DNA of 64,000 nt from Methanobacteriota archaeon (lineage in GTDB: Archaea; Thermoplasmatota; Poseidoniia; Poseidoniales; Thalassarchaeaceae), in the NCBI GenBank assembly GCA_002716085.1, contig PAYZ01000019.1, positions 11,649-75,648 on the forward strand. The letters run 5' to 3'. This document shows, piece after piece, positions 1-64,000 of the stretch. Under the pieces are notes generated by a model. It was not told the origin of the DNA, made no database searches, and was given only the letters and a program-made list of their open reading frames with translations. The stretch's first letter is position 1. Each line of letters opens with the position of its first letter. Both the position numbers and the translations under genes were made by a program.

Positions 1-204
1 ATGCAGTGGAGGGGGGATAATCCAGGAGTAGAATGCTATTACCATGATTATTGATGCGAAAATTATCGTGTCCCGAAGTATTTCTGTGGGCCAGAAAGGA
101 TGCCCCGTGAAAACCCTCCTTCTCTCCTCTTCTGCTTCGAGTAAATCCTCCTTCTCACTGATGTATGTATCAGCAATTCTCCCAAACCTCTCAATAAGTC
201 CCAA
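1..204 (-). CDS. cytochrome b C-terminal-domain / subunit IV-like protein (5' part only, runs off window start)
   Basis: Not in the ORF track. The minus-strand frame opens with TTG at 204, 5 nt after GGTGA and 9 nt downstream of the cytochrome b stop. It translates to (M)GLIERFGRIADTYISEKEDLLEAEEERRRVFTGHPFWPTEILRDTIIFASIIMVIAFYSWIIPPPLH and stays open to position 1. The 'PFWP..LRD + TM helix' entry resembles petD / cyt b C-terminal domains. Confidence 0.55.
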   Translation of the reverse strand, partial: MGLIERFGRIADTYISEKEDLLEAEEERRRVFTGHPFWPTEILRDTIIFASIIMVIAFYSWIIPPPLH

Positions 205-213
205 TAAATCACC

Positions 214-1098
214 TCAATGCGGCTCCGCAATCCCCTGGACCCAAACTATGAACAAGTGAGCTAGAATTAGGGCCGTAACAATCACAGGTAGGACGAAAAC
301 GTGGAGGAAATACATCCGAACCACAGTTTGTCCAGTAAGGGTAGTGCCTCCGAACATAGCATTTGCAACCCACTCTCCAATTAGGGGTGTAGCCATTGCC
401 ATGTTGATTCCAATAGTGGCCGCGCCGAAAGCAAGGCTATCCCATGGAAGTAGGTAGCCCGAGTATCCAAAGAATATGGTGAAGAACATAAGGGCCACTC
501 CAATTAGCCAGTTCAGCTCCCTAGGGTTCCTATATGCGCCTGTGAAGTAAACCCTACACATGTGCAGGAAAACTGCTGCGACCATGAAGTGAGTCGTCCA
601 GTGGTGGATTGATCTGATGATGTATCCGAAAGGAAGCTCCAGCATTATGAACTCCATTGATGCATATGCGGGAGTTGGATCCGATTCTAGATCACCCCCT
701 GGGACATAATAGAATCCGAGAATTGTACCAGTAATTACGAGGATGATGAAAGCCAAGAAAGATATCCCACCAAGGCAGTATAATGGGTACCAGTACCATA
801 TGATCCTGAGCTTGTACTTCTCTGCATGAGTTAGGGGCATCTGCCTATGCATGCTGTGGTATGAGTCCTTGCTCATTCCCCAGTAGTCCTGAATCCTGAA
901 TCTAGTGTCCAGCCATGAGAAAGCCCATAGGAAAGCCTTCTCTGCAAGTCCCATGCTGCCTGCATTAGACTCAACGGCCCTCAAGATGTCTTTTCGTGGG
1001 ATGTCATCCCTCTCTCTCCTAAGGGTAAATGCAACAATCACTACTACTATGGCGATGAAAATCCATAGGAACCAGAATTGAATCATATTTCTTTTCAC
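214..1098 (-). CDS. cytochrome b (b6-like N-terminal four-helix heme-binding subunit)
   Basis: 294-aa polytopic ORF. Conserved cytochrome b strings are present: 'RSIHHWTTHFMVAAVFLHMCRVYFTGAYRNPRELNWLIGV', 'GYLLPWD', 'VRMYFLHVFVLP'. Confidence 0.9.
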   Translation of the reverse strand: MKRNMIQFWFLWIFIAIVVVIVAFTLRRERDDIPRKDILRAVESNAGSMGLAEKAFLWAFSWLDTRFRIQDYWGMSKDSYHSMHRQMPLTHAEKYKLRIIWYWYPLYCLGGISFLAFIILVITGTILGFYYVPGGDLESDPTPAYASMEFIMLELPFGYIIRSIHHWTTHFMVAAVFLHMCRVYFTGAYRNPRELNWLIGVALMFFTIFFGYSGYLLPWDSLAFGAATIGINMAMATPLIGEWVANAMFGGTTLTGQTVVRMYFLHVFVLPVIVTALILAHLFIVWVQGIAEPH

Positions 1099-1971
1099 CT
1101 ACCCACAAAATGTATACCAATCCAAAAAGTCTGGAAGGGCCTCTATTGTTCCCCCATTAACAGTGAATGGAATGAGTGGCATCCCATAAGGTGCAGGACC
1201 CCCGGTCTTCTTAACTCCGATGAAATCAAACTCCTGGCCGTTAGATCTGTTCCTAGCTGTGTTCTTTTCGATCACTGTGTGATCGTATCTGCTCGAGTGG
1301 CAAATACAGAACGACTTGTTACCGCCACTATCCGTCCCCCCAGGAAGCCAGGTATCATTCGTAAAATCATTAGAGACTAGCTGCCATCCCGGAATGCAAC
1401 AAAGATGCGGGCATCTAGCGAAGACAATAATCATGTTGTCATGGATGTTAAGTGAGGCATACTCCTCCTTCTCCTCAATCTCGAATCCAGACCCGACGTA
1501 TGCCCCTCCAGCAGTGTATCCATCCATTAGCTGGAATCGAGGGACACCAGCATCAAGGGGCTTGTTCCTATTCTCCTCGTGAGGGACGTAAGTTGCAATT
1601 ACTGGAAGTCCGGACCAGAGTCCAGCAGCACCGGCCATTCCGGTGTTGGAGTTTGATGCCTCATTCTCGAATGCCTGTATGGTCATAGCTTGCTTATCCA
1701 TGCTACTATACCATACATCAGATCCCTTAGGTACATAGAACTTGATAGCTGAATCTGAGGACCCGCCTCCTGACTGCCCCATTAAGAACGAAGCAAAACC
1801 TACGCTTCCCAATGCAGCTGTAGTGATTAGCCCGGCTGCAGTGTTGAAAGACATCCTCATGAACTCCCTTCTGTCAATTGAACCGCTCTTCTCGTGTGAG
1901 TTCCCAGCAGAAGATTCCAATGGGCGCAATTTGAATTTCCTTGCCATCATCACACCTCGTATTTCTTCCAA
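1099..1971 (-). CDS. Rieske [2Fe-2S] protein with twin-arginine signal
   Basis: 290-aa ORF directly abutting cyt b. It has the Tat-like 'DRREFMRMS' followed by a hydrophobic stretch, and Rieske boxes 'CPHLCC' and 'CICHSSRY'. Confidence 0.85.
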   Translation of the reverse strand: MEEIRGVMMARKFKLRPLESSAGNSHEKSGSIDRREFMRMSFNTAAGLITTAALGSVGFASFLMGQSGGGSSDSAIKFYVPKGSDVWYSSMDKQAMTIQAFENEASNSNTGMAGAAGLWSGLPVIATYVPHEENRNKPLDAGVPRFQLMDGYTAGGAYVGSGFEIEEKEEYASLNIHDNMIIVFARCPHLCCIPGWQLVSNDFTNDTWLPGGTDSGGNKSFCICHSSRYDHTVIEKNTARNRSNGQEFDFIGVKKTGGPAPYGMPLIPFTVNGGTIEALPDFLDWYTFCG

Positions 1972-2399
1972 GATTCCGTATCATGACTTGTGATGTACTT
2001 GTTCCTTCGATGTTTTACGATCACGACGTCGGGAAGCACGTACTTCAGGTACACTATGCCCATAATTATCAGCGTCAACAGCGTCATTGCTAAGTTGAAT
2101 GAAAGTAGCTGCTGATCCCAGTGATTGTATAGGCCATATGCCAAAGCGCCAGCCCAGTATAGCGTCCATAGAAGTCCCCAAAGTGCTACTAGAATGATTA
2201 ACCACGACTCTCCAGAAGGTGAAACGCTAGCTCTAACGATGGTGCCAGCCTTTGGCTCATTGAATACGCCGTGGTCTATAGCCTTGGAGAAAGCTTCCTC
2301 TGTAAGGGTCACTTCTTCGAGTGCCGCTCTGGCATCCTCTATGCTAACGACTCCTGATTTTACTTTCCTCAGTAGCTCCAAAACAGCATCGTTTTTCAT
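1950..2399 (-). CDS. small 2-TM membrane protein, unknown function (operonic with Rieske/cyt b)
   Basis: 149-aa ORF that overlaps the Rieske start by 22 nt and the upstream gene by 4 nt. A helical soluble N-terminus is followed by two hydrophobic helices. No family recognised. Confidence 0.5.
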   Translation of the reverse strand: MKNDAVLELLRKVKSGVVSIEDARAALEEVTLTEEAFSKAIDHGVFNEPKAGTIVRASVSPSGESWLIILVALWGLLWTLYWAGALAYGLYNHWDQQLLSFNLAMTLLTLIIMGIVYLKYVLPDVVIVKHRRNKYITSHDTESWKKYEV

Positions 2400-3199
2400 A
2401 TCTGATCCCCCCTTCTAAGATGTTTTATCCTGAGCCTTAGTAAGTTACTTCTCCCGCTATAGTGTCTGGAGAACCCATACCTCAAGAAAAATCCACAAAA
2501 TACTATCACCAGCATTACGGCTGCGAATCCAAGAAGGCCAAGCCAATGTGCCAGAAGTTTGGCACCCATGTGGTGCAAGTCAGTGTGCTGGTCAGTCGGT
2601 GCAGGAGGCGTGATGTCCCCATTTCCAGAGAAAACAGTCCTAACCCTTCCATTGTCTTCCCCCTCGTCAACAGTTGATGTGAGTCTGTTCCATCGATCTA
2701 GACTGGAAGGCGCCATATCGCCATTAACGGAGTTTCCTGCAATCGAGAACGTTACTGACCCCGTTCCCTCTTCGGGGCTAGTCCAGCTAATCATCCAAGT
2801 TCTATCGCTAGTCTTTGCCCCATAATCCGTATGGGTGAGGGAAGATACGTCTCCTTCCCAATTCTGAACATGTTCATCGAATCCTTCTCCAGGACCAAGC
2901 ACCCCATCGCTAACCCTCATGGAAAAACCCGCTGTGTAGGATGACAAATCAGCTTCAGGACCACCAATTAACTGGAGCTTCATTTCGTAAACAGTGTTTG
3001 GTGAATAGTGAAAAGGGAACCCATCAAGAACTACTGTGACCGAATTATCCGGCTCCTCTGCGTGACATGTGCACCCTGCAAGTGAAACTTCCCCCTGTCC
3101 ATTGGCGTTTCCACCGACCCCAGAATGCAAGGCCTGACCCGTTCCAGCAACCAAAACCGAAACCAGAATCATTACCAATGTTTTTTGACGAGATATCAT
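2396..3199 (-). CDS. exported, C-terminally anchored beta-rich protein with GCTCH motif (first gene of Rieske/cyt b operon)
   Basis: 267-aa ORF. It has the N-terminal signal/TM 'LVMILVSVLVAGTG', a roughly 200-aa beta-rich domain ('WMISWTSPEEGTGSVTFSIAGNSVNGD'), and a His-rich C-terminal TM 'HHMGAKLLAHWLGLLGFAAVMLVIVF'. Confidence 0.6.
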   Translation of the reverse strand: MISRQKTLVMILVSVLVAGTGQALHSGVGGNANGQGEVSLAGCTCHAEEPDNSVTVVLDGFPFHYSPNTVYEMKLQLIGGPEADLSSYTAGFSMRVSDGVLGPGEGFDEHVQNWEGDVSSLTHTDYGAKTSDRTWMISWTSPEEGTGSVTFSIAGNSVNGDMAPSSLDRWNRLTSTVDEGEDNGRVRTVFSGNGDITPPAPTDQHTDLHHMGAKLLAHWLGLLGFAAVMLVIVFCGFFLRYGFSRHYSGRSNLLRLRIKHLRRGDQI

Positions 3200-3320
3200 C
3201 CGAATCTTTACCTAGCAACTGCTAACAAAGAGGGCCAAAAAAAAGGGGGATATTAAAGTTCCACCTCGGCCCCTACGGGGCCGAAGATTAATTCAGAATC
3301 CGGAAAACCTCAAGCACCTG

Positions 3321-3644
3321 TTGGCGATGAATGAATTCATGGGGGCGCCTCAGTGGAAAAATGTCTACGATCTCAGCAAACATCAGATAGACATGCTAGA
3401 GGAAGCGGAGAACAAGATGGAAGTGATGAATGTCAATGGCGCTGAGTCTATATTGATGGAATTACTAGAAGGTGACAAAGAATGCATACCCGTTCTAAAC
3501 ATACTAGGTCACTTGAATGGCAGGTATCTTTCAAACTTTGAGGCCGCAATAGAGTATTATGATGCTGTCCTTTCTTTGGAGCCAGACAATGCTTGGGCTA
3601 GGGACGAGAGGCGAAGATATCGCCGGTATGTCACATATGAGTAG
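3321..3644 (+). CDS. small TPR-like protein
   Basis: 107-aa ORF with a TTG start and one clear TPR-like unit, 'AIEYYDAVLSLEPDNAWA'. Confidence 0.45.
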   Translation: MAMNEFMGAPQWKNVYDLSKHQIDMLEEAENKMEVMNVNGAESILMELLEGDKECIPVLNILGHLNGRYLSNFEAAIEYYDAVLSLEPDNAWARDERRRYRRYVTYE

Positions 3645-3679
3645 AACACAATAATCTAGTCTAACTGAATCCGAGTATC

Positions 3680-4585
3680 GTGGAGGAAGGAGCCATACTT
3701 CTAGTAGGGGTTGGAGGAATTGGGTGCAACTGGTCCTCAAAAGCCCACGAATCCAGCCACGAACTGGCCGACCTTCTACTTGTGGACTCCGAAGAATCGT
3801 CATTCTCGACTGCAATAGAGGCACATTGTCTACACTTGGACGCTAACGGTAACGGAAGGGGCTCCGCAGCTCTCCCAAATTTGGCCGCTCACAGACTCAG
3901 GGAAGGCGCTTCTGGAATTTCGCCACTATTGGAGAAATCCGAATTAGTAATAATCCTCACAGCTCTAGGTGGTGGGACAGGTTCCGGAGCTTCTGCTGAG
4001 ATAGCCTCAAGAGCCAAGAAAACCGGAAGCATAGTAATTTCGATAGTTGGAATCCCCTTCGTCGAACAGCCCCTGAGGAGTGCAATAGCCGAGATGTCTC
4101 TACCAACTCTCGAGAAGAATTCAGATCTCTGCATCAGAGTAAGTTTGGAGAGATTGGCTTGGCAGGCTAGGCAAAGGAATTCTGATTGGAAGCTGGGTTC
4201 TGAATGGATTAGCGAGCTTATTGAAGGTCTGGTAGCTACTCTTGCTAGGGTGGGGAAGATGAACCTAGATCTCATGGATCTTCGTACAATTGTAAAGAGG
4301 CCTGGAAATGCGACATTAATTGTTGGAAACGGAACTACAGATGATCCGGACGAATTAGTGAGGATTGCCAGGAGCTCACCACTCTCAGAAATTGAAGTAG
4401 ATGGGGCAAAGGGTTGCCTAATTCAGGTTGAAGGTGGACCAGACATGACCCTTGGTCACCTAAATCGAGTATCGGAGGCTTTCGTCTCCTCTCTCGATGA
4501 AGACTGCCAAGTAATTCTAGGGGCCCGAGCAAGCGACGAAATGGCTGGTAGGTTGAGGTTAGTAGCGGTGGTCAGTGGGATCTAA
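3680..4585 (+). CDS. FtsZ/tubulin-superfamily GTPase, divergent, core domain only
   Basis: 301-aa ORF with a GTG start. T1-like 'VGVGGIGCN', tubulin signature 'LGGGTGSG', T7-like 'MNLDLMDLRT', and an FtsZ C-terminal subdomain pattern 'GAKGCLIQVEGGPDMTL..V...'. There is no linker or C-terminal tail. Confidence 0.75.
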   Translation: MEEGAILLVGVGGIGCNWSSKAHESSHELADLLLVDSEESSFSTAIEAHCLHLDANGNGRGSAALPNLAAHRLREGASGISPLLEKSELVIILTALGGGTGSGASAEIASRAKKTGSIVISIVGIPFVEQPLRSAIAEMSLPTLEKNSDLCIRVSLERLAWQARQRNSDWKLGSEWISELIEGLVATLARVGKMNLDLMDLRTIVKRPGNATLIVGNGTTDDPDELVRIARSSPLSEIEVDGAKGCLIQVEGGPDMTLGHLNRVSEAFVSSLDEDCQVILGARASDEMAGRLRLVAVVSGI

Positions 4586-5823
4586 TCCAATAACTCGATT
4601 TCCTCCTCAACTTGCTTTCCTGGAAAATTCATTGCTATATTTCCTTTAAGGCCCTCTTCAGGATTAGAAATGCTAGTTATCTCCTCATCGCCCTCCCCTT
4701 TGCCGTCAATAGCAGGACCGACCCACGAAACAGTGATTGGAATAATGCCGATCATGACTAAGGCAGTAAACCCATGACCTATCGCAGTAGTAGTTAGCAA
4801 TGTTCCCTCGGAAAGAGCAGTGAGCGATGAAATACTGCCTGCATAAGCAAATCCGAATCCAATTCCCCAGAATAAAGCCGATTGGCCCTGGAAAAACTTC
4901 CAACCCCCCTTTCTTCCCCTATTTGCCATAGACCAAACAGCTAGAATGATTGATACCGACATCAGGATCGCCTCTTCGATCATCATCGATCCAGTAGTCT
5001 TTTCAGCCACTACTGGGCTTCTCCTCCAAGCACCAAGTAGGTGCCAACAAGCAGTAATTACGATTAGGAAAACCAAGCGATCAAGTGACCTTCCATCAAC
5101 CCCCCGCGAACTCCTAATTTTCCTGGTTCTGTTATACGAGATTATCATCAACAAAGATGCCACGCCCAGAAAAAAAATCCAATACAGTTTGTCAATGATA
5201 TTTGCTTCTGAAGGATCACCTGCTTGAAAGCCAAACCACCAAACTAGTGGAATAAATAAAACAATACAAATCAGTATCCTTGTCGATAGAATAACTCTAC
5301 CATCTTTGCTCGGCCTTTCCTTTCTAGAAATCCTCCTCGAATAAATCACCCACCCATAGTTCAATGACAGGGCCTGGAAGGCCGACATTGCAACAAACAA
5401 AAATGCCAGAAATAATTTTACAAATTTTATGTTCTCTGACCCCAACTGGGTAATGATCAATGCTGAGAATAATACTGATGCTAGGATTATTGGAATTAAC
5501 TTGAGTAAACTTCTGTACCAGTATGCAGAATTTAGAATTCCAACCCCATCATGACTGACCCTCAACATCCTAACTCCTAGCTCAGACGGCGCAATCAAAG
5601 CAGCTAGAATATATGACATCGCCAATGATAGGAATATCACCCCTCCCCTATCCTCGAAGCCCCATAGGTCAATTCTCATCATTGCATACAGCAACCCAGA
5701 ACAAGAAACTAGTAGAAGAAAATGAGGTAGTGTTGATGGGCTTGAAAACGATCTGAACATCCCCGGGGGATTCTCCCCCATCTGTTCACTCCCGTGTCCC
5801 ATACATCCTGCGGTACCCACCAT
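4582..5823 (-). CDS. polytopic membrane protein, unknown function
   Basis: 413-aa ORF with about 10 hydrophobic helices. It is convergent with the FtsZ-like gene and overlaps it by 4 nt. No family recognised. Confidence 0.6.
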   Translation of the reverse strand: MVGTAGCMGHGSEQMGENPPGMFRSFSSPSTLPHFLLLVSCSGLLYAMMRIDLWGFEDRGGVIFLSLAMSYILAALIAPSELGVRMLRVSHDGVGILNSAYWYRSLLKLIPIILASVLFSALIITQLGSENIKFVKLFLAFLFVAMSAFQALSLNYGWVIYSRRISRKERPSKDGRVILSTRILICIVLFIPLVWWFGFQAGDPSEANIIDKLYWIFFLGVASLLMIISYNRTRKIRSSRGVDGRSLDRLVFLIVITACWHLLGAWRRSPVVAEKTTGSMMIEEAILMSVSIILAVWSMANRGRKGGWKFFQGQSALFWGIGFGFAYAGSISSLTALSEGTLLTTTAIGHGFTALVMIGIIPITVSWVGPAIDGKGEGDEEITSISNPEEGLKGNIAMNFPGKQVEEEIELLD

Positions 5824-5851
5824 TGGTTAAGGTAAACCCCTTCGCGGGGCC

Positions 5852-6142
5852 ATGCCCGCACCAAAAAGAGCCAAGAGAGGCAAACACCGTTGGGTGGGTT
5901 TGGAAATCAACCGAGTCCTCTCAAGAAGTGATTTGGAGAGGACTCTTGGAGCATCGATAAAGAATTCAGATGCGCGAGTCTTCGATCTAAAGGACAATGG
6001 AAAAACAACGCGTGCAATACTGAAAGTACCGCTTTGCGACTATCTTGAAGTAAAAGAAAACGTGAATAAAATAGAAGAAATTTCTACAATCACTAGCTCT
6101 GGGAAAATTAGGCTTGTCAGGGATAGAATTTACAACAATTAA
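5852..6142 (+). CDS. probable RNase P protein component 2 (Pop5/Rpp14-like)
   Basis: 96-aa basic ORF. 'KRAKRGKHRWVGLEI' resembles the archaeal Pop5 'KKRYIAFEI' entry, and the C-terminal 'SSGKIRLVRDRI' resembles Pop5 'SGTIKRLKRK'. This rests on resemblance from memory only. Confidence 0.5.
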   Translation: MPAPKRAKRGKHRWVGLEINRVLSRSDLERTLGASIKNSDARVFDLKDNGKTTRAILKVPLCDYLEVKENVNKIEEISTITSSGKIRLVRDRIYNN

Positions 6143-7515
6143 TCAATGAGCCATTGGACCCCATCTAGGTCTCCAATTGAAACAACCCCTTCGGAACCTA
6201 TCGCTTCGAGCTCACCAACATTGTTTATTCCAATAGGTCGCATTATTTCCCCCCCAAATGAAACCTCAACTCCTCTTGAGAGAAGAGACGAAAGCGCACT
6301 CCAAGAAATTCCTAACAAATACTCTTCCGAGGGAACTCCCAACAGTCTACTTTCTTCGTACAAAGATGATATGGCACAATCGATCTCACTGAAAACTTCT
6401 TCAGCCACTTTATTCCCAAGAGTATTTATCCATCCAGAACCCTCTACTTCGTCTTTTTTGAAGTCGAATTTGTTTATTCCCACACCTACTCTGATTTTTT
6501 CGGAGTCGGATGATTCCAAGAGAATCCCCCCCATCTTCTTCCAATCATCATCAACTATGTCATTTGGCCATTTCATCCTAGCTCCTATGATTCTCGAAAC
6601 TACGGCTCCAATACTAGTTTGAAGCAACCCCGGAGAAACTTGCTCAATTATCTCTCCTTCGAGATTCCAAGTGGCAAAAACTGACTCTGGCTGACCCATC
6701 CATTCTGAACCCCTCCTGCCTCTTCCATTTGTCTGCTCATAGGCGAATACTCGTTGCCAACCACCGTCTGAAATCTTAGCTGCCTCTTCCATTGTTGAAT
6801 TGCAAGAATCCAACACTACTTCTTTGACTCCGGATCCTGTTTTCCAAAAGCCAAAGACCTCAATCTTTTCATCCCCCATCCTCAAAAAATTCAAAGATCT
6901 GGATGACCAACCTCTAGAATTCCAATCTGAAACTTTGCTTTCACCTTCGGGATCAGTCCTTAACACAAGAATCACAACCAGCTTCTCCAAATTCTGCGGC
7001 TCAAAATCTGATAAATGCCTCAATAGTTCTCCGCCCCAGCCCCCATTGGGGATATCCGACATGGAAGCCTCTTCTATCTCGGAAATACCTTCAGGAATTT
7101 CACCCATCCTATCCAGGTAGGGTAGATTCCATACCAACAAATCAGTACATTCTGGAATAATGGCCCCCTCCCCAATACCAGATTCGAACACCTCCACCTT
7201 TTCTGAAAGGCCGTAAGACTCTAAGTTCCCACGTGCCGCAGCTACGGCTACAGGGTTTACATCACACGCAGAAACTTCCCATCCAAGATTGCTGAGAACA
7301 ATTGAGACCATTCCAGAACCGCATCCAATTTCAAAGGCTTTACCGGTCTTTTCCTTCAACTGGGCGATTGTCGAGCAAAGCAACTCTGTGTCCTCTCTAG
7401 GAGGATACACCGAATGCGGCACAATCACTTCCCAATTTCCCAAACCCTCTATATCGAGGCATACTTTGTGCATGCAACGTACAAAAAAAACACCGTCTAA
7501 GTTTTTCCGCTGCAT
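6139..7515 (-). CDS. fusion protein: HemK/Mtq2-like SAM methyltransferase + biotin--protein ligase (BirA catalytic) domain
   Basis: 458-aa ORF. The N-terminal half has 'VYPPREDTELL', SAM motif I 'EIGCGSGMVSI' and an NPPY-variant 'WNLPYL'. The C-terminal half has the BPL signature 'QTNGRGRRGSEW' and 'KWPNDIV...GGILLES'. Confidence 0.75.
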   Translation of the reverse strand: MQRKNLDGVFFVRCMHKVCLDIEGLGNWEVIVPHSVYPPREDTELLCSTIAQLKEKTGKAFEIGCGSGMVSIVLSNLGWEVSACDVNPVAVAAARGNLESYGLSEKVEVFESGIGEGAIIPECTDLLVWNLPYLDRMGEIPEGISEIEEASMSDIPNGGWGGELLRHLSDFEPQNLEKLVVILVLRTDPEGESKVSDWNSRGWSSRSLNFLRMGDEKIEVFGFWKTGSGVKEVVLDSCNSTMEEAAKISDGGWQRVFAYEQTNGRGRRGSEWMGQPESVFATWNLEGEIIEQVSPGLLQTSIGAVVSRIIGARMKWPNDIVDDDWKKMGGILLESSDSEKIRVGVGINKFDFKKDEVEGSGWINTLGNKVAEEVFSEIDCAISSLYEESRLLGVPSEEYLLGISWSALSSLLSRGVEVSFGGEIMRPIGINNVGELEAIGSEGVVSIGDLDGVQWLID

Positions 7516-7662
7516 ATTTTCTTCTCAACAACCTTTATGTTTCGAGGCGAATAAGGGCACATGCTCCTATTCCCAGGAGCATCTGCATCAACCAGCGACA
7601 GCACTGCTTGCGCAACCCTTTTGAAGGGACCTAGGGACGGCGGATGGCCCAGCAATAGCCAT

Positions 7663-7736
7663 GGGCCTGTAGCTTAGTCAGGTAGAGCGCCGGGCTTTTA
7701 ACCCGGTGGCCGGGGGTTCGAATCCCCTCAGGCCCG
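7663..7736 (+). tRNA. tRNA-Lys (anticodon UUU)
   Basis: 74-nt cloverleaf folded by hand. Acceptor GGGCCTG/CAGGCCC, anticodon arm CCGGG-CTTTTAA-CCCGG, T-arm GGGGG-TTCGAAT-CCCCT, discriminator G. No encoded CCA. Confidence 0.9.
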
Positions 7737-7760
7737 CCTGGCAGCTTACTAGGCTCTCGC

Positions 7761-7766
7761 TTTTTT
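7761..7766 (+). terminator. oligo-T tract downstream of tRNA-Lys
   Basis: A T6 run lies 25 nt after the tRNA 3' end. Archaeal RNAP terminates at oligo-T. It sits only 18 nt before the rpoH ATG. Confidence 0.25.
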
Positions 7767-7784
7767 GGGCCGGGGAATGAGAAA

Positions 7785-8372
7785 ATGGCAGTCAAAAGCT
7801 CCACAAAAAAAAGGCTAATTGAGTTAGGAATCCAAGAGGATCACGCCCATAAGCTCGCTGATGATGCCAATCTGGACACGATCAAAAGAATGTCTCGAGA
7901 ACAGGTGGCAAAAAAGGTCGGAGTAGAAGAAAACTCTTCCGAACTCGAGCACATCATGGGGGTAATTTCTGAGCATGTCGGATCAAGAAAGCGGAGCAAG
8001 AGTAACAGGATTACTATCTCTAGGAAGGCTCTCTTGGATGAAGACATCCCCACCGGAGACTACAGATTCAATGTCCTAAATCATGTTCTTGTGCCTCATC
8101 ACGAACTAGTCCCCATCGATTCCGAAGCAGAGATACTTGAGCCATGGGCCTTAACCACTGACGATGCATTCGGCACGGGAAGGCTGGCCAAGGAACTCCT
8201 TCCCAAAATTCTCATCACTGACCCTGCTATCCAGGCTATCAAAGAAATGGAGGAATTAGAAAACGACGAGCTCCCAGCGGGGTGGCTTGCAAACAGGGTC
8301 GTCAAAGTAGTTCGATATAGCAGATCTGCGGGAAGCTCCGAGGCATATCGGCTTATTGTAGAAACTACGTAA
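7785..8372 (+). CDS. rpoH: RNA polymerase subunit H (Rpb5-like) with ~90-aa N-terminal extension
   Basis: 195-aa ORF. The C-terminal about 100 aa is 'HVLVPHHELVP...EAEILEPW....LPKILITDPAIQAI...VVKVVRYSRSAGSSEAYRLIV'. It sits upstream of rpoB as in the conserved archaeal cluster. Confidence 0.9.
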   Translation: MAVKSSTKKRLIELGIQEDHAHKLADDANLDTIKRMSREQVAKKVGVEENSSELEHIMGVISEHVGSRKRSKSNRITISRKALLDEDIPTGDYRFNVLNHVLVPHHELVPIDSEAEILEPWALTTDDAFGTGRLAKELLPKILITDPAIQAIKEMEELENDELPAGWLANRVVKVVRYSRSAGSSEAYRLIVETT

Positions 8373-8385
8373 TATAGAAGGTGGA

Positions 8386-11300
8386 ATGATGAAAGAAATA
8401 GTTGAAAGTTACTTCAAGCAAAGGAGTCTGGTAAATCATCAGCTGGCTTCTTACAACGACTGTATTCCTGTTGGGGACGGAAAAGAGAGCAGAATGGAAA
8501 GAATCGTCAGAAACATCCGGATAGGCAGCGAAGAACAGGTTGAAGATGAGGAAGGCGGACTAGTAAAATTGGATCTCTTGGACAAGGAAATCATCGTTCG
8601 AATGAAGAATCTCAGACTGGGCCAGCCCACAATAAAGGAAGCAAATGGGGCTGAACACCCAGCGACACCCATGGAGTGTAGGATAAGGAAACTAACTTAT
8701 TTCTCCCCAGTTTACCTAGATTTCAAGATTTTTCGAGATGATCTCCCTCCTTCCCCGGGTTCTGAGATGGGCTTCCAAGAGGAACATAGCGTCCACATTG
8801 GAAACCTCCCAATTATGGTGAGGTCAGCGCGATGCAATCTTCACAGCAACCACATAGATGAGAATAGACGGCTCTCCCCTGATGTATCAGGGGAAGATTC
8901 TGAGAGGTATAAACATCAACTTAGAAAATCAGGAGAAGATCCCCTTGATCCTGGAGGATACTTCATAATTAACGGAACCGAGAGAGTTCTAATTTCTATG
9001 GAAGACCTAGCTCCAAACAGAGTCACGGTGGAGAAGAACAAGAAGTACGCTCACGAGACTCAAGTTGCCAAGATTTTCTCCCAGAAAGACGGGGTGAGGA
9101 AACCCCTCAATGTCGAGAAGAGGAGGGATGGGATGCTGATGGTGAAGATTCCAAGTGCAGGGACTACTCCTGTGCCTCTTGTCCTTCTGATGAGGGCACT
9201 TGGCGTGGAGAACGATAGGGAGATCTTCGCATCAATAGCCGGACCTCCAGAGGCAATGAAATTCACAGTTGCTAACCTTAACGACCTTCGTGATAATGAA
9301 GAGTATGGGGTTGATACTTCTGAGGAAGCTATGGCTTGGTTGGAGAAGAAGTTCGCCGCAGGGCAACAGAAGGAATACCGAGAGTCTAGGATACAAAATC
9401 TGCTGGATAACGAGCTCCTCCCTCATCTCGGGTCATCAATCGAAAATCGGGAAAAGAAGGCCATTTTCCTAGGTCGAATAGCTAGACAGGTTCTGGAGAT
9501 GGCGATTAAGGACAAGGACCCGAATGACAAGGACCATTACGCAAACAAGAGGGTCAGGCTAGCAGGAGACCTCGTCGAGGACCTATTCAGAGTAAGCCTA
9601 CAACAACTCGCAAGGGATCTAAAGTACCAGCTTGAGAGGCACCACAACCGTAAGAGGGAACTAAGAATCTCTTCATGTCTACGCCCCGATGTCCTAACTA
9701 CCAAGATTATGCACGCACTAGCCACTGGAAACTGGGTCGGAGGAAGGTCTGGAGTAAGCCAGCTTCTTGACAGAACAACATATCTTTCTGCTCTCTCTCA
9801 CCTTAGAAGAGTAACTAGTCCCTTAGTAAGAAGCCAACCACACTTCGAGGCAAGAGACCTACATCCGACACAATGGGGTAGACTTTGTCCGAACGAAACC
9901 CCCGAGGGCCAGAACTGCGGCCTAGTCAAGAACGGCGCGCAAATGATAGACATATCCGAGGAGGTCTCTGAGAATGACGTGAAGGAACTTCTGAGAGAAG
10001 CTGGGGTGGACGACGATCCCGATGGATGGGCAGACGGATCTAGAATCCACGTCAACGGAGATATTTTCGGTTTACACAAAAGGCCTCACAAGCTTGTCAG
10101 TCAGTTCAAGAGTAGGAGGCGCTCAGGAAGAATAAGGCCAGAGGTAAGTATCAGGCACGACCTAGAAAATAGGGACGTATTCATCAATACAGATAGAGGA
10201 AGAATGCTACGTCCTCTTCTGATTATAGATCATGGAAGTCTACAGATAACTAAGATGCATCTAGAGGGACTAAATTCGGGTGAGATTTCGTTCGCTGATT
10301 TGGTCTCTGGGGGAGTAGTTGAGTGGGTCGATGCTGAAGAAGAAGAAGACCTTCTTATTGCCCCTCGGCCGTTCGATCTTCCATCTATTTCTCCGAAATA
10401 CAAGCGCCCGATCAACCCATCAATGGTCGAATGGTCGAACTTGGGAGAACATGGAATATCTAACGCGGATTTAGTCGCCAAAGTGAAGATGCCGAATGGA
10501 GAAACCAAAACCGAGAAATTCAAAGTTCCATTAAATTACTTCCAGGACAACATTGACTCCCTAAAGAGGAAGGAGAAGAAAGACAAAACAGTACTAATCT
10601 ACACTCACGTTGAGATAGATCCCCAGCTTATCCTTGGGGTATGCGCATCATTGGTACCCTATCCGGAGCATAACTCCACACCAAGAGTGACCGGGGGAAC
10701 AGCAATGGTCAAGCAAAGCCTCGGCGTTGCGAGTGCAAACTTTAGACTGAGGCCGGACACTAGGGCCCATGTTATGCACTATCCTCAGCGATCAATTGTG
10801 GGCACTAGGGCCATGCAATCTACTAACTTCGATCAGAGGCCGGGAGGGCAGAACTTCGTAGTGGCTATAGTGAGCCATCATGGATACAATATGCAGGATG
10901 CTGTAATCATGAACCGAGCATCCGTTGAGAGGGCACTTGGACGATCTGCTTTCATTAGGACCTATAATGCAGAGAATAAGAGATTCCCAGGAGGCCAGGA
11001 GGAAAGGATCGAGGTTCCCGGTACCGGTTTGGATGAGATCAAAGGATTGAAGTCATGGGATTCATATTCTCACTTAGAAAGAGACGGACTACCAGTTCCC
11101 GAAGTTGAACTAACTAGCGAAGAGGGAGGTAGGTCCATCCTCGTTGGAAAGACTAGCCCGCCTCGATTCTTGGAAGAAGCTCATGGGGCATTCCTCCAAG
11201 CTCAGGAGAGAAGGGAATCTTCCATGCTCGTTCGCCATGGGGAGAAGGGCTGGGTAGACAACGTGTTCGTAACAGAATCTCTAGACTCAGGGAGGCTGGT

Positions 11301-12081
11301 TAGGATCACCCTGAGGACAAATAAGATTCCCGAGCTTGGGGACAAGTTCGCTAGTAGGCATGGGCAGAAGGGAATCATCGGTAGACTCGTGGAACAGGAG
11401 GATATGCCATTCACAGAGGACGGAGTAATTCCCGACCTACTAATCAATCCCCACGCAATACCTTCCAGAATGACCGTCGCTCACGTCCTCGAGATGATTG
11501 GTGGAAAGGTAGGCTCTATGGATGGTAGGAGGATAGATGGGACTGCATTCACGGGGGAGAAGGAAGAATCCCTCAGATCTGGACTATTGAGGAACGGACT
11601 AAGGCACACTGGAAGAGAGTCGATGATTAATGGAGAGACTGGCGACACGTTCCCTGTAGATACATTCGTAGGAGTGATTTACTATCAGAGATTACATCAC
11701 CTAGTAAGTAGCAAGCTTCACGCAAGAAGCAGAGGCAGGGTCCAGATTCTGACCAGACAACCCACTGAGGGAAGGGCTAGGCAGGGTGGTCTAAGGTTCG
11801 GCGAGATGGAGAGGGATTGCCTGATCTCCCATGGAGCTTCAATGGTGATCAAGGACAGGTTGCTCGATGAGTCTGACGGTTGGAACTTGATGGTCTGTAA
11901 TACTCCAAGATGCGGCCATATCGCCTACTATGACTGGAAGAGACGGACAAGCGTCTGCCCGGTCTGCGGCGATAGGGCTGACGTACATTCCGTCCAGACG
12001 TCGTATGCGTTCAAACTACTATTGGACGAGATGAAGAGTCTGGGTGTAGCAATGAGATTAGAACTGGAGGATAGAAGATGA
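8386..12081 (+). CDS. rpoB: RNA polymerase subunit B (unsplit)
   Basis: 1231-aa ORF. Contains 'PYPEHNSTPR', 'GDKFASRHGQKG', 'LINPHAIPSRMTV', 'GGLRFGEMERDC', and the C-terminal Zn ribbon 'CNTPRCGH...CPVCG'. Confidence 0.97.
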   Translation: MMKEIVESYFKQRSLVNHQLASYNDCIPVGDGKESRMERIVRNIRIGSEEQVEDEEGGLVKLDLLDKEIIVRMKNLRLGQPTIKEANGAEHPATPMECRIRKLTYFSPVYLDFKIFRDDLPPSPGSEMGFQEEHSVHIGNLPIMVRSARCNLHSNHIDENRRLSPDVSGEDSERYKHQLRKSGEDPLDPGGYFIINGTERVLISMEDLAPNRVTVEKNKKYAHETQVAKIFSQKDGVRKPLNVEKRRDGMLMVKIPSAGTTPVPLVLLMRALGVENDREIFASIAGPPEAMKFTVANLNDLRDNEEYGVDTSEEAMAWLEKKFAAGQQKEYRESRIQNLLDNELLPHLGSSIENREKKAIFLGRIARQVLEMAIKDKDPNDKDHYANKRVRLAGDLVEDLFRVSLQQLARDLKYQLERHHNRKRELRISSCLRPDVLTTKIMHALATGNWVGGRSGVSQLLDRTTYLSALSHLRRVTSPLVRSQPHFEARDLHPTQWGRLCPNETPEGQNCGLVKNGAQMIDISEEVSENDVKELLREAGVDDDPDGWADGSRIHVNGDIFGLHKRPHKLVSQFKSRRRSGRIRPEVSIRHDLENRDVFINTDRGRMLRPLLIIDHGSLQITKMHLEGLNSGEISFADLVSGGVVEWVDAEEEEDLLIAPRPFDLPSISPKYKRPINPSMVEWSNLGEHGISNADLVAKVKMPNGETKTEKFKVPLNYFQDNIDSLKRKEKKDKTVLIYTHVEIDPQLILGVCASLVPYPEHNSTPRVTGGTAMVKQSLGVASANFRLRPDTRAHVMHYPQRSIVGTRAMQSTNFDQRPGGQNFVVAIVSHHGYNMQDAVIMNRASVERALGRSAFIRTYNAENKRFPGGQEERIEVPGTGLDEIKGLKSWDSYSHLERDGLPVPEVELTSEEGGRSILVGKTSPPRFLEEAHGAFLQAQERRESSMLVRHGEKGWVDNVFVTESLDSGRLVRITLRTNKIPELGDKFASRHGQKGIIGRLVEQEDMPFTEDGVIPDLLINPHAIPSRMTVAHVLEMIGGKVGSMDGRRIDGTAFTGEKEESLRSGLLRNGLRHTGRESMINGETGDTFPVDTFVGVIYYQRLHHLVSSKLHARSRGRVQILTRQPTEGRARQGGLRFGEMERDCLISHGASMVIKDRLLDESDGWNLMVCNTPRCGHIAYYDWKRRTSVCPVCGDRADVHSVQTSYAFKLLLDEMKSLGVAMRLELEDRR

Positions 12082-15000
12082 GTAATCGAGACGCAGCAAA
12101 GATCCCTAAGAGAATCGACTCAATACGATTCACTCTAATGGATCCAAATGAAATCCGAAAGATGTCTTCCGTTGAAGTGAAGACTGCGGATACATACAAG
12201 GATGACGGTCATGCATTCAAGCAGGGATTGATGGATCCAAAGATGGGCGTGATAGACCCAGGAATCAGGTGCGAGACTTGTGGAAACAAACATGAAGAGT
12301 GCCCAAGCCACTTCGGACACATCGCGCTTGAACTTCCCGTGATGCATATCGGTTTCACAGGACTAATCAAGACATGCCTTAAGACAACATGCAACACTTG
12401 TAGCAAGGCTCTGCTACTAGATGCACCAGAGACGCATCCAACAGACCCAGAGAAGTCGGAACAAGACTATTATCGAGACAAAGTAAATGACATAATCCTG
12501 AAGCATGGAGTTGGTGGAAGGGAGTTCAAGAAGATTATCAAGGACATCGAGAATATCTGTGCCGGTGCCAAGAGGGCAATTTGTATGCACTGCGGCGCCG
12601 AGCAAGGAAAGATTATCTTAGACAAACCTACAACCTTCAAGGAGAAGAAAGCAGACAAGGGAGAGCACAAGCTGAATGCTCGAGACATCCGAGAGTGGCT
12701 CGAAAAGATTCCAGATGAGCACCTAATTTTCGTCGGGATGGAGAAAGACGTTAGTCGACCCGAGTGGACGATCATGAAGGTACTTCCAGTTCCGCCAATT
12801 ACGGTAAGACCATCTATCACTCTTGAGAGTGGAGATAGGTCCGAGGACGACCTGACCCACAAGCTAGTGGATGTTCTGAGGATAAACCAGAGACTTAGGG
12901 AAAACAGAGACTCGGGAGCACCACAACTAATCGTCGAGGATCTCTGGGAGCTCCTCCAATACCACTGCACAACTTACTTTGATAATCAGACCAGCGGAAT
13001 TCCCCCAGCTAGGCACAGATCAGGAAGGCCACTGAAGACCCTCTCACAGAGGCTTAAGGGCAAGGAAGGAAGATTCAGAAGCAACCTCTCAGGAAAGAGG
13101 GTTAACTTCTGTGCTAGAACAGTAATAAGCCCCGATCCAAATCTAGGAATCAATGAAGTTGGAGTCCCGGTTAAGACTGCAAAGGAACTAACTGTGCCTA
13201 TTCGGGTTACGGGTAGAAACAGGGAGCAACTCAGACAGATGATCCTCAGAGGCCCAGATGTTCATCCCGGAGTAAACTACATCATCAGAGGCGATAGGTT
13301 TAGAGTAAGAATCACTGATAGAACGAAATACATATGGGCAGGATTTCGATGCTTGAATCCAGACTGCCATTCTGGTAGCGAAGAAGAGCCCTACTCGGGG
13401 TACCGTCCAGATCTGAATGAGGTCCTGCCTGCTCCTAATTTCCTACCTGGACTTGTAATTATGGAACAAATGAGGAGGGACCCAATCACGGATGAACTTG
13501 TTCCAGAATGGAATGTCGACCTCGCTTCAACACTTTCAAACCTCAGAGGTGAGAAATCAGATGGGAAACCCCTCAAAGAAGATGACCCTGATGCAATTAT
13601 TCACCACAGGTGGAAGTGGGAAGTAGACCATCCAGATGAGTACTTGCCCGAATATCTTGAGGTAAAGTGCCCCCATTGCGGAAGTCCCGAGGTAGAGGAT
13701 GAGCACGGGAACGTGTATCCTACTGAGACTGAAGATAGACTTAGCACATATGACAGGGATGGAAACCCTCGTCCAGGAGTCGTCGTTGAGAGGCACTTGA
13801 TCGACGGAGATGTTGCTATCTTCAATCGACAGCCATCACTTCACAGGATGTCGATGCTAGTACACGAGATTAGGGTGATGGAGGGAAAGACGTTCAGATT
13901 CAATCTAGCGGATTGTACTCCTTACAATGCTGATTTTGATGGAGATGAGATGAACCTCCACGTGATTCAGAGTGAAGAAGCTAGGGCCGAGGCAAGGATT
14001 CTGATGAGGGTCCAGGAACACATCATTTCACCCAGATACGGGGGAAGCGTAATTGGTGGAATTCACGACCACATTACTGGCGCATATCTGCTTACCCATG
14101 GTGAAGCGTTCCTACCAACTCATGCTGCCATGAATGTCTTGAGCTCTATTGGGTGGGATGGGGATTTACCTGACATGGTCGAGAGGAATGGACAGGAAGG
14201 ATTCCTTGGAAATGATCTCTTCAGCCTTCTAGTGTCTGGGGGCTTCAGTCTAAACTTCAAGAATAGAGCAGGCGAGGAAGTACTCGTTTCAGAGGGAGAT
14301 GTCTCAGGTTCCATTGACAAGAGAGGGATAGGGGCAGAGGATGGTCGACTTCTTGACGCAGTAGTTCAAACTCATGGGACCGACTTGGGCGCCGAATTCA
14401 TCAACAAGATGACCAAGATGACGATTGCAATTTGTACTGCAATGGGTTTCACTACGGGAATTGATGACGAAGACCTTCCTCCAGAGGCCAAAGTTGAGAT
14501 TGATAGAATAAATAGCGAGGCAAGCGAGAAGGTAGACTCTGAGTTAGTAAGGTTCGGAAAGGACGGCAGGAAGTACGATCCAAGGCCAGGAAGAACACCT
14601 TTAGAGACCCTTGAAGAAAATATCCTGACAATTCTGGACGAGGCCAAGGCTGAGACCGGAAAAGTGGCAAAGTCACTACTTGGGGACGATAACTCAGCAG
14701 TTCTAATGGCAACTTCTGGAGCGAGGGGTTCTATGGATAACCTCGCAATGATGGCCGGCTCAATAGGCCAACCAAAGGTTAGAGGCAAGAGGCTAGAGAG
14801 AGGTTACCAAGACAGAGTCCTATCACATTTCCCACGCAACGTTAAGGGTGCAAAGGAGAAAGGGTTCGTCTCTTCTTCATTCAAGAGTGGTTTGGAGCCT
14901 ACAGAGTTCTTCATGCTGTCAGTATCAGGAAGGGAGTCACTAGTCGATACCGCTGTCAGGACAAGCAAATCGGGTTACATGCAAAGGCGGCTAATCAATG

Positions 15001-15173
15001 CAATGGACGATCTAAAAGTCTCTAATGATAAAATGGCTTCAGTCAGGAACACGGCAAATCGAATCGTTCAGTTCGAGTACGGTGAAGACGGAACCGATCC
15101 AGCTAAGAGCAGGAAAGGAAGCCCATTCGATGTCGATCAGGTTCTAAATGACGCACTTGGGGGTGTAAACTGA
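12078..15173 (+). CDS. rpoA1: RNA polymerase subunit A'
   Basis: 1031-aa ORF with a 4-nt overlap with rpoB. Contains the Zn sites '[17 protein letters not shown]', '[10 protein letters not shown]' and the catalytic '[10 protein letters not shown]'. Confidence 0.97.
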
Positions 15174-16753
15174 TGGTCGTCAAGAGTGCAACAAAAAAGA
15201 AGCTCATGGACCTCGGAATCGAGGAGGAGTACGCACACAAGCTGGCAGACGATAGGAAATGGGATGACGTCAAGGGACTCTCGCCCGGTCAGATTGCGCA
15301 GATATGCGGAATAGACTCTGGAACATCCCAGAAAATTCACGAAGTGATGGCAACCTCTGCTAAGTCATCACGGGCATCCTCTTCCACTACAGAGAAGACG
15401 ATTGTAAGGAGGAGAACAGCGTCTAGATCCAGGAGGATAAAACGCTCCCTACCCCTTCAAGATTACAATTATGAGACGAAGAAATCGCAAATCATTAGGG
15501 ACATAGATAATGAAGATGAAATGTACATTCAACTTTCTGATGCAGCAGAAGATGCCGGTGCAAACATGACTCCTATGATGATTGACCAGTTAGTCAAGGG
15601 CCTCCAGAAGAGAGGGGAGAAGAAACTTACGAAACCGAAGGCAAAGAAAATAATTGACTCTGCGAGGGGATTTTACAAAGAGGCTAGGGCTGTCCCTCAT
15701 GAGGCAGTTGGAATCACAACTGCCCAATCAATAGGTGAACCTGGAACCCAGATGACTATGCGAACATTCCACTACGCTGGAGTAGCAACGGTCAATGTGA
15801 CTCAAGGACTCCCTCGAATAATCGAAATTGTGGATGCGAGGAAGGTCCCAAAGACTCCTACAATGATTATCTACATGGACGAAAAGAACTCGAAAGGAAA
15901 GCCACTAAGAACTAATGAGAAATTAGTACGGGACATTGCAGCTAGCATTGAGACCACAACCGCCATGGATATTGCAACAATCGACGTAGACGTTGCACAG
16001 AGAAATATTAGCCTTCAGCTGAACCTCAGCAATTTGAAGTTGAAGAAGATGACAGGGGTAGAAGTCAGAGACAAGCTTTCCCGTGCACTGAGGCTTTACA
16101 TCCAAGCCGATGACGAGGATCGTCCAAGATCCCTTAGAATTATCCCGGGCGTTTCAAAGGAAGAAGATTTGGCGAGCCTAGCATCCGATCCACCAACCTA
16201 CACGGCACTTCTGCAGCTAGAGGACAAAATAAAGAAACTCAGGCTAAAGGGTCTACCCGGAATTAGTAGGGCCACCGTCCAAGGGCCAGTATCGGAAACG
16301 GGGGAGTATTACATTTCCACTATCGGCTCTAATCTAGCTAAGGTAAGCCAGTTTGACGGAATAGATAGAGCGAGGACATACACCAACAACATCAACGAGA
16401 TTCACGACTACTTGGGAATTGAGGCAGCTAGGCAGGCAATCATAAACGAAATGTGGGATACTCTGGAGGGAGCAGGACTTGATGTCGATGTTAGGCATCT
16501 GATCATGGTCGCAGATGTAATGACTACAGGTGGAGAGGTAAGGGCGATAGGAAGGCACGGGGTTAGCGGAACAAAGCACTCAATTCTTGCAAGATCGGCT
16601 TTCGAAGTCACTGTTACACACTTGCTCAAGGCAGGCGTAATAGGGGAGAGGGACATGCTTTCAGGGGTAACCGAAAACATAATTGTTGGGCAACCAGTAG
16701 CTCTCGGAACAGGAAGCGTAGAGCTTTTCTACATCCCAGGCGAAATCAACTGA
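15173..16753 (+). CDS. rpoA2: RNA polymerase subunit A'' with ~125-aa N-terminal extension
   Basis: 526-aa ORF whose ATG overlaps the rpoA' stop. Contains '[27 protein letters not shown]' and '[23 protein letters not shown]'. Confidence 0.95.
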
Positions 16754-16762
16754 GGGTAAAAG

Positions 16763-17059
16763 ATGGACATAGCAAGACATTTGAAGCAAGGGATAAACAC
16801 GGGAAAAATTGTCTTCGGGCAAAGGCAGACCGTGTCACAATGCTCCAATGGGGGTGCACAATTGGTACTTGTCGCAGCCAATTGCCCAGAGTCATTCATC
16901 AACGATCTTAGGAACTCCAATCCATCAATTCCCATTCATCAGGTCACTCTGGTAAATAGGCAACTCGGTGCAGCCTGTGGAAAGCCATTCCCTGTTAGCT
17001 CACTCTGCATATTGGATCCAGGGCAAAGTGATTTACTGCAGCTCGTTCCAAACCTATAA
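16763..17059 (+). CDS. rpl30e: 50S ribosomal protein L30e
   Basis: 98-aa ORF. 'LKQGINTGKIVFGQRQT' and 'AQLVLVAANCP' are typical of L30e, and the gene holds the canonical position after rpoA''. Confidence 0.88.
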   Translation: MDIARHLKQGINTGKIVFGQRQTVSQCSNGGAQLVLVAANCPESFINDLRNSNPSIPIHQVTLVNRQLGAACGKPFPVSSLCILDPGQSDLLQLVPNL

Positions 17060-17088
17060 CCCCAAAATACCACTAATGATCGGATTTC

Positions 17089-18051
17089 TTGGGTTCTCTT
17101 CAAAGTCCTTACCATCCTCTTGGAGTCATGGAAAGGGCATTGAGAGACCTCATAAATGCTCGATTATCAAATTTCAAACCATCTAATAGCTCTATTGTAA
17201 CCCACGGATTCTCTCTATTGGGAATGTCTGATTCTGTTCCTGAAATTGGAAAACACAATTCTGATGTGCACATTTGGCATGTTCCTAAGGGCATCCTGCC
17301 AATAACCTCCGGTGAATTCACGAGATGGGAATTGGACTCTCCTAGAGGTTTTCATTGGATTTTGAGTGAAAGACCGTTGCACATGGATCTCATCCCGGCC
17401 GAACAAAAAAATGTTGAGATTTGGGGGCCCGATGAGATATCGATGTTTATAGGAAAAGGAGTAATGGATGGTGATTTGGTAGCCAAATCACCGATTAAAA
17501 AGATGGAACATACAACTACTTTCCTAGACGAAGCTAACTCAATGAAGCAGAGCCAGTTATTGAGGCCCGTTGTGGACATTGCCACTTGGAAGACTCAAAG
17601 AGGAATGGAGCATTTGTCCTCGACCCCAGTTCTTCTTGAGGGAAGGATTTGGAGAGTTGAGGGTGAGATAATTGGGCCTAAAGATGAAATTGAGTTCGGA
17701 ATCTGGGACCTAATAGAAGATCCATGGTCATCAACTATAGTAGAGATGAAGGACACACTAGATCTAACTGAAGCACCAGATCTACGAATATTCCCCCCTC
17801 CACATGATTCATGGCTAACTCATGATGTTCTTATTTCGGAAGCAGCAAGAATTCTTGATGTCAGAAGAAGAAGTAACTCCCCAAACCCGGACAAAAAGGA
17901 TGCAGTTCGGAGCATGTTACTACAGAGGTGGAGGTTTAACAAAGACAGTGCTAGTTGCAAATCTTCACCAATGCATATTTCCGGCTGGCTGGTTCATTCA
18001 GAAAGAGAAAGCATTCTTCATGGAATTAATGGTAGACTTTACGAAACCTAA
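17089..18051 (+). CDS. hypothetical protein
   Basis: 320-aa ORF (alternative start at the internal Met, 'MERALRDL'). No recognised motif. It occupies the slot where NusA normally follows L30e. Confidence 0.5.
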   Translation: MGSLQSPYHPLGVMERALRDLINARLSNFKPSNSSIVTHGFSLLGMSDSVPEIGKHNSDVHIWHVPKGILPITSGEFTRWELDSPRGFHWILSERPLHMDLIPAEQKNVEIWGPDEISMFIGKGVMDGDLVAKSPIKKMEHTTTFLDEANSMKQSQLLRPVVDIATWKTQRGMEHLSSTPVLLEGRIWRVEGEIIGPKDEIEFGIWDLIEDPWSSTIVEMKDTLDLTEAPDLRIFPPPHDSWLTHDVLISEAARILDVRRRSNSPNPDKKDAVRSMLLQRWRFNKDSASCKSSPMHISGWLVHSERESILHGINGRLYET

Positions 18052-18944
18052 TTCCTCTGTAAAAGCATCAACTCTTCCGTGGAAAGGGTATCTCCTGACA
18101 TCAACTTTGACATCAAATCAGTCATTTCAACACGATCCTCGTCTTTGTCTTCACTCTTTGATCCTGAAAACTTGATAATATCCTGCATAGAATGAATACA
18201 TCGAAGGGAAATAATGTAATTGTTATGTAGTTTGTCGGCTTCATTTTTTGTGGCAGTAAGACGTACATGTTCTGAATTAGCCATTTCTCTAAGCCTATCC
18301 ACTTCATTTGAAAGCTCCATCATCAAAGAATGAGCTTCTTCTGACTCAGCAGAAGCTTTTGTCACCGCATCATGAGCCTTCTGTTGGCTTTTTTCCGCCA
18401 GTTTGACCTTCCTTAGAACGTTTGAACTGCTAGCTTCTTCTTGGGCCTTCAGATCGTTGTACTGACTCTGCAGCCTCTTCATCTTTGAGAAGAAATCTTT
18501 TTCCTTTTTGGGGCCAATCTGACCTGTTTGGTGCCTCCATTCGAGTTTATTCATCTGATCTCTAATCTTCCTTGAAGTTTGCCTATTTCCCTTCTTTCCG
18601 TTGCTAGAAATCTTTTCTGACGAATTCCTAAATTCTGACCTCAAACTCTTCAAGATCTGAGTCTTTTCTAGTCTAACTTTTCTGAGATCAGCGACCTTTC
18701 CATTCGCCTCGTTCCTGATGGCCTTCTGCTTCTGGACCTCTGTGATGAGCTCCTTTACCTGCCGATTAATTTCATTTCTCTTGTCAAGCTGACCCCTTAC
18801 TTTAGAATTCAACTCGTCACGCTTATCCTTGAAATCATTTAGCTTCTCTCCGACTTCATCTCTTTTCAACTCAAACATTCTTTGAACATTCGATTGATTG
18901 AGACTCATAGGCACACCTCGTTCCTTCGTGAATTGGATTCCCAT
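18048..18944 (-). CDS. long coiled-coil protein, COG1340-like (paralog 1)
   Basis: 298-aa K/E/R/N-rich heptad ORF. Contains 'KRDELNSKVRGQLDKRNEINRQVKELI', 'KLEWRHQTGQI' and the C-terminal 'TLSTEELMLLQ'. The family assignment is from memory. Confidence 0.65.
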   Translation of the reverse strand: MGIQFTKERGVPMSLNQSNVQRMFELKRDEVGEKLNDFKDKRDELNSKVRGQLDKRNEINRQVKELITEVQKQKAIRNEANGKVADLRKVRLEKTQILKSLRSEFRNSSEKISSNGKKGNRQTSRKIRDQMNKLEWRHQTGQIGPKKEKDFFSKMKRLQSQYNDLKAQEEASSSNVLRKVKLAEKSQQKAHDAVTKASAESEEAHSLMMELSNEVDRLREMANSEHVRLTATKNEADKLHNNYIISLRCIHSMQDIIKFSGSKSEDKDEDRVEMTDLMSKLMSGDTLSTEELMLLQRN

Positions 18945-18968
18945 TTAAGCAATACCGATAATATTTCT

Positions 18969-19937
18969 TTACTCCTTCCTAGCGGCAACATTGCCCTTTC
19001 TGCCACCTCTTCTCGACACCCCTAACTTTCTCTTCCTCTTCTTCTTGGGTCTCTTTTCTCCTTTGAGCAAATCCTTAGAGCCTTCGTTTGAATCTGCAAT
19101 AGAGGCAAATCCCCCCGATTCTAGCAAAGCCCCCATTTCTTCTGCGCTTAGAGGACCTCCAGTAGCTGCAATTCCACGGATTTCTGACATCTTTGCCCTA
19201 CCCGGTCTTCCTAATGCAATCTTTGAATAATCCTCGATTCTTCTAAGCTCCTTTCTCTCGTTACTAATGGAGATTTTTGTTTTTTCCAGCTTCATATCTA
19301 TCCTTGAAATGCTTTTGCTAACCTTCCTAATTTCTTTCCTGCTGACCTTTTCCTCGTCTAGACCTGCATCATCTTTCAACTCAGACAAAGTCTTTTTTGA
19401 CTTCTGTTTATTTTCGTCCAAAGAACCTGAGATATCCTTCATGCTGCTAACTCTTAACAGATATTCTCGATGAGATTCCTCGGCCTCTCTCTTCCTAATT
19501 ATCGATGCTTGAATCTCGAAGAATCTGCTAAAAGCAGCTAGTTCAGGATTTAGCATTGGAACTGCAGTAAGATCATTGTCAATCCTTGTTAATGCGTTGT
19601 ATGTATCACTCAACCATTCTTCTAGAATGTTCGAAGGGGGCGGTATGCATTTGTTGATGGCATCTCTCTTATCCCTATGTTTCTGAGCCTCCATTCTAGT
19701 TTTCCGGAATTCACCTAGTAATTTCTTCCGACCAGATCCCGACTCTTCCAATCCCCCTATTGCAGATCTGAGTGCCTTCACGATCATTACCTGATTCTTC
19801 CGCTCGTCCCTTAACTCGCCCATTTCAGAATTTAGAGATTTCAGAAAATCTTTCTTCTGACGAATTAATTTCTTCAACTCCTCATTATTGCGATCCTCCA
19901 GATCAGCCCATTTTGAATGAGTTTTATCATTATTCAT
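18969..19937 (-). CDS. long coiled-coil protein, COG1340-like (paralog 2) with basic C-terminal tail
   Basis: 322-aa ORF, coiled-coil throughout, with the tail 'KKKRKRKLGVSRRGGRKGNVAARKE'. It has an ATGA overlap with the upstream paralog. Confidence 0.65.
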   Translation of the reverse strand: MNNDKTHSKWADLEDRNNEELKKLIRQKKDFLKSLNSEMGELRDERKNQVMIVKALRSAIGGLEESGSGRKKLLGEFRKTRMEAQKHRDKRDAINKCIPPPSNILEEWLSDTYNALTRIDNDLTAVPMLNPELAAFSRFFEIQASIIRKREAEESHREYLLRVSSMKDISGSLDENKQKSKKTLSELKDDAGLDEEKVSRKEIRKVSKSISRIDMKLEKTKISISNERKELRRIEDYSKIALGRPGRAKMSEIRGIAATGGPLSAEEMGALLESGGFASIADSNEGSKDLLKGEKRPKKKRKRKLGVSRRGGRKGNVAARKE

Positions 19938-20773
19938 TCCTCCTCACTCCTTGTTTTCTTGGTGTTCTTGGAACGAGATCTTTTTGAAAATGTGGAAGGA
20001 CCACCATTTCTGACAGTATCTCTTCCCCTCAGCAGATCCTTGAATCCTGGGGCTATTTGGCCAAATCCTTCCTCGAGCCTTCTTTCCCAATGCCCTATTG
20101 CCTTGTCACTCTGAGATAATAGTTCTCTGGCCCTATCCAACTGACCTTTTATCTCTCTTAACTCTTCAGAGGCTGTAGAACTTTTTTCATACAGGGACTG
20201 TGCCCTTTCTACAGAATCAAGCATTCTCGAATGTGCTTTGTCCGCCTTTTTGAATAGCCTCGACATTTCTTTACTTTTGTCTATGTATTGCAACATATCC
20301 GGATTAGAGTCTTTTCTATCTTTGAGCCACTTATCATTCTCAGAAATTAGCACCCTTCTTCTCTCAAGCAGCTTTCTTTCAGACCTTTGATCTAGAGCAG
20401 AAGTTTGAATTTCATGCTCTAGTTTCTCAATCTCTTCAATTAGCTTCCTTTTCTTCCATTTCGGGTCAAGACTAATCATTCCTCCAGATTTGTTTAGCCT
20501 TTCTCTAATCTCCTTAATCTCTGAAACGATAATATTTGCTTTAATTTGCGCATCGTCTCGCTCGCCTTTCAGATTTGAGACCTTTTTGTTAGCAGCTTGA
20601 AAGGCTTCGGAGCCCCTCTCGACCTTCGGCGTCAATGAATCCTCTTCAGCTTCAAGATTCCTGATTACTCCTGGGAGGCTTTCTTTTAACATCAGCCTAC
20701 GCTTTAGAAGAGAGCTCGCCAACTCTTCAGGACCAACATTCAACAGAGCTTCCGTGTCCATTTCGTTCGGCAT
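19934..20773 (-). CDS. long coiled-coil protein, COG1340-like (paralog 3)
   Basis: 279-aa ORF. Contains 'NLKGERDDAQIKANIIVSEIKEIRERL' and 'IEKLEHEIQTSAL', plus a basic/Ser-rich end 'KRSRSKNTKKTRSEEE'. Confidence 0.65.
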   Translation of the reverse strand: MPNEMDTEALLNVGPEELASSLLKRRLMLKESLPGVIRNLEAEEDSLTPKVERGSEAFQAANKKVSNLKGERDDAQIKANIIVSEIKEIRERLNKSGGMISLDPKWKKRKLIEEIEKLEHEIQTSALDQRSERKLLERRRVLISENDKWLKDRKDSNPDMLQYIDKSKEMSRLFKKADKAHSRMLDSVERAQSLYEKSSTASEELREIKGQLDRARELLSQSDKAIGHWERRLEEGFGQIAPGFKDLLRGRDTVRNGGPSTFSKRSRSKNTKKTRSEEE

Positions 20774-20854
20774 CCCGGAAATGCATCCATTATAGCCCTA
20801 TTTGGAGCAGTTTTTTGGGGTTCATTGATACGATGACTTTACTAGGATGCCGCA

Positions 20855-22387
20855 ATGAAAGGATCAATCGAGAGATCGACTGCATTTTGCATAGTATTGC
20901 TCGCTTCCTTTTCTATCTGCATCATTTCTCCAGATCATACTCTGACCAATGGCCAAGATTTCGGAAAAATGAGCTCAGGAGATTCCAACTCGACTGCAAA
21001 TTTCAGTAGTTCTGGAGATTCTGGAATTGCAGTTTCGGGCGAGCCAGCATTTCTTGGGGACTCACTAATTGCTGCTGTACTTGTTTCCAATTCTGGTAAC
21101 TCTTCAGGCTCTGTTGATTTGAATCTAGAACATGTTTCTTCAGGTCAATTTTTCTCTGGAGAAAAAACTCTTATTTCTCCAGGCTCAACTAGGGAAATCG
21201 CAGCCAACTTCTCCCCAGTGGAAAAGGGACAAAATTTTTTCAGATGGTGGGTTTCTTCTGATGGTGGGAACATCAGCTCCACTCTATTCGGAGAATTTTC
21301 CATTGAAGCTTACGATAGTCAGGATATTTTTCTTAGCCTAGAATCTTACGAGTGGTCAGATGAGCTAGGCCTAGAAGTTTCAATTTCAGTAATTCTTTCT
21401 CCTGGAAAGTCTAGGAATATCGATCTCATTCTTTCGAAAGAGCATGGGGGGGCCACTTCTCAATTACAGAGTATTTCAGTCAAACTTGACCCTGGGAAGA
21501 GGGATCTAAATTTCGAGCTAGGAAATCCGCAGTTAGATTCGATTCACATCGAAGCAGTTCCAATAGGATGGGCTCATTCTTCAAACTCCACAGATTCATC
21601 ATTTATGCCTGTCGAATTACCCTCATTGGACCCCTCTATGCTTTCGGTTGAGGCAACATTCAGTCCCGAGATGCCAACTTCCGGGGAAAGAGTTGTAGCA
21701 AAAATTTCACTTTCGAACTCGAATGAATTCCAGGCAGAAGCCGGAAAGGTCAGAGTAATTCATTCCTCTGACAAAACAATTCTAGCAGAGACATCCGTTC
21801 AATCAGTTAATCCCGGATCAACAGTAACTAGCGATGTCGCAGTACAATCATGGCCCGGTGGTGATAGAATTGAGTTGGAGGTCCAATGGTCAACTGGAGA
21901 AGTATCTTCAGAGAAGTTTTTCTCTGTAAACTCACAAGTGGAGGATCCACTAATTGACGTACCCTTCGATATCGTCTCCGCAGGTTTTGGCATTCTTGCT
22001 GGTTCGATGTCAATAATGGTAGGCACACTAATTTGGAGAGCCGTTTCAACAAGGACCCCCACTACTTCCGATGAAGGATTGAGAGAAACAAAGGAGCGCT
22101 CTGAGAGCCAGTCAAGAAAGGAGAAATCAGAAATTTCCTGCACCCACTGTGATCAAAGATTGATGGTGCCCTCGGGACACGTTGGGGCAGTTAGGTGCCC
22201 TTCATGCACGATGGAGTTCAAGGTAGGGGTAGCGGAAGAATCGAAAGTCGTTGTTCGTTCAAAAGAGGATATACTAAATTGTCCCGAATGCGACCAAGCA
22301 CTCAGGGTTCCTATTGAAAAGAGACCAGTTATGTCTAGATGCCCTGTTTGCAAGATTGAGTTCATGGCAGAGTCTGAGGTGATGTAA
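20855..22387 (+). CDS. signal-peptide / beta-sandwich-repeat (CARDB-like) / single-TM protein with two cytosolic zinc ribbons
   Basis: 510-aa ORF. It has the signal 'STAFCIVLLASFSICIISP', three repeats of an 'N.G..sg.v.l....PGST..v...' type, the TM 'VSAGFGILAGSMSIMVGTLIW', then 'CTHCDQRLMVP...VRCPSCTMEF' and 'CPECDQALRVP...SRCPVCKIEF' (MJ0042-like fingers). Confidence 0.65.
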   Translation: MKGSIERSTAFCIVLLASFSICIISPDHTLTNGQDFGKMSSGDSNSTANFSSSGDSGIAVSGEPAFLGDSLIAAVLVSNSGNSSGSVDLNLEHVSSGQFFSGEKTLISPGSTREIAANFSPVEKGQNFFRWWVSSDGGNISSTLFGEFSIEAYDSQDIFLSLESYEWSDELGLEVSISVILSPGKSRNIDLILSKEHGGATSQLQSISVKLDPGKRDLNFELGNPQLDSIHIEAVPIGWAHSSNSTDSSFMPVELPSLDPSMLSVEATFSPEMPTSGERVVAKISLSNSNEFQAEAGKVRVIHSSDKTILAETSVQSVNPGSTVTSDVAVQSWPGGDRIELEVQWSTGEVSSEKFFSVNSQVEDPLIDVPFDIVSAGFGILAGSMSIMVGTLIWRAVSTRTPTTSDEGLRETKERSESQSRKEKSEISCTHCDQRLMVPSGHVGAVRCPSCTMEFKVGVAEESKVVVRSKEDILNCPECDQALRVPIEKRPVMSRCPVCKIEFMAESEVM

Positions 22388-23041
22388 ATGACGGATTTCT
22401 CCGAGAACGAAGAAATGTATTTGAAGAGGATTTTTGAGATACACAGCGAATCACCAGGGGACATTGTAAAGACTACTCAATTGTCAGAAAAAATGGGCAT
22501 TAGCCCTGCTTCAACTACTGAAATGATCCAAAGACTCTCAGAAAGAGAAATGATTACTCACATCCCATATAGGGGATTCAGACTTACCCCAGAGGGTTTC
22601 CAATTAGCTGCTAGGATAAAGAGGAGGGAGGTATTGCTACAGATCCTACTATCCGATATAGTCGGCTTCCAGGGAGATGTGGAGAGCGTCGCTTGCAAGA
22701 TGGAACACGCAGTTGGAAAAGAACTCGAAACAGCACTGGACCGTCTTCTCGGTTACCCTCAAAGGGCCCCAGACGGCTCATCAATACCATCCATGCAGAG
22801 GGATTTCCACAAGATAGGGATAGGAACGCTTCTTCCTATCGGAAAATTACCTGAAGGATACTCGGCATCCGTTGAGTTGATAATTGTTAACGAACCTGAG
22901 AAGGTTACCATTAGAGAAGCGGGAGTCTCAGTTGGATCAGAAATTACTAACTTGGGAGGGAAACTTACATGCTCAGGCAGCAGCCTGGATTTTTCTAGAG
23001 AGATTGGCATGAAGATTATGGCTAGGGTTAGCTCATTGTAG
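22388..23041 (+). CDS. DtxR/MntR/IdeR-family metal-dependent transcriptional regulator with C-terminal FeoA/SH3-like domain
   Basis: 217-aa ORF whose ATG directly follows the previous stop. The wHTH region is 'VKTTQLSEKMGISPASTTEMIQRLSEREMI...RGFRLTPEG', followed by a dimerisation helix 'RREVLLQILL'. Confidence 0.85.
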   Translation: MTDFSENEEMYLKRIFEIHSESPGDIVKTTQLSEKMGISPASTTEMIQRLSEREMITHIPYRGFRLTPEGFQLAARIKRREVLLQILLSDIVGFQGDVESVACKMEHAVGKELETALDRLLGYPQRAPDGSSIPSMQRDFHKIGIGTLLPIGKLPEGYSASVELIIVNEPEKVTIREAGVSVGSEITNLGGKLTCSGSSLDFSREIGMKIMARVSSL

Positions 23042-23050
23042 GTCGAAATC

Positions 23051-24628
23051 ATGGAAGAAAACTCCGATCTAAGAACCTTGGTAGACATCGAGTCTGACAT
23101 CGAGGATATGGTTGCAGCACTCGAGTCAGAAACCCCCCCTGCTCCAGAAATAAACAAGATGATCAAGGAAGAATCGAAATTTGAAGAAAGAGAACTCAGG
23201 GATTCTCTCAAGAATCGAGAAGCTATACTCTCGGGGCTAGACGATCTCCTAATCAGCAGAGGTGCAAGATTAGTTCTATTCTTGCCAATCTTTGTCATTT
23301 TCCTTTTTGGTTTGGCCCAGTCGTACAGGGGCGCAGATCCTGAGTGGTGGGAAGGTAGTGTTCGAGAACTTTTCTTCGGCCTATCGTTTTCTAAGTCAGT
23401 ATATCTTCTGTCCCTAGTGATTATGGTTGCAGATCTCGTACTATTGTTTATCCTTCATTATCTATTATGGCTTACACGCAAAATCTTCCAGATTGATACT
23501 GATGAAATTACATCCTCTGGAGTTACTTTCCGCAGTGCTCATGGATATAGCGAGATGAGGGCAGTAATCGAGGGGGCCTCAAATCAGCTAAATCTAACTA
23601 CATCCCTTATGGTTCTAGCAACATTGCTTCTTTCTGTTGCACTTAATTTCTCCACAGAAACCCAAGGTGTTCCTGTCCTAATTGCTCTTTCTACTGGTGC
23701 TCTACTTTCCGGTCACAGCGTATACATGGTGTCCGAGAGGCCTCGTTTCAACACAGTAAACCCATGGGGCCTGCTTGATTCATTTTCCCCACCCATTCAT
23801 CCAGCTCTGCTTAACAAGCCATTCACAGACGTAATCAGGGCACATGTAGATCCATTGCTCGCAGTAAGATTTTCGAAATATGTCTCATCATTCAATAGTG
23901 ACTTGAAGAAGGGAGTCTCCCTTTCAGATCTCCAGGAATACCTCCTTCAGATGCTCGATATGTTCAGATCCGGGGTGATTAGTGAGGAGGATTTCCACAT
24001 AGCACTGTCTACCATGGTAGATACCAAGACAATAGATCAAATAATCAATCATCCTGAACTGGGAGAAGAGACCTTGGACAGGCTTCTAGTGCATGCAAGG
24101 GAAAGGTGCGCCCCATTTTTCCGACTTAATGACAGACTAAGGATGCACTTAGCTAGCCCTTCAAAACATGCAATCTGGTTCGATGTTGATATGGAGAATC
24201 TTACCTTCGGTCATGCAAACTTATTCGCCTACATTTTGAACCAAACACCCGATCCACAGGACTTGATACTAAGGGTGCAGACTCCAGACTTCAGACCTAA
24301 TGAGTGCGTATACAGGATAAGGGCCGAACCTCTAGATTCCGAGTCATTTGCTAGCTACACTGTTTACGATAAAGTATCAAACTCAATGATTTCTTCACGG
24401 ATTATTTGGCAATCTCTCATTCCATCTTCAATGGGTGAAGCTACTGTGACTGTAAGGCTTGAGGACTCATCTGGAAACCTGATTTCAGGAAAAGTCCTAA
24501 CCGCCCAAATTCGTTCAGACCTATTTACTCGACTAAGAATGACAACTGGGGCCATATTCATGCTAGGCGCCGCATTGGCGTTAATTTCCCCTATTTTACC
24601 ATTCGCCGCTGGAATATTGGGACTTTAG
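23051..24628 (+). CDS. polytopic membrane protein with large soluble domain, unknown function
   Basis: 525-aa ORF. An acidic N-terminus is followed by about 5 TM helices, a roughly 250-aa soluble region and a terminal TM, 'AIFMLGAALALISPILPFAAGILGL'. Confidence 0.6.
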   Translation: MEENSDLRTLVDIESDIEDMVAALESETPPAPEINKMIKEESKFEERELRDSLKNREAILSGLDDLLISRGARLVLFLPIFVIFLFGLAQSYRGADPEWWEGSVRELFFGLSFSKSVYLLSLVIMVADLVLLFILHYLLWLTRKIFQIDTDEITSSGVTFRSAHGYSEMRAVIEGASNQLNLTTSLMVLATLLLSVALNFSTETQGVPVLIALSTGALLSGHSVYMVSERPRFNTVNPWGLLDSFSPPIHPALLNKPFTDVIRAHVDPLLAVRFSKYVSSFNSDLKKGVSLSDLQEYLLQMLDMFRSGVISEEDFHIALSTMVDTKTIDQIINHPELGEETLDRLLVHARERCAPFFRLNDRLRMHLASPSKHAIWFDVDMENLTFGHANLFAYILNQTPDPQDLILRVQTPDFRPNECVYRIRAEPLDSESFASYTVYDKVSNSMISSRIIWQSLIPSSMGEATVTVRLEDSSGNLISGKVLTAQIRSDLFTRLRMTTGAIFMLGAALALISPILPFAAGILGL

Positions 24629-24662
24629 TCTTCTTCAATAAGGGGACTCTTATCCCGATAGT

Positions 24663-25649
24663 GTGGACCAAGGGGGACAGCCTGTTGATGACCTAAGGAC
24701 TAGGTTGCACGCTATGGAGTCTAAACTCAGAAGGATGAGGGATCAGAGGAACTCTCACAATGAGTCCGCAAAAAGGTCCTCTGACTCCAGGAACTCAGTT
24801 AACTCACAGGGAAAGGAACTGAGGGAGATAATCAACTCTAGGATGGAAGATCAGAAGGAAACCCGTGCCCAAGCAAAAATACATCAAGCTCGAAGGGATG
24901 AGATTCAGAAAAGCATTCGAGATCTTGTCTCTAGAAAAAGAGGAAAGAGAGATGATAGCCCTGGAAAGTCTGTGGTAATCCAACTCTCTGAGACAGTCGG
25001 TGAGATTGAGAGAATTGAGAACAGGATTATGACTGATGGTACTCTTTCTTTAGACAAGGAGAACTCATTGATAAAAAAACTCAAGTCTCTAATTTCCAGA
25101 AGGGACAAACTAATTCCTGACGTCGAGGAACATCAGATAATTTCTATTGACCTTAGCGATATGGATGAGTCGATTCAGAAGCTAAGAGCCGAGGCCGATA
25201 ACGAGCATAGCCTTATGATTGAACAGAACAAATTGGCAGACGATATTTGGCTAGAAATCAAGCCAATGCTTGAGGAAAGAGACTTCCTTCGAGGGGAGGG
25301 CGACAGATTGCACTCAATCTACTTAGAAGAGAGGGCCAAGGCAGATGAGGTTCACCAAGACATTGTAGAAATGCTTTCAAAAGTCAACGAGATAAGAGAC
25401 GAGATCAGATCCCAGAATGAACGGAGGGAGAGAACTATTCGTGAGCACAACGAGTCAGTAAGACAGGCTCTCAGAGGTCCGGACGAAGATGAAGAGCTAG
25501 CTGACTCTTTGTCAGAGAGATTGTTGGATGGCAAATCGATTAAATTCGGAGGAATCGTCTCTTCAGATAACACCATACAACAATCCAGCACTGGGAGAAA
25601 GAAAAGAACAACTAGGAAGCTGGGCACAACTAGGGGGAGAAAGAGATAG
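24663..25649 (+). CDS. long coiled-coil protein, COG1340-like (paralog 4) with basic C-terminal tail
   Basis: 328-aa ORF with a GTG start. Contains 'RMRDQRNSHNESAKRSSDSRNSVNSQGKELREII' and 'IERIENRIMTDGTLSL', and the tail 'GRKKRTTRKLGTTRGRKR'. Confidence 0.65.
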   Translation: MDQGGQPVDDLRTRLHAMESKLRRMRDQRNSHNESAKRSSDSRNSVNSQGKELREIINSRMEDQKETRAQAKIHQARRDEIQKSIRDLVSRKRGKRDDSPGKSVVIQLSETVGEIERIENRIMTDGTLSLDKENSLIKKLKSLISRRDKLIPDVEEHQIISIDLSDMDESIQKLRAEADNEHSLMIEQNKLADDIWLEIKPMLEERDFLRGEGDRLHSIYLEERAKADEVHQDIVEMLSKVNEIRDEIRSQNERRERTIREHNESVRQALRGPDEDEELADSLSERLLDGKSIKFGGIVSSDNTIQQSSTGRKKRTTRKLGTTRGRKR

Positions 25650-26657
25650 CTACCACCCTCTCTCGTCTAGTCTAACTTCAAGGCTATCTACCTCCAAACC
25701 AGGCATGGCCTCTCCAACCATTTCGCTAGCTTCAGCTACTATATTGGAGTCTTCGAAGTGGTGAGTGGCTAGCACAATGGCCTCTGCAGTCCTAGTGGGA
25801 TCAGAACTCTTGAAGATACCAGAACCAACGAAAATTCCATCCATGCCATGTCTCATCATTAATGCTGCATCAGTTGGAGTAGCTATGCCTCCTGCAGAAA
25901 AAGTAACAACTGGCAGCCTACCCGAATTTGCCACTTCATCTAGAACCTCTGAGACCTCTTCCTTTATTGATTCAATTTCCCCAAATGGGGTGGTAATGAC
26001 TTTGCCCCCTATATCGGAGTGCCTCTCAAGAATACTATACTTCTCAATTATCGAATCGACCATTGCCCCCCTCTCCTCTTCTTTTGCATTCATGGCCGTC
26101 TTAATCTCAGCATCGATAAGCCTGGCATGCTTTACAGCACTAACCACGTTACCAGTACCAGCCTCACCTTTGGTCCTAATCATTGCAGCTCCTTCTGAAA
26201 TCCTTCTTACTGCTTCTCCAAGGTTCGTACACCCGCATACAAAAGGAATCGTGAACTTGCTTTTTGCTATATGGTAGAACGGATCAGCAGGAGTCAAAAC
26301 TTCTGATTCGTCGATCATATCAACGCCTAATGATTCCAAAACCCTAGCCTCTTCATCATGACCAATTCTGGCCTTTGCCATTACTGGAATGCTAGTAGTT
26401 TCGATGATTTCCTTAATCAATGAGGGATGACTCATTCTAGCAACTCCTCCTGTAGATCGAATATCGGATGGTACTCTCTCAAGAGCCATTACGGACACTG
26501 CTCCAGAGTCTTCAGCTATGTGAGCCTGTTCGGGAGTCACTACGTCCATTACTACTCCTCCCTCCTGCATTTTAGCAAATCCTCGCTTGAGGAGCTCTGT
26601 GCCATGCCTCATGGACTCAAGATTTACCCTCTCAGACACAAGACCTCCTCCGGGCAT
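25650..26657 (-). CDS. pdxS: pyridoxal 5'-phosphate synthase lyase subunit PdxS
   Basis: 335-aa ORF. Contains '[43 protein letters not shown]', '[10 protein letters not shown]' and '[11 protein letters not shown]'. Confidence 0.95.
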
Positions 26658-26690
26658 GCACTCAAGAACCCTATTATTGTGAAGGGACCC

Positions 26691-26966
26691 CTAATCAGCA
26701 AGGACAGGCGAATCGCCCTCTGCAATTGGCAGATCTGGAGCCTCTACCTCATTTCTCTCAAGCCAACTCATTTCTTCTTCAGGAAGATCGGTGTCAGCGA
26801 ATATTGCCTCGGTAGGACACTCTGGAATACATGCCGCACAGTCTATACATTCGTCAGGGTCGATGACCAGGTATTCTTCGGCTTCCCTAAATGCCTCTAC
26901 TGGACAGACATGGACGCAGTCTTGGTATTTACAACTAACACATGCGCTCGTTACAACATGGGTCAT
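26691..26966 (-). CDS. 7Fe-type ferredoxin ([3Fe-4S][4Fe-4S], FdxA-like)
   Basis: 91-aa ORF with the Cys pattern '[14 protein letters not shown]...[14 protein letters not shown]'. Confidence 0.9.
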
Positions 26967-27017
26967 TAATACAATGTGTGCATGTATGTGGCATATGAAA
27001 TCTTGTGTTGAAATTCC

Positions 27018-27446
27018 CTAATCAACCATTTTTGCTATCACACTCTCAGCGACAGAAGCTGCCTCTTGGCCCGGATAAACCTCTAGCTTGAACTTCCCTT
27101 TAGCTACAGGGCTGCCGCTAGGTCCTGCTACAACCGCTTCGCCACGAACCAGACTGGCCAAACCTAGCCTAATGTGCAGATTCTTATTCTCATCTACTCT
27201 TGAGGCAATGCCATTGCTCAAAATTTCTTTTAGTGAGTCATTGCACACTCTTCCCAGTGACTCTTTCGAAGCTCTAGAATTCATCTTCCCCACGATTGTG
27301 TACATTATTGCTCCAAGAGCGGATTTCTCCCTTTCTATTGAAATCTCAACCGAATCACCACATAACCATTGCATTGAGTCTACAATCAAAGCAGTGTCAT
27401 CCACTGCGCTGGCATATACTCGCCATTCCCCACCATGAAGTCCCAT
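27018..27446 (-). CDS. hypothetical protein (possibly UPF0201/COG1931-like RNA-binding protein)
   Basis: 142-aa ORF. Only the size and the N-terminal pattern 'VYASAVDDTALIVDSMQWL' weakly recall that family. Confidence 0.4.
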   Translation of the reverse strand: MGLHGGEWRVYASAVDDTALIVDSMQWLCGDSVEISIEREKSALGAIMYTIVGKMNSRASKESLGRVCNDSLKEILSNGIASRVDENKNLHIRLGLASLVRGEAVVAGPSGSPVAKGKFKLEVYPGQEAASVAESVIAKMVD

Positions 27447-27577
27447 GACACTGCCTCTATGCTAGGAACTTGAATCCGACGGGTCATTATTCAGTATTCG
27501 TGGCATTCCGTTCAAATACTGGTTGCATTTCGCACGGCCCGCAAACGGGGCAGCCCCCGGAATAAGGAGTCTTTTCT

Positions 27578-28474
27578 ATGGCCAAGGGAGCATCGGCAAG
27601 GGCAGCGGCTAGAAGGCAGAAGGACAAGTGGAAGGCAAAGCGATGGTACTCAATTAGGGCACCAAGGAACCCTTGGTCATTCAGGATTATTGGGGAGACA
27701 CTAGCTGAGGAAGGAGAAATGCTTGTTGGAAGGCCATTTGAGCTAATGCAGAATGAGCTGGATGGAGATTTCTCCAAAATGCACGTAAAAATTAGGTTTC
27801 GGATTAAGGAAGTCATAGGAAATGACGCAATTACTGAATTCGTCGGTCATGATGTGATGAAGGATTACGTTAGAAGGCAGATTCGTAGGGACAGAGGAAA
27901 GATAGATGATACAATAGATGTGGTTACCGAGGATGGCTACTTCATCAGGATTAAACCATTCATTGTTACTAGATCCAGAGTCAAATCTAGCCAGAAGCAA
28001 GAGACTAGAGCCGTAGCAAGGAATGAGGTAATAAAATTCTGTGCCAAGTCGACTTGGATTTCAGTGCAGAATGCTCTGATGGATGGTTCCATGGAGGATT
28101 TGGTATCCAAGGCCGTATCTAAGGTTCAACCAGTTAGGGCAGTCTTCTTCAGGAGGAGCCAGTTAATCCAAGAAGGCGTAGTTATTGATGATGGACCCAC
28201 ATTGGAAGAGGTCAAAGAAGACGAAAAGAATGCCATTGAGGAAGAGGCCAATGACGATCAAATGGAAGACGAACCACTTTCCGATGAACTCCAAGAAACC
28301 GGAGATGAGGTCGAAACAGTAAGTGAAGAACATGCGGACGAAGATGGCGAAGAATCCGACGATGAGATAGATTACGAATCAATGACCGTAGCACAGCTAA
28401 AGGATCTCCTAAAGGAAGCAGGAAAGCCAGTTTCAGGTAAGAAGGCCGACCTGATCTCCAGACTCTCGGAGTGA
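27578..28474 (+). CDS. rps3ae: 30S ribosomal protein S3Ae (eS1) with acidic + SAP-domain C-terminal extension
   Basis: 298-aa ORF with AAGGAG 9 nt upstream. It has 'KDKWKAKRWYSIRAP' and the eS1 core. The last about 95 aa form an acidic tract followed by 'MTVAQLKDLLKEAGKPVSGKKADLISRL'. Confidence 0.9.
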   Translation: MAKGASARAAARRQKDKWKAKRWYSIRAPRNPWSFRIIGETLAEEGEMLVGRPFELMQNELDGDFSKMHVKIRFRIKEVIGNDAITEFVGHDVMKDYVRRQIRRDRGKIDDTIDVVTEDGYFIRIKPFIVTRSRVKSSQKQETRAVARNEVIKFCAKSTWISVQNALMDGSMEDLVSKAVSKVQPVRAVFFRRSQLIQEGVVIDDGPTLEEVKEDEKNAIEEEANDDQMEDEPLSDELQETGDEVETVSEEHADEDGEESDDEIDYESMTVAQLKDLLKEAGKPVSGKKADLISRLSE

Positions 28475-28478
28475 GGAG

Positions 28479-29240
28479 ATGTCCCGCATCGCGGTGCTTT
28501 GTGGGACGGGGATGAGTGACTTTTCCTCATCCTTATCATCGTTAGAGAGGTCCTCATCTGAGAAAATGCTAGCAGAATCGCCTTGGGGAGAGGTCCCAAT
28601 GACCACTGTCAGCCTACCCAATGGACAGGTATTCGTAATAGACAGGCATCATTCCTCCAATGAAAACCGCACTCCACCCCATTCTATAGAGCACAGAGCC
28701 AATGTACATGCAGCAGCAAGTTGCTCTCCAAATCTTGTGGTTAGCATCAATTCTGTAGGCTCGATGCTTGAATCAATGCCCCCTGGGAAAATAGGGGTTG
28801 CGAGCGGAATCCTAGATCTCTCCATTAGACCTTGGTCATTCCATGATGAAGATGCAGTCCACTCGGACAGGACATCGCCATTCGATGCAGATGCATCAGC
28901 AAAATGTCGTCATGCTCTAGATGAAAAGCAAGGCGACTCACCTGAACGAATCGTTGTTGCACAATGCGTAGGCCCACAATTCGAAAGTCCCGAGGAAATC
29001 GACGCACTGGAAATTCTAGGTGCCCATGTGGTGGGAATGACTCTCGGCCCCGAGCAGAGACTTGTATCAGAGACTGGAATTCCCCATATCTCTCTTGTTT
29101 GCTCGTCAAATTGGGCTTCTGGCAGGACGCCAGGAGATGCAAAAGCGCATATTGACCACAATTCAGTAGACGAAAATGCTTCCGAAATGCAGAATCTAGT
29201 TGCTTATTGCATCGTCACCTTGATGGAAGGCAATAATTGA
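28479..29240 (+). CDS. purine-nucleoside / 5'-methylthioadenosine phosphorylase family protein
   Basis: 253-aa ORF. Contains 'IAVLCGTG', 'DRHH....PPHSIEHRANVHA', 'GPQFESPEE....GAHVVGMTLGPE'. Confidence 0.8.
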   Translation: MSRIAVLCGTGMSDFSSSLSSLERSSSEKMLAESPWGEVPMTTVSLPNGQVFVIDRHHSSNENRTPPHSIEHRANVHAAASCSPNLVVSINSVGSMLESMPPGKIGVASGILDLSIRPWSFHDEDAVHSDRTSPFDADASAKCRHALDEKQGDSPERIVVAQCVGPQFESPEEIDALEILGAHVVGMTLGPEQRLVSETGIPHISLVCSSNWASGRTPGDAKAHIDHNSVDENASEMQNLVAYCIVTLMEGNN

Positions 29241-29282
29241 ATACATCACTAACTTGATGGTGTCTCTCTATATGATAGCTTC

Positions 29283-29675
29283 ATGGGTAGTAGACTGAGT
29301 GTTGATGAATGGATACGGGTTGAGCATGGTGTTGTGCCCGATGGATCTTGGCTGACAATGATGTCCAGGGTTGCTAAATTCCATCATAAGCACCGATTCT
29401 CCTCCAGTGAGAACCATGGGCACGACATGGGGTATAGAATAGCCCTGACTATCGAGGAGCTCGGAGAACTTTCAGCAGCTATCACGAAGGGAAAGCCAGA
29501 TGAAGAGGCATCAGAGGAACTGGCTGATCTACTGATATTGATTCTCGGACATTCGCTTGCAATGAAGGTTGATCTGGAGCAGGAGTTCCATAAGAAGATG
29601 GATAAGATTATGACTAGAAAGGCCAGGAAAGGAAGCCTAGGAATAAGAGTAACAGATTACGCAGATCAGGATTAA
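29283..29675 (+). CDS. MazG-like nucleotide pyrophosphohydrolase domain protein
   Basis: 130-aa ORF with the 'EELGELSAAI....EEASEELADLLILIL' EExxE/ExxD helices. Confidence 0.65.
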   Translation: MGSRLSVDEWIRVEHGVVPDGSWLTMMSRVAKFHHKHRFSSSENHGHDMGYRIALTIEELGELSAAITKGKPDEEASEELADLLILILGHSLAMKVDLEQEFHKKMDKIMTRKARKGSLGIRVTDYADQD

Positions 29676-29804
29676 TGCTGCCAAACTTGTTATTAGCAAC
29701 TAATCACACTCGATTTAACTGAAATTACCAAGTGTAGCTATACACACCGGATTTTTTGAAAAGGTCACTTTTTAGCCGTTTTGAGCAGACTCACTACCTT
29801 CTCC

Positions 29805-29812
29805 ATTATATA
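29805..29812 (+). promoter_or_regulatory. TATA-like box upstream of membrane-protein gene
   Basis: ATTATATA lies 50 nt upstream of the ATG at 29862. GAGGTGA is at 29848-29854. Confidence 0.3.
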
Positions 29813-29861
29813 CTCCAATAATCCGAGTAGGAGACACTCGTGTAAACGAGGTGATTGAAAA

Positions 29862-30473
29862 ATGAACGTAGATATGAATGCAATGAAAGCAGAAGTAGGT
29901 GGCGCGTTTGTGCTATCGTGGATGGTGTTCGGATTGGGTCTGAACACGTTGGAGGGGGCTGCAGCCCTCGCCGTCGTGTGGATGGCCTTCTCCGGAGCTC
30001 ATGTGCTGCCCATAGTTACCTGGAGTCACATGATGACGGGTAACATGAGCGACACAGAAGGCAACTGGATGGCCAACGGAATGCGCTTACTAGCGCAGGT
30101 TGTCGGTGCACTTCTGGCCATACTATTGGCCACCGAGTTCGGTGGATTGGAAACGGGCTGGACAGCGACAGAGATGTGGATCGCCGACATCACTGCAGAT
30201 GATGCAGCTGTAAGTATTTGGGACGTCCTTGGAATGATTGCCGCTGGTGCAATTTGGTGGCAGGTTCACACCAGGTGCGATAGCGCATGGGCTAGTGCCT
30301 TCGGTCTGATGGCACTCGCTTCTGCAATAACCATGACTGGGGCCCACGAGATGGGTGCTTCAGTAGCTAGTGCCGGAGATGGCATTGCCGACACCCTGGT
30401 CAACTGGGTCTTTGACGGCCTGTTCGTAGGTGCTGGTGCCCTTCTTGGTACCAAGATCGACGAGATGCTCTGA
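29862..30473 (+). CDS. Ala/Gly-rich 6-TM membrane protein, possibly a degenerate MIP/aquaporin-family member lacking NPA motifs
   Basis: 203-aa ORF. 'FSGAHVLPIVTW' aligns by eye to the MIP signature 'SGAH(L/F)NPAVT', and 'LLAQVVGALLAILLA' aligns to MIP 'AQ.lGA..ga.l'. There is no NPA anywhere. Confidence 0.5.
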   Translation: MNVDMNAMKAEVGGAFVLSWMVFGLGLNTLEGAAALAVVWMAFSGAHVLPIVTWSHMMTGNMSDTEGNWMANGMRLLAQVVGALLAILLATEFGGLETGWTATEMWIADITADDAAVSIWDVLGMIAAGAIWWQVHTRCDSAWASAFGLMALASAITMTGAHEMGASVASAGDGIADTLVNWVFDGLFVGAGALLGTKIDEML

Positions 30474-30505
30474 AAAGATAGAACTGCCAACAAAACTAAC
30501 GCAAG

Positions 30506-30533
30506 CAGGCTGGGGGGGTGACTCCCCAGCCTG
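30506..30533. terminator. GC-rich hairpin between convergent genes
   Basis: CAGGCTGGGG (30506-30515) pairs with CCCCAGCCTG (30524-30533) around an 8-nt loop. It lies between the stops at 30473 (+) and 30567 (-). Confidence 0.35.
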
Positions 30534-30566
30534 TAAACGAAATACCGCCTAGTATACGCTATGGTA

Positions 30567-31088
30567 TTAGAAGAACTCTTTTTGCAACTCTTCAATCTCT
30601 AATCTAGATACGGCCTTAGAGTATGCTTCGAGGGGTTCTCTATTCAACTCCAGAAACTGACTTCCGAATTTGAATGGCTGTAGCACTTCTTTAGCCTGAG
30701 TCCAGTTTCCAAGTATTGCTAATGATGCTGCAACAGATTCTGCGGAAGAAAGCCTCCCTACTTTGCCCCAAGATACTGGGTTAGCAGCAAGAAGTGATGG
30801 CAAAACTCTACCGCTAAGCCTAGTGCTTTTGGCAATTTGTGCTAATGACTCATCAATAGCTTTCCATGAGCAATCTAGAACAACTATCGAGGCACCTAGG
30901 CCTATCAAACTATTATCTTCTGGACCTAGCAAGACTGTTGACCTTGGATCCAGTAGATATCCCCTCTTCGGTGCCGAAGTTGGCGAAGAATGAATGGAAA
31001 CAAGGCCCAATGAGTGCATCTTTCTTGATGTGCATTTACTTGGATCATCCTGGTCAAGGTGAATAACATGAACAGGGATTTCTTCCAA
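30567..31088 (-). CDS. tsr3: 16S rRNA aminocarboxypropyltransferase Tsr3
   Basis: 173-aa ORF. 'HLDQDDPSKCTSRKM' and 'VVLDCSWK' are typical of Tsr3/DUF367. Confidence 0.85.
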   Translation of the reverse strand: MEEIPVHVIHLDQDDPSKCTSRKMHSLGLVSIHSSPTSAPKRGYLLDPRSTVLLGPEDNSLIGLGASIVVLDCSWKAIDESLAQIAKSTRLSGRVLPSLLAANPVSWGKVGRLSSAESVAASLAILGNWTQAKEVLQPFKFGSQFLELNREPLEAYSKAVSRLEIEELQKEFF

Positions 31089-31091
31089 TTT

Positions 31092-31655
31092 CTATCTCCT
31101 GGAACGCGCTCCCGATCTTGATACCCCTAGTCTACGAGTTTTCTTCTTTGCCCTATTTACTCTTTCAGATTTAACATTGTCATTCTGAGCATCAGAAATA
31201 GTCATTTTTCGATCATTTTCAGAGGAAACAATTGTGTGGTTACTGGGAGCGCTCTCAACAAATAGTCTAACCCCAAGTTCCTTGGTGAATTTCTTCAATA
31301 GTGCGTCAGTTGGCCTATTTCCACTCTCAGCCTTCTGAATCACGGCGATCTTGACATTCATTTTTCTGGCGAGATCCTCCTGGGATAGCCCTTTCTCCTT
31401 CCTCGATACCCTAATTCTATTGTGGAAGTCTTGAGCCAGCTCCATTTCATCTTTGGTCATTATATCAACTCCGGAAACTCCCCTTCCAACTACGGAGCTT
31501 TCAGGTTCGCTTTGTGACTCATTTCTAGTAACAGTTCTTTCGACAACCAGACTCATTGAATCAATACACCGAATACAACATTCTAGTTTAGACTGGGAAA
31601 CCATTGCCTGCCTTGTGGATACTCCTTCAGCACCACATAGCTCGCACGCGCCCAT
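31092..31655 (-). CDS. mbf1: archaeal multiprotein-bridging factor 1 (zinc ribbon + XRE HTH) with basic C-terminal tail
   Basis: 187-aa ORF. N-terminal 'CELCGAEG...CCIRC', the HTH 'LSQEDLARKMNVKIAVIQKAESGNRPTDALLKKFTKELGV', and the tail 'RAKKKTRRLGVSRSGARSRR'. Confidence 0.85.
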   Translation of the reverse strand: MGACELCGAEGVSTRQAMVSQSKLECCIRCIDSMSLVVERTVTRNESQSEPESSVVGRGVSGVDIMTKDEMELAQDFHNRIRVSRKEKGLSQEDLARKMNVKIAVIQKAESGNRPTDALLKKFTKELGVRLFVESAPSNHTIVSSENDRKMTISDAQNDNVKSERVNRAKKKTRRLGVSRSGARSRR

Positions 31656-31716
31656 GCCATGCCCAGTATGGATGCTAACATGACTTCTTCGTAGGGGTCA
31701 TAAGTACCCATTAATC

Positions 31717-32958
31717 GTGAACATCATGGCGAGCGAGGCGGATGAGGGCTCTGGGGGCCTCGATGATCTAGAAAATCAAGCATCTCGCAAGGATGCACTA
31801 GACAGTCTCAGAATGGACTATCAGGAGCTAACGGATAAGGCACAACAATTGCTTACGGAGAAGCTTTTTCTTGAGAATGAATTCGACCAATTGAAGAAAA
31901 GAACTAGCAGGCTAGAGGAAGAGCTAAGCAACATCCGTACCCCTCCATTAATAATCGGATTTATTCAAGATATTCTGGACGGCCAGGCTATTGTTAGGAG
32001 TTCGAATGGAACCGTCTTCATGGTTTCAGTAAACAGGAGGCTCGATTCTACAAATCTGAAACCCGGTTCGCGTGTTGCCCTCAATCAAGATACTCTTTCA
32101 GTCGTGGAAATACTATCAGATTCATGGGACCCTCTTGTGAGCAATGCTGAGATATTGGATAGTCCAGAGGTTGAGTATGGGTCAATAGGCGGGCTAGAAG
32201 AGCAGATTCGCGAGCTAAAGGAGGCAATCGAGCTTCCATTCGAAAATCCCGAGGCGTTTTCTAAGTTTGGAATAGATCCTCCAAAAGGCGTTCTTCTTAC
32301 TGGCCCGCCGGGAACTGGAAAGACGATGCTAGCAAAAGCAGTCGCTAACTCCACAAAGGCCACATTTCTTGGGTTGGTCGGTGCCGAGTTAGCACAGAAG
32401 TACATTGGAGAAGGGGGAAGGATGGTTAGGGAGCTTTTCGAGCTCGCCAAGCAGAAATCACCTGCCATTATTTTTATTGATGAGATAGACTCAATAGGCT
32501 CAAAGAGACTTGACGTTGCTACTTCTGGAGATAGGGAAGTGCAAAGGACACTAATGCAGCTACTATCCGAGATTGACGGTTTCGAAAACCTCGACAATGT
32601 CAAGGTGATTGCAGCAACAAACAGGCCAGAATTGCTCGATGCTGCACTATTGAGGCCCGGAAGATTCGATCGCATCATCCAGATTCCTATTCCCGACTTG
32701 GTAGCCAGAGAGACTATTTTTGGAGTACATACTAAATCGATGCCACTATCAAAGGGCTTGAAACTTTCATACCTTGCTTCTATCTCTGAAGGTTTCAGTG
32801 GAGCCGAAATAAAATCTTCAGTCGTCGAAGCAGGAATCTCAGCAATATCGGAAAACCGAAAATCAGTCACTAAGAAGGACTTCATTAATGCGATTAAGAA
32901 AGTTGAAAATAACAGAAAAAACCCAAGCGGACCAGCCAACGAAGGACTGTATGCATAA
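31717..32958 (+). CDS. pan: proteasome-activating nucleotidase (AAA+ Rpt-like)
   Basis: 413-aa ORF. It has an N-terminal coiled coil, Walker A 'GPPGTGKTMLAKAVA', Walker B 'IIFIDEIDS', and the C-terminal HbYX 'LYA'. The start may be the ATG at 31726. Confidence 0.95.
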   Translation: MNIMASEADEGSGGLDDLENQASRKDALDSLRMDYQELTDKAQQLLTEKLFLENEFDQLKKRTSRLEEELSNIRTPPLIIGFIQDILDGQAIVRSSNGTVFMVSVNRRLDSTNLKPGSRVALNQDTLSVVEILSDSWDPLVSNAEILDSPEVEYGSIGGLEEQIRELKEAIELPFENPEAFSKFGIDPPKGVLLTGPPGTGKTMLAKAVANSTKATFLGLVGAELAQKYIGEGGRMVRELFELAKQKSPAIIFIDEIDSIGSKRLDVATSGDREVQRTLMQLLSEIDGFENLDNVKVIAATNRPELLDAALLRPGRFDRIIQIPIPDLVARETIFGVHTKSMPLSKGLKLSYLASISEGFSGAEIKSSVVEAGISAISENRKSVTKKDFINAIKKVENNRKNPSGPANEGLYA

Positions 32959-32994
32959 GCAAACTCTCTTGACGTCCTGACCCCCCGTGGAGCT

Positions 32995-34035
32995 ATGGCA
33001 AACCCTCTGGTAGAGTGTGTTCCCAACTTTAGCGAAGGTAGAGACAAGTCAGTAATTGGAAGGATTACGGCCCCAATAAAGGAAATCCAAGGAGTAACCC
33101 TACTGGATGTCGACATGGGCTCAGACTTCAATAGGACAGTAGTAACAATGGTGGGCCACCCCGATGAAGTTCTCAAAGCAGTTATTGAGTGCACCATGCT
33201 CGCTTCCGAGCTTATCGATATGAGACATCATAGTGGTGAGCACTCCAGGATGGGGGCCGTCGACGTCGTGCCTTTCATCCCAATCAGCGGGGTTTCCATG
33301 GGTGATTGCATCAAACTCTCTGAAAGATATGCCGAAGCCGTATCTGAGAAACTCGACCTTCCCATATATCTCTATGCAGAGGCAGCTAGGGGCGAAAATA
33401 GAGTTAGGCTGCCTGACATCAGGAGAGGCGAGTACGAGGGACTGCAGGAAAAGATCCAATCTGAAGAATGGATTCCCGACTACGGTCCCAGAAAATTCAA
33501 TCCAAAGCTCGGAGCAACTGCAACTGGAGCTAGGCAGATCCTAATTGCATACAATGTAAATCTAGACTCAGATAATAAAGGCAAGGCAAACTCAATCGCA
33601 TCTACGATTAGAACAAGCGGCTCACTGGTGAAAGACGAAAACGGTAATAAGATACTCGGAGATGATGGAAATCCACTTAGAATTCCTGGCAAATTCGAGG
33701 CCCTTCAAGCCGCTGGTTGGATGTACGATGAGTCCACAGCACAAGTGTCAATGAATCTCCTCGATCACAACATCACAGGACTTCATCATGTTACTGATAC
33801 AATCCGCGAGGAGGCACAGAAGATCGGCCTGAATGCTGTTGCAGGAGAACTAGTTGGATTAGTACCATTGGAAGCTATGTTAACAGCTGGAAAGAATTAC
33901 CATGAAGATCCCGATTCAGCTAGTGACTCTTCTCTAGTAGATGCAGCAATTAAAGGACTGATGCTAGATATTCTGGATGAATTTAAGCCCAAATCTAGCA
34001 TTATTGAGTGGGCCATTAGTGAGGCGTCAGTATGA
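32995..34035 (+). CDS. glutamate formimidoyltransferase
   Basis: 346-aa ORF. It has 'VECVPNFSEGRD', and the length matches the FT domain of FTCD. Confidence 0.88.
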   Translation: MANPLVECVPNFSEGRDKSVIGRITAPIKEIQGVTLLDVDMGSDFNRTVVTMVGHPDEVLKAVIECTMLASELIDMRHHSGEHSRMGAVDVVPFIPISGVSMGDCIKLSERYAEAVSEKLDLPIYLYAEAARGENRVRLPDIRRGEYEGLQEKIQSEEWIPDYGPRKFNPKLGATATGARQILIAYNVNLDSDNKGKANSIASTIRTSGSLVKDENGNKILGDDGNPLRIPGKFEALQAAGWMYDESTAQVSMNLLDHNITGLHHVTDTIREEAQKIGLNAVAGELVGLVPLEAMLTAGKNYHEDPDSASDSSLVDAAIKGLMLDILDEFKPKSSIIEWAISEASV

Positions 34036-34655
34036 ATGATGGATATGAGGAAGTACTCAGAGCAATTGCTTCATCAGAACCTACTCCGGGCGGTGGCTCT
34101 GTTGCAGCGCTATCGCTAGCTCACGCCCAATCACTGTCAATAATGGTAGCAAGGCTTACATTGGGTAAAGAGAAGTGGGCCGATGGACATGTTTTGGCAG
34201 AGTCAATAATATCGAAATGGGAACCAAAAATAGACTCCTCTATTGGGCTCGCAGTGAAGGACGCTCAAGCATTCGATCAAGTAATGGGGGCTTATCGCCT
34301 TCCAAAGAAAGACGAAAAAGAAATGGAACTCAGAAACTATTCAATCAGAGAAGCGACAATTGGTGCAGCCCTAGCTCCTCTGGAAACAGCCAAGGAATCA
34401 TTGGAACTTTTACGAGACATCGAGAAATTCATCGATCTATGCAACTCAAATGCTCTTACGGACCTTGCTTCTGCAGCGGAACTATCTGGCTCAGCTATTG
34501 TCATAGCATCGATGAACGTAAGAATAAATCTAGATAATATCGAAGGGGATGATGTCAATGAACTCTCGAATCAATTGGAAGAAATTCTGGGCGCTCATAC
34601 CTCGTTGTTGGAGATGATTAGGTCCAAAGTTTCGGAGAGGCTTGATTGGAAATGA
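34032..34655 (+). CDS. formimidoyltetrahydrofolate cyclodeaminase
   Basis: 207-aa ORF with a 4-nt overlap. It has 'PTPGGGSVAALSLAHAQSLSIMV', typical of the FTCD C-terminal domain. Confidence 0.85.
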   Translation: MNDGYEEVLRAIASSEPTPGGGSVAALSLAHAQSLSIMVARLTLGKEKWADGHVLAESIISKWEPKIDSSIGLAVKDAQAFDQVMGAYRLPKKDEKEMELRNYSIREATIGAALAPLETAKESLELLRDIEKFIDLCNSNALTDLASAAELSGSAIVIASMNVRINLDNIEGDDVNELSNQLEEILGAHTSLLEMIRSKVSERLDWK

Positions 34656-36667
34656 CCCCAGGAAAGCTCTCATTCGATGGAATCCCAGACTACCTTCCAC
34701 CTCTCAAGTCAATAGATCCATCAGTTCCTCATGCACCTCCAAGACCACAGGTTCTCGACGAAAGAGGCAGGCTTCTAGCAATTGAGAATTCTCTGAGATA
34801 CTTCCCTGAGGAATGGCACGAGACTCTAGCAAAGGAGTTTCTCGATGAATTGGACCAGCTTGGCCACATTTACATGCACAGATTCAGACCAGATTACGAA
34901 ATGTATGCTAGGCCAATTTCCGATTACAAAGCAAACTCTCAGTCCGCAGCAGCAATTATGCTAATGATTCAGAATAACCTAGATCCTAATGTGGCCCAGT
35001 TCCCTCATGAATTGATAACCTACGGTGCCAATGGTGCAGTCTTCCAAAACTGGGCCCAGTACCTCCTAACAATGGAGTATCTCAGCAAGATGGTGGAAGA
35101 TCAGACATTAGTGATGTACTCTGGCCATCCACTCGGGCTTTTCCCATCAAGCAAGGAATCTCCAATGGCTGTAGTAACTAATGGAATGGTAATACCAAAT
35201 TACTCCTCACAAATAGACTACGAGAGGATGAATGCCTTGGGAGTATCTCAGTACGGCCAAATGACAGCCGGCTCTTACATGTACATTGGTCCACAAGGAA
35301 TCGTGCATGGAACCACCATAACGATCCTAAACGCTGCGAGAAAATATCTCGGAAAGGCTCCGGACGAAGGCCTAGGGGGGGTCCTCTACGTTACTTCTGG
35401 ACTAGGTGGGATGTCGGGGGCCCAGGCCAAGGCAGCCGTCGTTGCAGGTGCTGTATGCATAGTTGCCGAAGTCGACCCATCTCCAGCAAGAAAAAGGCAC
35501 TCACAAGGGTGGCTTTCTGAGCTATACGAAGACATAGAGAAGCTAGTAGATCGAGCTGAGCAGGCCGTTTCGGAAAAACAGGCAATCTCTCTTGGATATG
35601 TGGGAAATATCGTAGAACTACTGGAGTATCTCGTTGAGAGAGGGACTAATGTCGATCTTGCTAGCGATCAGACTAGCTTGCACAATCCATGGCTCGGAGG
35701 ATACGTTCCTGTTGACTACTCATTCGAAGAAAGTAATTCACTGCTAAAGGAAGATCCTGACAAATTCAAGGAAGCAGTACAGATTTCACTCAGAAGGCAT
35801 GTCGCTGCAATAAATTCTCTTTGTTCACGAGGTACTAAGTTCTGGGATTACGGAAACGCCTTCCTTCTAGAATCAAGACGAGCAGGGGCTGACATCACGA
35901 ATGAGGATGGCTCATTCATTTACCCTTCATACGTGGAGGACATCATGGGCCCAATGTGCTTCGACTATGGGTTTGGACCGTTCAGATGGGTATGCACTTC
36001 TGGCGAAGATAGCGACTTGAGGAAAACCGACCAGATAGCAAAGGATGTCCTTGATAATCTATCGGAAGGATGTCCTCCTGAAATTCGTACTCAGTACCTG
36101 GATAATATTAGATGGATAAAAGAAGCAGAAAAACATGAACTTGTTGTTGGCAGTAAGGCTAGAATATTGTATGCCGATGAAGTTGGCCGTAGATCCATAG
36201 CCAGTGCATTCAACAAAGCAATCTCTGATGGTGACATTTCAGCCCCAATTGTTCTCGGTCGCGATCATCATGACGTAAGTGGAACTGATAGTCCATATAG
36301 GGAGACTGCGAATATTTACGATGGCTCTATGTTCACTGCAGACATGTCCGTTCACAACTTTGTTGGCGACTCATTTAGGGGTGCAACTTGGGTAAGCCTA
36401 CACAACGGTGGAGGGGTAGGATGGGGCGAAGTGATTAACGGTGGTTTTGGCATGGTTATCGATGGTTCAGAAAGCTCACAGGAGAGTATCGATTCAATGA
36501 TCTCATGGGACGTGAATAACGGCCTTGCTAGGAGGTCATGGGCCAGGAACCCAGCTGCAATGTTTGCCATATCTAGGGCTATGGATTCAAATGATAGGAT
36601 AGAAGTAACAATCCCTAACACCGTGAAGGAAAGTGTGCTAAGGGAAATGCTCGAATATACGCGATGA
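34646..36667 (+). CDS. hutU: urocanate hydratase (long form)
   Basis: 673-aa ORF. Contains 'GQMTAGSYMYIGPQGIVHGT', 'YVTSGLGGMSGAQ' and 'GRDHHD'. Confidence 0.95.
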   Translation: MEMTPGKLSFDGIPDYLPPLKSIDPSVPHAPPRPQVLDERGRLLAIENSLRYFPEEWHETLAKEFLDELDQLGHIYMHRFRPDYEMYARPISDYKANSQSAAAIMLMIQNNLDPNVAQFPHELITYGANGAVFQNWAQYLLTMEYLSKMVEDQTLVMYSGHPLGLFPSSKESPMAVVTNGMVIPNYSSQIDYERMNALGVSQYGQMTAGSYMYIGPQGIVHGTTITILNAARKYLGKAPDEGLGGVLYVTSGLGGMSGAQAKAAVVAGAVCIVAEVDPSPARKRHSQGWLSELYEDIEKLVDRAEQAVSEKQAISLGYVGNIVELLEYLVERGTNVDLASDQTSLHNPWLGGYVPVDYSFEESNSLLKEDPDKFKEAVQISLRRHVAAINSLCSRGTKFWDYGNAFLLESRRAGADITNEDGSFIYPSYVEDIMGPMCFDYGFGPFRWVCTSGEDSDLRKTDQIAKDVLDNLSEGCPPEIRTQYLDNIRWIKEAEKHELVVGSKARILYADEVGRRSIASAFNKAISDGDISAPIVLGRDHHDVSGTDSPYRETANIYDGSMFTADMSVHNFVGDSFRGATWVSLHNGGGVGWGEVINGGFGMVIDGSESSQESIDSMISWDVNNGLARRSWARNPAAMFAISRAMDSNDRIEVTIPNTVKESVLREMLEYTR

Positions 36668-38223
36668 CTCTATTTGGCAATAACGGTTCGAAACCACTGA
36701 TGGTTGATATCGAGATTGACGGTGCCTCACTGACTCTTGAGCAGGCTATATCAATAGCTAACGGCGAATCTACAGCTGCATTATCTAAGGAGTCAAGGGA
36801 TAATATGCTCCAATCTCGTGCAGCAGTTGAGGAGATAGTCAGATCCGGAGACACGGTTTACGGGATAAATACTGGATTCGGGGCGATGTCTTCAGTGAGG
36901 ATTGAAGAAGAAGAAATCGAGGCTCTCCAAGAAAACCTGGTCAGAAGTCATGCATGTGGCGTAGGAGAGAGGATGGAACCCGAACACGTCCTTCTGATGA
37001 TGGTGCTAAGGGCAAACTCAATCGCTAAGGGATGCTCTGGCTCTAGGCCAGAGGTCGTAGATCTGATTCTCTCGATGGTAAACTACAGGATATCGCCTGA
37101 AGTTCCACGAATAGGCTCACTAGGTGCATCAGGAGACCTAGCACCCTTATCTCACATGGCATTATCAATGATGGGTGAAGGTAAATGTTTGATCAACAAC
37201 AATGGTATTTGGGAAACACGATCAAGCAAGGACGCTCTCTCGGAAGCAGGCCTACTTCCAATTAAACTCCAAGCGAAGGAAGGCCTCTCTCTAATCAACG
37301 GCACTAGCCAAATGTGCGCTTTCCTTACCATAGCCATTTTGAACATGGAGATGCTTTCATTCGCCGCTGATGCTTCTATGGCATGCTCATTAGAGGCGAT
37401 TCAAGGATCCCAAAGGCCATTTGACCCTAGGATTCAAGCATCAAGGCCGCAATTCGGACAAGCTGTCTCGGCTGCTAGAATTTTGGAGCTTCTTTCCGAA
37501 TCTGAGATTTCTTCCTCCGATGCGAATTACGAAAAAGTCCAGGACGCATACTCTTTCAGATGCGCACCACAGGTGCATGGGCCCGTTATCGACCTATTGA
37601 GAGAAACTAGAAGGATGTTGGAAATTGAAATCAATAGCGCTACAGATAACCCCTTGGTTTTCGTGGAGCGGGGTAATTCAGAAATTATCAGCGGAGGAAA
37701 TTTCCACGGCCAGAATCTAGCTATTGCCAGTGATGCGATAGCAATTGCTTGTCACGAACTAGCCTCAATTTCCGAAAGAAGGATTAACCAGGTATTGGAT
37801 CCAAGATGGACAAACCAGAATGCATTCCTCGCTAAAAGAGAGGGACTCGAGAACGGTCTAATGATTGTGCAGTACGTTGCAGCAGCCATAATCTCCGAGC
37901 TTAACCTGTTGGCAGCGCCAGCTACCACTAGTAACGTTCCAGTTAGCATGGGCAAGGAGGATCACGCTTCTATGGGCTCTACTGGTTGCTACAGAGCTCT
38001 AAGGTCATCAATACTTCTTTCACAGGTAATAGCAAACGAGATGTTGTGCTCATCTGTGGCTTTGGATGGAATTGAAAAGAAAGCCGGAAAGGGAGTATCA
38101 AAGATTCACAAATGGGTCAGAACAATGGTGCCTCCTTTAGAGGGCGATAGAACAATGACAGATGAGTGTGAGGCCCTATCTGAAGCAATAGTAAATGGTC
38201 GACTGTCAAATATTTTCAGGTGA
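36664..38223 (+). CDS. hutH: histidine ammonia-lyase
   Basis: 519-aa ORF with a 4-nt overlap. It has the MIO motif 'GSLGASGDLAPLSH', plus 'NGTS' and 'QDAYSFRC'. Confidence 0.95.
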   Translation: MTLFGNNGSKPLMVDIEIDGASLTLEQAISIANGESTAALSKESRDNMLQSRAAVEEIVRSGDTVYGINTGFGAMSSVRIEEEEIEALQENLVRSHACGVGERMEPEHVLLMMVLRANSIAKGCSGSRPEVVDLILSMVNYRISPEVPRIGSLGASGDLAPLSHMALSMMGEGKCLINNNGIWETRSSKDALSEAGLLPIKLQAKEGLSLINGTSQMCAFLTIAILNMEMLSFAADASMACSLEAIQGSQRPFDPRIQASRPQFGQAVSAARILELLSESEISSSDANYEKVQDAYSFRCAPQVHGPVIDLLRETRRMLEIEINSATDNPLVFVERGNSEIISGGNFHGQNLAIASDAIAIACHELASISERRINQVLDPRWTNQNAFLAKREGLENGLMIVQYVAAAIISELNLLAAPATTSNVPVSMGKEDHASMGSTGCYRALRSSILLSQVIANEMLCSSVALDGIEKKAGKGVSKIHKWVRTMVPPLEGDRTMTDECEALSEAIVNGRLSNIFR

Positions 38224-38245
38224 TATATTGCAGGAAAAATTGCAT

Positions 38246-38950
38246 ATGACTAGGCACCCGGGATCTGATCCCCCACCATTCGATACCCAGGTAGTAGGTA
38301 CGAAGGAAAACTACGTTTTATTGGAACGTACTTACTGCTATCCCAGAGGCGGCGGTCAACCAGGGGACAAGGGCAAATTATTTTCAGATGGGGCTCCCAT
38401 TTCTGATTTACATGAGGTTCTTCCAGGTGAAATGATATTGCATCCAGTGGATGACGTAAGTGTTTTCTCAGTTGGACAGGAGATTACTTGCAAGATAGAC
38501 GTCGAAAGAAGAAACGCGCATACATTAATGCATACTTCGCAACACATATTCTCTGCAATAGCAGAGGATATCTGGGGCGCCGAGACAGTTGGTAATCAGA
38601 TTGGAGCCACTAAATCCAGAGTCGATCTTCTGTTTGAGGATAAAGAAATATTCGACCCCGACGAATTAGTTAATTCTGTGAACTCAATAATTGGGTCAGA
38701 CATTGATGTGAAAGTACACGAGTGGGATAGGACGAGGATAATGGAACATGAGAAGATGAGGCATACAAAATTCATGCATCGAATTCCAGAATCGATTACC
38801 CATCTTAGGGTCGTAGAGGTAGAAGACGTAGACCTTTGCCCATGCGCCGGTACACATGCTTCCAACACCTCTCAAATCCCAAAGGTCAGATTCACTGGAA
38901 AGAAGAACAAGGGCAAGGGCCGATTGAGAGTTTCTTACGAATTTGAATAA
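38246..38950 (+). CDS. alaX: alanyl-tRNA editing protein AlaX (AlaRS second-additional-domain family)
   Basis: The ORF track frame opens at 38195, overlapping hutH. The internal ATG at 38246 is preferred. It has the Zn motifs 'HTSQHIFS' and 'CPCAGTH'. Confidence 0.8.
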   Translation: MTRHPGSDPPPFDTQVVGTKENYVLLERTYCYPRGGGQPGDKGKLFSDGAPISDLHEVLPGEMILHPVDDVSVFSVGQEITCKIDVERRNAHTLMHTSQHIFSAIAEDIWGAETVGNQIGATKSRVDLLFEDKEIFDPDELVNSVNSIIGSDIDVKVHEWDRTRIMEHEKMRHTKFMHRIPESITHLRVVEVEDVDLCPCAGTHASNTSQIPKVRFTGKKNKGKGRLRVSYEFE

Positions 38951-38974
38951 TATTATTGTTAGTATCATTTCTAA

Positions 38975-39050
38975 TGGTGGGCTCGGCAGGAATTGAACCT
39001 GCGATCTTCGCCATGTCAAGGCGACGTCATAACCCCTAGACCACGAGCCC
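38975..39050 (-). tRNA. tRNA-Val (anticodon GAC), CCA encoded
   Basis: The reverse complement is GGGCTCGTGGTCTAGGGGTTATGACGTCGCCTTGACATGGCGAAGATCGCAGGTTCAATTCCTGCCGAGCCCACCA. Acceptor GGGCTCG/CGAGCCC, anticodon arm TCGCC-TTGACAT-GGCGA. Confidence 0.9.
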
Positions 39051-39094
39051 GGCCTTCATCCGAGTAAACATTCACACAAGAATGATTCTGAGAG

Positions 39095-39247
39095 TCATGA
39101 AACTATTTTCGAAATCCTTCCTTCACAATTATGTTTGGAGCAAGACCCAGAAACCCTAGTCCGGCCATTACTCATCTTGATTAGTTTCGGGTTGAGGATC
39201 ATTACATAGCTCTTGCATTTCATACAGAAACCCTGTTGATCACCCAT
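39095..39247 (-). CDS. small zinc-ribbon protein (DUF5679-like)
   Basis: 50 aa from the internal Met: 'MGDQQGFCMKCKSYVMILNPKLIKMSNGRTRVSGSCSKHNCEGRISKIV'. It shows a CxxC...CxxxxC pattern. A TATA-like box lies inside the longer ORF-track version. Confidence 0.5.
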   Translation of the reverse strand: MGDQQGFCMKCKSYVMILNPKLIKMSNGRTRVSGSCSKHNCEGRISKIVS

Positions 39248-39273
39248 GTCTTTGCTAGAACATCCTAGACTTG

Positions 39274-39280
39274 AATATAT
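39274..39280 (-). promoter_or_regulatory. TATA-like box for the small zinc-ribbon gene
   Basis: ATATATT (minus-strand reading) lies about 30 nt upstream of the ATG at 39247, which implies a leaderless or short-leader mRNA. Confidence 0.3.
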
Positions 39281-39497
39281 CACTTCAAGTAGGGGAGTAA
39301 GATGCGATTTACAAGAAATTCTTTAAAAACGATTAACTGCGAATAAGTTTTGTAAAATTTGTCAAAAAACAATTCTGATAATCATGGTTATCGGAATTAT
39401 GTAGGCTGGAAAAATCTCTCCAATATCCTAAAACTTACTCAGATTATTTGAAATTTCTATCAAGATTAATGAAATTAAAGAAATAATTTAGTTTGAA

Positions 39498-40790
39498 TCA
39501 ATACACATTATTAGAATTTACAATATTTCCATTTTTGAAAGTAATTTTTACGGGAGAACTTCCGGGAGTCTGGCACCATGAGTCGGCAGATGATGACCAT
39601 AGTACATTCAGGTCAGCAATACGGCCCTCCGAAATAACACCCCTGCACTCATCTCCACCAAACATGGTTGAAGAAGGATTTCTAGTTACAGAAACAAGCC
39701 CAACTATTGGGTCGATTCCAATTCTGTGTGAAAGCATACTTCCAATTAATGGGAGAGATGTTATTGGACAGTTTGGATTGAAATCTGTAGCAACTGAAAA
39801 GGGCCAATCTTCCTCAATACATTGCTTTATTGGTAAGGCTAGGTCTTTTGATAATACATATGGGGTTCCAGGGAGAAATGTCTGCACCGTCCCCGCTTCC
39901 GCAGCACAAATCCTGGAGTCTTCATTAGAGCATGCAGCATGATCTCCGCTGACAGAACCTAGCTCGGCGGCCAAAGCAAGCCCACCATTGTCAACAAATT
40001 CGTCTACGTGAAGCCTTGATCCTAATCCGTGAGATTTGGCTTCTGAAACAATTTGTTCAGTTTCTTCTATGGTAAACCACCCTTCTTCGCAGAAAACATC
40101 TACCCACTTGGCCAAGGAAAGCTCCGAAACAACAGGCAATTGTTCTGAAATCAGTTGTTCTACATATTCCTTCCTAGAAATTTCTTGCGGGAAATCGTGA
40201 GCACCTAGCCATGTTGGCAGAATGTCACATTCTACAGCCCTATTCACAATAGATATCGACTCTAGGATCTTCACTTCAGTATCTACATCTAGTCCATATC
40301 CGCTCTTTGCTTCTAGTGAGGTTGTTCCGTTAGTTAGCGAGGATTCCACTCTCCTAACCCCTGATTCCACCAGAGTCTTTTGAGGGGTGCTTCTGGTTTG
40401 CATTACAGTTTTTCTTATTCCCCCCCCAGAAGCTGCAATGTCCTTGTATGTCTTGCCTGAGATTCTCATAGAGAGCTCATTTGACCTATCCCCAGACCAA
40501 ATCAAGTGAGTATGGCTATCAACAAAACCCGGAACAACAGACATTCCGTTTAGATCAATAACTGTAGTATCGGTTTGTTTTGAACTAGAGGGATACCAGG
40601 GGGCATATTCCGCAACCAACTCTTGCATTTCACATACTCTTTCAATTGAACCATTATTGATGAGAATCCCCATACCAGGTTTGTGAACCAGATTCTCCCT
40701 TTCTAGTAGATTTTGGCCAGAAAGTGGAAACTCATCATCCCCTGTTGATAGATGGGCGATCTCTCCGCAATTGTACAAGAGTGTTCTCAC
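39498..40790 (-). CDS. hutI: imidazolonepropionase
   Basis: 430-aa ORF. Contains 'VVPGFVDSHTHLIWSGDR', 'LHVDEF' and 'SGDHAA' (amidohydrolase metal ligands). Confidence 0.92.
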   Translation of the reverse strand: MRTLLYNCGEIAHLSTGDDEFPLSGQNLLERENLVHKPGMGILINNGSIERVCEMQELVAEYAPWYPSSSKQTDTTVIDLNGMSVVPGFVDSHTHLIWSGDRSNELSMRISGKTYKDIAASGGGIRKTVMQTRSTPQKTLVESGVRRVESSLTNGTTSLEAKSGYGLDVDTEVKILESISIVNRAVECDILPTWLGAHDFPQEISRKEYVEQLISEQLPVVSELSLAKWVDVFCEEGWFTIEETEQIVSEAKSHGLGSRLHVDEFVDNGGLALAAELGSVSGDHAACSNEDSRICAAEAGTVQTFLPGTPYVLSKDLALPIKQCIEEDWPFSVATDFNPNCPITSLPLIGSMLSHRIGIDPIVGLVSVTRNPSSTMFGGDECRGVISEGRIADLNVLWSSSADSWCQTPGSSPVKITFKNGNIVNSNNVY

Positions 40791-40840
40791 GACGTTCGAT
40801 ACTTAGTATAGTTGAAAGAACTCGCGCTCATCGCACGTCC

Positions 40841-41848
40841 GTGCAAGGCATTATCCTGGGGATCGAAAGTACTGCGCATACTTTCTCGTTTGGCATTGTT
40901 GGAACCGATGGTAAGCTTTCTCCATCTAAATCTTCACTATTCCGGCCTGAGGAAGGCGGAATCCACCCTAGAGAAGCAGCTGATCACCATTCAGATTCAA
41001 CTGCCAGATTACTAGACAGCGTCGGAAAAACGGAAGGTTTTGAATGGGGCGACGTGATAGCCATAGCATTCAGTCAGGGGCCTGGACTTGGACCATGTCT
41101 TCGTGTTGGAGCTTCTGTTGCAAGGACACTTTCATCCACTCTAGAAGTCCCCTTAGTGGGGGTTAATCATTGTGTTGCCCACATAGAGGTTGGTAGAAAT
41201 CAGACTGGTTGCGAAGATCCAGTTCTGCTATACGTAAGTGGTGGAAACACACAAGTAATTGCTAGGGCTGATGGGAGATACAGGGTTCTCGGTGAGACTT
41301 TAGACATCGGAATAGGAAACATGTTAGACAAGTTTGCCAGAATACATGGAATCCCATTCCCAGGGGGCCCCGAGATTGAGAGGCTGGCATCAAATATCAA
41401 ACCATCAAAAGAAATCAGCTTAGATGAGGTATCATTGCCTTATGGGGTTCATGGGATGGATTTAGCATTCTCAGGGATGCTAACTTCAGCTATCCAAAAA
41501 GTATCAGAGGGAGTCCCTCTGGATAGAATGTGTTGGTCTCTGCAAGAGCACTCATTTTCTGCATGTGTTGAGGTTGCAGAGAGAGCAATGGCCCATACTG
41601 GAAAAAATGAATTACTTTTGGGCGGAGGAGTTGCTTGTAATGATCGAATCCGAGAGATGGCAACAATAATGTGCGAAGAAAGGGGTGCAACGTGCCATTG
41701 GCCAGAAAAGCAATATTGTATTGACAATGGAACTATGATCGCCGAGCTAGGAAGAAGGATGCTTGAATGCGGAATCTATACAGAATTAATGGATAGTGCC
41801 ATAAATCCAGCTCTCAGAACAGACAACACTGCTGTAGTTTGGGATTAA
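40841..41848 (+). CDS. kae1: tRNA N6-adenosine threonylcarbamoyltransferase Kae1 (not fused to Bud32)
   Basis: Contains 'ILGIESTAHTFSFGIV', 'HHSD', 'GVNHCVAHIE' and 'LLYVSGGNTQ'. The in-frame GTG at 40841 is preferred because the longer ORF (from 40724) overlaps the divergent hutI start. Confidence 0.9.
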   Translation: MQGIILGIESTAHTFSFGIVGTDGKLSPSKSSLFRPEEGGIHPREAADHHSDSTARLLDSVGKTEGFEWGDVIAIAFSQGPGLGPCLRVGASVARTLSSTLEVPLVGVNHCVAHIEVGRNQTGCEDPVLLYVSGGNTQVIARADGRYRVLGETLDIGIGNMLDKFARIHGIPFPGGPEIERLASNIKPSKEISLDEVSLPYGVHGMDLAFSGMLTSAIQKVSEGVPLDRMCWSLQEHSFSACVEVAERAMAHTGKNELLLGGGVACNDRIREMATIMCEERGATCHWPEKQYCIDNGTMIAELGRRMLECGIYTELMDSAINPALRTDNTAVVWD

Positions 41849-41906
41849 AGCCTCACTAAATCTTATGAGAGTCCCTATGGCCCGATAATCAAGGATTGAT
41901 TAGACA

Positions 41907-42716
41907 GTGCAGAGAAGGAGGAGGAGGAAGGCAGAGCCGAAGAACATATTTGGTACAGGTTCGCAATCCTCCAAAAAGACCAGTCCTTCCAAAACTAGAG
42001 TGCCCAAAGCTGTCAGACCTAGACCACAAGCTGCTCCACCTTCTGTTCCTGGAGCAAAGCCAAACCTAGCTCCAGTGAAAACACCATCTAAACCCGAGAA
42101 AAACGTCGAAGATGAACTTGAGAATAAAATTGAACAGACGCCTATCATAGAAGAAAATATTGAATTGGAAGAGGACCAAATTTCCATAGAGAAAGACCAG
42201 ATTCTTGGCGATAATAGTAGGAAGGATATTGGCATAACCAAGACTGAAAATGAAAGCCAGGAAATTGTAGAACCAGACTCTTCAGGAAAAAGCCAGAAGG
42301 CAATGCAGATTATCCAGGATAGTCTACGAAAGGCAACTAAGGCCGTATTAATGGAGAAGAAAGAATCACAAGACGGCCGAAAACTTCCAAGTTCTGATGC
42401 CCCAGAAAGACCGAAGAAACCTCAGAAGAAACTCCGTAATAGGGTGTCTTCTTACCAGCCAGCTTCGAGGGCAAAGCGCTTGGATCGGAGTAGGCATATG
42501 GAGTATAAGTACGAAATGAGGGGCCTCCTGGTGGAGCTTGGTGTCGCCGAAGAGCACAGGTCAAACCTTCTTGCAACAATCTGGGCTCGTGGTGAGAGAC
42601 AAACGATCAATGAAGCAAAGGAATTCCTTCAGGAGAAGCTCCACGAAGGCGCAATAGATAGCCAGCAAATGGAGTCACTGGAGAAGGTAGTAGACGGTTA
42701 CACTATCAGAAGATAA
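41907..42716 (+). CDS. basic low-complexity protein with small helical C-terminal domain, unknown function
   Basis: 269-aa ORF with a GTG start. The N-terminus 'MQRRRRRK' is followed by a K/P/S/A-rich tract ('KTRVPKAVRPRPQAAPPSVPGAKPNLAPVKTPSKPEK'). The C-terminal about 70 aa contains 'LLVELGVAEEHRSNLL'. Confidence 0.55.
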   Translation: MQRRRRRKAEPKNIFGTGSQSSKKTSPSKTRVPKAVRPRPQAAPPSVPGAKPNLAPVKTPSKPEKNVEDELENKIEQTPIIEENIELEEDQISIEKDQILGDNSRKDIGITKTENESQEIVEPDSSGKSQKAMQIIQDSLRKATKAVLMEKKESQDGRKLPSSDAPERPKKPQKKLRNRVSSYQPASRAKRLDRSRHMEYKYEMRGLLVELGVAEEHRSNLLATIWARGERQTINEAKEFLQEKLHEGAIDSQQMESLEKVVDGYTIRR

Positions 42717-42723
42717 CCTGAGA

Positions 42724-44289
42724 ATGGTTCTTGTTATGCCACCTTCTGCGCGATTCGTGAGAGATGCCACAAAGGAAGAAATGGGTCGAGAAATTGGCGA
42801 AGCCGGAAAGCCGCCATATCGTAGGGGAATTCATCCTGGAATGTATGCCGATAAAACATGGACAATGAGGCAGTATGCAGGTTTCTCCTCAGCAAAGAAG
42901 ACAAACGAACGATTTAGGAAACTTCTCGAAAACGGCCAGACTGGGATTTCAGTAGCTTTTGACTTACCGACACAACTGGGTCTAGATTCTGATGACCCCC
43001 TATCTTCTGGCGAAGTCGGTAAAGTAGGTGTAGCAATTGACACAATTAGCGATATGAGGGATCTTTTCGACGATATAGACATGACATCTATCTCAACCTC
43101 TATGACAATAAATGCACCTGCAACTACACTTCTCGCCCTATATGTGGCAGTCGCTGACGAGAGGGGTCTACCAAGAGAGAATCTTGCAGGAACCGTGCAA
43201 AATGATATTTTGAAGGAGTATATTTCACGTGGCTTGTACATTTTTCCACCAGAACAATCAATTAGGCTAACAACAGATCTCATGTTCTGGTGCAAAGAAA
43301 ACACCCCAAAGTGGAATACAATTTCAGTCAGTGGTTATCACATGAGGGAGGCTGGTTGCTCTGCATCTGAGGAGATTGCTCTAACAATTTCAAATGCCAT
43401 ATTTTATGCTAGAAATGCAGTAAATAGGGGCATGGATATCGATGATTTCGCACCCAGAATGTCCTTTTTCTTCGCTTGTCACAATGATTTCGTAGAAGAG
43501 GTCAGTAAATTCAGAGCAGCCAGGGAAATTTGGTACAAAATGGTAGAGAACGAATTCTCTCCAAAGAACAATAGATCATCGCAGCTAAGATTTCATACAC
43601 AGACATCTGGAGTAACGCTCACTGCCCAACAACCAATGAATAATGCAATTAGAGTCGCATACCAAGCTCTTGCAGCGGTCCTTGGAGGCACCCAGTCTCT
43701 GCATACAAATAGCTTCGACGAAGCCCTCGGACTGCCTACTGAGGAGTCTGCAAAAATAGCACTCAGAACTCAGCAGATAATTGCCGAGGAGACCGGTATC
43801 GTTGATCATGTAGACCCATTTGGGGGCTCTGAGTCAGTTGAACGAACGACAGACAGACTAATTCAAGAGGCCGAGAAGATTATCGAAGATATTGAATCAA
43901 TGGGGGGGCCAATGGTTTGTGTAAAAGCTGGGTATCAACAGAGAATCATCCATGAAAGTGCATGGAATCAGCTTAATCGAGTCGAGTCCTGTGAGGATTT
44001 GGTTGTTGGAGTGAATTCCCACCAAGATCATGAAGATCTTGATTTCGAGGGTTTAGTAATAAATCCGGACGATGAAAAGAGACAAATCTCCAAACTAATT
44101 GAATTAAGGGAAAATAGAAATCAAGATTTAATCGGAAAAAAACTCTCCGAACTTAGAGATTCATGCAATGATGGCAGCAACATTATGGAGAAAATCATCA
44201 GTGCCGTAAAAGCCGAAGCTACAATTGGAGAAATCAACAATATAATGAGGGAAGAGTTTGGAACATGGGTTGCCCCAAGTGGTGTTTGA
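42724..44289 (+). CDS. methylmalonyl-CoA mutase, catalytic (large) subunit without B12-binding domain
   Basis: 521-aa ORF. Contains 'TMRQYAGFSSAKKTNERFRKLLENGQTGISVAFDLPTQ' and 'GGTQSLHTNSFDEAL'. Confidence 0.93.
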   Translation: MVLVMPPSARFVRDATKEEMGREIGEAGKPPYRRGIHPGMYADKTWTMRQYAGFSSAKKTNERFRKLLENGQTGISVAFDLPTQLGLDSDDPLSSGEVGKVGVAIDTISDMRDLFDDIDMTSISTSMTINAPATTLLALYVAVADERGLPRENLAGTVQNDILKEYISRGLYIFPPEQSIRLTTDLMFWCKENTPKWNTISVSGYHMREAGCSASEEIALTISNAIFYARNAVNRGMDIDDFAPRMSFFFACHNDFVEEVSKFRAAREIWYKMVENEFSPKNNRSSQLRFHTQTSGVTLTAQQPMNNAIRVAYQALAAVLGGTQSLHTNSFDEALGLPTEESAKIALRTQQIIAEETGIVDHVDPFGGSESVERTTDRLIQEAEKIIEDIESMGGPMVCVKAGYQQRIIHESAWNQLNRVESCEDLVVGVNSHQDHEDLDFEGLVINPDDEKRQISKLIELRENRNQDLIGKKLSELRDSCNDGSNIMEKIISAVKAEATIGEINNIMREEFGTWVAPSGV

Positions 44290-44688
44290 ATGGCATCTGT
44301 AAATCACATTGGCATTGCCACCAAATCACTAGATGAATCACAAATTATCTGGGATGCTTTGGGCTTCTCCCACAGCCATGACGAACTCGTTGAAGAGCAG
44401 GGTGTTAAGGTTAGGTATATGAGAGGTGAATCCCTTACCACTATAGAGCTCTTAGAGCCACTTTCAGTCGAATCTCCGGTTGGTAGATTCATCTCAAAAC
44501 GAGGTCCTGGTATTCAGCAGATAGCAATAAACGTCGATGATATCGAGTCAAAAATAGAACATCTGAAATCAATCGGAATCAAAATGATCAATGAAGAGCC
44601 CATTACTGGAACAAATGGCCATAGAATAGCTTTCATTCATCCTTCTTCTTGCCAAGGTGTACTTATCGAACTTGTAGAATCTAAGTGA
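44290..44688 (+). CDS. methylmalonyl-CoA epimerase (VOC/glyoxalase fold)
   Basis: 132-aa ORF whose ATG abuts the mutase stop. Contains 'VNHIGIAT', 'IELLEP', 'GPGIQQIAINVDDI' and 'AFIHP....GVLIELVE'. Confidence 0.88.
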   Translation: MASVNHIGIATKSLDESQIIWDALGFSHSHDELVEEQGVKVRYMRGESLTTIELLEPLSVESPVGRFISKRGPGIQQIAINVDDIESKIEHLKSIGIKMINEEPITGTNGHRIAFIHPSSCQGVLIELVESK

Positions 44689-44722
44689 GAACCATCAAAA
44701 AGGCACCCTTATTCGACTTTTC

Positions 44723-45025
44723 ATGATTAGTTCTCTAGGTCGTTTTGAAACCGTAAATGGGTCATTAATAGAAGACGTTGAACAAGAGATGAATTACCTT
44801 AGAGATACACTAGAAGTTCTTAGGGCAACTAATGAAATTTCTAACGACGCATTCCTAGAAGCTGGATCAATTCAGGGAGGTTTGTCCGTAATAATTAGCC
44901 TAGTTTCGAATGGCATTTCAGATGAAGAGGCAAATGCCCAACTTCAGAATCTAAAATCAAGAGCAAACTCACTCAATGACAAATATCCGGGCCTAGATGA
45001 AAAAATTGAAAGTAGGAGAATATAA
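44723..45025 (+). CDS. hypothetical protein
   Basis: 100-aa helical ORF. No recognised family. Confidence 0.4.
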   Translation: MISSLGRFETVNGSLIEDVEQEMNYLRDTLEVLRATNEISNDAFLEAGSIQGGLSVIISLVSNGISDEEANAQLQNLKSRANSLNDKYPGLDEKIESRRI

Positions 45026-45045
45026 TACCCTAGTATTATCTCAGT

Positions 45046-45055
45046 AATATTTATC
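45046..45055 (+). promoter_or_regulatory. TATA-like element upstream of the RHH/preQ0 operon
   Basis: AATATTTATC lies about 25-33 nt upstream of the ATG at 45079. Confidence 0.3.
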
Positions 45056-45078
45056 ATCATTTTCCACCAGGATAATTC

Positions 45079-45249
45079 ATGCCTAAAGTAAGTCTAGACA
45101 TGCCATATGAGATTGTAGAGGATCTAAAGGGTCACGTAGGAGATGACAAAAAATTCGTTAGTCTTGCAGATGCAATCAGGACTGCCTGTAGGAAGATGTT
45201 AGATCAGTTAGATGAGATAGACGCCAGGCATGGGAGGCTCGGTGAATGA
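45079..45249 (+). CDS. ribbon-helix-helix (CopG-like) small protein
   Basis: Not in the ORF track (56 aa): MPKVSLDMPYEIVEDLKGHVGDDKKFVSLADAIRTACRKMLDQLDEIDARHGRLGE. It has a beta-strand/helix/helix RHH pattern. Its stop overlaps the folE ATG (ATGA). Confidence 0.55.
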   Translation: MPKVSLDMPYEIVEDLKGHVGDDKKFVSLADAIRTACRKMLDQLDEIDARHGRLGE

Positions 45250-45827
45250 ACGAAAAATATAGAGAAAACGCTGAAAGGGCCGTAGAGATTCTAATTCGAT
45301 ATATTGAGAAATCCGATGGAGGACTCAGGGAGGGCCTAATCAGAACTCCGGAAAGGGTAATCGAATCGTTCGATGAAATATTTTCAGGCTATTCTTTGAA
45401 TGCAGAGGAAATTCTTGACTCAACATTCAATGCAGAGGGATATGATGGAATTGTTCTGCTAAAGGATATGGAATTTCATAGCACGTGTGAGCACCATCTT
45501 CAGCCATTCTCAGGATCAGCTCATATCGCATATATTCCGATTGAAAGAATTGTAGGAATAAGCAAGCTTGCAAGACTATTGGACATGCATTCGAAGAGAT
45601 TGCAGAACCAAGAGCGAATCACACTGTCCATTGCAGATGATCTGGTCAGGGTACTGAAACCACTAGGCTGCGCTGTTATTCTTGAAGCCCAACATGGGTG
45701 CATGAAGTGTAGGGGCGTAAAGAAAAATAACGCTATAATGTCAACTAGCGCTATGAGAGGTGTATTCTTCGAAAATCCGGAGGCTAGGGCAGAGATTCTG
45801 CAGTTAATTCAAGCTAAACGAGCTTAG
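45246..45827 (+). CDS. folE: GTP cyclohydrolase I (FolE type)
   Basis: 193-aa ORF. Contains 'GLIRTPERV', 'FHSTCEHHLQPFSGSAHIAYIP' and 'GISKLARLLDMHSKRLQNQERIT'. Confidence 0.93.
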   Translation: MNEKYRENAERAVEILIRYIEKSDGGLREGLIRTPERVIESFDEIFSGYSLNAEEILDSTFNAEGYDGIVLLKDMEFHSTCEHHLQPFSGSAHIAYIPIERIVGISKLARLLDMHSKRLQNQERITLSIADDLVRVLKPLGCAVILEAQHGCMKCRGVKKNNAIMSTSAMRGVFFENPEARAEILQLIQAKRA

Positions 45828-45837
45828 GGGTGAAGAT

Positions 45838-46434
45838 GTGCAGCAGTATCCTATTGTAGAGATATTTCATTCTGTCCAAGGTGAAGGCTTCCACACTGGA
45901 ATTCCTCATGTATTTGTTCGGTTCGGTAACTGTAACCTTAGGTGTGATTGGTGCGATACGGACTTCATGACATTCGACTTATTGGGAGCAGATGAAATAG
46001 TTAGGAGGGTTATAGAGTATTCATGCAATAGAGTAATTTTCACAGGGGGTGAGCCTGCAATGCAAGACCTATCAACTATAGGGGGGATGCTTAAGGAGAA
46101 TGGCATTCTTCTTTCCATTGAAACAAATGGCACTATCCCTGTGGATCCAGTTATTGATTGGATATGCGTTAGTCCAAAAGACCAGCTTTACCCAAACGTG
46201 CCCATCAAGCAAAGAACTGGGGATGAGCTTAAAGTAGTGTATTGCGGTCAAGATATTTCGATGTACGACGAATTGAAAATGGGCTTCGATCATCATTTCA
46301 TACAACCTTGCTACTTGGAAGAAGAATCAGTCGCAGATAATGGGAAATTATTCAGGTCTGTAGAGGATCTTGTAAAAAATTCTCCAGGATGGCGCCTTAG
46401 TCTACAGACTCATAAATGGATGGGAGTACTATGA
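45838..46434 (+). CDS. queE: 7-carboxy-7-deazaguanine synthase (radical SAM)
   Basis: 198-aa ORF with a GTG start after GGTGA. Contains 'EIFHSVQGEG' and 'CNLRCDWCDT'. Confidence 0.9.
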   Translation: MQQYPIVEIFHSVQGEGFHTGIPHVFVRFGNCNLRCDWCDTDFMTFDLLGADEIVRRVIEYSCNRVIFTGGEPAMQDLSTIGGMLKENGILLSIETNGTIPVDPVIDWICVSPKDQLYPNVPIKQRTGDELKVVYCGQDISMYDELKMGFDHHFIQPCYLEEESVADNGKLFRSVEDLVKNSPGWRLSLQTHKWMGVL

Positions 46435-47210
46435 GGGCAGTCATGTCTCTATCTGGAGGAATGGACAGTACTGCTCTTCTGATTAGATTATTGGCCAAAG
46501 GATACCAAGTCACATGCATTACTTATGACTACGGTCAGAGACATTCTGTCGAGATAGACAGAGCCAGAGAAAATATCGCATATTTCCAAGAATGCGGAAT
46601 AATTGTTGAACACATGGTAATCGATCTGAAATCAGCATTTTCAGCAATAGAATCGGTTCTAACGTGCTCAGAAAAACAAGTCCCAGAGGGGCATTATGAA
46701 TCTGTGCAAATGAAGCAAACGGTTGTTCCGAATAGAAATGCCATATTCTCTTCGATACTGTTTGCTCATGCCCTGAACATCTCTTCAGTTGAGGGGGTAG
46801 AAGTAAAGGTAGCAATGGGCGTACACAGTGGGGATCATGAGATTTACCCTGACTGTAGACCAGAATTTTACGACACTCTAGGTCAATCATTCAACGTAGG
46901 AAACTGGGGGAGTGAGATGGTTTCTTTCTATTTGCCTTACATTGACGGGGACAAGGTTTCTATTCTTACAGATGCACTAGAATCATCAGAAACTCTTGGC
47001 CTTGACTTTGATACAATTTTTATGAATACTAACACATCATATGACCCCGACTCTAGAGGGCGCAGTTCAGGAAAATCTGGCTCCGACGTGGAGAGAGTGC
47101 TTGCTTTCCAAAGAATTGGTAGAATTGATCCAGTTGAGTATGTAGATGGTTGGGAATCGACACTAAAATACGCTTTAGATTTGAAGGAAACTCATGAGGC
47201 GTCAAAATGA
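46431..47210 (+). CDS. queC: 7-cyano-7-deazaguanine synthase (zinc-site cysteines replaced)
   Basis: The ATG at 46431 overlaps the queE stop (ATGA). Contains the PP-loop 'SLSGGMDST', 'YDYGQRH' and 'YPDCRPEF'. Confidence 0.88.
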   Translation: MRAVMSLSGGMDSTALLIRLLAKGYQVTCITYDYGQRHSVEIDRARENIAYFQECGIIVEHMVIDLKSAFSAIESVLTCSEKQVPEGHYESVQMKQTVVPNRNAIFSSILFAHALNISSVEGVEVKVAMGVHSGDHEIYPDCRPEFYDTLGQSFNVGNWGSEMVSFYLPYIDGDKVSILTDALESSETLGLDFDTIFMNTNTSYDPDSRGRSSGKSGSDVERVLAFQRIGRIDPVEYVDGWESTLKYALDLKETHEASK

Positions 47211-47635
47211 GTAGGCTTCCGGAATTTAATCCAGAAATGGATCAGGAGTGGAGATCCAGGCTGTCTGAATTACAATATCACGTTACTAGGGAAGCAGGAA
47301 CCGAGATGCCAAATACAGGAAAGTACTACTTGGAAAATAGGTCCGGTGAATACAAATGTATCTGCTGTGGGCATATTCTATTTTCTTCATCAATGAAATA
47401 TCATTCAGGATGTGGTTGGCCAGCCTTCCACAGTGAACATCCTGATGCTGGTATTACACGTATCCAAGACACCTCATTAGGAATGATTCGGACTGAAGTT
47501 AGATGCGGGTCTTGTGATGCCCACTTAGGCCATGTTTTCGAAGACGGCCCACTTGAATTCGGTGGTGAGAGATATTGCATCAACTCCGCTAGTATGGATT
47601 TTGAGAAGAATGGAGGTGATACTGATGACAACTAG
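47207..47635 (+). CDS. msrB: peptide-methionine (R)-S-oxide reductase
   Basis: 142-aa ORF with an ATGA overlap. Contains 'YHVTREAGTE', 'CICCGHILFSS', 'GCGWPAF', 'CGSCDAHLGHVFEDGP' and 'RYCINS'. Confidence 0.95.
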   Translation: MSRLPEFNPEMDQEWRSRLSELQYHVTREAGTEMPNTGKYYLENRSGEYKCICCGHILFSSSMKYHSGCGWPAFHSEHPDAGITRIQDTSLGMIRTEVRCGSCDAHLGHVFEDGPLEFGGERYCINSASMDFEKNGGDTDDN

Positions 47636-48074
47636 AATCAGGAGATGGGTAGAAACTGATACCGGCCACAGGGTCCCCAATCACAATAGCAAGTGTAGAA
47701 ATTTCCATGGTCACAGGTATAGATGGGAGGCAGAAATTGAAGGAGACTTGGTGTCATTAAAGGGAATCTCAGAAGAGGGAATGGTAATGGATTTCTCTGA
47801 GGTATCAAGAATTCTAAATGAGCAGATCCACGATGTTGTGGATCATTCATTCATAGTATTCGAAGGGGATGATGAAGCCATTAGAGCACTTTCGGAAATT
47901 GGCGACGAACATAGAACTGTGATTGTACCATTTGTCCCTACGGCAGAGAATCTTGCCAAATGGGCTTTCGATAGAGTAGATCCACACATCAAATCATCAT
48001 ACGGGAATAGCATTACTCTACATGCCTTTCATGTAAGGGAGACTCCCAAGTCATGGGCAAGTTGGAGACCATAA
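47625..48074 (+). CDS. queD: 6-carboxy-5,6,7,8-tetrahydropterin synthase (PTPS family)
   Basis: The internal ATG at 47625 is preferred, giving an 11-nt overlap with msrB. Contains 'CRNFHGHRYRWE' and 'MVMDFSE', and the size fits at 149 aa. Confidence 0.85.
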   Translation: MTTRIRRWVETDTGHRVPNHNSKCRNFHGHRYRWEAEIEGDLVSLKGISEEGMVMDFSEVSRILNEQIHDVVDHSFIVFEGDDEAIRALSEIGDEHRTVIVPFVPTAENLAKWAFDRVDPHIKSSYGNSITLHAFHVRETPKSWASWRP

Positions 48075-48116
48075 CACTTCGACACTAATACATAAGGGGC
48101 CCTTTATTGGAAGTCA

Positions 48117-48746
48117 ATGAAGCCAGCAGGCAAACCCACCCGAGATGGTGGTGAGATTTTCATAGTCGACAATAACAAGCCACTAGAACTTCTATCTGTA
48201 TGGATCAATGAGGCCAAAGATAAGGGAATTATTGAGCCAACAGCGATGAGTATTGCAACATTGAATAAATCTGGATTTCCTACAAATAGAATGGTTCTAG
48301 CAAAGTATCTTTATGACGAACAGATAGGGTTCTTCACTAATCTGGAAAGCGATAAATCTCTGGAAATTATCGCTAATAAGAACGTATCTGCTACTTTCTG
48401 GTGGCCAGAGATGGAAAGGCAAGTCAGGATTGAAGGACAAGCAGAACAAATGCCCAGAGAACAAGTAGAAGAGTATCATTCTACCAGACCTAGGAGGAGC
48501 AGGATTGCTGCTTGGGCATCCGATCAGAGCAGGGAGCTTGAATCAATGGAGAATCTTAGGGAGAGATTCTTGCATTATGAATCTAAATTCGAAAATAAAA
48601 TAGTCCCAGCTCCCCCATTCTGGGGAGGTTTCACGATAATGATTAATCGTGTTGAGTACTGGTCTGGAAGGCCTAATAGATTACACGAAAGAGTATCCCT
48701 AACTAGAAATGGTGATTGCTGGTCTGAACAAAGGCTTTTTCCATGA
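48117..48746 (+). CDS. pdxH: pyridoxamine 5'-phosphate oxidase
   Basis: 209-aa ORF. Contains 'RMVLAKY', 'FFTNLESDK', 'FWWPEMERQVRIEG', 'STRPRRSRIAAWAS' and 'VEYWSGRPNRLHER'. Confidence 0.92.
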   Translation: MKPAGKPTRDGGEIFIVDNNKPLELLSVWINEAKDKGIIEPTAMSIATLNKSGFPTNRMVLAKYLYDEQIGFFTNLESDKSLEIIANKNVSATFWWPEMERQVRIEGQAEQMPREQVEEYHSTRPRRSRIAAWASDQSRELESMENLRERFLHYESKFENKIVPAPPFWGGFTIMINRVEYWSGRPNRLHERVSLTRNGDCWSEQRLFP

Positions 48747-48762
48747 CCCAGGAAATTTTCCA

Positions 48763-49512
48763 TTAGTCCTCAAACGAATCAGCAGCTTGTGAAATTACCC
48801 CAATTAGTCTGTGGATTTCATCATCTTTTGGCAACCCTCTCATAATTACTCTAATTATCGTCTCTTCTATCCCCTTTCTTTTGTGCTCCTTTGTAGGCAT
48901 TGCCTGAACAAGGCGACTCACTTCTGACCTCAGAATTGACCTAAGTTTTGGGTCAAGTAGCCTATTTCCTGCGCCTGATGGTATCTGTGTACTAGAATTG
49001 ATGTACCAAGCATAACAGATTATTGAAACAGCATGGCTCAGGTTAAGAATCGGGTAACCTTCCCATGTAGGAATTGTGACTAATAGATCACATTTGGCAA
49101 GCTGGCGGTTTAGAAGGCCCTTTCCTTCGGGTCCAAAAACCAATGCGGCTTTCCCCTCCAACTTATCTAGCCTTTCAGGCAGCTCTTCAGGTAGCAGGAA
49201 GTGCCTAGTCGAAGTCTTTTCACCATCCTCTCTTTTCCCAGAAGTTCCAATTACAATTGAGCAGTCAGATACAGCAGACTCTAGAGATGGGAATGATTTT
49301 GCACTATCCAGAACTTCTTGTGCATTTTTTGCCCTATTCCTAGCCTCAGAAGTCCAATCAGCAGATCTTCCAACAACTCTCAAATCATTTATTCCAAAGT
49401 TTAGGATTGTTCTTGCTACAGCTCCTATGTTGCCATCATGCTCTGGATGAAATAACACCACACATAGGCGTTCCGAGAAGGTAGGAACAATAGATCCCCT
49501 GCGATCCCCCAC
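48763..49512 (-). CDS. SpoU/TrmH-family RNA 2'-O-methyltransferase (TrmJ-like)
   Basis: 249-aa ORF. Contains 'VVLFHPEHDGNIGAVARTILNFG', 'LVFGPEGKGL' and 'IPT....LNLSHAV'. Confidence 0.8.
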   Translation of the reverse strand: MGDRRGSIVPTFSERLCVVLFHPEHDGNIGAVARTILNFGINDLRVVGRSADWTSEARNRAKNAQEVLDSAKSFPSLESAVSDCSIVIGTSGKREDGEKTSTRHFLLPEELPERLDKLEGKAALVFGPEGKGLLNRQLAKCDLLVTIPTWEGYPILNLSHAVSIICYAWYINSSTQIPSGAGNRLLDPKLRSILRSEVSRLVQAMPTKEHKRKGIEETIIRVIMRGLPKDDEIHRLIGVISQAADSFED

Positions 49513-49569
49513 GACATTTCGTATGGGTCATAATTCAAGAAATATCGTAAAGGCGAGTCGTCTTTGAAA

Positions 49570-49761
49570 TCAATCAACTCTTCGCTGCTTATATCTAGTG
49601 ATATATCCTGCTATCCAGTTTCTCATCCTCTTGTTTTCTACATCGGAGAACTCTGTAACAAGGTGCTTGTTGGTTTCAAAGTCATCAGTAAATTGGTCGG
49701 GGTACGTATCAACCAGCCTTAGGGCCCTTGTCTTGATGAATGAAGGCCTGATATTTCCCAT
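49570..49761 (-). CDS. rps17e: 30S ribosomal protein S17e
   Basis: It has the '[17 protein letters not shown]' N-terminus. The ATG at 49761 follows GGAGG, whereas the ORF-track GTG start overlaps the L31e stop. Confidence 0.88.
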
Positions 49762-49763
49762 TT

Positions 49764-50027
49764 TCACTCCTCCAGTAGTTTCACTTCAAGAGGAAAACCT
49801 TCCTCTCTCGTACAAACAACCTTGATTTTCCTAGGGGGATGTTGCATCCCTCTAGACCATATAGCATGGTTCACAGCCTCGTCTATCCAAATGTCTTCGT
49901 CTTCTGTCTTTTTCATGTGCCTAGCAACATGATTCCTAACTTCGGCCATCGCCCTTTTGGCCCTATTAGTCCGAGGTACATTCCAAGCCGCTCTAAGTGG
50001 AATAGTAAGCTCTTTTATTTCTGCCAT
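49764..50027 (-). CDS. rpl31e: 50S ribosomal protein L31e
   Basis: 87-aa ORF. Contains '[22 protein letters not shown]' and 'IWSRG...PPRKIKV'. Confidence 0.88.
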
Positions 50028-50031
50028 TATT

Positions 50032-50187
50032 TCACCTCTGGAGCTTGGAACGTCTCCACATGTGCCTCTTTGGATGCGTATTAGTTCTTCTATTAGTCTT
50101 CATAACTACCCAAACTGGAACCCTCTTATTCTGCTTAGTTACCTTGTTCAGCCTCTTCTTCTTAGCAAAGGGCTTATTCCGTGCCAT
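50032..50187 (-). CDS. rpl39e: 50S ribosomal protein L39e
   Basis: Not in the ORF track (51 aa): [51 protein letters not shown]. This is the classic L39e sequence and position, upstream of L31e. Confidence 0.88.
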
Positions 50188-50196
50188 ATTTAGTCC

Positions 50197-50667
50197 TCAG
50201 TACCTCTTCAAATCAGGGTATTTCTCTTCAGCCTGAGCTCTGACAGAATGCGCCACCTCATCCAGAAGTTTCTGTCCTTGGGGGCTGACTATTTTGCCCC
50301 TATTGACAGTTCCAGCAGTGTTCATCATGTCACTAACTAATCCTGAATCGGAAAGTTGCTGGAGTAATTTCCTGGATATATTCCTAGAACCAGCTACAGC
50401 TTTGTTTCTCTTGACACCCCTGTCTTTCGAACCTCCAAACTCCTGAGAAATTCTATTTGTCCCGATTGGCCCCTTAATTGCAACCTTCCTTAGGACAGAG
50501 GCAGCTCTTGTATGCCACCAATCTTCCTGAACCGGCGGCCTCTCCCTATGTGTCCCAGTCTTAACGTGAGAAGCCCATTCGGGTGGGTTGATGGTGTCGA
50601 ATGACCTTAGCCGATCAGCAGTTCCCGAAATTAACAGGTCCGCTGGAACGTCGTAATACGTGGTCAT
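50197..50667 (-). CDS. rps19e: 30S ribosomal protein S19e
   Basis: The internal ATG at 50667, after AGGTGA, is preferred. Contains 'YYDVPADLLI', 'PEWASHVKTGTHRERPP', 'DWWHTRAASVLRK' and 'GGSKDRG'. Confidence 0.9.
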   Translation of the reverse strand: MTTYYDVPADLLISGTADRLRSFDTINPPEWASHVKTGTHRERPPVQEDWWHTRAASVLRKVAIKGPIGTNRISQEFGGSKDRGVKRNKAVAGSRNISRKLLQQLSDSGLVSDMMNTAGTVNRGKIVSPQGQKLLDEVAHSVRAQAEEKYPDLKRY

Positions 50668-50702
50668 GGCTTCACCTTGCGTGCCGCCCGTCTTACAGAC
50701 CG

Positions 50703-50709
50703 TATTTAA
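50703..50709 (-). promoter_or_regulatory. TATA-like box upstream of rps19e
   Basis: TTAAATA (minus-strand reading) lies about 36-42 nt upstream of the ATG at 50667. Confidence 0.3.
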
Positions 50710-50793
50710 CCGTGATGTCACGGTTTTCGATACATATTAATTGCATGCCATTATTCGACAAGCATTGAAAAATAGGTTCCTAGTGCAATTGTT

Positions 50794-51588
50794 GTGAAGC
50801 GATCTCTATCCAAGAATCCCAATATGCTGCGCACTATGGTAGGGACCGGTCTAACTCTAATTTTACTTCTTTCTTTTGCAGTATATTCTAACACGGTAGA
50901 CTCTGAGTACTACGAATATACTACTTCTAATGAGGGAAAATATATGCAACTGACTGCTGAAGAGGAAGGAAATTCAGAGTGGTTCTTCACTACAAATGAT
51001 GCAATAACTTGGGTCAACTTTTCAGTCGAAGATGCACCTCCGGGTGCCACTCTAACCGTTGAAGCAGAAGGTACAAATTGGTCTCACTCCCCTAGTCTTG
51101 GCCTTGAGGACCAAGCATACATTTGCAACGAGCCGGATTCTGACTATGAATCCATAATCGAGACATGCGATTACAGTCGAATTCATTCAGTCTACCTCCC
51201 GGAAGGTGATGGGGTACTAAGGGGCCGGGTATCTCTTGATCTTCCAATAAGGGGGAAGGGGTACTTAGAAAGTGCGAATCACGAAACTGCAAGAGAAGAA
51301 TCTGAAAATCTAATTCGTTCTGCGAAGAAAGTAGTTACTTGGAAGATTTCGATAGAGAAAGACGACGAAATCTCTTCAAGTGCTGGCATTCTTATTGAAG
51401 CAGAATACACCACTCACGAGCTTGTAAATACTCAACAATTCCAGCTAGACCCGTTCCAAGAGACCATATACAGCTTTTCAGCGCTAGTGGGATGCTTTTT
51501 CTTGGTTTTAGTAATTCCTCTAATGATATACTTTTCAGCTAGACATAGGGAGAAAGTCAATGAGCAGAAACGCTCATCTGCGGAATAG
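50794..51588 (+). CDS. exported protein with N- and C-terminal TM anchors, unknown function
   Basis: 264-aa ORF with a GTG start. It has the N-terminal TM 'TMVGTGLTLILLLSFAVY' and the C-terminal TM 'FSALVGCFFLVLVIPLMIYF'. Confidence 0.5.
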   Translation: MKRSLSKNPNMLRTMVGTGLTLILLLSFAVYSNTVDSEYYEYTTSNEGKYMQLTAEEEGNSEWFFTTNDAITWVNFSVEDAPPGATLTVEAEGTNWSHSPSLGLEDQAYICNEPDSDYESIIETCDYSRIHSVYLPEGDGVLRGRVSLDLPIRGKGYLESANHETAREESENLIRSAKKVVTWKISIEKDDEISSSAGILIEAEYTTHELVNTQQFQLDPFQETIYSFSALVGCFFLVLVIPLMIYFSARHREKVNEQKRSSAE

Positions 51589-51603
51589 CCAACAAGTGAA
51601 ACT

Positions 51604-51969
51604 CTAATCCTCCTTTGGTTGAGTATTCCAGATAACTTCTTCTTGGTCGAAAATGATTGCGACTAGGCCCTGCTCTACGAATAGAGAAATTGATTTGGCT
51701 ACCCTCTCAGATACTGGCGCTATTGATTCTGCAAACCTGTCATCCATTGCCGAAATAATCTCCAAAAGTGAATTTTCCCCATCCATCAACATCCATAATT
51801 CCGAATTCATTTCGTCAAGAGTCCTACGGACAATTTTGGGCGCTCGAAAAAGCTCCGCAATAATTCTTTCAAATCTCCCCAAATGCTTTTCCTGGAAGAT
51901 TATCACATTCCCATCATCTGTGAATGTCCAATCTACATCATTCCTAGTAGGCAGGGATTCAAGTATCAT
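51604..51969 (-). CDS. PqqD-family (RiPP-recognition-element-like) protein
   Basis: 121-aa ORF. 'LDEMNSELWMLMDGENSLLEIISAMDDRF....ERVAKSISLFVEQGLV' matches the PqqD winged-helix pattern. Confidence 0.6.
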   Translation of the reverse strand: MILESLPTRNDVDWTFTDDGNVIIFQEKHLGRFERIIAELFRAPKIVRRTLDEMNSELWMLMDGENSLLEIISAMDDRFAESIAPVSERVAKSISLFVEQGLVAIIFDQEEVIWNTQPKED

Positions 51970-52028
51970 TTCTAAACACGAATTGAAGCATTATTATTGG
52001 TTCTGGAAGCATAGTAAATATTTACAGG

Positions 52029-52574
52029 TCATCGTCTTAATTTATTGGTATTTGAAACTAAAGATTCGGCCAAACTCGACAGTCTTTCCACTATTGAATA
52101 GTCAATAAGGTTCCCATCGTCGTCGAAGGCCTCTTTGATATGAGGTACAGCCAGCTGTTCCGGTGCCACCCAACCATGGATCCACCTAGCAGCTATCCTC
52201 ATGTGGTTAAGCGTGTTGTTACTCGATTGACCACCTAATGTGCTCATTAGTCCGAAAACCTTGCCAGAAGTGTGTTTGGAATACAACCAGTCCAGGCTGT
52301 TCTTCATTACCCCGCTCATTGTACCATGATATTCTGGGCTTGAAAGAACGAATGCATCCGCGGAAGTAGCCATTTCCTGGAACTCTTTCACATAAGCATC
52401 ATCCCAACTGCCCTCAGCTCCAACAAGTGGAAGGGGCTTAGCTCCATGATCCCAAATCACTGTCCTAGCTCCAAGATTACTACATTCATTAAGTAGAAGC
52501 TCCAACATCCTGCCATTTGCGGAATTTAGATTGTATGTCCCGCAAATGCCCATGATCATTATGTCATCGCTCAT
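52029..52574 (-). CDS. NAD(P)H-dependent FMN reductase family protein
   Basis: 181-aa ORF. It has 'IMGICGT' and 'ADAFVLSSPEYHGTMSGVMKNSLDWL', a flavodoxin-like fold signature. Confidence 0.78.
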   Translation of the reverse strand: MSDDIMIMGICGTYNLNSANGRMLELLLNECSNLGARTVIWDHGAKPLPLVGAEGSWDDAYVKEFQEMATSADAFVLSSPEYHGTMSGVMKNSLDWLYSKHTSGKVFGLMSTLGGQSSNNTLNHMRIAARWIHGWVAPEQLAVPHIKEAFDDDGNLIDYSIVERLSSLAESLVSNTNKLRR

Positions 52575-52654
52575 GGCCCCTTCAAGGGGTCCCCATCTTC
52601 AACTATCCCCATGTTCAGATTTTGCGAACTCTTATCCATTGACCATTTTGCCAA

Positions 52655-53845
52655 ATGCATATGGGGGTGCCAATTTCTGAGTTATTACAGGAAGCCACTG
52701 AGTTTGCATTATCCGGAAAAAACGACAATGCAGTGGAAATCTTCGAGAAAGTCGTTTCTATAGACCCAGAAAACGCAAATGCATGGTACTGTTTAGGGGT
52801 ATTGTTGTCAGAATCAGGAAACTTTACTGAAGCAATTCACTCATTTGAGAACTCCGATAAATATTATCCAAACCATGGTCCTACTTTGGTAAATCTAGCA
52901 ATTTTGTTGGAAGACGAAAATCCAGACAAAGCCTCAGAATTAGCCAAATCTGCATTGATTTTTTATCCCGATGACGAAAGACTCAAGGAAATTTACTCAA
53001 TCAAAGAACCTGCCAATAATACCGATAAGCTCTTCGTAAATTCAATTCCGTTACCCGACGACGAATTCGACTTAAATGGATCTCATTCTGAAAGGAACCC
53101 TTCACAAAATGACAAGATTTCAGATGCTCAGGATCTAACATCTCGGGGCGAACATTCTAGCGCTGTATCTATTTGGAAGTCCCTTCTAGAGGATTCGCCC
53201 AATTCATCAGAGGTTTGGAGAGGTTTAGGGGAAGCTCTTCTTTCAGCAGGATTCCCAGACCGAGCTGAACAATGTAGAATCAAGGCGGACATTCTATCAG
53301 ACAAGGAAAATGAATACATTAAGCACGACAATATAGAAGAAATAGATAGTACAGAAGCACTAATACAAGCAGCACAGGACTTAGAGACGATAGATCATGA
53401 TATTCCTGAGCGGGGAGATCTCGAAGAATCACTTGGTTGGTACAATATGGGCATCAACCTAATGAGCGAAGGAAAGAACGATGAGGCAATCTCTAGTTTT
53501 GAAAAAGCAATAGGAGGAAGCCCTGCCGAAGAGCATGATTTCAAAGTTAAGGCCCACAACGGCAGGGGCAATGCTCTGTACAATTCCGGTAGATTTCCCG
53601 AGAGCATTGTTGCCTATCATACAGCTATTTCTATAGATCCTAACAGTGTATCAGGAAGGACTCTTTTCAATATGGGCTCATCATATGCAGCCTTGGAGAT
53701 GTTTGATGATGCAGTGAAGTGCTTCTCACAGGCTCTAGAAAGAGGGCTTGACAAAGATGAGGTTGAGTTATGCGAGAAGCATATTAGCAGGTGCCGGATG
53801 CTTTCGAGAGAGCAGGCAAAGAGGCAATCTAGGATTTCTAGGTAG
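52655..53845 (+). CDS. TPR-repeat protein
   Basis: 396-aa ORF with multiple 34-aa repeats of the 'A...Y..A+..DP.NA.AW..LG' type at both ends. Confidence 0.75.
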   Translation: MHMGVPISELLQEATEFALSGKNDNAVEIFEKVVSIDPENANAWYCLGVLLSESGNFTEAIHSFENSDKYYPNHGPTLVNLAILLEDENPDKASELAKSALIFYPDDERLKEIYSIKEPANNTDKLFVNSIPLPDDEFDLNGSHSERNPSQNDKISDAQDLTSRGEHSSAVSIWKSLLEDSPNSSEVWRGLGEALLSAGFPDRAEQCRIKADILSDKENEYIKHDNIEEIDSTEALIQAAQDLETIDHDIPERGDLEESLGWYNMGINLMSEGKNDEAISSFEKAIGGSPAEEHDFKVKAHNGRGNALYNSGRFPESIVAYHTAISIDPNSVSGRTLFNMGSSYAALEMFDDAVKCFSQALERGLDKDEVELCEKHISRCRMLSREQAKRQSRISR

Positions 53846-56138
53846 AAATTGAAACAACTACAGACTTGCTAGTCGGAGTATTGCTGTATTCAGCTACACT
53901 TTCTAAAGGAATTAGAATGTTTGACTCCGGAAAATATGTGGCAATATTTCCTGGAGGGATGTCATACTCGAAGATATACCAGCCCTCCGAGAAAATAGTT
54001 TTGTCTTTGAAATGAGATGTTAGGTTGACAACCTGTAAATCCTTCCACCCATTAGCATCCATGTCACTCTTGGACATAAACACGACTCTTCTACCCCCCG
54101 AAATCCCCCTATATCGGTCTTCAGTTCCGTATATTGTGGTATTATACTGGTCATGCGATCTTATTGTCATCATAATGAATAACCCATCTCTTGCAATCGT
54201 AGAACTGAGATTGTTTGGAACGAATTTGGCCTTTCCAGATTCCGTATTGAATTCGAGGCTATCTCTTGGGGGGTTGGGTAGATAAAATCCTCCATCTTGT
54301 ACGCATCTAGAATTGTAATCTTCAAAACCGGGTATAGTCTCCTCAATGCAATCTCTAATTCGATTATAATCTTCAGAAAGCCATTTCCATCGTATCCCAG
54401 AATCACCAATAATTTCTTCTAACGATTCAGCAATTCCTGAAACAATAGAAGGCTCTGATAGTATGTTGTTACTTGCAGGCCTAGCTCGCCCTTTAGACAT
54501 GTGAACCACTCCCATAGAATTCTCTACAGTTACGAATTGATTTTTAGTACCAGATCTATCAATTTCGCTACGTCCTAGACACGGAAGTATTAATGCGGTC
54601 TTGCCTGTAATAAGGTGAGAACGATTTGGTTTTGTAGAAATCTGTACAGTAAGTGAACATGAATTGAGTGAGTCTGCAGTGGCCTTAGTATCTGACATCG
54701 CTGAGAGAAAATTCCCACCCATGGACAGAAAAACACAATTTTTGGCTTCTGACATCATTCTTACCGATTCTACAGCATCATAACCTCCTGACCTATTAAG
54801 TGAGATCTGGAACTTAGTTTCAAGAGACTTTAGGAATTCTTCAGAGGGTTTGTGATTTATTCCCACTGTACGATCACCTTGAACGTTAGAGTGGCCGCGA
54901 ACGGGGCAGAGTCCAGAACCAGGATTTCCAATGTGGCCGCAAAGCAAATGAAGATTGGAAATTTCCTGTATAGTAGCAACTGAGTTCTGATGCTGAGTGA
55001 GTCCCATTGCCCAGCATGTGATTACGGACTCAGCTGAACCAATGATTCGCCCAATCCTCCTTATTTCGGAAATCTCTATTCCAGAGATTTCGGAAATCTC
55101 TTCCCATCCTGTGTTTTCAACGATTTTTCTATAATCATCAGACCCTGTTGTGTATCGATGAATGAAATTTGAATCTTCACATTTTGAAGAAAATATCTCC
55201 TTAGCAAAACCTCGAAAGAGTGCCATATCTCCATTAATTCTGACTCTGACATGGTCATCTGCAATTGCTGTACCATAGCCAAATAACTCCAGTGGGTTTT
55301 GTGGATGTTTGAACCTTATCATTCCCTTTTCCTTGAGTGGATTAATGCTAATTATGGATGCTCCGGATTTTTTTGCATCACGTAGCGCAGTCAACATTCT
55401 GGGATGGTTCGTTCCGGGATTTTGACCTACAACAATGATGAGATCTGCCTTTTCGAAGTCTTCTAGTTTGACAGTTCCCTTACCAATTCCTATTGTCTCA
55501 GAAAGAGCAACCCCCGATGATTCATGGCACATATTCGAGCAGTCTGGTAAATTGTTTGTTCCGTAACTTCTTGCTAGAAGCTGCCATAGGAATGCAGCCT
55601 CATTACTAGTCCTTCCAGAAGTGTAGAAAATAGCCTTATCAGAATTTTCGAGCTGAGATAATTCGCCAGCAATTATAGAAAATGCATCTGGCCACAAGAT
55701 GCGTTCATATTTTTCAGATCCTTCACGGAGAATCATTGGATCTGTGATTCTACCTTGGCTATTTAGCCACTGATCACTTTTCTCCGAAAGCTCACTAATG
55801 GTCCACTTTGACCAGAAATTAGGGTCGGCCTTTTTCTTAGTGCCTTCGTCAGCTATTGCTTTAGCCCCATTCTCACAAAATTCGGCAATAGTCCTATTAT
55901 CGTCTGGATCGGGCCAAGCGCATCCAGGGCAATCGAATCCATCAAATTTATTTACTCTAGAGAAACTTGTGATTGAATGAAGAATACCCATTTTAGAAAT
56001 CCCATGCTTTGCTGTTGAAATTATTGCTGGGATTCCTGCTGCAGAATTACCCGCCTTCTTTCTTTTTGGAGGAGTTTGTTCGAGTGGAGTTGATGCCTTT
56101 CCCCCCACTCTCACAATTGTAAGGCAATAACCAACCAT
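53838..56138 (-). CDS. molybdopterin oxidoreductase alpha subunit, FdhF-related YdeP-like family
   Basis: 766-aa ORF. Contains 'FDCPGCAWPDP', 'CSNMCHESSG', 'GQNPGTNHPRM' and 'RGHSNVQGDR'. FdhD is encoded nearby. Confidence 0.85.
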   Translation of the reverse strand: MVGYCLTIVRVGGKASTPLEQTPPKRKKAGNSAAGIPAIISTAKHGISKMGILHSITSFSRVNKFDGFDCPGCAWPDPDDNRTIAEFCENGAKAIADEGTKKKADPNFWSKWTISELSEKSDQWLNSQGRITDPMILREGSEKYERILWPDAFSIIAGELSQLENSDKAIFYTSGRTSNEAAFLWQLLARSYGTNNLPDCSNMCHESSGVALSETIGIGKGTVKLEDFEKADLIIVVGQNPGTNHPRMLTALRDAKKSGASIISINPLKEKGMIRFKHPQNPLELFGYGTAIADDHVRVRINGDMALFRGFAKEIFSSKCEDSNFIHRYTTGSDDYRKIVENTGWEEISEISGIEISEIRRIGRIIGSAESVITCWAMGLTQHQNSVATIQEISNLHLLCGHIGNPGSGLCPVRGHSNVQGDRTVGINHKPSEEFLKSLETKFQISLNRSGGYDAVESVRMMSEAKNCVFLSMGGNFLSAMSDTKATADSLNSCSLTVQISTKPNRSHLITGKTALILPCLGRSEIDRSGTKNQFVTVENSMGVVHMSKGRARPASNNILSEPSIVSGIAESLEEIIGDSGIRWKWLSEDYNRIRDCIEETIPGFEDYNSRCVQDGGFYLPNPPRDSLEFNTESGKAKFVPNNLSSTIARDGLFIMMTIRSHDQYNTTIYGTEDRYRGISGGRRVVFMSKSDMDANGWKDLQVVNLTSHFKDKTIFSEGWYIFEYDIPPGNIATYFPESNILIPLESVAEYSNTPTSKSVVVSIST

Positions 56139-56188
56139 TTCAATATACTGAGAGTCAAGATAATCTTGCCATCCCTCTTCGAGAAGAC

Positions 56189-57139
56189 GTGCCGGAGGGT
56201 TTTCATGTTGTTACGGGCGCATTTGGGTACTCTGGCAGGTGGATTACTAAGGAGCTTATTTCCCGTGGGAAGACTGTCAGAACACTAACTAATGCTGTAG
56301 GGAGGGACGATCCCTTTGATGGCAGAGTCGAAGTTCATCCTCTGGACTTCGAAGACCACTCATCCCTAGTCAACTCCCTTTATGGGGCAGATGTTCTATA
56401 CAACACTTACTGGGTCAGGTACAAAGATGTTAAGGGCGGATATGCACACGATCTGGCTGTAAACAACATCAAGAAGCTATTTCACGCAGCAGAGGAAGCT
56501 GGAGTTAGTAGAATAGTACACTTTTCAGTTGCTCACCCTCATAAGGCTCCTGATTGGAGCTACTTCCAAGGAAAGGTTGAGGTAGAAACCGCACTACAAT
56601 CTTCTTCACTTTCATATGCAATTATTAGGCCAACTGTATTCTTTGGTGGGGACAGGGACGTTCTAATCAACAACATGGCGTGGCTAATTAGGAAATTCCC
56701 TTTGTTCGGAGTTTTCGGTTTTGGGAATTACCCAATCCAGCCTATTCATATTAGTGATGTGGCAAAAGTCTCAGTGGACCAAGGGGAGTCAAAAGAAAAT
56801 ATTATTCTAGATGTCGCTGGTCCTGAGAAATTCAAATACATAGATTATGTTAGGCTCATTGCCAAATCAATTGGGGTTAGGAGAGTGATTATCCCTGTCC
56901 CTCCCATCAGCGCATGGATGGTCGGAAAGTTGGTAGGAATATATCTTGATGACCGCGTTATCACAAGAGCTGAGATTAAGGGATTAATGAATGGACTGAT
57001 GGCAACTGACCAAATACCAGTCGGAAAAATAAAATTCTCTGAGTGGATTTCCAATAATGGAAATACTCTCGGAATAAGATATCAGAATGATATGAAGGAG
57101 CGAAGGTACCACGATCCAAAGAAAAAATTAGAAATTTGA
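56189..57139 (+). CDS. NAD(P)-binding atypical SDR / NmrA-like protein
   Basis: 316-aa ORF with a GTG start. It has the Rossmann motif 'VVTGAFGYSGRWI', plus 'RIVHFS' and 'YAIIRPTVFFG'. Confidence 0.65.
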   Translation: MPEGFHVVTGAFGYSGRWITKELISRGKTVRTLTNAVGRDDPFDGRVEVHPLDFEDHSSLVNSLYGADVLYNTYWVRYKDVKGGYAHDLAVNNIKKLFHAAEEAGVSRIVHFSVAHPHKAPDWSYFQGKVEVETALQSSSLSYAIIRPTVFFGGDRDVLINNMAWLIRKFPLFGVFGFGNYPIQPIHISDVAKVSVDQGESKENIILDVAGPEKFKYIDYVRLIAKSIGVRRVIIPVPPISAWMVGKLVGIYLDDRVITRAEIKGLMNGLMATDQIPVGKIKFSEWISNNGNTLGIRYQNDMKERRYHDPKKKLEI

Positions 57140-58018
57140 GAATCTTCTATGTCCACTATATACTGTAGCAGAATCACTCTTTGCAAAACAGATTAGAGTC
57201 TTGCCATATTCTCTTGCAAGATCTATTGCCATGGTGCTTGGGGCACCTATAGAGGCCATAACTGGAAACCCTGCTCGTATCGATTTCTGCACAAGTTCAA
57301 ATGAAGCTCTACCCGAGACAACCAGAATCATATCTGACAAGGGTATAGAATCATTATTGACGTAGAATCCAACGAGCTTATCCATTGCATTGTGCCGCCC
57401 TACGTCTTCGAAAATCATGCCTATTTGCCCATCTTCTGAGAATGATGCACAAGCGTGTGAACCACCAGTATTAGCAAAAAATGGTTGATTTGGCTTCATA
57501 GTACCTAGGCATTTTGACAATAACTCAATCGAAACCCCAAAACCCTCCTGCAGATCAGGTACGTGCATATGGAGAACATCATCAATAGTGCTCCTGCCAC
57601 AGATCCCACATGCAGATGTAACGGTACTACCTCTACAGTGAATCTCAGGATTAAAGGAAGATGAATCACGTAAAGAAAAGTGTATTGAGTCGACTTCCGA
57701 ATTTATTGACTCTACATCTCTGATTGATTTGATTATTCCTTCTGAATATAACATTCCAATTGCTAGCAGGTCGTCATTGCCACTTGTTCTCATTGTTACT
57801 CCGAGATTGTTGCTCCCGTAATCTGGTGTGGATACAGAAATTGACAGAGATCTTTCTTCAATAACATTGTCACGATCCCTATTGTGAGAGCCCTGTGAAA
57901 TTCTCACAATGTCTCTTGATTCGAAACCACTCACGATACGTGGAGAAGTTACTGATTGATATGTGTGATGTGTAATGAAAGGAACCGTTGAAATACAACT
58001 ATTTGTCCAGCAATTCAT
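57128..58018 (-). CDS. fdhD: formate dehydrogenase accessory sulfurtransferase FdhD
   Basis: Contains 'TSACGICGRSTIDD', 'GGSHACA', 'EDVGRHNAMDKLVG', 'VSGRASFELVQK' and 'GAPSTMAIDLA'. The start is set at the internal Met (58018). The ORF-track start at 58129 would add 37 aa. Confidence 0.85.
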   Translation of the reverse strand: MNCWTNSCISTVPFITHHTYQSVTSPRIVSGFESRDIVRISQGSHNRDRDNVIEERSLSISVSTPDYGSNNLGVTMRTSGNDDLLAIGMLYSEGIIKSIRDVESINSEVDSIHFSLRDSSSFNPEIHCRGSTVTSACGICGRSTIDDVLHMHVPDLQEGFGVSIELLSKCLGTMKPNQPFFANTGGSHACASFSEDGQIGMIFEDVGRHNAMDKLVGFYVNNDSIPLSDMILVVSGRASFELVQKSIRAGFPVMASIGAPSTMAIDLAREYGKTLICFAKSDSATVYSGHRRFSNF

Positions 58019-58403
58019 GGGAATCTTGGGCGGTGAAGGTTTCTCACTCCCAGTTGTCTCAGATACTGAAGTAGTCGATGTAAAGCTAAATTTTTCAGAT
58101 GCTGCAGTAAATGCCCTAAAACACAGCATGAACGGGGATGAGGACTCACACGTTTTGATTATCAGTGCCCAATCTGGTGGCTGTTCTGGTTATATGTATG
58201 ACATGAAGATCGTCGAAGATCCTGGGGATGATGGATTCCAAAGGTTGAACATAGGGGGGATTGGAGTTCTTATTCACAACAAAGATAGCTCCATGCTATC
58301 CGGAATTACCGTGGATTTCAAGGACACGTTGATGGGAGGCGGATTTGAGATAAACAATCCCAATGCCGATAGATCCTGTGGATGCGGGCAATCCTTTGGA
58401 TGA
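58017..58403 (+). CDS. HesB/IscA-family iron-sulfur cluster insertion protein
   Basis: Contains 'GGCSGYMYDM' and the C-terminal 'CGCGQSF'. The start is uncertain (57975 or 58017). Confidence 0.8.
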   Translation: MGILGGEGFSLPVVSDTEVVDVKLNFSDAAVNALKHSMNGDEDSHVLIISAQSGGCSGYMYDMKIVEDPGDDGFQRLNIGGIGVLIHNKDSSMLSGITVDFKDTLMGGGFEINNPNADRSCGCGQSFG

Positions 58404-58412
58404 GGTTGTTTT

Positions 58413-59324
58413 TTGACAGAATCTCTCGACTGTGTAAGGTTTTATCGCATACATAATTCGGCTATCACAGTTCTGAAGGGAACTGATACTATTCCAATTC
58501 TGGATAGGCTCGTGACAACAAGTCTTCAAGGTCTGAAAAACCTTGACAGGATACAGACATTATTCTGTGATGCGAACGGAAGAATAGAGGATTTCTCAAC
58601 AATAATTCCAATCGAAGGGCAGATTCTAATGACTTCGCATTCAGAGACCTCAGAACAAACTAGAAGAAAAATCATTGAAGGAACATCTTGGGATGAGGAT
58701 TGCACAGCATATATTGGAGATGGGGCAATAGTACATTTGTCACTAGTAGGACCTAAAAATGACGACCTTTCTGACCTATTTATTGATGTTGAAAGCCTTT
58801 CAGAATTTTCAGCTTCTGAATTTGGAGATATTCTGATTTCGAAATCGGAATATAATGGCCGGTATGTTGTTGACTTTCTAATCCCAAAAAATGAAATTGA
58901 AGAAGCTTTCTCAAAGCTGGAAGATTTAGGATACGTGCAAAAACCCATTGATTATTGGGATTATTTCCGTATTTCCAACGGTATTCCATCAATCAACGAT
59001 GCAAGGGGAAATCTGCCTAGCGAGTTAGGCCTCTCATCATTAGTAAGCATCGGAAAGGGATGCTATCCGGGTCAGGAGGTACATGCAAGATTGGATAGTA
59101 GGGGCAGTAAAGTAAGATCTATGATTAGAATTATTAGCGATGAGAAAATTAATCTCGGGACCTACAAATCCCCAGAAGTTGGCAATATCAGAATCACCTC
59201 AAATGTTCATAATAATGGTGAATACGCATCCCTGGCAATGTGCAGGATCTTCGAAGATGACATACTAGAAACTTCGCTCACAGATGGTACTAGGGTTACT
59301 CTTGAGACTCTCCCCTTTGACTAA
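58413..59324 (+). CDS. YgfZ/CAF17-type folate-binding protein (GcvT-like)
   Basis: 303-aa ORF with a TTG start. It has the signature 'KGCYPGQEVHARLDSRG'. Confidence 0.78.
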   Translation: MTESLDCVRFYRIHNSAITVLKGTDTIPILDRLVTTSLQGLKNLDRIQTLFCDANGRIEDFSTIIPIEGQILMTSHSETSEQTRRKIIEGTSWDEDCTAYIGDGAIVHLSLVGPKNDDLSDLFIDVESLSEFSASEFGDILISKSEYNGRYVVDFLIPKNEIEEAFSKLEDLGYVQKPIDYWDYFRISNGIPSINDARGNLPSELGLSSLVSIGKGCYPGQEVHARLDSRGSKVRSMIRIISDEKINLGTYKSPEVGNIRITSNVHNNGEYASLAMCRIFEDDILETSLTDGTRVTLETLPFD

Positions 59325-60384
59325 ATGCAGACTCGAAGCTCTCTCCCGAATCAATCCATTCTCTTAGAGTCATTAATGGTATCAATCTAAGTGAGCCTAA
59401 ATTTCTATTGAACAGATATAGCATAGGGCTGAAAACATCATCCATCTGTTCCTGAAATTCCCTTCTTACAATATTTCCCCTATTTCTAAAGAATACAATT
59501 TCCACAGATATTCCAATGATTGTAGCAGTGTACAATACAAGGAGTACACTTATTGAAAATGGCACGGGTTCAATGAGTAAATCGCCAGTCCTAATTTTAG
59601 ATCCGTACATGAGCTGTCTTGAAAGTAAGAAAACAAGCCCTACCCCCACCCAAGGACCTAGCTTTTCGTCTACATACGAATCCATAGGTATGATTCGTCT
59701 ATTTGTCGGATCAGCAAACGTAAGGGTGCTCTCTGTAGCAGCTCTAATTACAGAAATTGCAGATACTAGGATGATGTATACTAATGCGCTTAGAAGGAGT
59801 ACATTTCCAGAGCTTAGAGGAGAATAAGAAACAATAAGATAAGCAAAAAGGCCGAGGAAAACAGTTGTAGGCATTCTATGTATCGATGCTAATACTTTGT
59901 CAAGCTGTTTGGCTCCATCATCAAGTCTGGGTATTCCAATTATTTCCCATCTAGTATAATTCTGTATAACCCTAGCAACCCAAGACAAGATCTTCTTGTC
60001 TATCAGAATCCACTCAAGCAGCCTTAGAAGGGGCATCATTGGCAATGTGATTAGAGCTGCGAAAATACCTACAAGAGGCCATAGGATAAGACTGGGGAAT
60101 AGTAAGAAGTGCTGAATCCTTAATTTGTGTAGAAGATCAGACTCTATCCTAGCTTGCCTATCCGATGATATATGCACCTTCCTAGCCTCTGCATCTAGCT
60201 CAGCTCGGTATCTAATTAGAGGCATGCCTGAATCAAGAACTCTTCTTACTTTCTCTCTATAATCTTCATGTACTGGTTCAATGCCTACCCACCATCGCCA
60301 AGCAAAGGATACTGGAATTGCAAAGAATACAGGCGATACAAGAATTAGAATTGATGTAAACATCGCCTCGTAGTCATCGACCAT
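59296..60384 (-). CDS. polytopic membrane protein, unknown function
   Basis: 362-aa ORF with about 7 hydrophobic helices. No family recognised. Confidence 0.55.
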   Translation of the reverse strand: MVDDYEAMFTSILILVSPVFFAIPVSFAWRWWVGIEPVHEDYREKVRRVLDSGMPLIRYRAELDAEARKVHISSDRQARIESDLLHKLRIQHFLLFPSLILWPLVGIFAALITLPMMPLLRLLEWILIDKKILSWVARVIQNYTRWEIIGIPRLDDGAKQLDKVLASIHRMPTTVFLGLFAYLIVSYSPLSSGNVLLLSALVYIILVSAISVIRAATESTLTFADPTNRRIIPMDSYVDEKLGPWVGVGLVFLLSRQLMYGSKIRTGDLLIEPVPFSISVLLVLYTATIIGISVEIVFFRNRGNIVRREFQEQMDDVFSPMLYLFNRNLGSLRLIPLMTLREWIDSGESFESAFSQRGESQE

Positions 60385-60439
60385 GCTATCCGGTGGAGAC
60401 TAATCACAATAATGAAGCGGTATTCTAATATCGAAAATA

Positions 60440-61036
60440 TCAAAATTTACAATCATCAAAATTCTGCGAAACCGCACTCCAGTCTACGACATTCCACCAA
60501 GAATCAATATAATCTCCTCTTCCTGGTCCGAACTTCTTGTAGTATGCATGCTCCCACACATCAAGTCCAAGAATTGGTATCCCTTCTGATGTCATAAGTG
60601 GGTTATCCTGGTTTCCTGTTGAACAAATTGATAATGTTCCGGAGCTGACGCACAACCAAGCCCATCCACTACCGAATCTGGTCATTGCAGCGTTAGCAAA
60701 TTGCTCCTTCATAGACTCAAATGATCCGAAAGAGTCGTCAATAGCAGCTGCAAGCTTTCCAGTTGGCATTCCCCCCCCATTGGGCCCCATAGTCTTCCAG
60801 AATAAGCAATGATTCCAGTAACCACCGCCATTATTCCTTACAGCTGGATTTTCAAAATGCTCTACAATTAACTCCTCAATTGGCATATCATCCATATCAG
60901 TATCGATTATTGCTGCATTCAACTTAGCAGTATATCCTGCATGATGCTTTGAGTGATGGAGCTCCATCGTCTCAGCGTCAATGTGCGGCTCTAGTTCGTC
61001 GTATCCATAGTCTAATTCAGGTAATTCAAATCCCAT
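60440..61036 (-). CDS. sod: Fe/Mn superoxide dismutase
   Basis: Contains 'FELPELDYGYDELEPHIDAETMELHHSKHH', 'GWAWL' and 'LGLDVWEHAYY'. The start is set at 'MGFELP' (alternatives at 61045 or 61117). Confidence 0.93.
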   Translation of the reverse strand: MGFELPELDYGYDELEPHIDAETMELHHSKHHAGYTAKLNAAIIDTDMDDMPIEELIVEHFENPAVRNNGGGYWNHCLFWKTMGPNGGGMPTGKLAAAIDDSFGSFESMKEQFANAAMTRFGSGWAWLCVSSGTLSICSTGNQDNPLMTSEGIPILGLDVWEHAYYKKFGPGRGDYIDSWWNVVDWSAVSQNFDDCKF

Positions 61037-61128
61037 AATCTTCATTTTCCAATAGGGGCCATTTGATTTCAATACTCCGCATGTCCTACTCTCAAAATGT
61101 TGATGCACATTCTCCACTTGAGTGAGTC

Positions 61129-62103
61129 ATGGCGAAGATTGCTGTAACTGATGGGCTGTCGGATGAAGCTGTAAGAATTTTACAGTCTGCCGGCCATGAA
61201 GTCCATATCAAGCACCATGAACAATCAGAAATTAACAATGGCTCTCTATCTAAATTCGATGCAGTTGTTATCAGGAGTGCCACAAAATTACTTTCTCAAC
61301 AAATCATGGCTTCTGTTTCAGATGACGGTGGAATAAGATTCATCGGCAGGGCAGGTGTAGGAGTTGATAATATCGACATTAATACTGCAACAAAAATGGG
61401 CATTATTGTTTGTAACACACCTGGTGCTTCTACATCAAGCGTCGTAGAGTTAACAATTGGTCATTTACTCGCTTCTACAAGGCATATAGTCACTGCTGAT
61501 AGGACTATGAGAAACGGTGAATGGTCGAAAAAGAGACTCAGGGGCTCTGAAATTGGTGGAAAGAGGCTTGGACTCATTGGCCTAGGGAGAATTTCCAGAG
61601 GTGTGGCACAAATCGCAAGAAGCTTTGGTATGGAAATTCATGCTTACGATCCTTACGTAGAAGAAGTACCAGGTTGGATTACTATGCATGAGGAAGTGGA
61701 TACAATCTTTTCCAGCTGCACGCATATCTCGATACACTGCAATCTAACTGAAGAGACGGCGAATCTCGTGAATTCAAGTCGAATCTCAATGATGCCAGGA
61801 ATAGGTTTGGATGGGACAAAATGCGGCAATCACATCGTCAGCTGTGCAAGAGGTGGAATAGTAGATGAAAATGACTGTTCGGATGCTCTAAGTAATGGTC
61901 AATTATCTAGCCTAGCTCTCGATGTGTTTTCTACTGAACCTCTAATCGAGAGTCCACTAATGAATCACGATGGCTTCCATGGTAGCCCCCATATTGCGGC
62001 ATCTACTCTTGAAGCTCAATCTAGGATTGGAACTGAAATGGCCTCATTAATCATACAGTTTTTCAAAACAGGTAAGACTGATTACTCATTAAATAATGTA
62101 TGA
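61129..62103 (+). CDS. serA: D-isomer-specific 2-hydroxyacid dehydrogenase, D-3-phosphoglycerate dehydrogenase-like
   Basis: 324-aa ORF. Contains 'GRAGVGVDNIDI', 'GLIGLGRISRGVA', 'ARGGIVDE' and 'SPHIAAST'. There is no ACT domain. Confidence 0.8.
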   Translation: MAKIAVTDGLSDEAVRILQSAGHEVHIKHHEQSEINNGSLSKFDAVVIRSATKLLSQQIMASVSDDGGIRFIGRAGVGVDNIDINTATKMGIIVCNTPGASTSSVVELTIGHLLASTRHIVTADRTMRNGEWSKKRLRGSEIGGKRLGLIGLGRISRGVAQIARSFGMEIHAYDPYVEEVPGWITMHEEVDTIFSSCTHISIHCNLTEETANLVNSSRISMMPGIGLDGTKCGNHIVSCARGGIVDENDCSDALSNGQLSSLALDVFSTEPLIESPLMNHDGFHGSPHIAASTLEAQSRIGTEMASLIIQFFKTGKTDYSLNNV

Positions 62104-62111
62104 CTCTTCAA

Positions 62112-64000
62112 TTATTTACTCCCAATGTTATGCATAGATTTCAATGTTTCATGGAAGAACTCAAGCTCATTCGGGATATATATTCCATCTATTGGGGATT
62201 TAAGAGATACTCCCATTTCTTTCTTTGCTTTCCAAATCTTTGAATTGAACCTTACAAGATCATCGGTCAACTTCCAGATATTATCAAATTGGCCCGACTT
62301 GCAAGATTCTGGCAATCTTGGGAAGCCCCTAATATCGACAGAACTCTGATCGTACAAAGTAGTACTAAGATAATGTGTGAAAAATGGACATATTGGTGAG
62401 AATGCTGCGAGCAAATCTCTTACAATTCTATGCAATGTCCATAGGCCTGAAGAATTTCCATCATAAAGTCTTGATTTGGACATTTCTAACCAATGACTGG
62501 GGAATATTCCCGTGCCGAATGACTTGATACTTTGCGCTGCAGTATATATGTCAATATTCTCCCACGATTCCTGTACAACACTCATTGTCCGATCAAACTC
62601 GGAAAGAATCCATACATCTTCATTCTCAAGACTGGGTGGAGTTGACAAATCTTTGGGAACCTCAAATTGACTTGCAAATCTGGCTATGTTGAATAGTTTT
62701 GTTAGAACTCCGTAATATTTTGTCTCAATCTCCTCTGGATTGATATGAAAATCATCACCCACTTGTGCATCGCATGCCTTCCAAAGTCTGAAGCACTCAC
62801 TTCCAATTTTATTGGCTTTCAATACCAACTGCTTACCATCCGCTCCCTTGATCTTCCAAGATCCAGTCCTCCCTCCAGAACCACACTCAAGGACTGAGTC
62901 AGCATCAATACCATTTCCAAGTGATTTCGACATCTTCCTTCCCCATGGATCCATTCCGAGTCCATCTACCCAGATGTTTGTAAATGCTGGTTTATCTAAT
63001 AGTAAAGCACTCTTGAGAAGAGTATAGTAAAGCCATGTTCTGACTATCTCTTTTCCCTGTGGCCTAATTGAAGTAGGAAAACCCTTTTTGAAAAGCTCTG
63101 GATCGTTAATGTAACCAGAAACATATAGGTTCGAATTTGATGAATCCATCCAAGTATCGAATACCTTCTCCTCTCCAACAATTTCTCCAAGGCTGCCCTT
63201 AATCTGATCATATTCTCCTATCACAGTCTTTGATTCCCTGTCAATTACCTCAGAACCATTAGGTGGAGATTCCCTCCATGGCTGTACATATACTCCTTCG
63301 GGGGGTACAACAATCCTTGTCCCGTCTTCGGAATACCAAATTGGTACTTCAGTATGATACCACCTCCTTCTGCTGATGGGCCAGTCAATTGATATACCAT
63401 TCATCCAGTCATGCAGGTATTGCCTGTTCCTCTCAGGAATGAATCGGCTTTTATCGGAAAGTTCTGACAGCCTATCAAGAATGTGAGTCTGCCTAACGTA
63501 CCACTCTTTCAGGAGAATGATTTCTATGGGATTTCCACCTCTTTCACTTACTGGAATCTCTTGCTCTCTGTCTGAAACTTGACTAATCTTTCCAGATTGG
63601 TCAAGAATTCTAATCGCTTCTTCCCTAGCTTCCATTACTGACATTCCAGATAGTGGACCAGAAATGTGAGTCATTTTTCCTTCAAGATCTATGGCAACAA
63701 ATGGTGAAAGGGAGAGCTCTCTGAAAACAGACACGTCATTCTGATCACCAAATGAACATACCATTAACACTCCCGAGCCGAAATCACTCTTTACAGATGG
63801 ATGTGCAATAATTTCTACCTCACTATCTCTATCGGATACGGGCAAAGGTAGTGATACTCTTTTTCCAATGAGATCCGTGTATCTATTATCATCAGGATGT
63901 ACTAATATTACCCCACAAGCACATATGAGTTCTGGCCGAGTAGTAGAAATTACGATTTCTTCTCCATCTGTAGTTTCCCAAATAATGTCACAAAGGGTAG
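62112..64000 (-). CDS. valS: class Ia aminoacyl-tRNA synthetase, most likely valyl-tRNA synthetase (N-terminus beyond window end)
   Basis: Contains 'KMSKSLGNGID', 'DWPISRRRWYHTEVPIWY', 'DTWMDSS', 'RPQGKEIVRTW' and the editing-domain 'GSGVLMVCSFGDQNDV'. The frame stays open upstream of the ORF-track start to position 64000 ('TTRPELICACGVILVHPDDNRY'). Confidence 0.8.
   Translation of the reverse strand, partial: TLCDIIWETTDGEEIVISTTRPELICACGVILVHPDDNRYTDLIGKRVSLPLPVSDRDSEVEIIAHPSVKSDFGSGVLMVCSFGDQNDVSVFRELSLSPFVAIDLEGKMTHISGPLSGMSVMEAREEAIRILDQSGKISQVSDREQEIPVSERGGNPIEIILLKEWYVRQTHILDRLSELSDKSRFIPERNRQYLHDWMNGISIDWPISRRRWYHTEVPIWYSEDGTRIVVPPEGVYVQPWRESPPNGSEVIDRESKTVIGEYDQIKGSLGEIVGEEKVFDTWMDSSNSNLYVSGYINDPELFKKGFPTSIRPQGKEIVRTWLYYTLLKSALLLDKPAFTNIWVDGLGMDPWGRKMSKSLGNGIDADSVLECGSGGRTGSWKIKGADGKQLVLKANKIGSECFRLWKACDAQVGDDFHINPEEIETKYYGVLTKLFNIARFASQFEVPKDLSTPPSLENEDVWILSEFDRTMSVVQESWENIDIYTAAQSIKSFGTGIFPSHWLEMSKSRLYDGNSSGLWTLHRIVRDLLAAFSPICPFFTHYLSTTLYDQSSVDIRGFPRLPESCKSGQFDNIWKLTDDLVRFNSKIWKAKKEMGVSLKSPIDGIYIPNELEFFHETLKSMHNIGSK

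Follow-up and report, generated by a model that had tools for sequence, protein, structure and literature searches.

Two RNA polymerase subunits of Marine Group II archaea carry a duplicated N-terminal module that is shared with proteins outside the polymerase

Introduction

Marine Group II (MGII) archaea are abundant in the ocean, and their transcription machinery is assumed to be of the standard euryarchaeal kind. In the 64,000-nucleotide stretch of DNA analyzed here (the window), which comes from a Marine Group II archaeon of the family Thalassarchaeaceae in the order Poseidoniales, a first-pass annotation made from the sequence alone drew attention to the gene for RNA polymerase subunit H, rpoH. 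Its product appeared to begin with a long additional segment recalling the start of a second subunit, RpoA''. The locus raises the question of whether this extension is real, what kind of domain it forms, how widely it occurs and what it might do on the polymerase. We found no account of the N-terminal extension in the literature searched.

Results

Both subunits consist of an ordinary polymerase part preceded by extra N-terminal sequence

As can be seen in Table 1, rpoH heads an rpoH-rpoB-rpoA'-rpoA'' operon, in an order that is kept in related loci, and the next gene in the window after rpoA'' is L30e-like. An ORF scan shows that the rpoH ATG at 7785 is the first start codon past the preceding in-frame stop, and it lies 46 nt 3' of the tRNA-Lys gene; the rpoA' stop and the rpoA'' start overlap in the sequence TGATG. 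Only residues 95-191 of RpoH match the RNA_pol_Rpb5_C family (PF01191), with 47.2 bits against a cutoff of 23.5. Since residue 97 pairs with residue 3 of the 78-aa subunit H of M. jannaschii (1hmj), RpoH has ~94 extra residues at its N terminus, in good agreement with the initial claim of about 90, and the selection pressures given below indicate that they are real and coding. Likewise, residue 111 of RpoA'' pairs with residue 5 of the 395-aa Sulfolobus Rpo1C, the solved chains of which are 391-397 aa long, and RpoA'' therefore has ~106 extra N-terminal residues. The polymerase parts of the two proteins are ordinary family members. While the extension of RpoH had been placed at 7785-8060, it runs on to about 8066, and the folded module ends much earlier, at about 7979, the remainder being linker.

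Table 1. Position and composition of the module-bearing genes and their neighbors in the window
Feature	Position	Strand	Evidence and remarks
tRNA-Lys(UUU) gene	7663..7738	+	ARAGORN; just 5' of rpoH, bounds the upstream ORF start
rpoH, 195 aa	7785-8372	+	ORF list
RpoH aa 1-10, MAVKSSTKKR, nearly invariant basic arm, net +4	7785..7814	+	Alignments, charge
RpoH aa 1-65, module of five helices, (HhH)2/SAM-like predicted fold, core net -6	7785..7979	+	AlphaFold2, Foldseek, BLASTP vs RpoA'', pN/pS
RpoH aa 66-94, predicted disordered linker: basic GSRKRSKSNRITISRK (net +7), then conserved LLDEDIPTGD	7980..8066	+	pLDDT, charge, conservation
RpoH aa 95-195 and stop, canonical Rpb5 C-terminal (assembly) domain	8067..8372	+	Pfam PF01191, alignment to 1hmj
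rpoB, 1231 aa, between the two module-bearing genes	8386..12081	+	ORF list; tblastn vs related loci
rpoA', 1031 aa; TGA stop overlaps the rpoA'' ATG	12078..15173	+	ORF list
rpoA'', 526 aa	15173-16753	+	ORF list
RpoA'' aa 1-60, paralogous module, arm +4, core -5	15173..15352	+	BLASTP, tblastn, alignments, charge
RpoA'' aa 61-110, basic linker rich in Ser, Arg and Lys (net +10 over aa 61-92)	15353..15502	+	Charge; alignment boundary, aa 111 = Rpo1C residue 5
RpoA'' aa 111-526 and stop, canonical Rpo1C (trigger loop, jaw)	15503..16753	+	Pfam PF04998; PDB matches 2y0s_C/2waq_C, E about 1e-86

Compared with subunit H of M. jannaschii, RpoH contains two small insertions within its Rpb5-C domain (RpoH residues ~122-168, window 8150-8290), and in RpoH of MGIIa further insertions at the same two places give a 216-aa protein. 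RpoA' contains an insertion of ~148 aa (residues ~419-566, window 13332-13776) relative to a solved Rpo1N (8cro_A, residues 400 to 409), situated a short way before the NADFDGD segment of the active site, about where the TFB-binding dock region lies, and its CxxxxC and CPHCG motifs suggest a zinc ribbon. Upstream of the tRNA-Lys gene, a minus-strand ORF of 458 aa (6139-7515) combines methyltransferase and biotin/lipoate protein ligase domains in an apparent fusion; in a divergent locus (L089) the two domains are encoded by adjacent genes, in an assembly that has frameshifts.

The extensions stem from an old and selected duplication

Residues 1-56 of RpoH and RpoA'' align without gaps by BLASTP, 27 of the 56 positions being identical and 42 positive (E = 5e-15), so that the paralogy proposed from the sequence alone is borne out. 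A looser alignment runs on through the basic linker, with 41% identity over 82 aa. According to tblastn, the window contains exactly two copies of the module, those of RpoH and RpoA''. At the DNA level the two are 59% identical, with the same third codon position in 20 of 56 codons, and comparison of the copies gives a pN of 0.32 and a pS of 0.74, which is saturated. Such divergence rules out both an assembly repeat and a recent duplication. Among rpoH orthologues (n = 67), pN/pS is 0.12 in the module, 0.14 in the linker and 0.18 in the Rpb5-C domain, and the extension is therefore constrained at least as much as the canonical part of the protein. Judging by these sequence comparisons, the N-terminal unit of RpoH and RpoA'' is an ancient duplication, fixed across the Poseidoniales and under strong purifying selection, much as the first-pass annotation had it.

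We can dismiss as virtually impossible that the finding is an artefact, in which a mis-called start codon makes protein of upstream non-coding DNA, or in which the repeat was produced by assembly or by recent duplication. Dozens of independent assemblies agree on both the start and the length of 195 aa, the ORF offers no alternative start codon upstream, and both the low pN/pS of the extension and the saturation of synonymous sites between the copies contradict it. We found nothing in its support, but database fragments with adapter-derived ends could mislead a casual search. Many database "proteins" matching the module (P0001, P0002, P0005 and P0014-P0016) are contig-end fragments ending in translated adapter (SLIHI, CLLYTSPSPRD...) or frameshifted long-read calls, and short module-only matches in public protein sets are therefore not stand-alone genes. 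A module existing as a gene of its own was considered because the module-alone search returned such truncated or frameshifted fragments; the search with full-length RpoH removed the idea.

Both copies are fixed in Marine Group II and the module is narrowly distributed

The full-length RpoH search returned 1011 relatives, and the best 120 of them share its N terminus and, with few exceptions, a length of 193-197 aa; their annotation says no more than subunit H of Thalassarchaeaceae or Poseidoniales. Among 80 loci from GTDB species representatives, all of them MGII metagenome-assembled genomes (MAGs), 57 are long enough to show both subunits, and both copies are present in every one of these, about 7.4 kb apart. 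The same holds for all 38 loci with enough upstream sequence in a set of 80 metagenome loci, which include RpoH forms of 205-216 aa. NCBI records assign the 216-aa form to Candidatus Poseidoniaceae (MGIIa), RpoH of the Poseidoniaceae being 205-216 aa long, and its module is intermediate in sequence between the RpoH type and the RpoA'' type. A divergent lineage of 60% GC, whose RpoB is 57-75% identical to that of the window across aligned segments, also has both copies. Since they occur in MGIIa as well as in MGIIb, the duplication predates the split of the two families.

An exhaustive HMMER search with a profile of the module against 1.84 billion representative sequences found only 204 proteins at E <= 1e-3, which makes this a narrowly distributed domain. 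All named relatives, and the polymerase-type matches that we inspected, come from Poseidoniales or from unclassified marine archaeal MAGs. From the absence of matches in the profile search alone, we infer that Marine Group III and other Thermoplasmatota probably do without the module.

Structure prediction gives the module an independent fold of five helices on a basic tether

An AlphaFold2 model of the module, built from a 25-sequence alignment, consists of five helices (residues 6-13, 18-26, 30-34, 38-45 and 52-65) with a mean pLDDT of 82. In the model of full-length RpoH a pLDDT of about 80 is retained by the module, against less than 50 for residues 66-99; for the Rpb5-C part it is 50-70, too poor to judge whether the module contacts the Rpb5-C domain. 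These predictions support an independent domain on a disordered basic tether for RpoH, the subunit whose linker the disorder prediction covers.

Compared with the PDB by Foldseek, the model gave query-normalised TM-scores of 0.72-0.74 with the (HhH)2 (tandem helix-hairpin-helix) domains of FANCM/FAAP24, one of which is in a complex with dsDNA, 0.6-0.7 with the N-domains of RadA/Rad51, 0.64 with ERCC1/XPF and 0.60 with UvrC. The SAM domains of SARM1, at 0.62-0.69, were the top match class (probability 0.9, E about 0.7). All E-values were 0.7 or higher, hence not significant, and SAM and (HhH)2 domains score equally well. E-values of this order are usual for a helical query of 60 residues, though they are no proof. 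A Foldseek search of the viral BFVD library yielded weak HTH/sigma-like matches alone, with TM-scores below 0.5.

Searches at the level of sequence did not place the module in a known family. Pfam scans of the isolated modules and of all 25 alignment members yielded scattered chance matches alone, with none to an HhH family even at E <= 10, and the module profile found nothing meaningful among PDB sequences (best E-value 1.4). Comparison by hhalign with Rad51/RadA N-domains gave a probability of 19% and an alignment out of register, in what is a weak test with a small comparison alignment. There was no Pfam match of the module to the bacterial alpha-CTD family (RNA_pol_A_CTD, PF03118), and a Pfam scan of full-length RpoH at E <= 1 returned PF01191 alone, with no match to RNA_pol_Rpb5_N.

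The most conserved residues of the module, largely polar, lie within its first ~31 positions (V3, K4, S5, T7, K8, K9, E18, A21, H22, D27 and D31). In the basic arm of RpoH, of which residues 1-3 have low pLDDT in the AlphaFold2 model, V3, K4, S5, T7, K8 and K9 are invariant or at least 90% conserved in the alignments. The layout of charge is the same family-wide, with an arm of +4, a helical core of -5 to -6 (mean -5.0 over 371 sequences) and linkers of +7 in RpoH and +10 in RpoA''. As for the hairpins, the conserved G-h-G expected in each HhH unit is not present: in the alignment, hairpin 1 reads L-G-[IV], with a single Gly followed by an invariant acidic residue (Glu), and the Gly of hairpin 2 is missing in most RpoA''-type and many RpoH-type sequences. 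To go by charge, the acidic core resembles protein-binding HhH derivatives more than DNA-binding ones.

The notion of a tandem HhH, Rad51-N-like module was thus only partly upheld. In its favor are the five-helix prediction and the presence of (HhH)2 and RadA/Rad51-N domains among the best structural matches; against it are the lack of any sequence or profile match, the degenerate G-h-G motifs, the E-values and the equal standing of SAM domains. While its predicted fold or its position recalls one or another of them, the module is not demonstrably a member of the HhH, SAM, alpha-CTD or Rpb5-jaw families. It is an undescribed lineage-specific domain that is absent from Pfam.

The module also occurs on non-polymerase proteins and on mobile-element-like contigs

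Of the 204 profile matches, we inspected the continuations of the best 150. In 23 these are RpoH- or RpoA''-like, whereas 54 have continuations of at least 80 aa that are unrelated to either subunit and that fall into 14 multi-member families and 11 singletons. Many carriers match profile positions 1-30 or 1-45 only. Most carry modules of the RpoA'' type, but those of P0319 and P0340 are RpoH-type. In one natural protein (P0306) two modules stand in tandem, and a 1292-aa ORFan (P0329) has one as well. A 193-aa protein (P0328, L081:314-895), known from one low-coverage 970-bp contig, has the module where a zinc ribbon and B-reader would otherwise stand, and one lone TFIIB cyclin repeat comes after it (25.9 bits; cutoff, 23.6). 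In another protein (P0351, L088:1012-3567, JGI 3300064000), 851 aa long, two C2H2 zinc fingers are followed by the module (residues 92-150) and then by an ATPase of the ABC/OLD type. In PADLOC the protein comes closest to NsnB, a defence protein (2e-38), and it is a candidate defence protein with a polymerase-type module.

The ORFan carriers occur in tightly packed runs of co-directional ORFans, with one module-headed protein per contig in five cases (L082, L084, L085, L086 and L090), and on these contigs the module alone resembles host DNA. One of them, of 10.9 kb (L090:1-10855, TARA_B100000686_G_scaffold354384_1), encodes a prim-pol-like protein (26.4 bits, just below the cutoff of 26.8), a complete TFB and an Hjc-related nuclease, a combination that points to a plasmid- or virus-like element. 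The ORFan contigs, this one included, appear to represent a Marine Group II plasmid or virus that has yet to be described. The module turned up neither in a scan of IMG/VR viral contigs nor in a tblastn search of the phage and archaeal virus records of GenBank; the contigs themselves are absent from both collections and could not be assigned to a known virus, and PHROGs returned no hallmark genes for the module-bearing ORFans and their neighbors. Between L082 (186-1163) and L086 (4519-5532), the module-bearing proteins are 42% identical and the products of the two downstream genes 85% and 76%, suggesting that the module-bearing protein of this family evolves fast. Taken as a group, the non-polymerase carriers (a TFB-cyclin protein, a defence-type ATPase and ORFans beside prim-pol-like, TFB and Hjc-like genes) are proteins whose expected target is DNA or the transcription apparatus.

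Discussion

The module can be counted among the accessory domains that particular lineages carry at the jaw side of their multisubunit polymerases, and what is unexpected about it is that it is shared with many non-polymerase proteins. The N-terminal jaw of eukaryotic Rpb5, which forms the lower jaw of Pol I, II and III, is likewise an extra domain N-terminal to Rpb5-C/RpoH that faces downstream DNA (PMC2675907). However, it is packed on the assembly domain, whereas the MGII module is predicted to stand on a long disordered basic linker and to fold into five short helices in a (HhH)2/SAM-like manner; the module also shows no Rpb5_N match in Pfam, is duplicated on RpoA'' and occurs outside the polymerase. 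Rpo13 of the Sulfolobales, too, is a small helical element specific to its lineage; its tails are flexible and basic, it lies by the N-terminal region of Rpo5 and beside downstream DNA, and contact with DNA has been proposed for it (PMC2675907, PMC13257274). It forms a subunit of its own around a helix-turn-helix core, however, whereas the MGII module is fused to two subunits and has another predicted fold and no sequence relationship to it.

The C-terminal domain of the bacterial alpha subunit, alpha-CTD, is a small HhH-containing helical domain that is present in two copies per enzyme on flexible linkers, where it contacts DNA and serves as a docking site for regulators. The MGII module is predicted to resemble it in being an independent domain on a flexible linker, with two module-bearing subunits per operon. 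The arrangement differs, since alpha-CTD is C-terminal on two identical alpha subunits while the MGII modules are N-terminal on two different jaw-side subunits and do not match PF03118. With the (HhH)2 domains of XPF/ERCC1, FANCM/FAAP24 and UvrC and with RadA/Rad51-N, the predicted model may share a five-helix topology of two helix-hairpin-helix units with a connecting helix (TM-scores of 0.6-0.74), but it departs from them in its lack of profile similarity, its degenerate hairpin glycines, its acidic core and Foldseek E-values that are not significant. SAM domains are also small five-helix bundles, portable on many unrelated proteins in a way that resembles the promiscuous distribution of the MGII module, but they are mostly eukaryotic and have no sequence similarity to it. 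They mediate protein-protein contacts, and the (HhH)2 domains of XPF-ERCC1 and FANCM-FAAP24 pair as heterodimers.

What might the two modules do on the polymerase? For the position of the RpoH and RpoA'' N termini relative to DNA we rely on published descriptions. Archaeal Rpo5, which lacks the Rpb5 jaw domain, leaves a positively charged groove beside downstream DNA that is filled by Rpo13 in Sulfolobus, and Rpo1C carries a jaw that binds downstream DNA (PMC2675907); subunit H is reported to lie close to downstream DNA in initiation complexes (PMC2847245). Because Rpo5 lies by downstream DNA, an N-terminal fusion to RpoH would put its domain at the lower jaw. Our tentative preference, held with somewhat less than even confidence, is for two tethered modules that would make contacts at the side of the enzyme where DNA enters, and whose conserved surface would double as a docking determinant. 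The canonical parts of RpoH and RpoA'' would both sit on the downstream-DNA side of the polymerase (its "jaw/shelf"), which would make the modules flexibly tethered contact elements there, with linkers of 30-45 residues that could, we infer, bridge distances around 100 Å. DNA would be held without sequence specificity by three elements, namely the basic arm, the first helix-hairpin-helix and the basic linker, so that the modules might fill the role of the eukaryotic Rpb5 jaw domain or of Rpo13 in the Sulfolobales, with a loose parallel to bacterial alpha-CTD. In addition, the first ~35 residues, whose surface is strictly conserved, would act as a determinant for docking or targeting that the carriers have in common, which would account for the reuse of this N-terminal piece by many unrelated proteins of the lineage and by mobile elements. 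Several observations speak against a DNA-binding role: there is no HhH profile match, SAM domains, which bind proteins, rank first among the structural matches, and the hairpin glycines are degenerate. Since the G-h-G hairpins are degenerate, the core is acidic and the module has no place in an HhH family, we consider DNA binding and the analogy with alpha-CTD, which had been proposed at the outset, to be at best plausible.

The chief alternative, although we incline against it, is that the module serves mainly for protein-protein docking or dimerization rather than for binding DNA. In that case the copies on RpoH and RpoA'' would pair together or with module-bearing accessory proteins, and host, defence and mobile-element proteins would either reach the polymerase through the module or all bind one common host partner. 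The structural matches fit this well, the best being oligomerizing SAM domains and obligate heterodimeric (HhH)2 domains, as do the acidic core and the degenerate hairpins. Moreover, polar positions 3-9, 18, 21-22, 27 and 31 are near-invariant in RpoH, RpoA'' and unrelated proteins, which suits a specific partner better than non-specific DNA. Also in keeping with docking are the reuse of the module by at least 14 unrelated multi-member families and 11 singletons, many of which keep only its first 30-45 residues, the tandem modules of P0306, and the low identity of the module-bearing L082/L086 proteins (42%, against 76-85% for their neighbors), as would be expected of a protein that interacts with the host. 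Reuse is explained equally well, however, by a shared function in DNA or chromatin targeting, and the flanking basic arm and linkers are hard to explain by docking alone. Because the module heads so many non-polymerase proteins, shared targeting or docking comes out about as likely as simple DNA binding.

A further reading, which strikes us as rather unlikely, makes the module a Poseidoniales-specific "polymerase tag", that is, a portable N-terminal docking domain that the host builds into two subunits of its RNA polymerase. Repeated capture, of the RpoH-type as well as the RpoA''-type version, would have brought it to mobile elements or viruses, to a defence ATPase and to a TFB-like factor; each of these would use it to dock on a site of the transcription machinery or chromatin that is common to all, or to compete for that site. 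It is more improbable still that the modules are static structural additions to the polymerase core, which would stabilize its assembly or offset changes such as the ~148-aa insertion in RpoA'. The acidic core of the module would be compatible with such a role, and the size of the RpoA' insertion with an enzyme remodeled as a whole, but a static patch has no need of long linkers, that of RpoH being predicted to be disordered, and the presence of the module on dozens of non-polymerase proteins would go unexplained unless these compete for the same groove.

Our analysis indicates that the MGII polymerase has two conserved tethered domains on its downstream-DNA side, in addition to a large insertion in RpoA'. 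The lower-jaw position may thus be filled in a way additional to the Rpb5 jaw and Rpo13, if the placement that we deduce is right, and this bears on how multisubunit polymerases gain DNA-handling and regulatory surfaces. The module defines a domain family that Pfam does not hold, and its presence on mobile-element, defence and TFB-like proteins provides a testable handle on virus-host conflict in an uncultured lineage. Should these proteins indeed have captured a portable docking domain of the polymerase, there would be a domain-level arms race centered on archaeal RNA polymerase.

What the first reader, a model, noticed from the sequence alone, without database searches (positions are those of the whole stretch)
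18048..25649. Uncharacterised 7-gene divergon: four paralogous coiled-coil proteins, two envelope proteins and a DtxR-type regulator
Two operons diverge from an 81-nt spacer (20774-20854).

Left arm (minus strand): three tandem coiled-coil genes of 279, 322 and 298 aa, joined by an ATGA overlap and a 24-nt gap.

Right arm (plus strand), in order:
- a 510-aa signal-peptide / CARDB-like-repeat / TM / double-zinc-ribbon protein
- a DtxR-family regulator whose ATG abuts the preceding stop
- a 525-aa polytopic membrane protein
- a fourth coiled-coil paralog of 328 aa

The coiled-coil proteins resemble the archaeal COG1340 family. That family has no known function and, as I recall, is often mis-annotated as phosphoserine phosphatase. 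Paralogs on both arms, tight coupling and an embedded regulator suggest one co-regulated system of unknown function. It could be a cytoskeletal/envelope system or a nucleic-acid- or ribosome-associated one. This is the largest block in the window with no functional explanation.
Basis: partly seen in the sequence, partly recalled or inferred. Interest (0 to 1): 0.7.

Follow-up and report, generated by a model that had tools for sequence, protein, structure and literature searches.

The report
Expanded archaeal coiled-coil gene cluster
A marine Group II archaeon carries four diverged copies of the most widespread uncharacterised archaeal coiled-coil protein, clustered with a zinc-ribbon-tailed surface protein and a metal-sensing regulator; in a sister lineage one copy is fused to a eukaryote-type RNA-tailing enzyme, the first concrete hint that the family acts on RNA.

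Summary
The seven ORFs, their junctions and the divergent spacer are as described. Three coiled-coil genes belong clearly to Pfam DUF7121 (COG1340, very probably arCOG01159). That family occurs in ~94% of archaeal genomes, has no known function, and is often mis-named phosphoserine phosphatase. The 322-aa gene is a remote fourth paralog. cc298 models as one long antiparallel helical hairpin with no specific match in the PDB. It is not SMC/Rad50 and not PspA/ESCRT-III.

The block is conserved across Poseidoniales (MGIIa and MGIIb, more than 110 species-level loci) while both flanks change. Its core is the surface protein plus cc328 on one arm and cc279-cc322 on the other. The DtxR gene and the 525-aa membrane protein are missing in some lineages. 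In other archaea the family is a single gene among housekeeping genes.

In 74 of 80 MGIIa loci the cc322 ortholog carries an N-terminal TUT4/7/Cid1-type nucleotidyltransferase. Other family members are fused to NYN RNase, SAP, KH or SerB-like HAD domains.

Best reading (~0.4): membrane-docked coiled-coil rods that bind RNA or RNPs through basic tails, under metal-responsive control. The function is not shown.

The parts
18048..18944 (-). cc298: canonical DUF7121/COG1340 copy. It ends in the family motif SGDTLSTEELMLLQRN (18051-18098). The true start may be M13.
   Evidence: Pfam 54.9 bits. It scores 5e-40 against a profile of non-Poseidoniales members. The AF2 model has pLDDT 91 with helices 17-114, 124-139, 145-282 and 289-297. 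Shorter orthologs and gene calls are seen.
18969..19937 (-). cc322: remote DUF7121 paralog. It has an IPPPS..LEEWL break, the motif GGPLSAEEMGALLESGG (19110-19160) and a basic tail KKKRKRKLGVSRRGGRKG... (18972-19046). In MGIIa its ortholog is fused to a TUT/Cid1-type nucleotidyltransferase.
   Evidence: Ortholog alignment. hhalign 74% to cc298 and 54% to the canonical family, collinear and with the motif matched. E 2.5e-6 against profile A5. Fusion shown.
19934..20773 (-). cc279: diverged DUF7121 paralog with a basic tail ending in EEE (19937-19990). It overlaps cc322 by ATGA. The probable real start is at 20761 (275 aa).
   Evidence: hhalign to cc298 gives 94.9%, E 4.5e-8. Also.
20774..20854 (.). 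Divergent spacer with two conserved elements. TTATAG / ATAGCCCTAT (20790-20801) is read as the TATA-like element of the left arm. GGTTCATTGATACGATG (20819-20835) lies 20-36 nt upstream of the env510 ATG and is read as the right-arm promoter and/or an operator.
   Evidence: Alignment of 29 distinct MGIIb spacers. The right-hand element is unique in the window. Sequence read. MGIIa uses different conserved elements.
20855..22387 (+). env510: surface protein. It has an N-terminal hydrophobic segment (20876-20932), an Ig-like/CARDB-like ectodomain, a TM helix (21965-22036), a basic linker and two cytoplasmic CxxC...CxxC zinc ribbons (22130-22222 and 22274-22363).
   Evidence: The zinc ribbons are the most conserved part (0.54-0.63 vs 0.41 for the ectodomain, over 94 orthologs). 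CARDB is above its cut-off in the MGIIa ortholog.
22388..23041 (+). DtxR/MntR-family metal-dependent regulator. Its start codon abuts the env510 stop. It is an accessory member of the cluster.
   Evidence: Fe_dep_repress 56.6 bits and Fe_dep_repr_C 61 bits. Best NCBIfam match is MntR. Primary-site residues C102, E105 and H106 are conserved in at least 90 of 93 orthologs. Absent from the cluster in L203.
23051..24628 (+). mem525: Poseidoniales-specific membrane protein. It has an acidic N-terminus, four TM helices (23261-23728), a helical region plus an Ig-like beta-sandwich soluble region, and a C-terminal TM helix (24533-24610). It is an accessory member of the cluster.
   Evidence: No Pfam or NCBIfam family. 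303 homologs, all unnamed or 'hypothetical'. AF2 pLDDT 65. Foldseek gives only generic beta-sandwich matches. Absent in L203 and L205.
24663..25649 (+). cc328: diverged DUF7121 paralog with a basic tail RKKRTTRKLGTTRGRKR (25593-25646). In all lineages examined it is the last gene of the env510 arm.
   Evidence: hhalign to cc298 gives 96.7%, E 3e-10. E 5e-20 against the non-Poseidoniales profile. Gaps to the upstream gene are 34-60 nt in the MGIIb/MGIIa sets, about 40-90 nt in other lineages.

Best explanation
The block is a Poseidoniales-specific elaboration of the pan-archaeal coiled-coil protein DUF7121/COG1340 (very probably arCOG01159). One canonical copy (cc298) and three diverged paralogs (cc279, cc322, cc328) are each a long antiparallel alpha-helical hairpin rod. 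The three diverged copies have added conserved Arg/Lys-rich C-terminal tails.

Proposed mechanism:
- The rods assemble, probably as hetero-oligomers, at the cytoplasmic face of the membrane.
- They dock on the paired zinc ribbons of the env510 tail and, where present, on mem525.
- Their basic tails hold RNA or ribonucleoprotein.
- In the sister family MGIIa the cc322 rod also brings a TUT4/7/Cid1-type terminal nucleotidyltransferase to that RNA.
- The embedded DtxR-type regulator ties expression of the right arm, and possibly both arms, to metal (Fe/Mn) status.

Shown: family membership, predicted fold, conserved linkage, domain fusions.
Inferred: every physical interaction, RNA binding, and the regulation.
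For: Family and paralogy:
- Established.
- The cc298 model is a confident two-helix hairpin, pLDDT 91.

Linkage:
- All seven genes are in the same order in all 29 MGIIb-set loci that are long enough, and in the MGIIa set.
- In MGIIa both flanks differ: pdxS is mostly absent after cc328, and DUF1246/DUF1297-type and other genes lie between cc298 and rpoA2.
- cc328 follows the env arm on the same strand at short spacing (34-60 nt in the MGIIb/MGIIa sets, about 40-90 nt in L203/L205), even where dtxR and/or mem525 are missing.
- The ATGA coupling of cc279 and cc322 is conserved in MGIIb (median gap -4); a single MGIIa locus (L056) also shows a 4-nt overlap.
- The cytoplasmic zinc ribbons are the best-conserved part of env510. 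This suggests an intracellular partner.

Nucleic-acid link:
- In 74 of 80 MGIIa loci the cc322 ortholog has an N-terminal MTPAP-like palm domain (4.8e-30) and a PAP_assoc domain (3.3e-11).
- Its best PDB relatives are TUT7 (2e-58), URT1 (1.5e-44) and Cid1 (4e-34).
- Its catalytic motifs are invariant across lineages that are only 36-46% identical.
- Other proteins found with cc298 are fused to a NYN RNase, SAP or KH_2 domain.
- In other Thermoplasmata the canonical gene sits directly upstream of aMBF1, Sua5 and MetAP on the same strand.
- TK2157 lies upstream of arcS and was recovered in a chromatin fraction (PMC6393311, PMC7325993).

Regulator:
- The DtxR primary metal-site residues are conserved.
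Against: - No interaction, RNA binding or regulation has been tested.
- This window's cc322 has no nucleotidyltransferase domain, and none is encoded in the 64 kb. The RNA-tailing link may therefore not apply to this organism.
- The NYN and KH fusion proteins come from short metagenomic contigs of unknown origin. Some may be gene-call artefacts.
- Canonical family contexts disagree between phyla: translation genes in Thermoplasmata, but UppS-SMC-ScpA in Bathyarchaeia, Asgard and other Thermoproteati (TACK) lineages. That is typical of weak housekeeping linkage.
- Tandem paralogs stay adjacent by descent, and Poseidoniales are collinear around the RNA polymerase operon.
- No DtxR operator was found, and the spacer elements differ between MGIIa and MGIIb.
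- An RNA platform has no obvious need for a surface protein with a large ectodomain.
Confidence: 0.4

Rival explanations
1. Two unrelated units are kept side by side by descent. The cc genes are tandem duplicates that perform whatever housekeeping role arCOG01159 has. env510-dtxR-mem525 is a separate metal-responsive envelope or transport operon.
For: - Elsewhere the family is a single gene without these partners.
- dtxR and mem525 come and go.
- An iron-transporter-type VIT1 gene sits in the cluster of L204.
- MGIIb genomes are collinear well beyond the block.
- The DtxR metal site is intact.
Against: - cc328 is the terminal gene of the env arm at 34-60 nt in the MGIIb/MGIIa sets, about 40-90 nt in L203/L205, including lineages that lack dtxR and/or mem525.
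- The block survives while both flanks change between MGIIa and MGIIb.
- The most conserved part of env510 is cytoplasmic.
- mem525 and env510 show no transporter signature.
Confidence: 0.25
2. A sub-membrane cytoskeletal or envelope scaffold. The rods polymerise under the membrane, are anchored by env510 and mem525, and have no nucleic-acid role. The basic tails bind anionic lipids.
For: - The rods are long, about 100-140-residue helices.
- The cluster encodes a membrane partner with an Ig-like ectodomain and conserved cytoplasmic ribbons.
- Only generic structural coiled-coil analogues were found.
Against: - The family is fused to a TUT/Cid1-type NTase, NYN RNase, SAP and KH domains.
- The canonical family is nearly universal in archaea with very different envelopes, and sits in housekeeping contexts.
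- The tail motif RKLG[VT]SR.G is specifically conserved, beyond mere charge.
Confidence: 0.2
3. A chromosome-organisation accessory. The rods act with or like SMC-type coiled coils on DNA, tethering the nucleoid to the membrane.
For: - SMC and ScpA lie downstream on the same strand in 23 and 13 of 65 Bathyarchaeia, Asgard and other Thermoproteati (TACK) loci.
- TK2157 was detected in a T. kodakarensis chromatin fraction and in a GINS pull-down.
- Some members are fused to SAP domains.
- The best Foldseek hit is an SMC arm, though only at E 0.011.
Against: - There is no ATPase head, hinge or hook.
- The Foldseek matches are generic hairpins.
- The chromatin and pull-down lists also contain ribosomal proteins and enzymes.
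- The enzyme fusions are RNA-directed.
Confidence: 0.1

Closest known systems
DUF7121 (Pfam PF23435) = COG1340 'uncharacterized coiled-coil DUF342 family protein', very probably arCOG01159 (representative TK2157)
   Same: cc298 matches at 54.9 bits. cc279 and cc328 match a non-Poseidoniales profile. All are about 280-330 aa, all-alpha and basic. cc298 has the family C-terminal G-x-x-L-S-x-E-E-L motif, cc322 a GG.LS.EEM variant of it. They attract the same 'phosphoserine phosphatase' mis-naming, which HAD/SerB fusions explain (PMC6393860).
   Different: Elsewhere the family is one gene per locus in a housekeeping context. Here there are four copies, three with added basic tails, clustered with a zinc-ribbon surface protein and usually a DtxR regulator. 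The equation with arCOG01159 is inferred from its description and the SerB link. It was not tested on the TK2157 sequence.
SMC/Rad50 coiled-coil arms
   Same: Both are long antiparallel two-helix coiled coils. The top Foldseek hit is a Pyrococcus Smc arm segment (E 0.011, TM 0.41-0.50). SMC-ScpA is a neighbour of the canonical gene in some phyla.
   Different: These proteins have no ABC ATPase head, hinge or zinc hook. NCBIfam SMC/Rad50 scores are 9-21 bits against cut-offs of 567-1087.
Eukaryotic terminal uridylyl/adenylyl transferases (TUT4/7, URT1, Cid1, GLD-2)
   Same: The N-terminal half of the MGIIa cc322 ortholog has the full palm domain plus PAP-associated domain, with invariant catalytic motifs. 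Its nearest non-archaeal relatives are eukaryotic URT1-like proteins at 31-35% identity.
   Different: The domain is not present in this window. In MGIIa it is fused to a DUF7121-like rod with a basic tail, not to zinc knuckles or Lin28-interacting modules. It sits in an archaeon. No paper in the searched library links Marine Group II with such enzymes.
DtxR/IdeR/MntR metal-dependent repressors and their operons
   Same: The regulator has the winged-helix and dimerisation domains above Pfam cut-offs. The primary metal-site residues are conserved. It is embedded in the operon it may control.
   Different: Its partners are not recognisable metal transporters. Ancillary-site residues are replaced in the window copy. 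No palindromic operator is conserved across the order.
PspA/Vipp1/ESCRT-III membrane-remodelling helical hairpins
   Same: Both are helical-hairpin proteins that could act at a membrane.
   Different: No Pfam, PDB-sequence or Foldseek match to PspA_IM30 or Snf7. The hairpin here is about twice as long.

Membership tests
DUF7121 / COG1340 (arCOG01159) | Match to Pfam PF23435 at or above the gathering score (29 bits): cc298 | tested here: met
   54.9 bits, E 1.2e-14, covering profile positions 42-303 of 307.
DUF7121 / COG1340 (arCOG01159) | Match to the family profile: cc279 and cc328 | tested here: met
   Pfam 28.7 and 28.1 bits, just under 29, but listed as PF23435 hits in the precomputed annotation. 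E 4e-11 and 5e-20 against profile A7, built only from non-Poseidoniales members. No other window ORF hit that profile. hhalign to cc298 gives 94.9% and 96.7%.
DUF7121 / COG1340 (arCOG01159) | Match to the family profile: cc322 | tested here: inconclusive
   No Pfam hit. No hit to A7. E 2.5e-6 to A5 within the window ORF set. hhalign 74% to cc298 and 54% to A7, collinear and with the C-terminal motif aligned. Coiled-coil composition can inflate such scores.
DUF7121 / COG1340 (arCOG01159) | All-alpha fold: one long antiparallel two-helix hairpin of about 290 aa | tested here: met
   AF2 model of cc298 with 46 family sequences: pLDDT 91, helices 17-114 and 145-282 plus short helices 124-139 and 289-297. 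Not modelled for the other three.
DUF7121 / COG1340 (arCOG01159) | C-terminal motif G-[EDG]-x-L-S-x-E-[ED]-[LM]-x-x-L | tested here: met
   cc298 has SGDTLSTEELMLLQRN. cc322 has GGPLSAEEMGALLESGG, followed by an added tail. The motif is degenerate in cc328 and cc279.
DUF7121 / COG1340 (arCOG01159) | One copy per locus in a housekeeping gene context | tested here: not met
   There are four copies here. The 80 Thermoplasmata loci carry one canonical copy each (three also hold a partial or split fragment) and the 65 Bathyarchaeia, Asgard and other Thermoproteati (TACK) loci one each. This makes the block a variant of the family, not a typical member locus.
SMC / Rad50 | ABC ATPase head (Walker A/B) plus hinge or zinc hook flanking the coiled coil | tested here: not met
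   Only the coiled-coil parts of the NCBIfam SMC/Rad50 models align, at 9-21 bits against cut-offs of 567-1087. No SMC_N or SMC_hinge in Pfam.
PspA / ESCRT-III | PspA_IM30 or Snf7 profile match, or a fold match | tested here: not met
   No such Pfam hit at E<=1, none in PDB sequence or profile searches, and none among the 50 listed Foldseek matches.
DtxR / MntR regulators | N-terminal winged-helix DNA-binding domain plus metal-binding dimerisation domain | tested here: met
   PF01325 at 56.6 bits (cut-off 26) and PF02742 at 61 bits (cut-off 27). Best NCBIfam match is MntR at 83 bits, below its equivalog cut-off.
DtxR / MntR regulators | Metal-ligand residues | tested here: inconclusive
   Primary site: M10, C102, E105 and H106 are present in the window, and C/E/H are conserved in at least 90 of 93 orthologs. 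Ancillary site: H79, E83 and H98 are replaced by E, Q and E in the window.
DtxR / MntR regulators | Palindromic operator in a controlled promoter | tested here: inconclusive
   The spacer has conserved elements, but no dyad is conserved across the order. A perfect palindrome, CCCACCCTTAAGGGTGGG, occurs in only one MGIIa subgroup.
CARDB / Ig-like surface repeats (env510) | Pfam PF07705 at or above 22.7 bits | tested here: inconclusive
   The window copy scores 19.8 bits. The MGIIa ortholog scores 36.1 bits.
MJ0042-type zinc ribbon (Zn_ribbon_4/5, DZR) | CxxC-(16-17 residues)-CxxC ribbon matching the profiles | tested here: inconclusive
   Two CxxC...CxxC units are conserved across the order. 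All Pfam scores are below their cut-offs.
Cid1/TENT terminal nucleotidyltransferases | Pol-beta-type palm domain with GS...DxD...D, plus the PAP-associated domain | tested here: not met
   Absent from the window's cc322 and from all window ORFs. Present and conserved in the MGIIa orthologs.

The most novel reading that the evidence does not exclude
Paralogs of the most widespread uncharacterised archaeal protein form a membrane-tethered platform for RNA 3'-end handling in planktonic Marine Group II archaea. In MGIIa the platform is equipped with a eukaryote-type terminal uridylyl/adenylyl transferase. This would be an RNA-tailing or surveillance system of a kind not described in archaea. By extension, the pan-archaeal arCOG01159 protein would be an RNA/RNP-binding rod.
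Probability: 0.2. Interest if true: 0.85.

Novelty: new variant of a known kind. Interest (0 to 1): 0.62.

Why it matters
Makarova, Wolf and Koonin (PMC6393860) list arCOG01159 first among uncharacterised proteins conserved in all archaea (492 of 524 genomes). Its only lead there is a link to SerB.

The Poseidoniales cluster adds three testable handles:
- a dedicated membrane partner with conserved cytoplasmic zinc ribbons;
- conserved basic tails on the diverged paralogs;
- a stable fusion to a TUT/Cid1-type enzyme in MGIIa, together with NYN, SAP and KH fusions elsewhere.

If the RNA reading holds, it would give a function to a near-universal archaeal protein. It would also reveal eukaryote-type RNA tailing in one of the most abundant archaeal groups of the surface ocean. 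If it fails, the cluster still defines a lineage-specific envelope-associated coiled-coil system.

Tried and rejected
- **aRDF.** I tested whether the family is the archaeal ribosome dimerisation factor. No PDB hit for a 46-sequence family profile, and the aRDF paper mentions no coiled coil. Dropped.
- **PDB searches.** Sequence and profile searches with cc298, the family profile, cc322 and orf320 gave only chance coiled-coil hits.
- **Foldseek, cc298 model.** No match better than E 0.01, all generic hairpins.
- **Foldseek, mem525 model.** The model is only moderate (pLDDT 65) and gave generic Ig-like sandwiches.
- **Bacterial-type scans.** The promoter/terminator scan, Rfam and tRNA scans found nothing relevant in the block.
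- **Operator search.** The conserved right-arm element is unique in the window and not conserved in MGIIa. No DtxR-box-like dyad was found.
- **Stand-alone nucleotidyltransferase.** None in the window. Apparent 426-429-aa stand-alone copies turned out to be frameshift-split fusion genes in long-read assemblies. Whether MGIIb genomes encode one elsewhere could not be determined.
- **KH fusion (P0162/P0448).** Supported by only two metagenomic gene calls. Treated as weak.
- **Literature.** Searches for DUF7121, COG1340, TK2157 and 'archaeal coiled-coil protein' found no functional study.

Full report
**Observation**

The ORF table reproduces all seven genes at the stated coordinates and strands. 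Reading the junctions confirms each stated detail:
- the ATGA overlap of cc279 and cc322;
- the 24-nt gap before cc298;
- the env510 TAA stop abutting the dtxR ATG;
- the 9-nt and 34-nt gaps before mem525 and cc328;
- the ATAGCCCTAT palindrome at 20792-20801.

Organism and neighbours:
- The window comes from a Marine Group II archaeon of the Thalassarchaeaceae/MGIIb type.
- Upstream lie rpoA1, rpoA2, L30e and an unknown 320-aa ORF.
- Downstream lie pdxS, a ferredoxin, S3Ae and, further on, Tsr3, aMBF1 and PAN.

One small correction concerns cc279. Orthologs and one gene call start it at M5 (ATG at 20761, 275 aa). That gives the 93-nt spacer typical of related genomes.

**What the proteins are**

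- **cc298.** It matches Pfam DUF7121 at 54.9 bits.
- **cc279 and cc328.** They fall 0.3-0.9 bits under the Pfam cut-off in my scan. Both are DUF7121 in the precomputed annotation. Both hit a profile built only from non-Poseidoniales members, at E 4e-11 and 5e-20. No other ORF of the window hits that profile. Profile-profile comparison gives 96.7% for cc298-cc328 and 94.9% for cc298-cc279.
- **cc322.** It is much more distant. It has no Pfam hit, and hhalign gives 74% to cc298 and 54% to the canonical family. The alignments are collinear, and they place its GGPLSAEEMGALLESGG on the family's C-terminal GEKLSTEDLMxLQKAG motif. It shares the tail RKLG[VT]SR.G with cc328.
- **The regulator.** It is a DtxR/MntR-family protein.
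- **env510.** It has an N-terminal hydrophobic segment, an Ig-like ectodomain, one TM helix and two cytoplasmic CxxC...CxxC ribbons. CARDB is sub-threshold here but above threshold in an MGIIa ortholog.
- **mem525.** It has five hydrophobic segments and no family. Its 303 detectable homologs are all unnamed or 'hypothetical'.

**Structure**

An AlphaFold2 model of cc298, built with 46 diverse family members, is confident (pLDDT 91). It shows one long antiparallel hairpin of helices 17-114 and 145-282, a short helix at the turn, and a short C-terminal helix carrying the motif.

Foldseek against the PDB finds nothing better than E 0.01. The matches are only generic hairpins: SMC arm, RipA N-domain and chemoreceptors. 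Sequence and profile searches of the PDB find nothing.

The mem525 model is only moderate (pLDDT 65). It has a helical membrane part, a helical region and an Ig-like sandwich, with no informative match.

**What is known about the family**

- JGI names these proteins 'uncharacterized coiled-coil DUF342 family protein', which is the COG1340 label, or 'phosphoserine phosphatase'. NCBI also calls stand-alone 289-aa members phosphoserine phosphatase.
- A 2005 survey called COG1340 a highly conserved archaeal group of unknown function (PMC1322226).
- I found HAD/SerB-like plus DUF7121 fusion proteins, from a Methanocellales archaeon and from Methanolliviera. These explain the mis-naming and support equating DUF7121 with arCOG01159. 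I could not test that on the TK2157 sequence itself.
- For TK2157 the open literature offers three observations: detection in a chromatin fraction, detection in a GINS pull-down, and a partly thermosensitive transposon mutant upstream of arcS.
- No functional study was found.

**Linkage**

- *MGIIb set.* Of 37 species-level loci found with cc298, all 29 that are long enough carry the seven genes in the same order and orientation. So do their flanks from rpoA1 to orf253. That alone would show only collinearity.
- *MGIIa set.* The 80 loci keep the same block while both flanks differ. pdxS is mostly absent next to cc328. DUF1246/DUF1297-type and other genes lie between cc298 and rpoA2.
- *More distant Poseidoniales contigs.* These show which parts are core:
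  - L206 equals the window.
  - L205 lacks mem525.
  - L203 lacks both dtxR and mem525, yet keeps env directly followed by cc328 and facing cc279-cc322.
  - In several lineages a RimI-like GNAT, a small ORF and often a KaiC-like ATPase lie between cc322 and cc298. L204 also has Roadblock-like and VIT1 genes there.
- *Tight couplings.* They are conserved: cc279-cc322 median gap -4 nt, and cc328 34-60 nt behind the preceding gene in the MGIIb/MGIIa sets, about 40-90 nt in L203/L205.
- *Outside Poseidoniales.* The family is one canonical gene per locus. In 80 Thermoplasmata loci it is followed on the same strand by aMBF1, Sua5 and MetAP. In 65 Bathyarchaeia, Asgard and other Thermoproteati (TACK) loci it lies after a GPN-loop GTPase and an ACS-beta-like gene, and before DUF373, UppS, SMC and ScpA.

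The cluster is thus an order-specific elaboration. Its core is env + cc328 | cc279 + cc322, the canonical cc298 lies nearby, and dtxR and mem525 are accessory.

**Functional clues**

1. *Fusion to a nucleotidyltransferase.* In 74 of 80 MGIIa loci the cc322 ortholog is about 730 aa.
   - Its N-terminal 370 aa form a complete Cid1/TENT-type nucleotidyltransferase (MTPAP-like palm 4.8e-30, PAP_assoc 3.3e-11).
   - The closest solved relatives are TUT7 (2e-58), TUT4, URT1, CutA, Cid1 and GLD-2.
   - The motifs FGS, D.D, D.S.N, SSYAW and EDPF..HDL are invariant or nearly invariant among lineages only 36-46% identical. This argues for an active enzyme and an old fusion.
   - The nearest non-archaeal relatives are eukaryotic URT1-like proteins.
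   - I found no paper connecting Marine Group II with such enzymes.
   - The window's cc322 lacks this domain, and none is encoded in the 64 kb.
2. *Other fusions.* Other proteins retrieved with cc298 are fused to a NYN/Zc3h12a RNase, a SAP domain, a KH_2 domain or a NACHT NTPase. Several come from short contigs of unknown origin.
3. *Basic tails.* The three diverged paralogs carry conserved basic tails.
4. *Cytoplasmic ribbons.* The cytoplasmic zinc ribbons are the best-conserved part of env510.
5. *Spacer elements.* The spacer holds two conserved elements, each about 20-35 nt upstream of a start codon. These fit back-to-back archaeal promoters with near-leaderless transcripts. The right-hand one is unique in the window. 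MGIIa uses different elements, and only one subgroup has a perfect palindrome. A DtxR operator is therefore neither shown nor excluded.

**Interpretation**

I favour, at about 0.4, membrane-docked coiled-coil rods that bind RNA or RNPs through their tails. In MGIIa they would be equipped with an RNA-tailing enzyme, and the system would be under metal-responsive control.

The rivals are:
- two unrelated units kept together by descent (0.25);
- a purely cytoskeletal or envelope scaffold (0.2);
- a chromosome-organisation accessory (0.1).

Homology, fold, linkage and fusions are shown. Every interaction, the ligand and the regulation are inferred.

The family itself is a known unknown. The four-paralog cluster, its membrane partner and the TUT-like fusion appear undescribed, so I rate it a new variant of a known kind.

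Noticed in passing
L056:6783-8975 (+) (MG-II chromosome CM001443.1) and 73 other MGIIa loci, L038-L117: The MGIIa ortholog of cc322 is a ~730-aa fusion. A eukaryote-type TUT4/7/URT1/Cid1-like terminal nucleotidyltransferase with invariant catalytic motifs is joined to the coiled-coil half. The nearest non-archaeal relatives are eukaryotic. No literature linking Marine Group II with such enzymes was found.
   Followed up: yes
window 17089-18051 (+): A 320-aa ORF with no Pfam, NCBIfam or PDB match is conserved across Poseidoniales directly after L30e. In many archaea NusA follows the rpoA2-L30e genes at this position (from general knowledge). Its 3' end overlaps the 3' end of cc298 by 4 nt, convergently.
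   Followed up: partly
L037:8290-9916; L202, L203 and L205 at about 8150-9870; L276 and L277 at about 9700-10600: In most other Poseidoniales lineages a RimI-like GNAT acetyltransferase and a ~100-130-aa ORF lie between cc322 and cc298, often with a KaiC/ArlH-like ATPase on the opposite strand. The window's lineage has only a 24-nt gap there.
   Followed up: partly
window 30567-32958; L118-L197: The window encodes Tsr3 (30567-31088, -), an aMBF1-like protein (31092-31655, -) and PAN (31726-32958, +) about 5-7 kb from cc328. In other Thermoplasmata the single canonical DUF7121 gene is immediately followed by aMBF1, Sua5 and MetAP on the same strand.
   Followed up: partly
P0198, P0204, P0205, P0256, P0209, P0186, P0162/P0448, P0202: Members of DUF7121 retrieved with cc298 carry several kinds of fused domain: HAD/SerB-like phosphatase (Methanocellales, Methanolliviera), NYN/Zc3h12a RNase, SAP, KH_2 and NACHT. 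The HAD fusion explains the widespread 'phosphoserine phosphatase' mis-annotation.
   Followed up: partly
L063-L117 subgroup, spacer between the env gene and cc279 (for example L070, L082): A perfect 8-2-8 palindrome of the form CCCACCCTTAAGGGTGGG (the two central bases vary) sits between the two divergent promoters in one MGIIa subgroup. It is a candidate regulator site. It is absent from MGIIb and from other MGIIa subgroups.
   Followed up: no
L204:7566-8942: In one Poseidoniales lineage a Roadblock/LC7-like gene and a VIT1-family (iron transporter type) gene with a rubrerythrin-like region are inserted in the left arm of the cluster, which also carries the DtxR-type regulator.
   Followed up: no
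window 27578-28474 (+): Ribosomal protein S3Ae carries a long acidic C-terminal extension that ends in a SAP domain (precomputed Pfam PF02037).
   Followed up: no
L207-L272 (Bathyarchaeia, Heimdall-/Helarchaeota, other Thermoproteati, Nitrososphaeria): The canonical DUF7121 gene is often followed on the same strand by DUF373, UppS, SMC and ScpA, and preceded by a GPN-loop GTPase and an ACS-beta-like ATP-grasp gene. This context differs from that in Thermoplasmata.
   Followed up: partly
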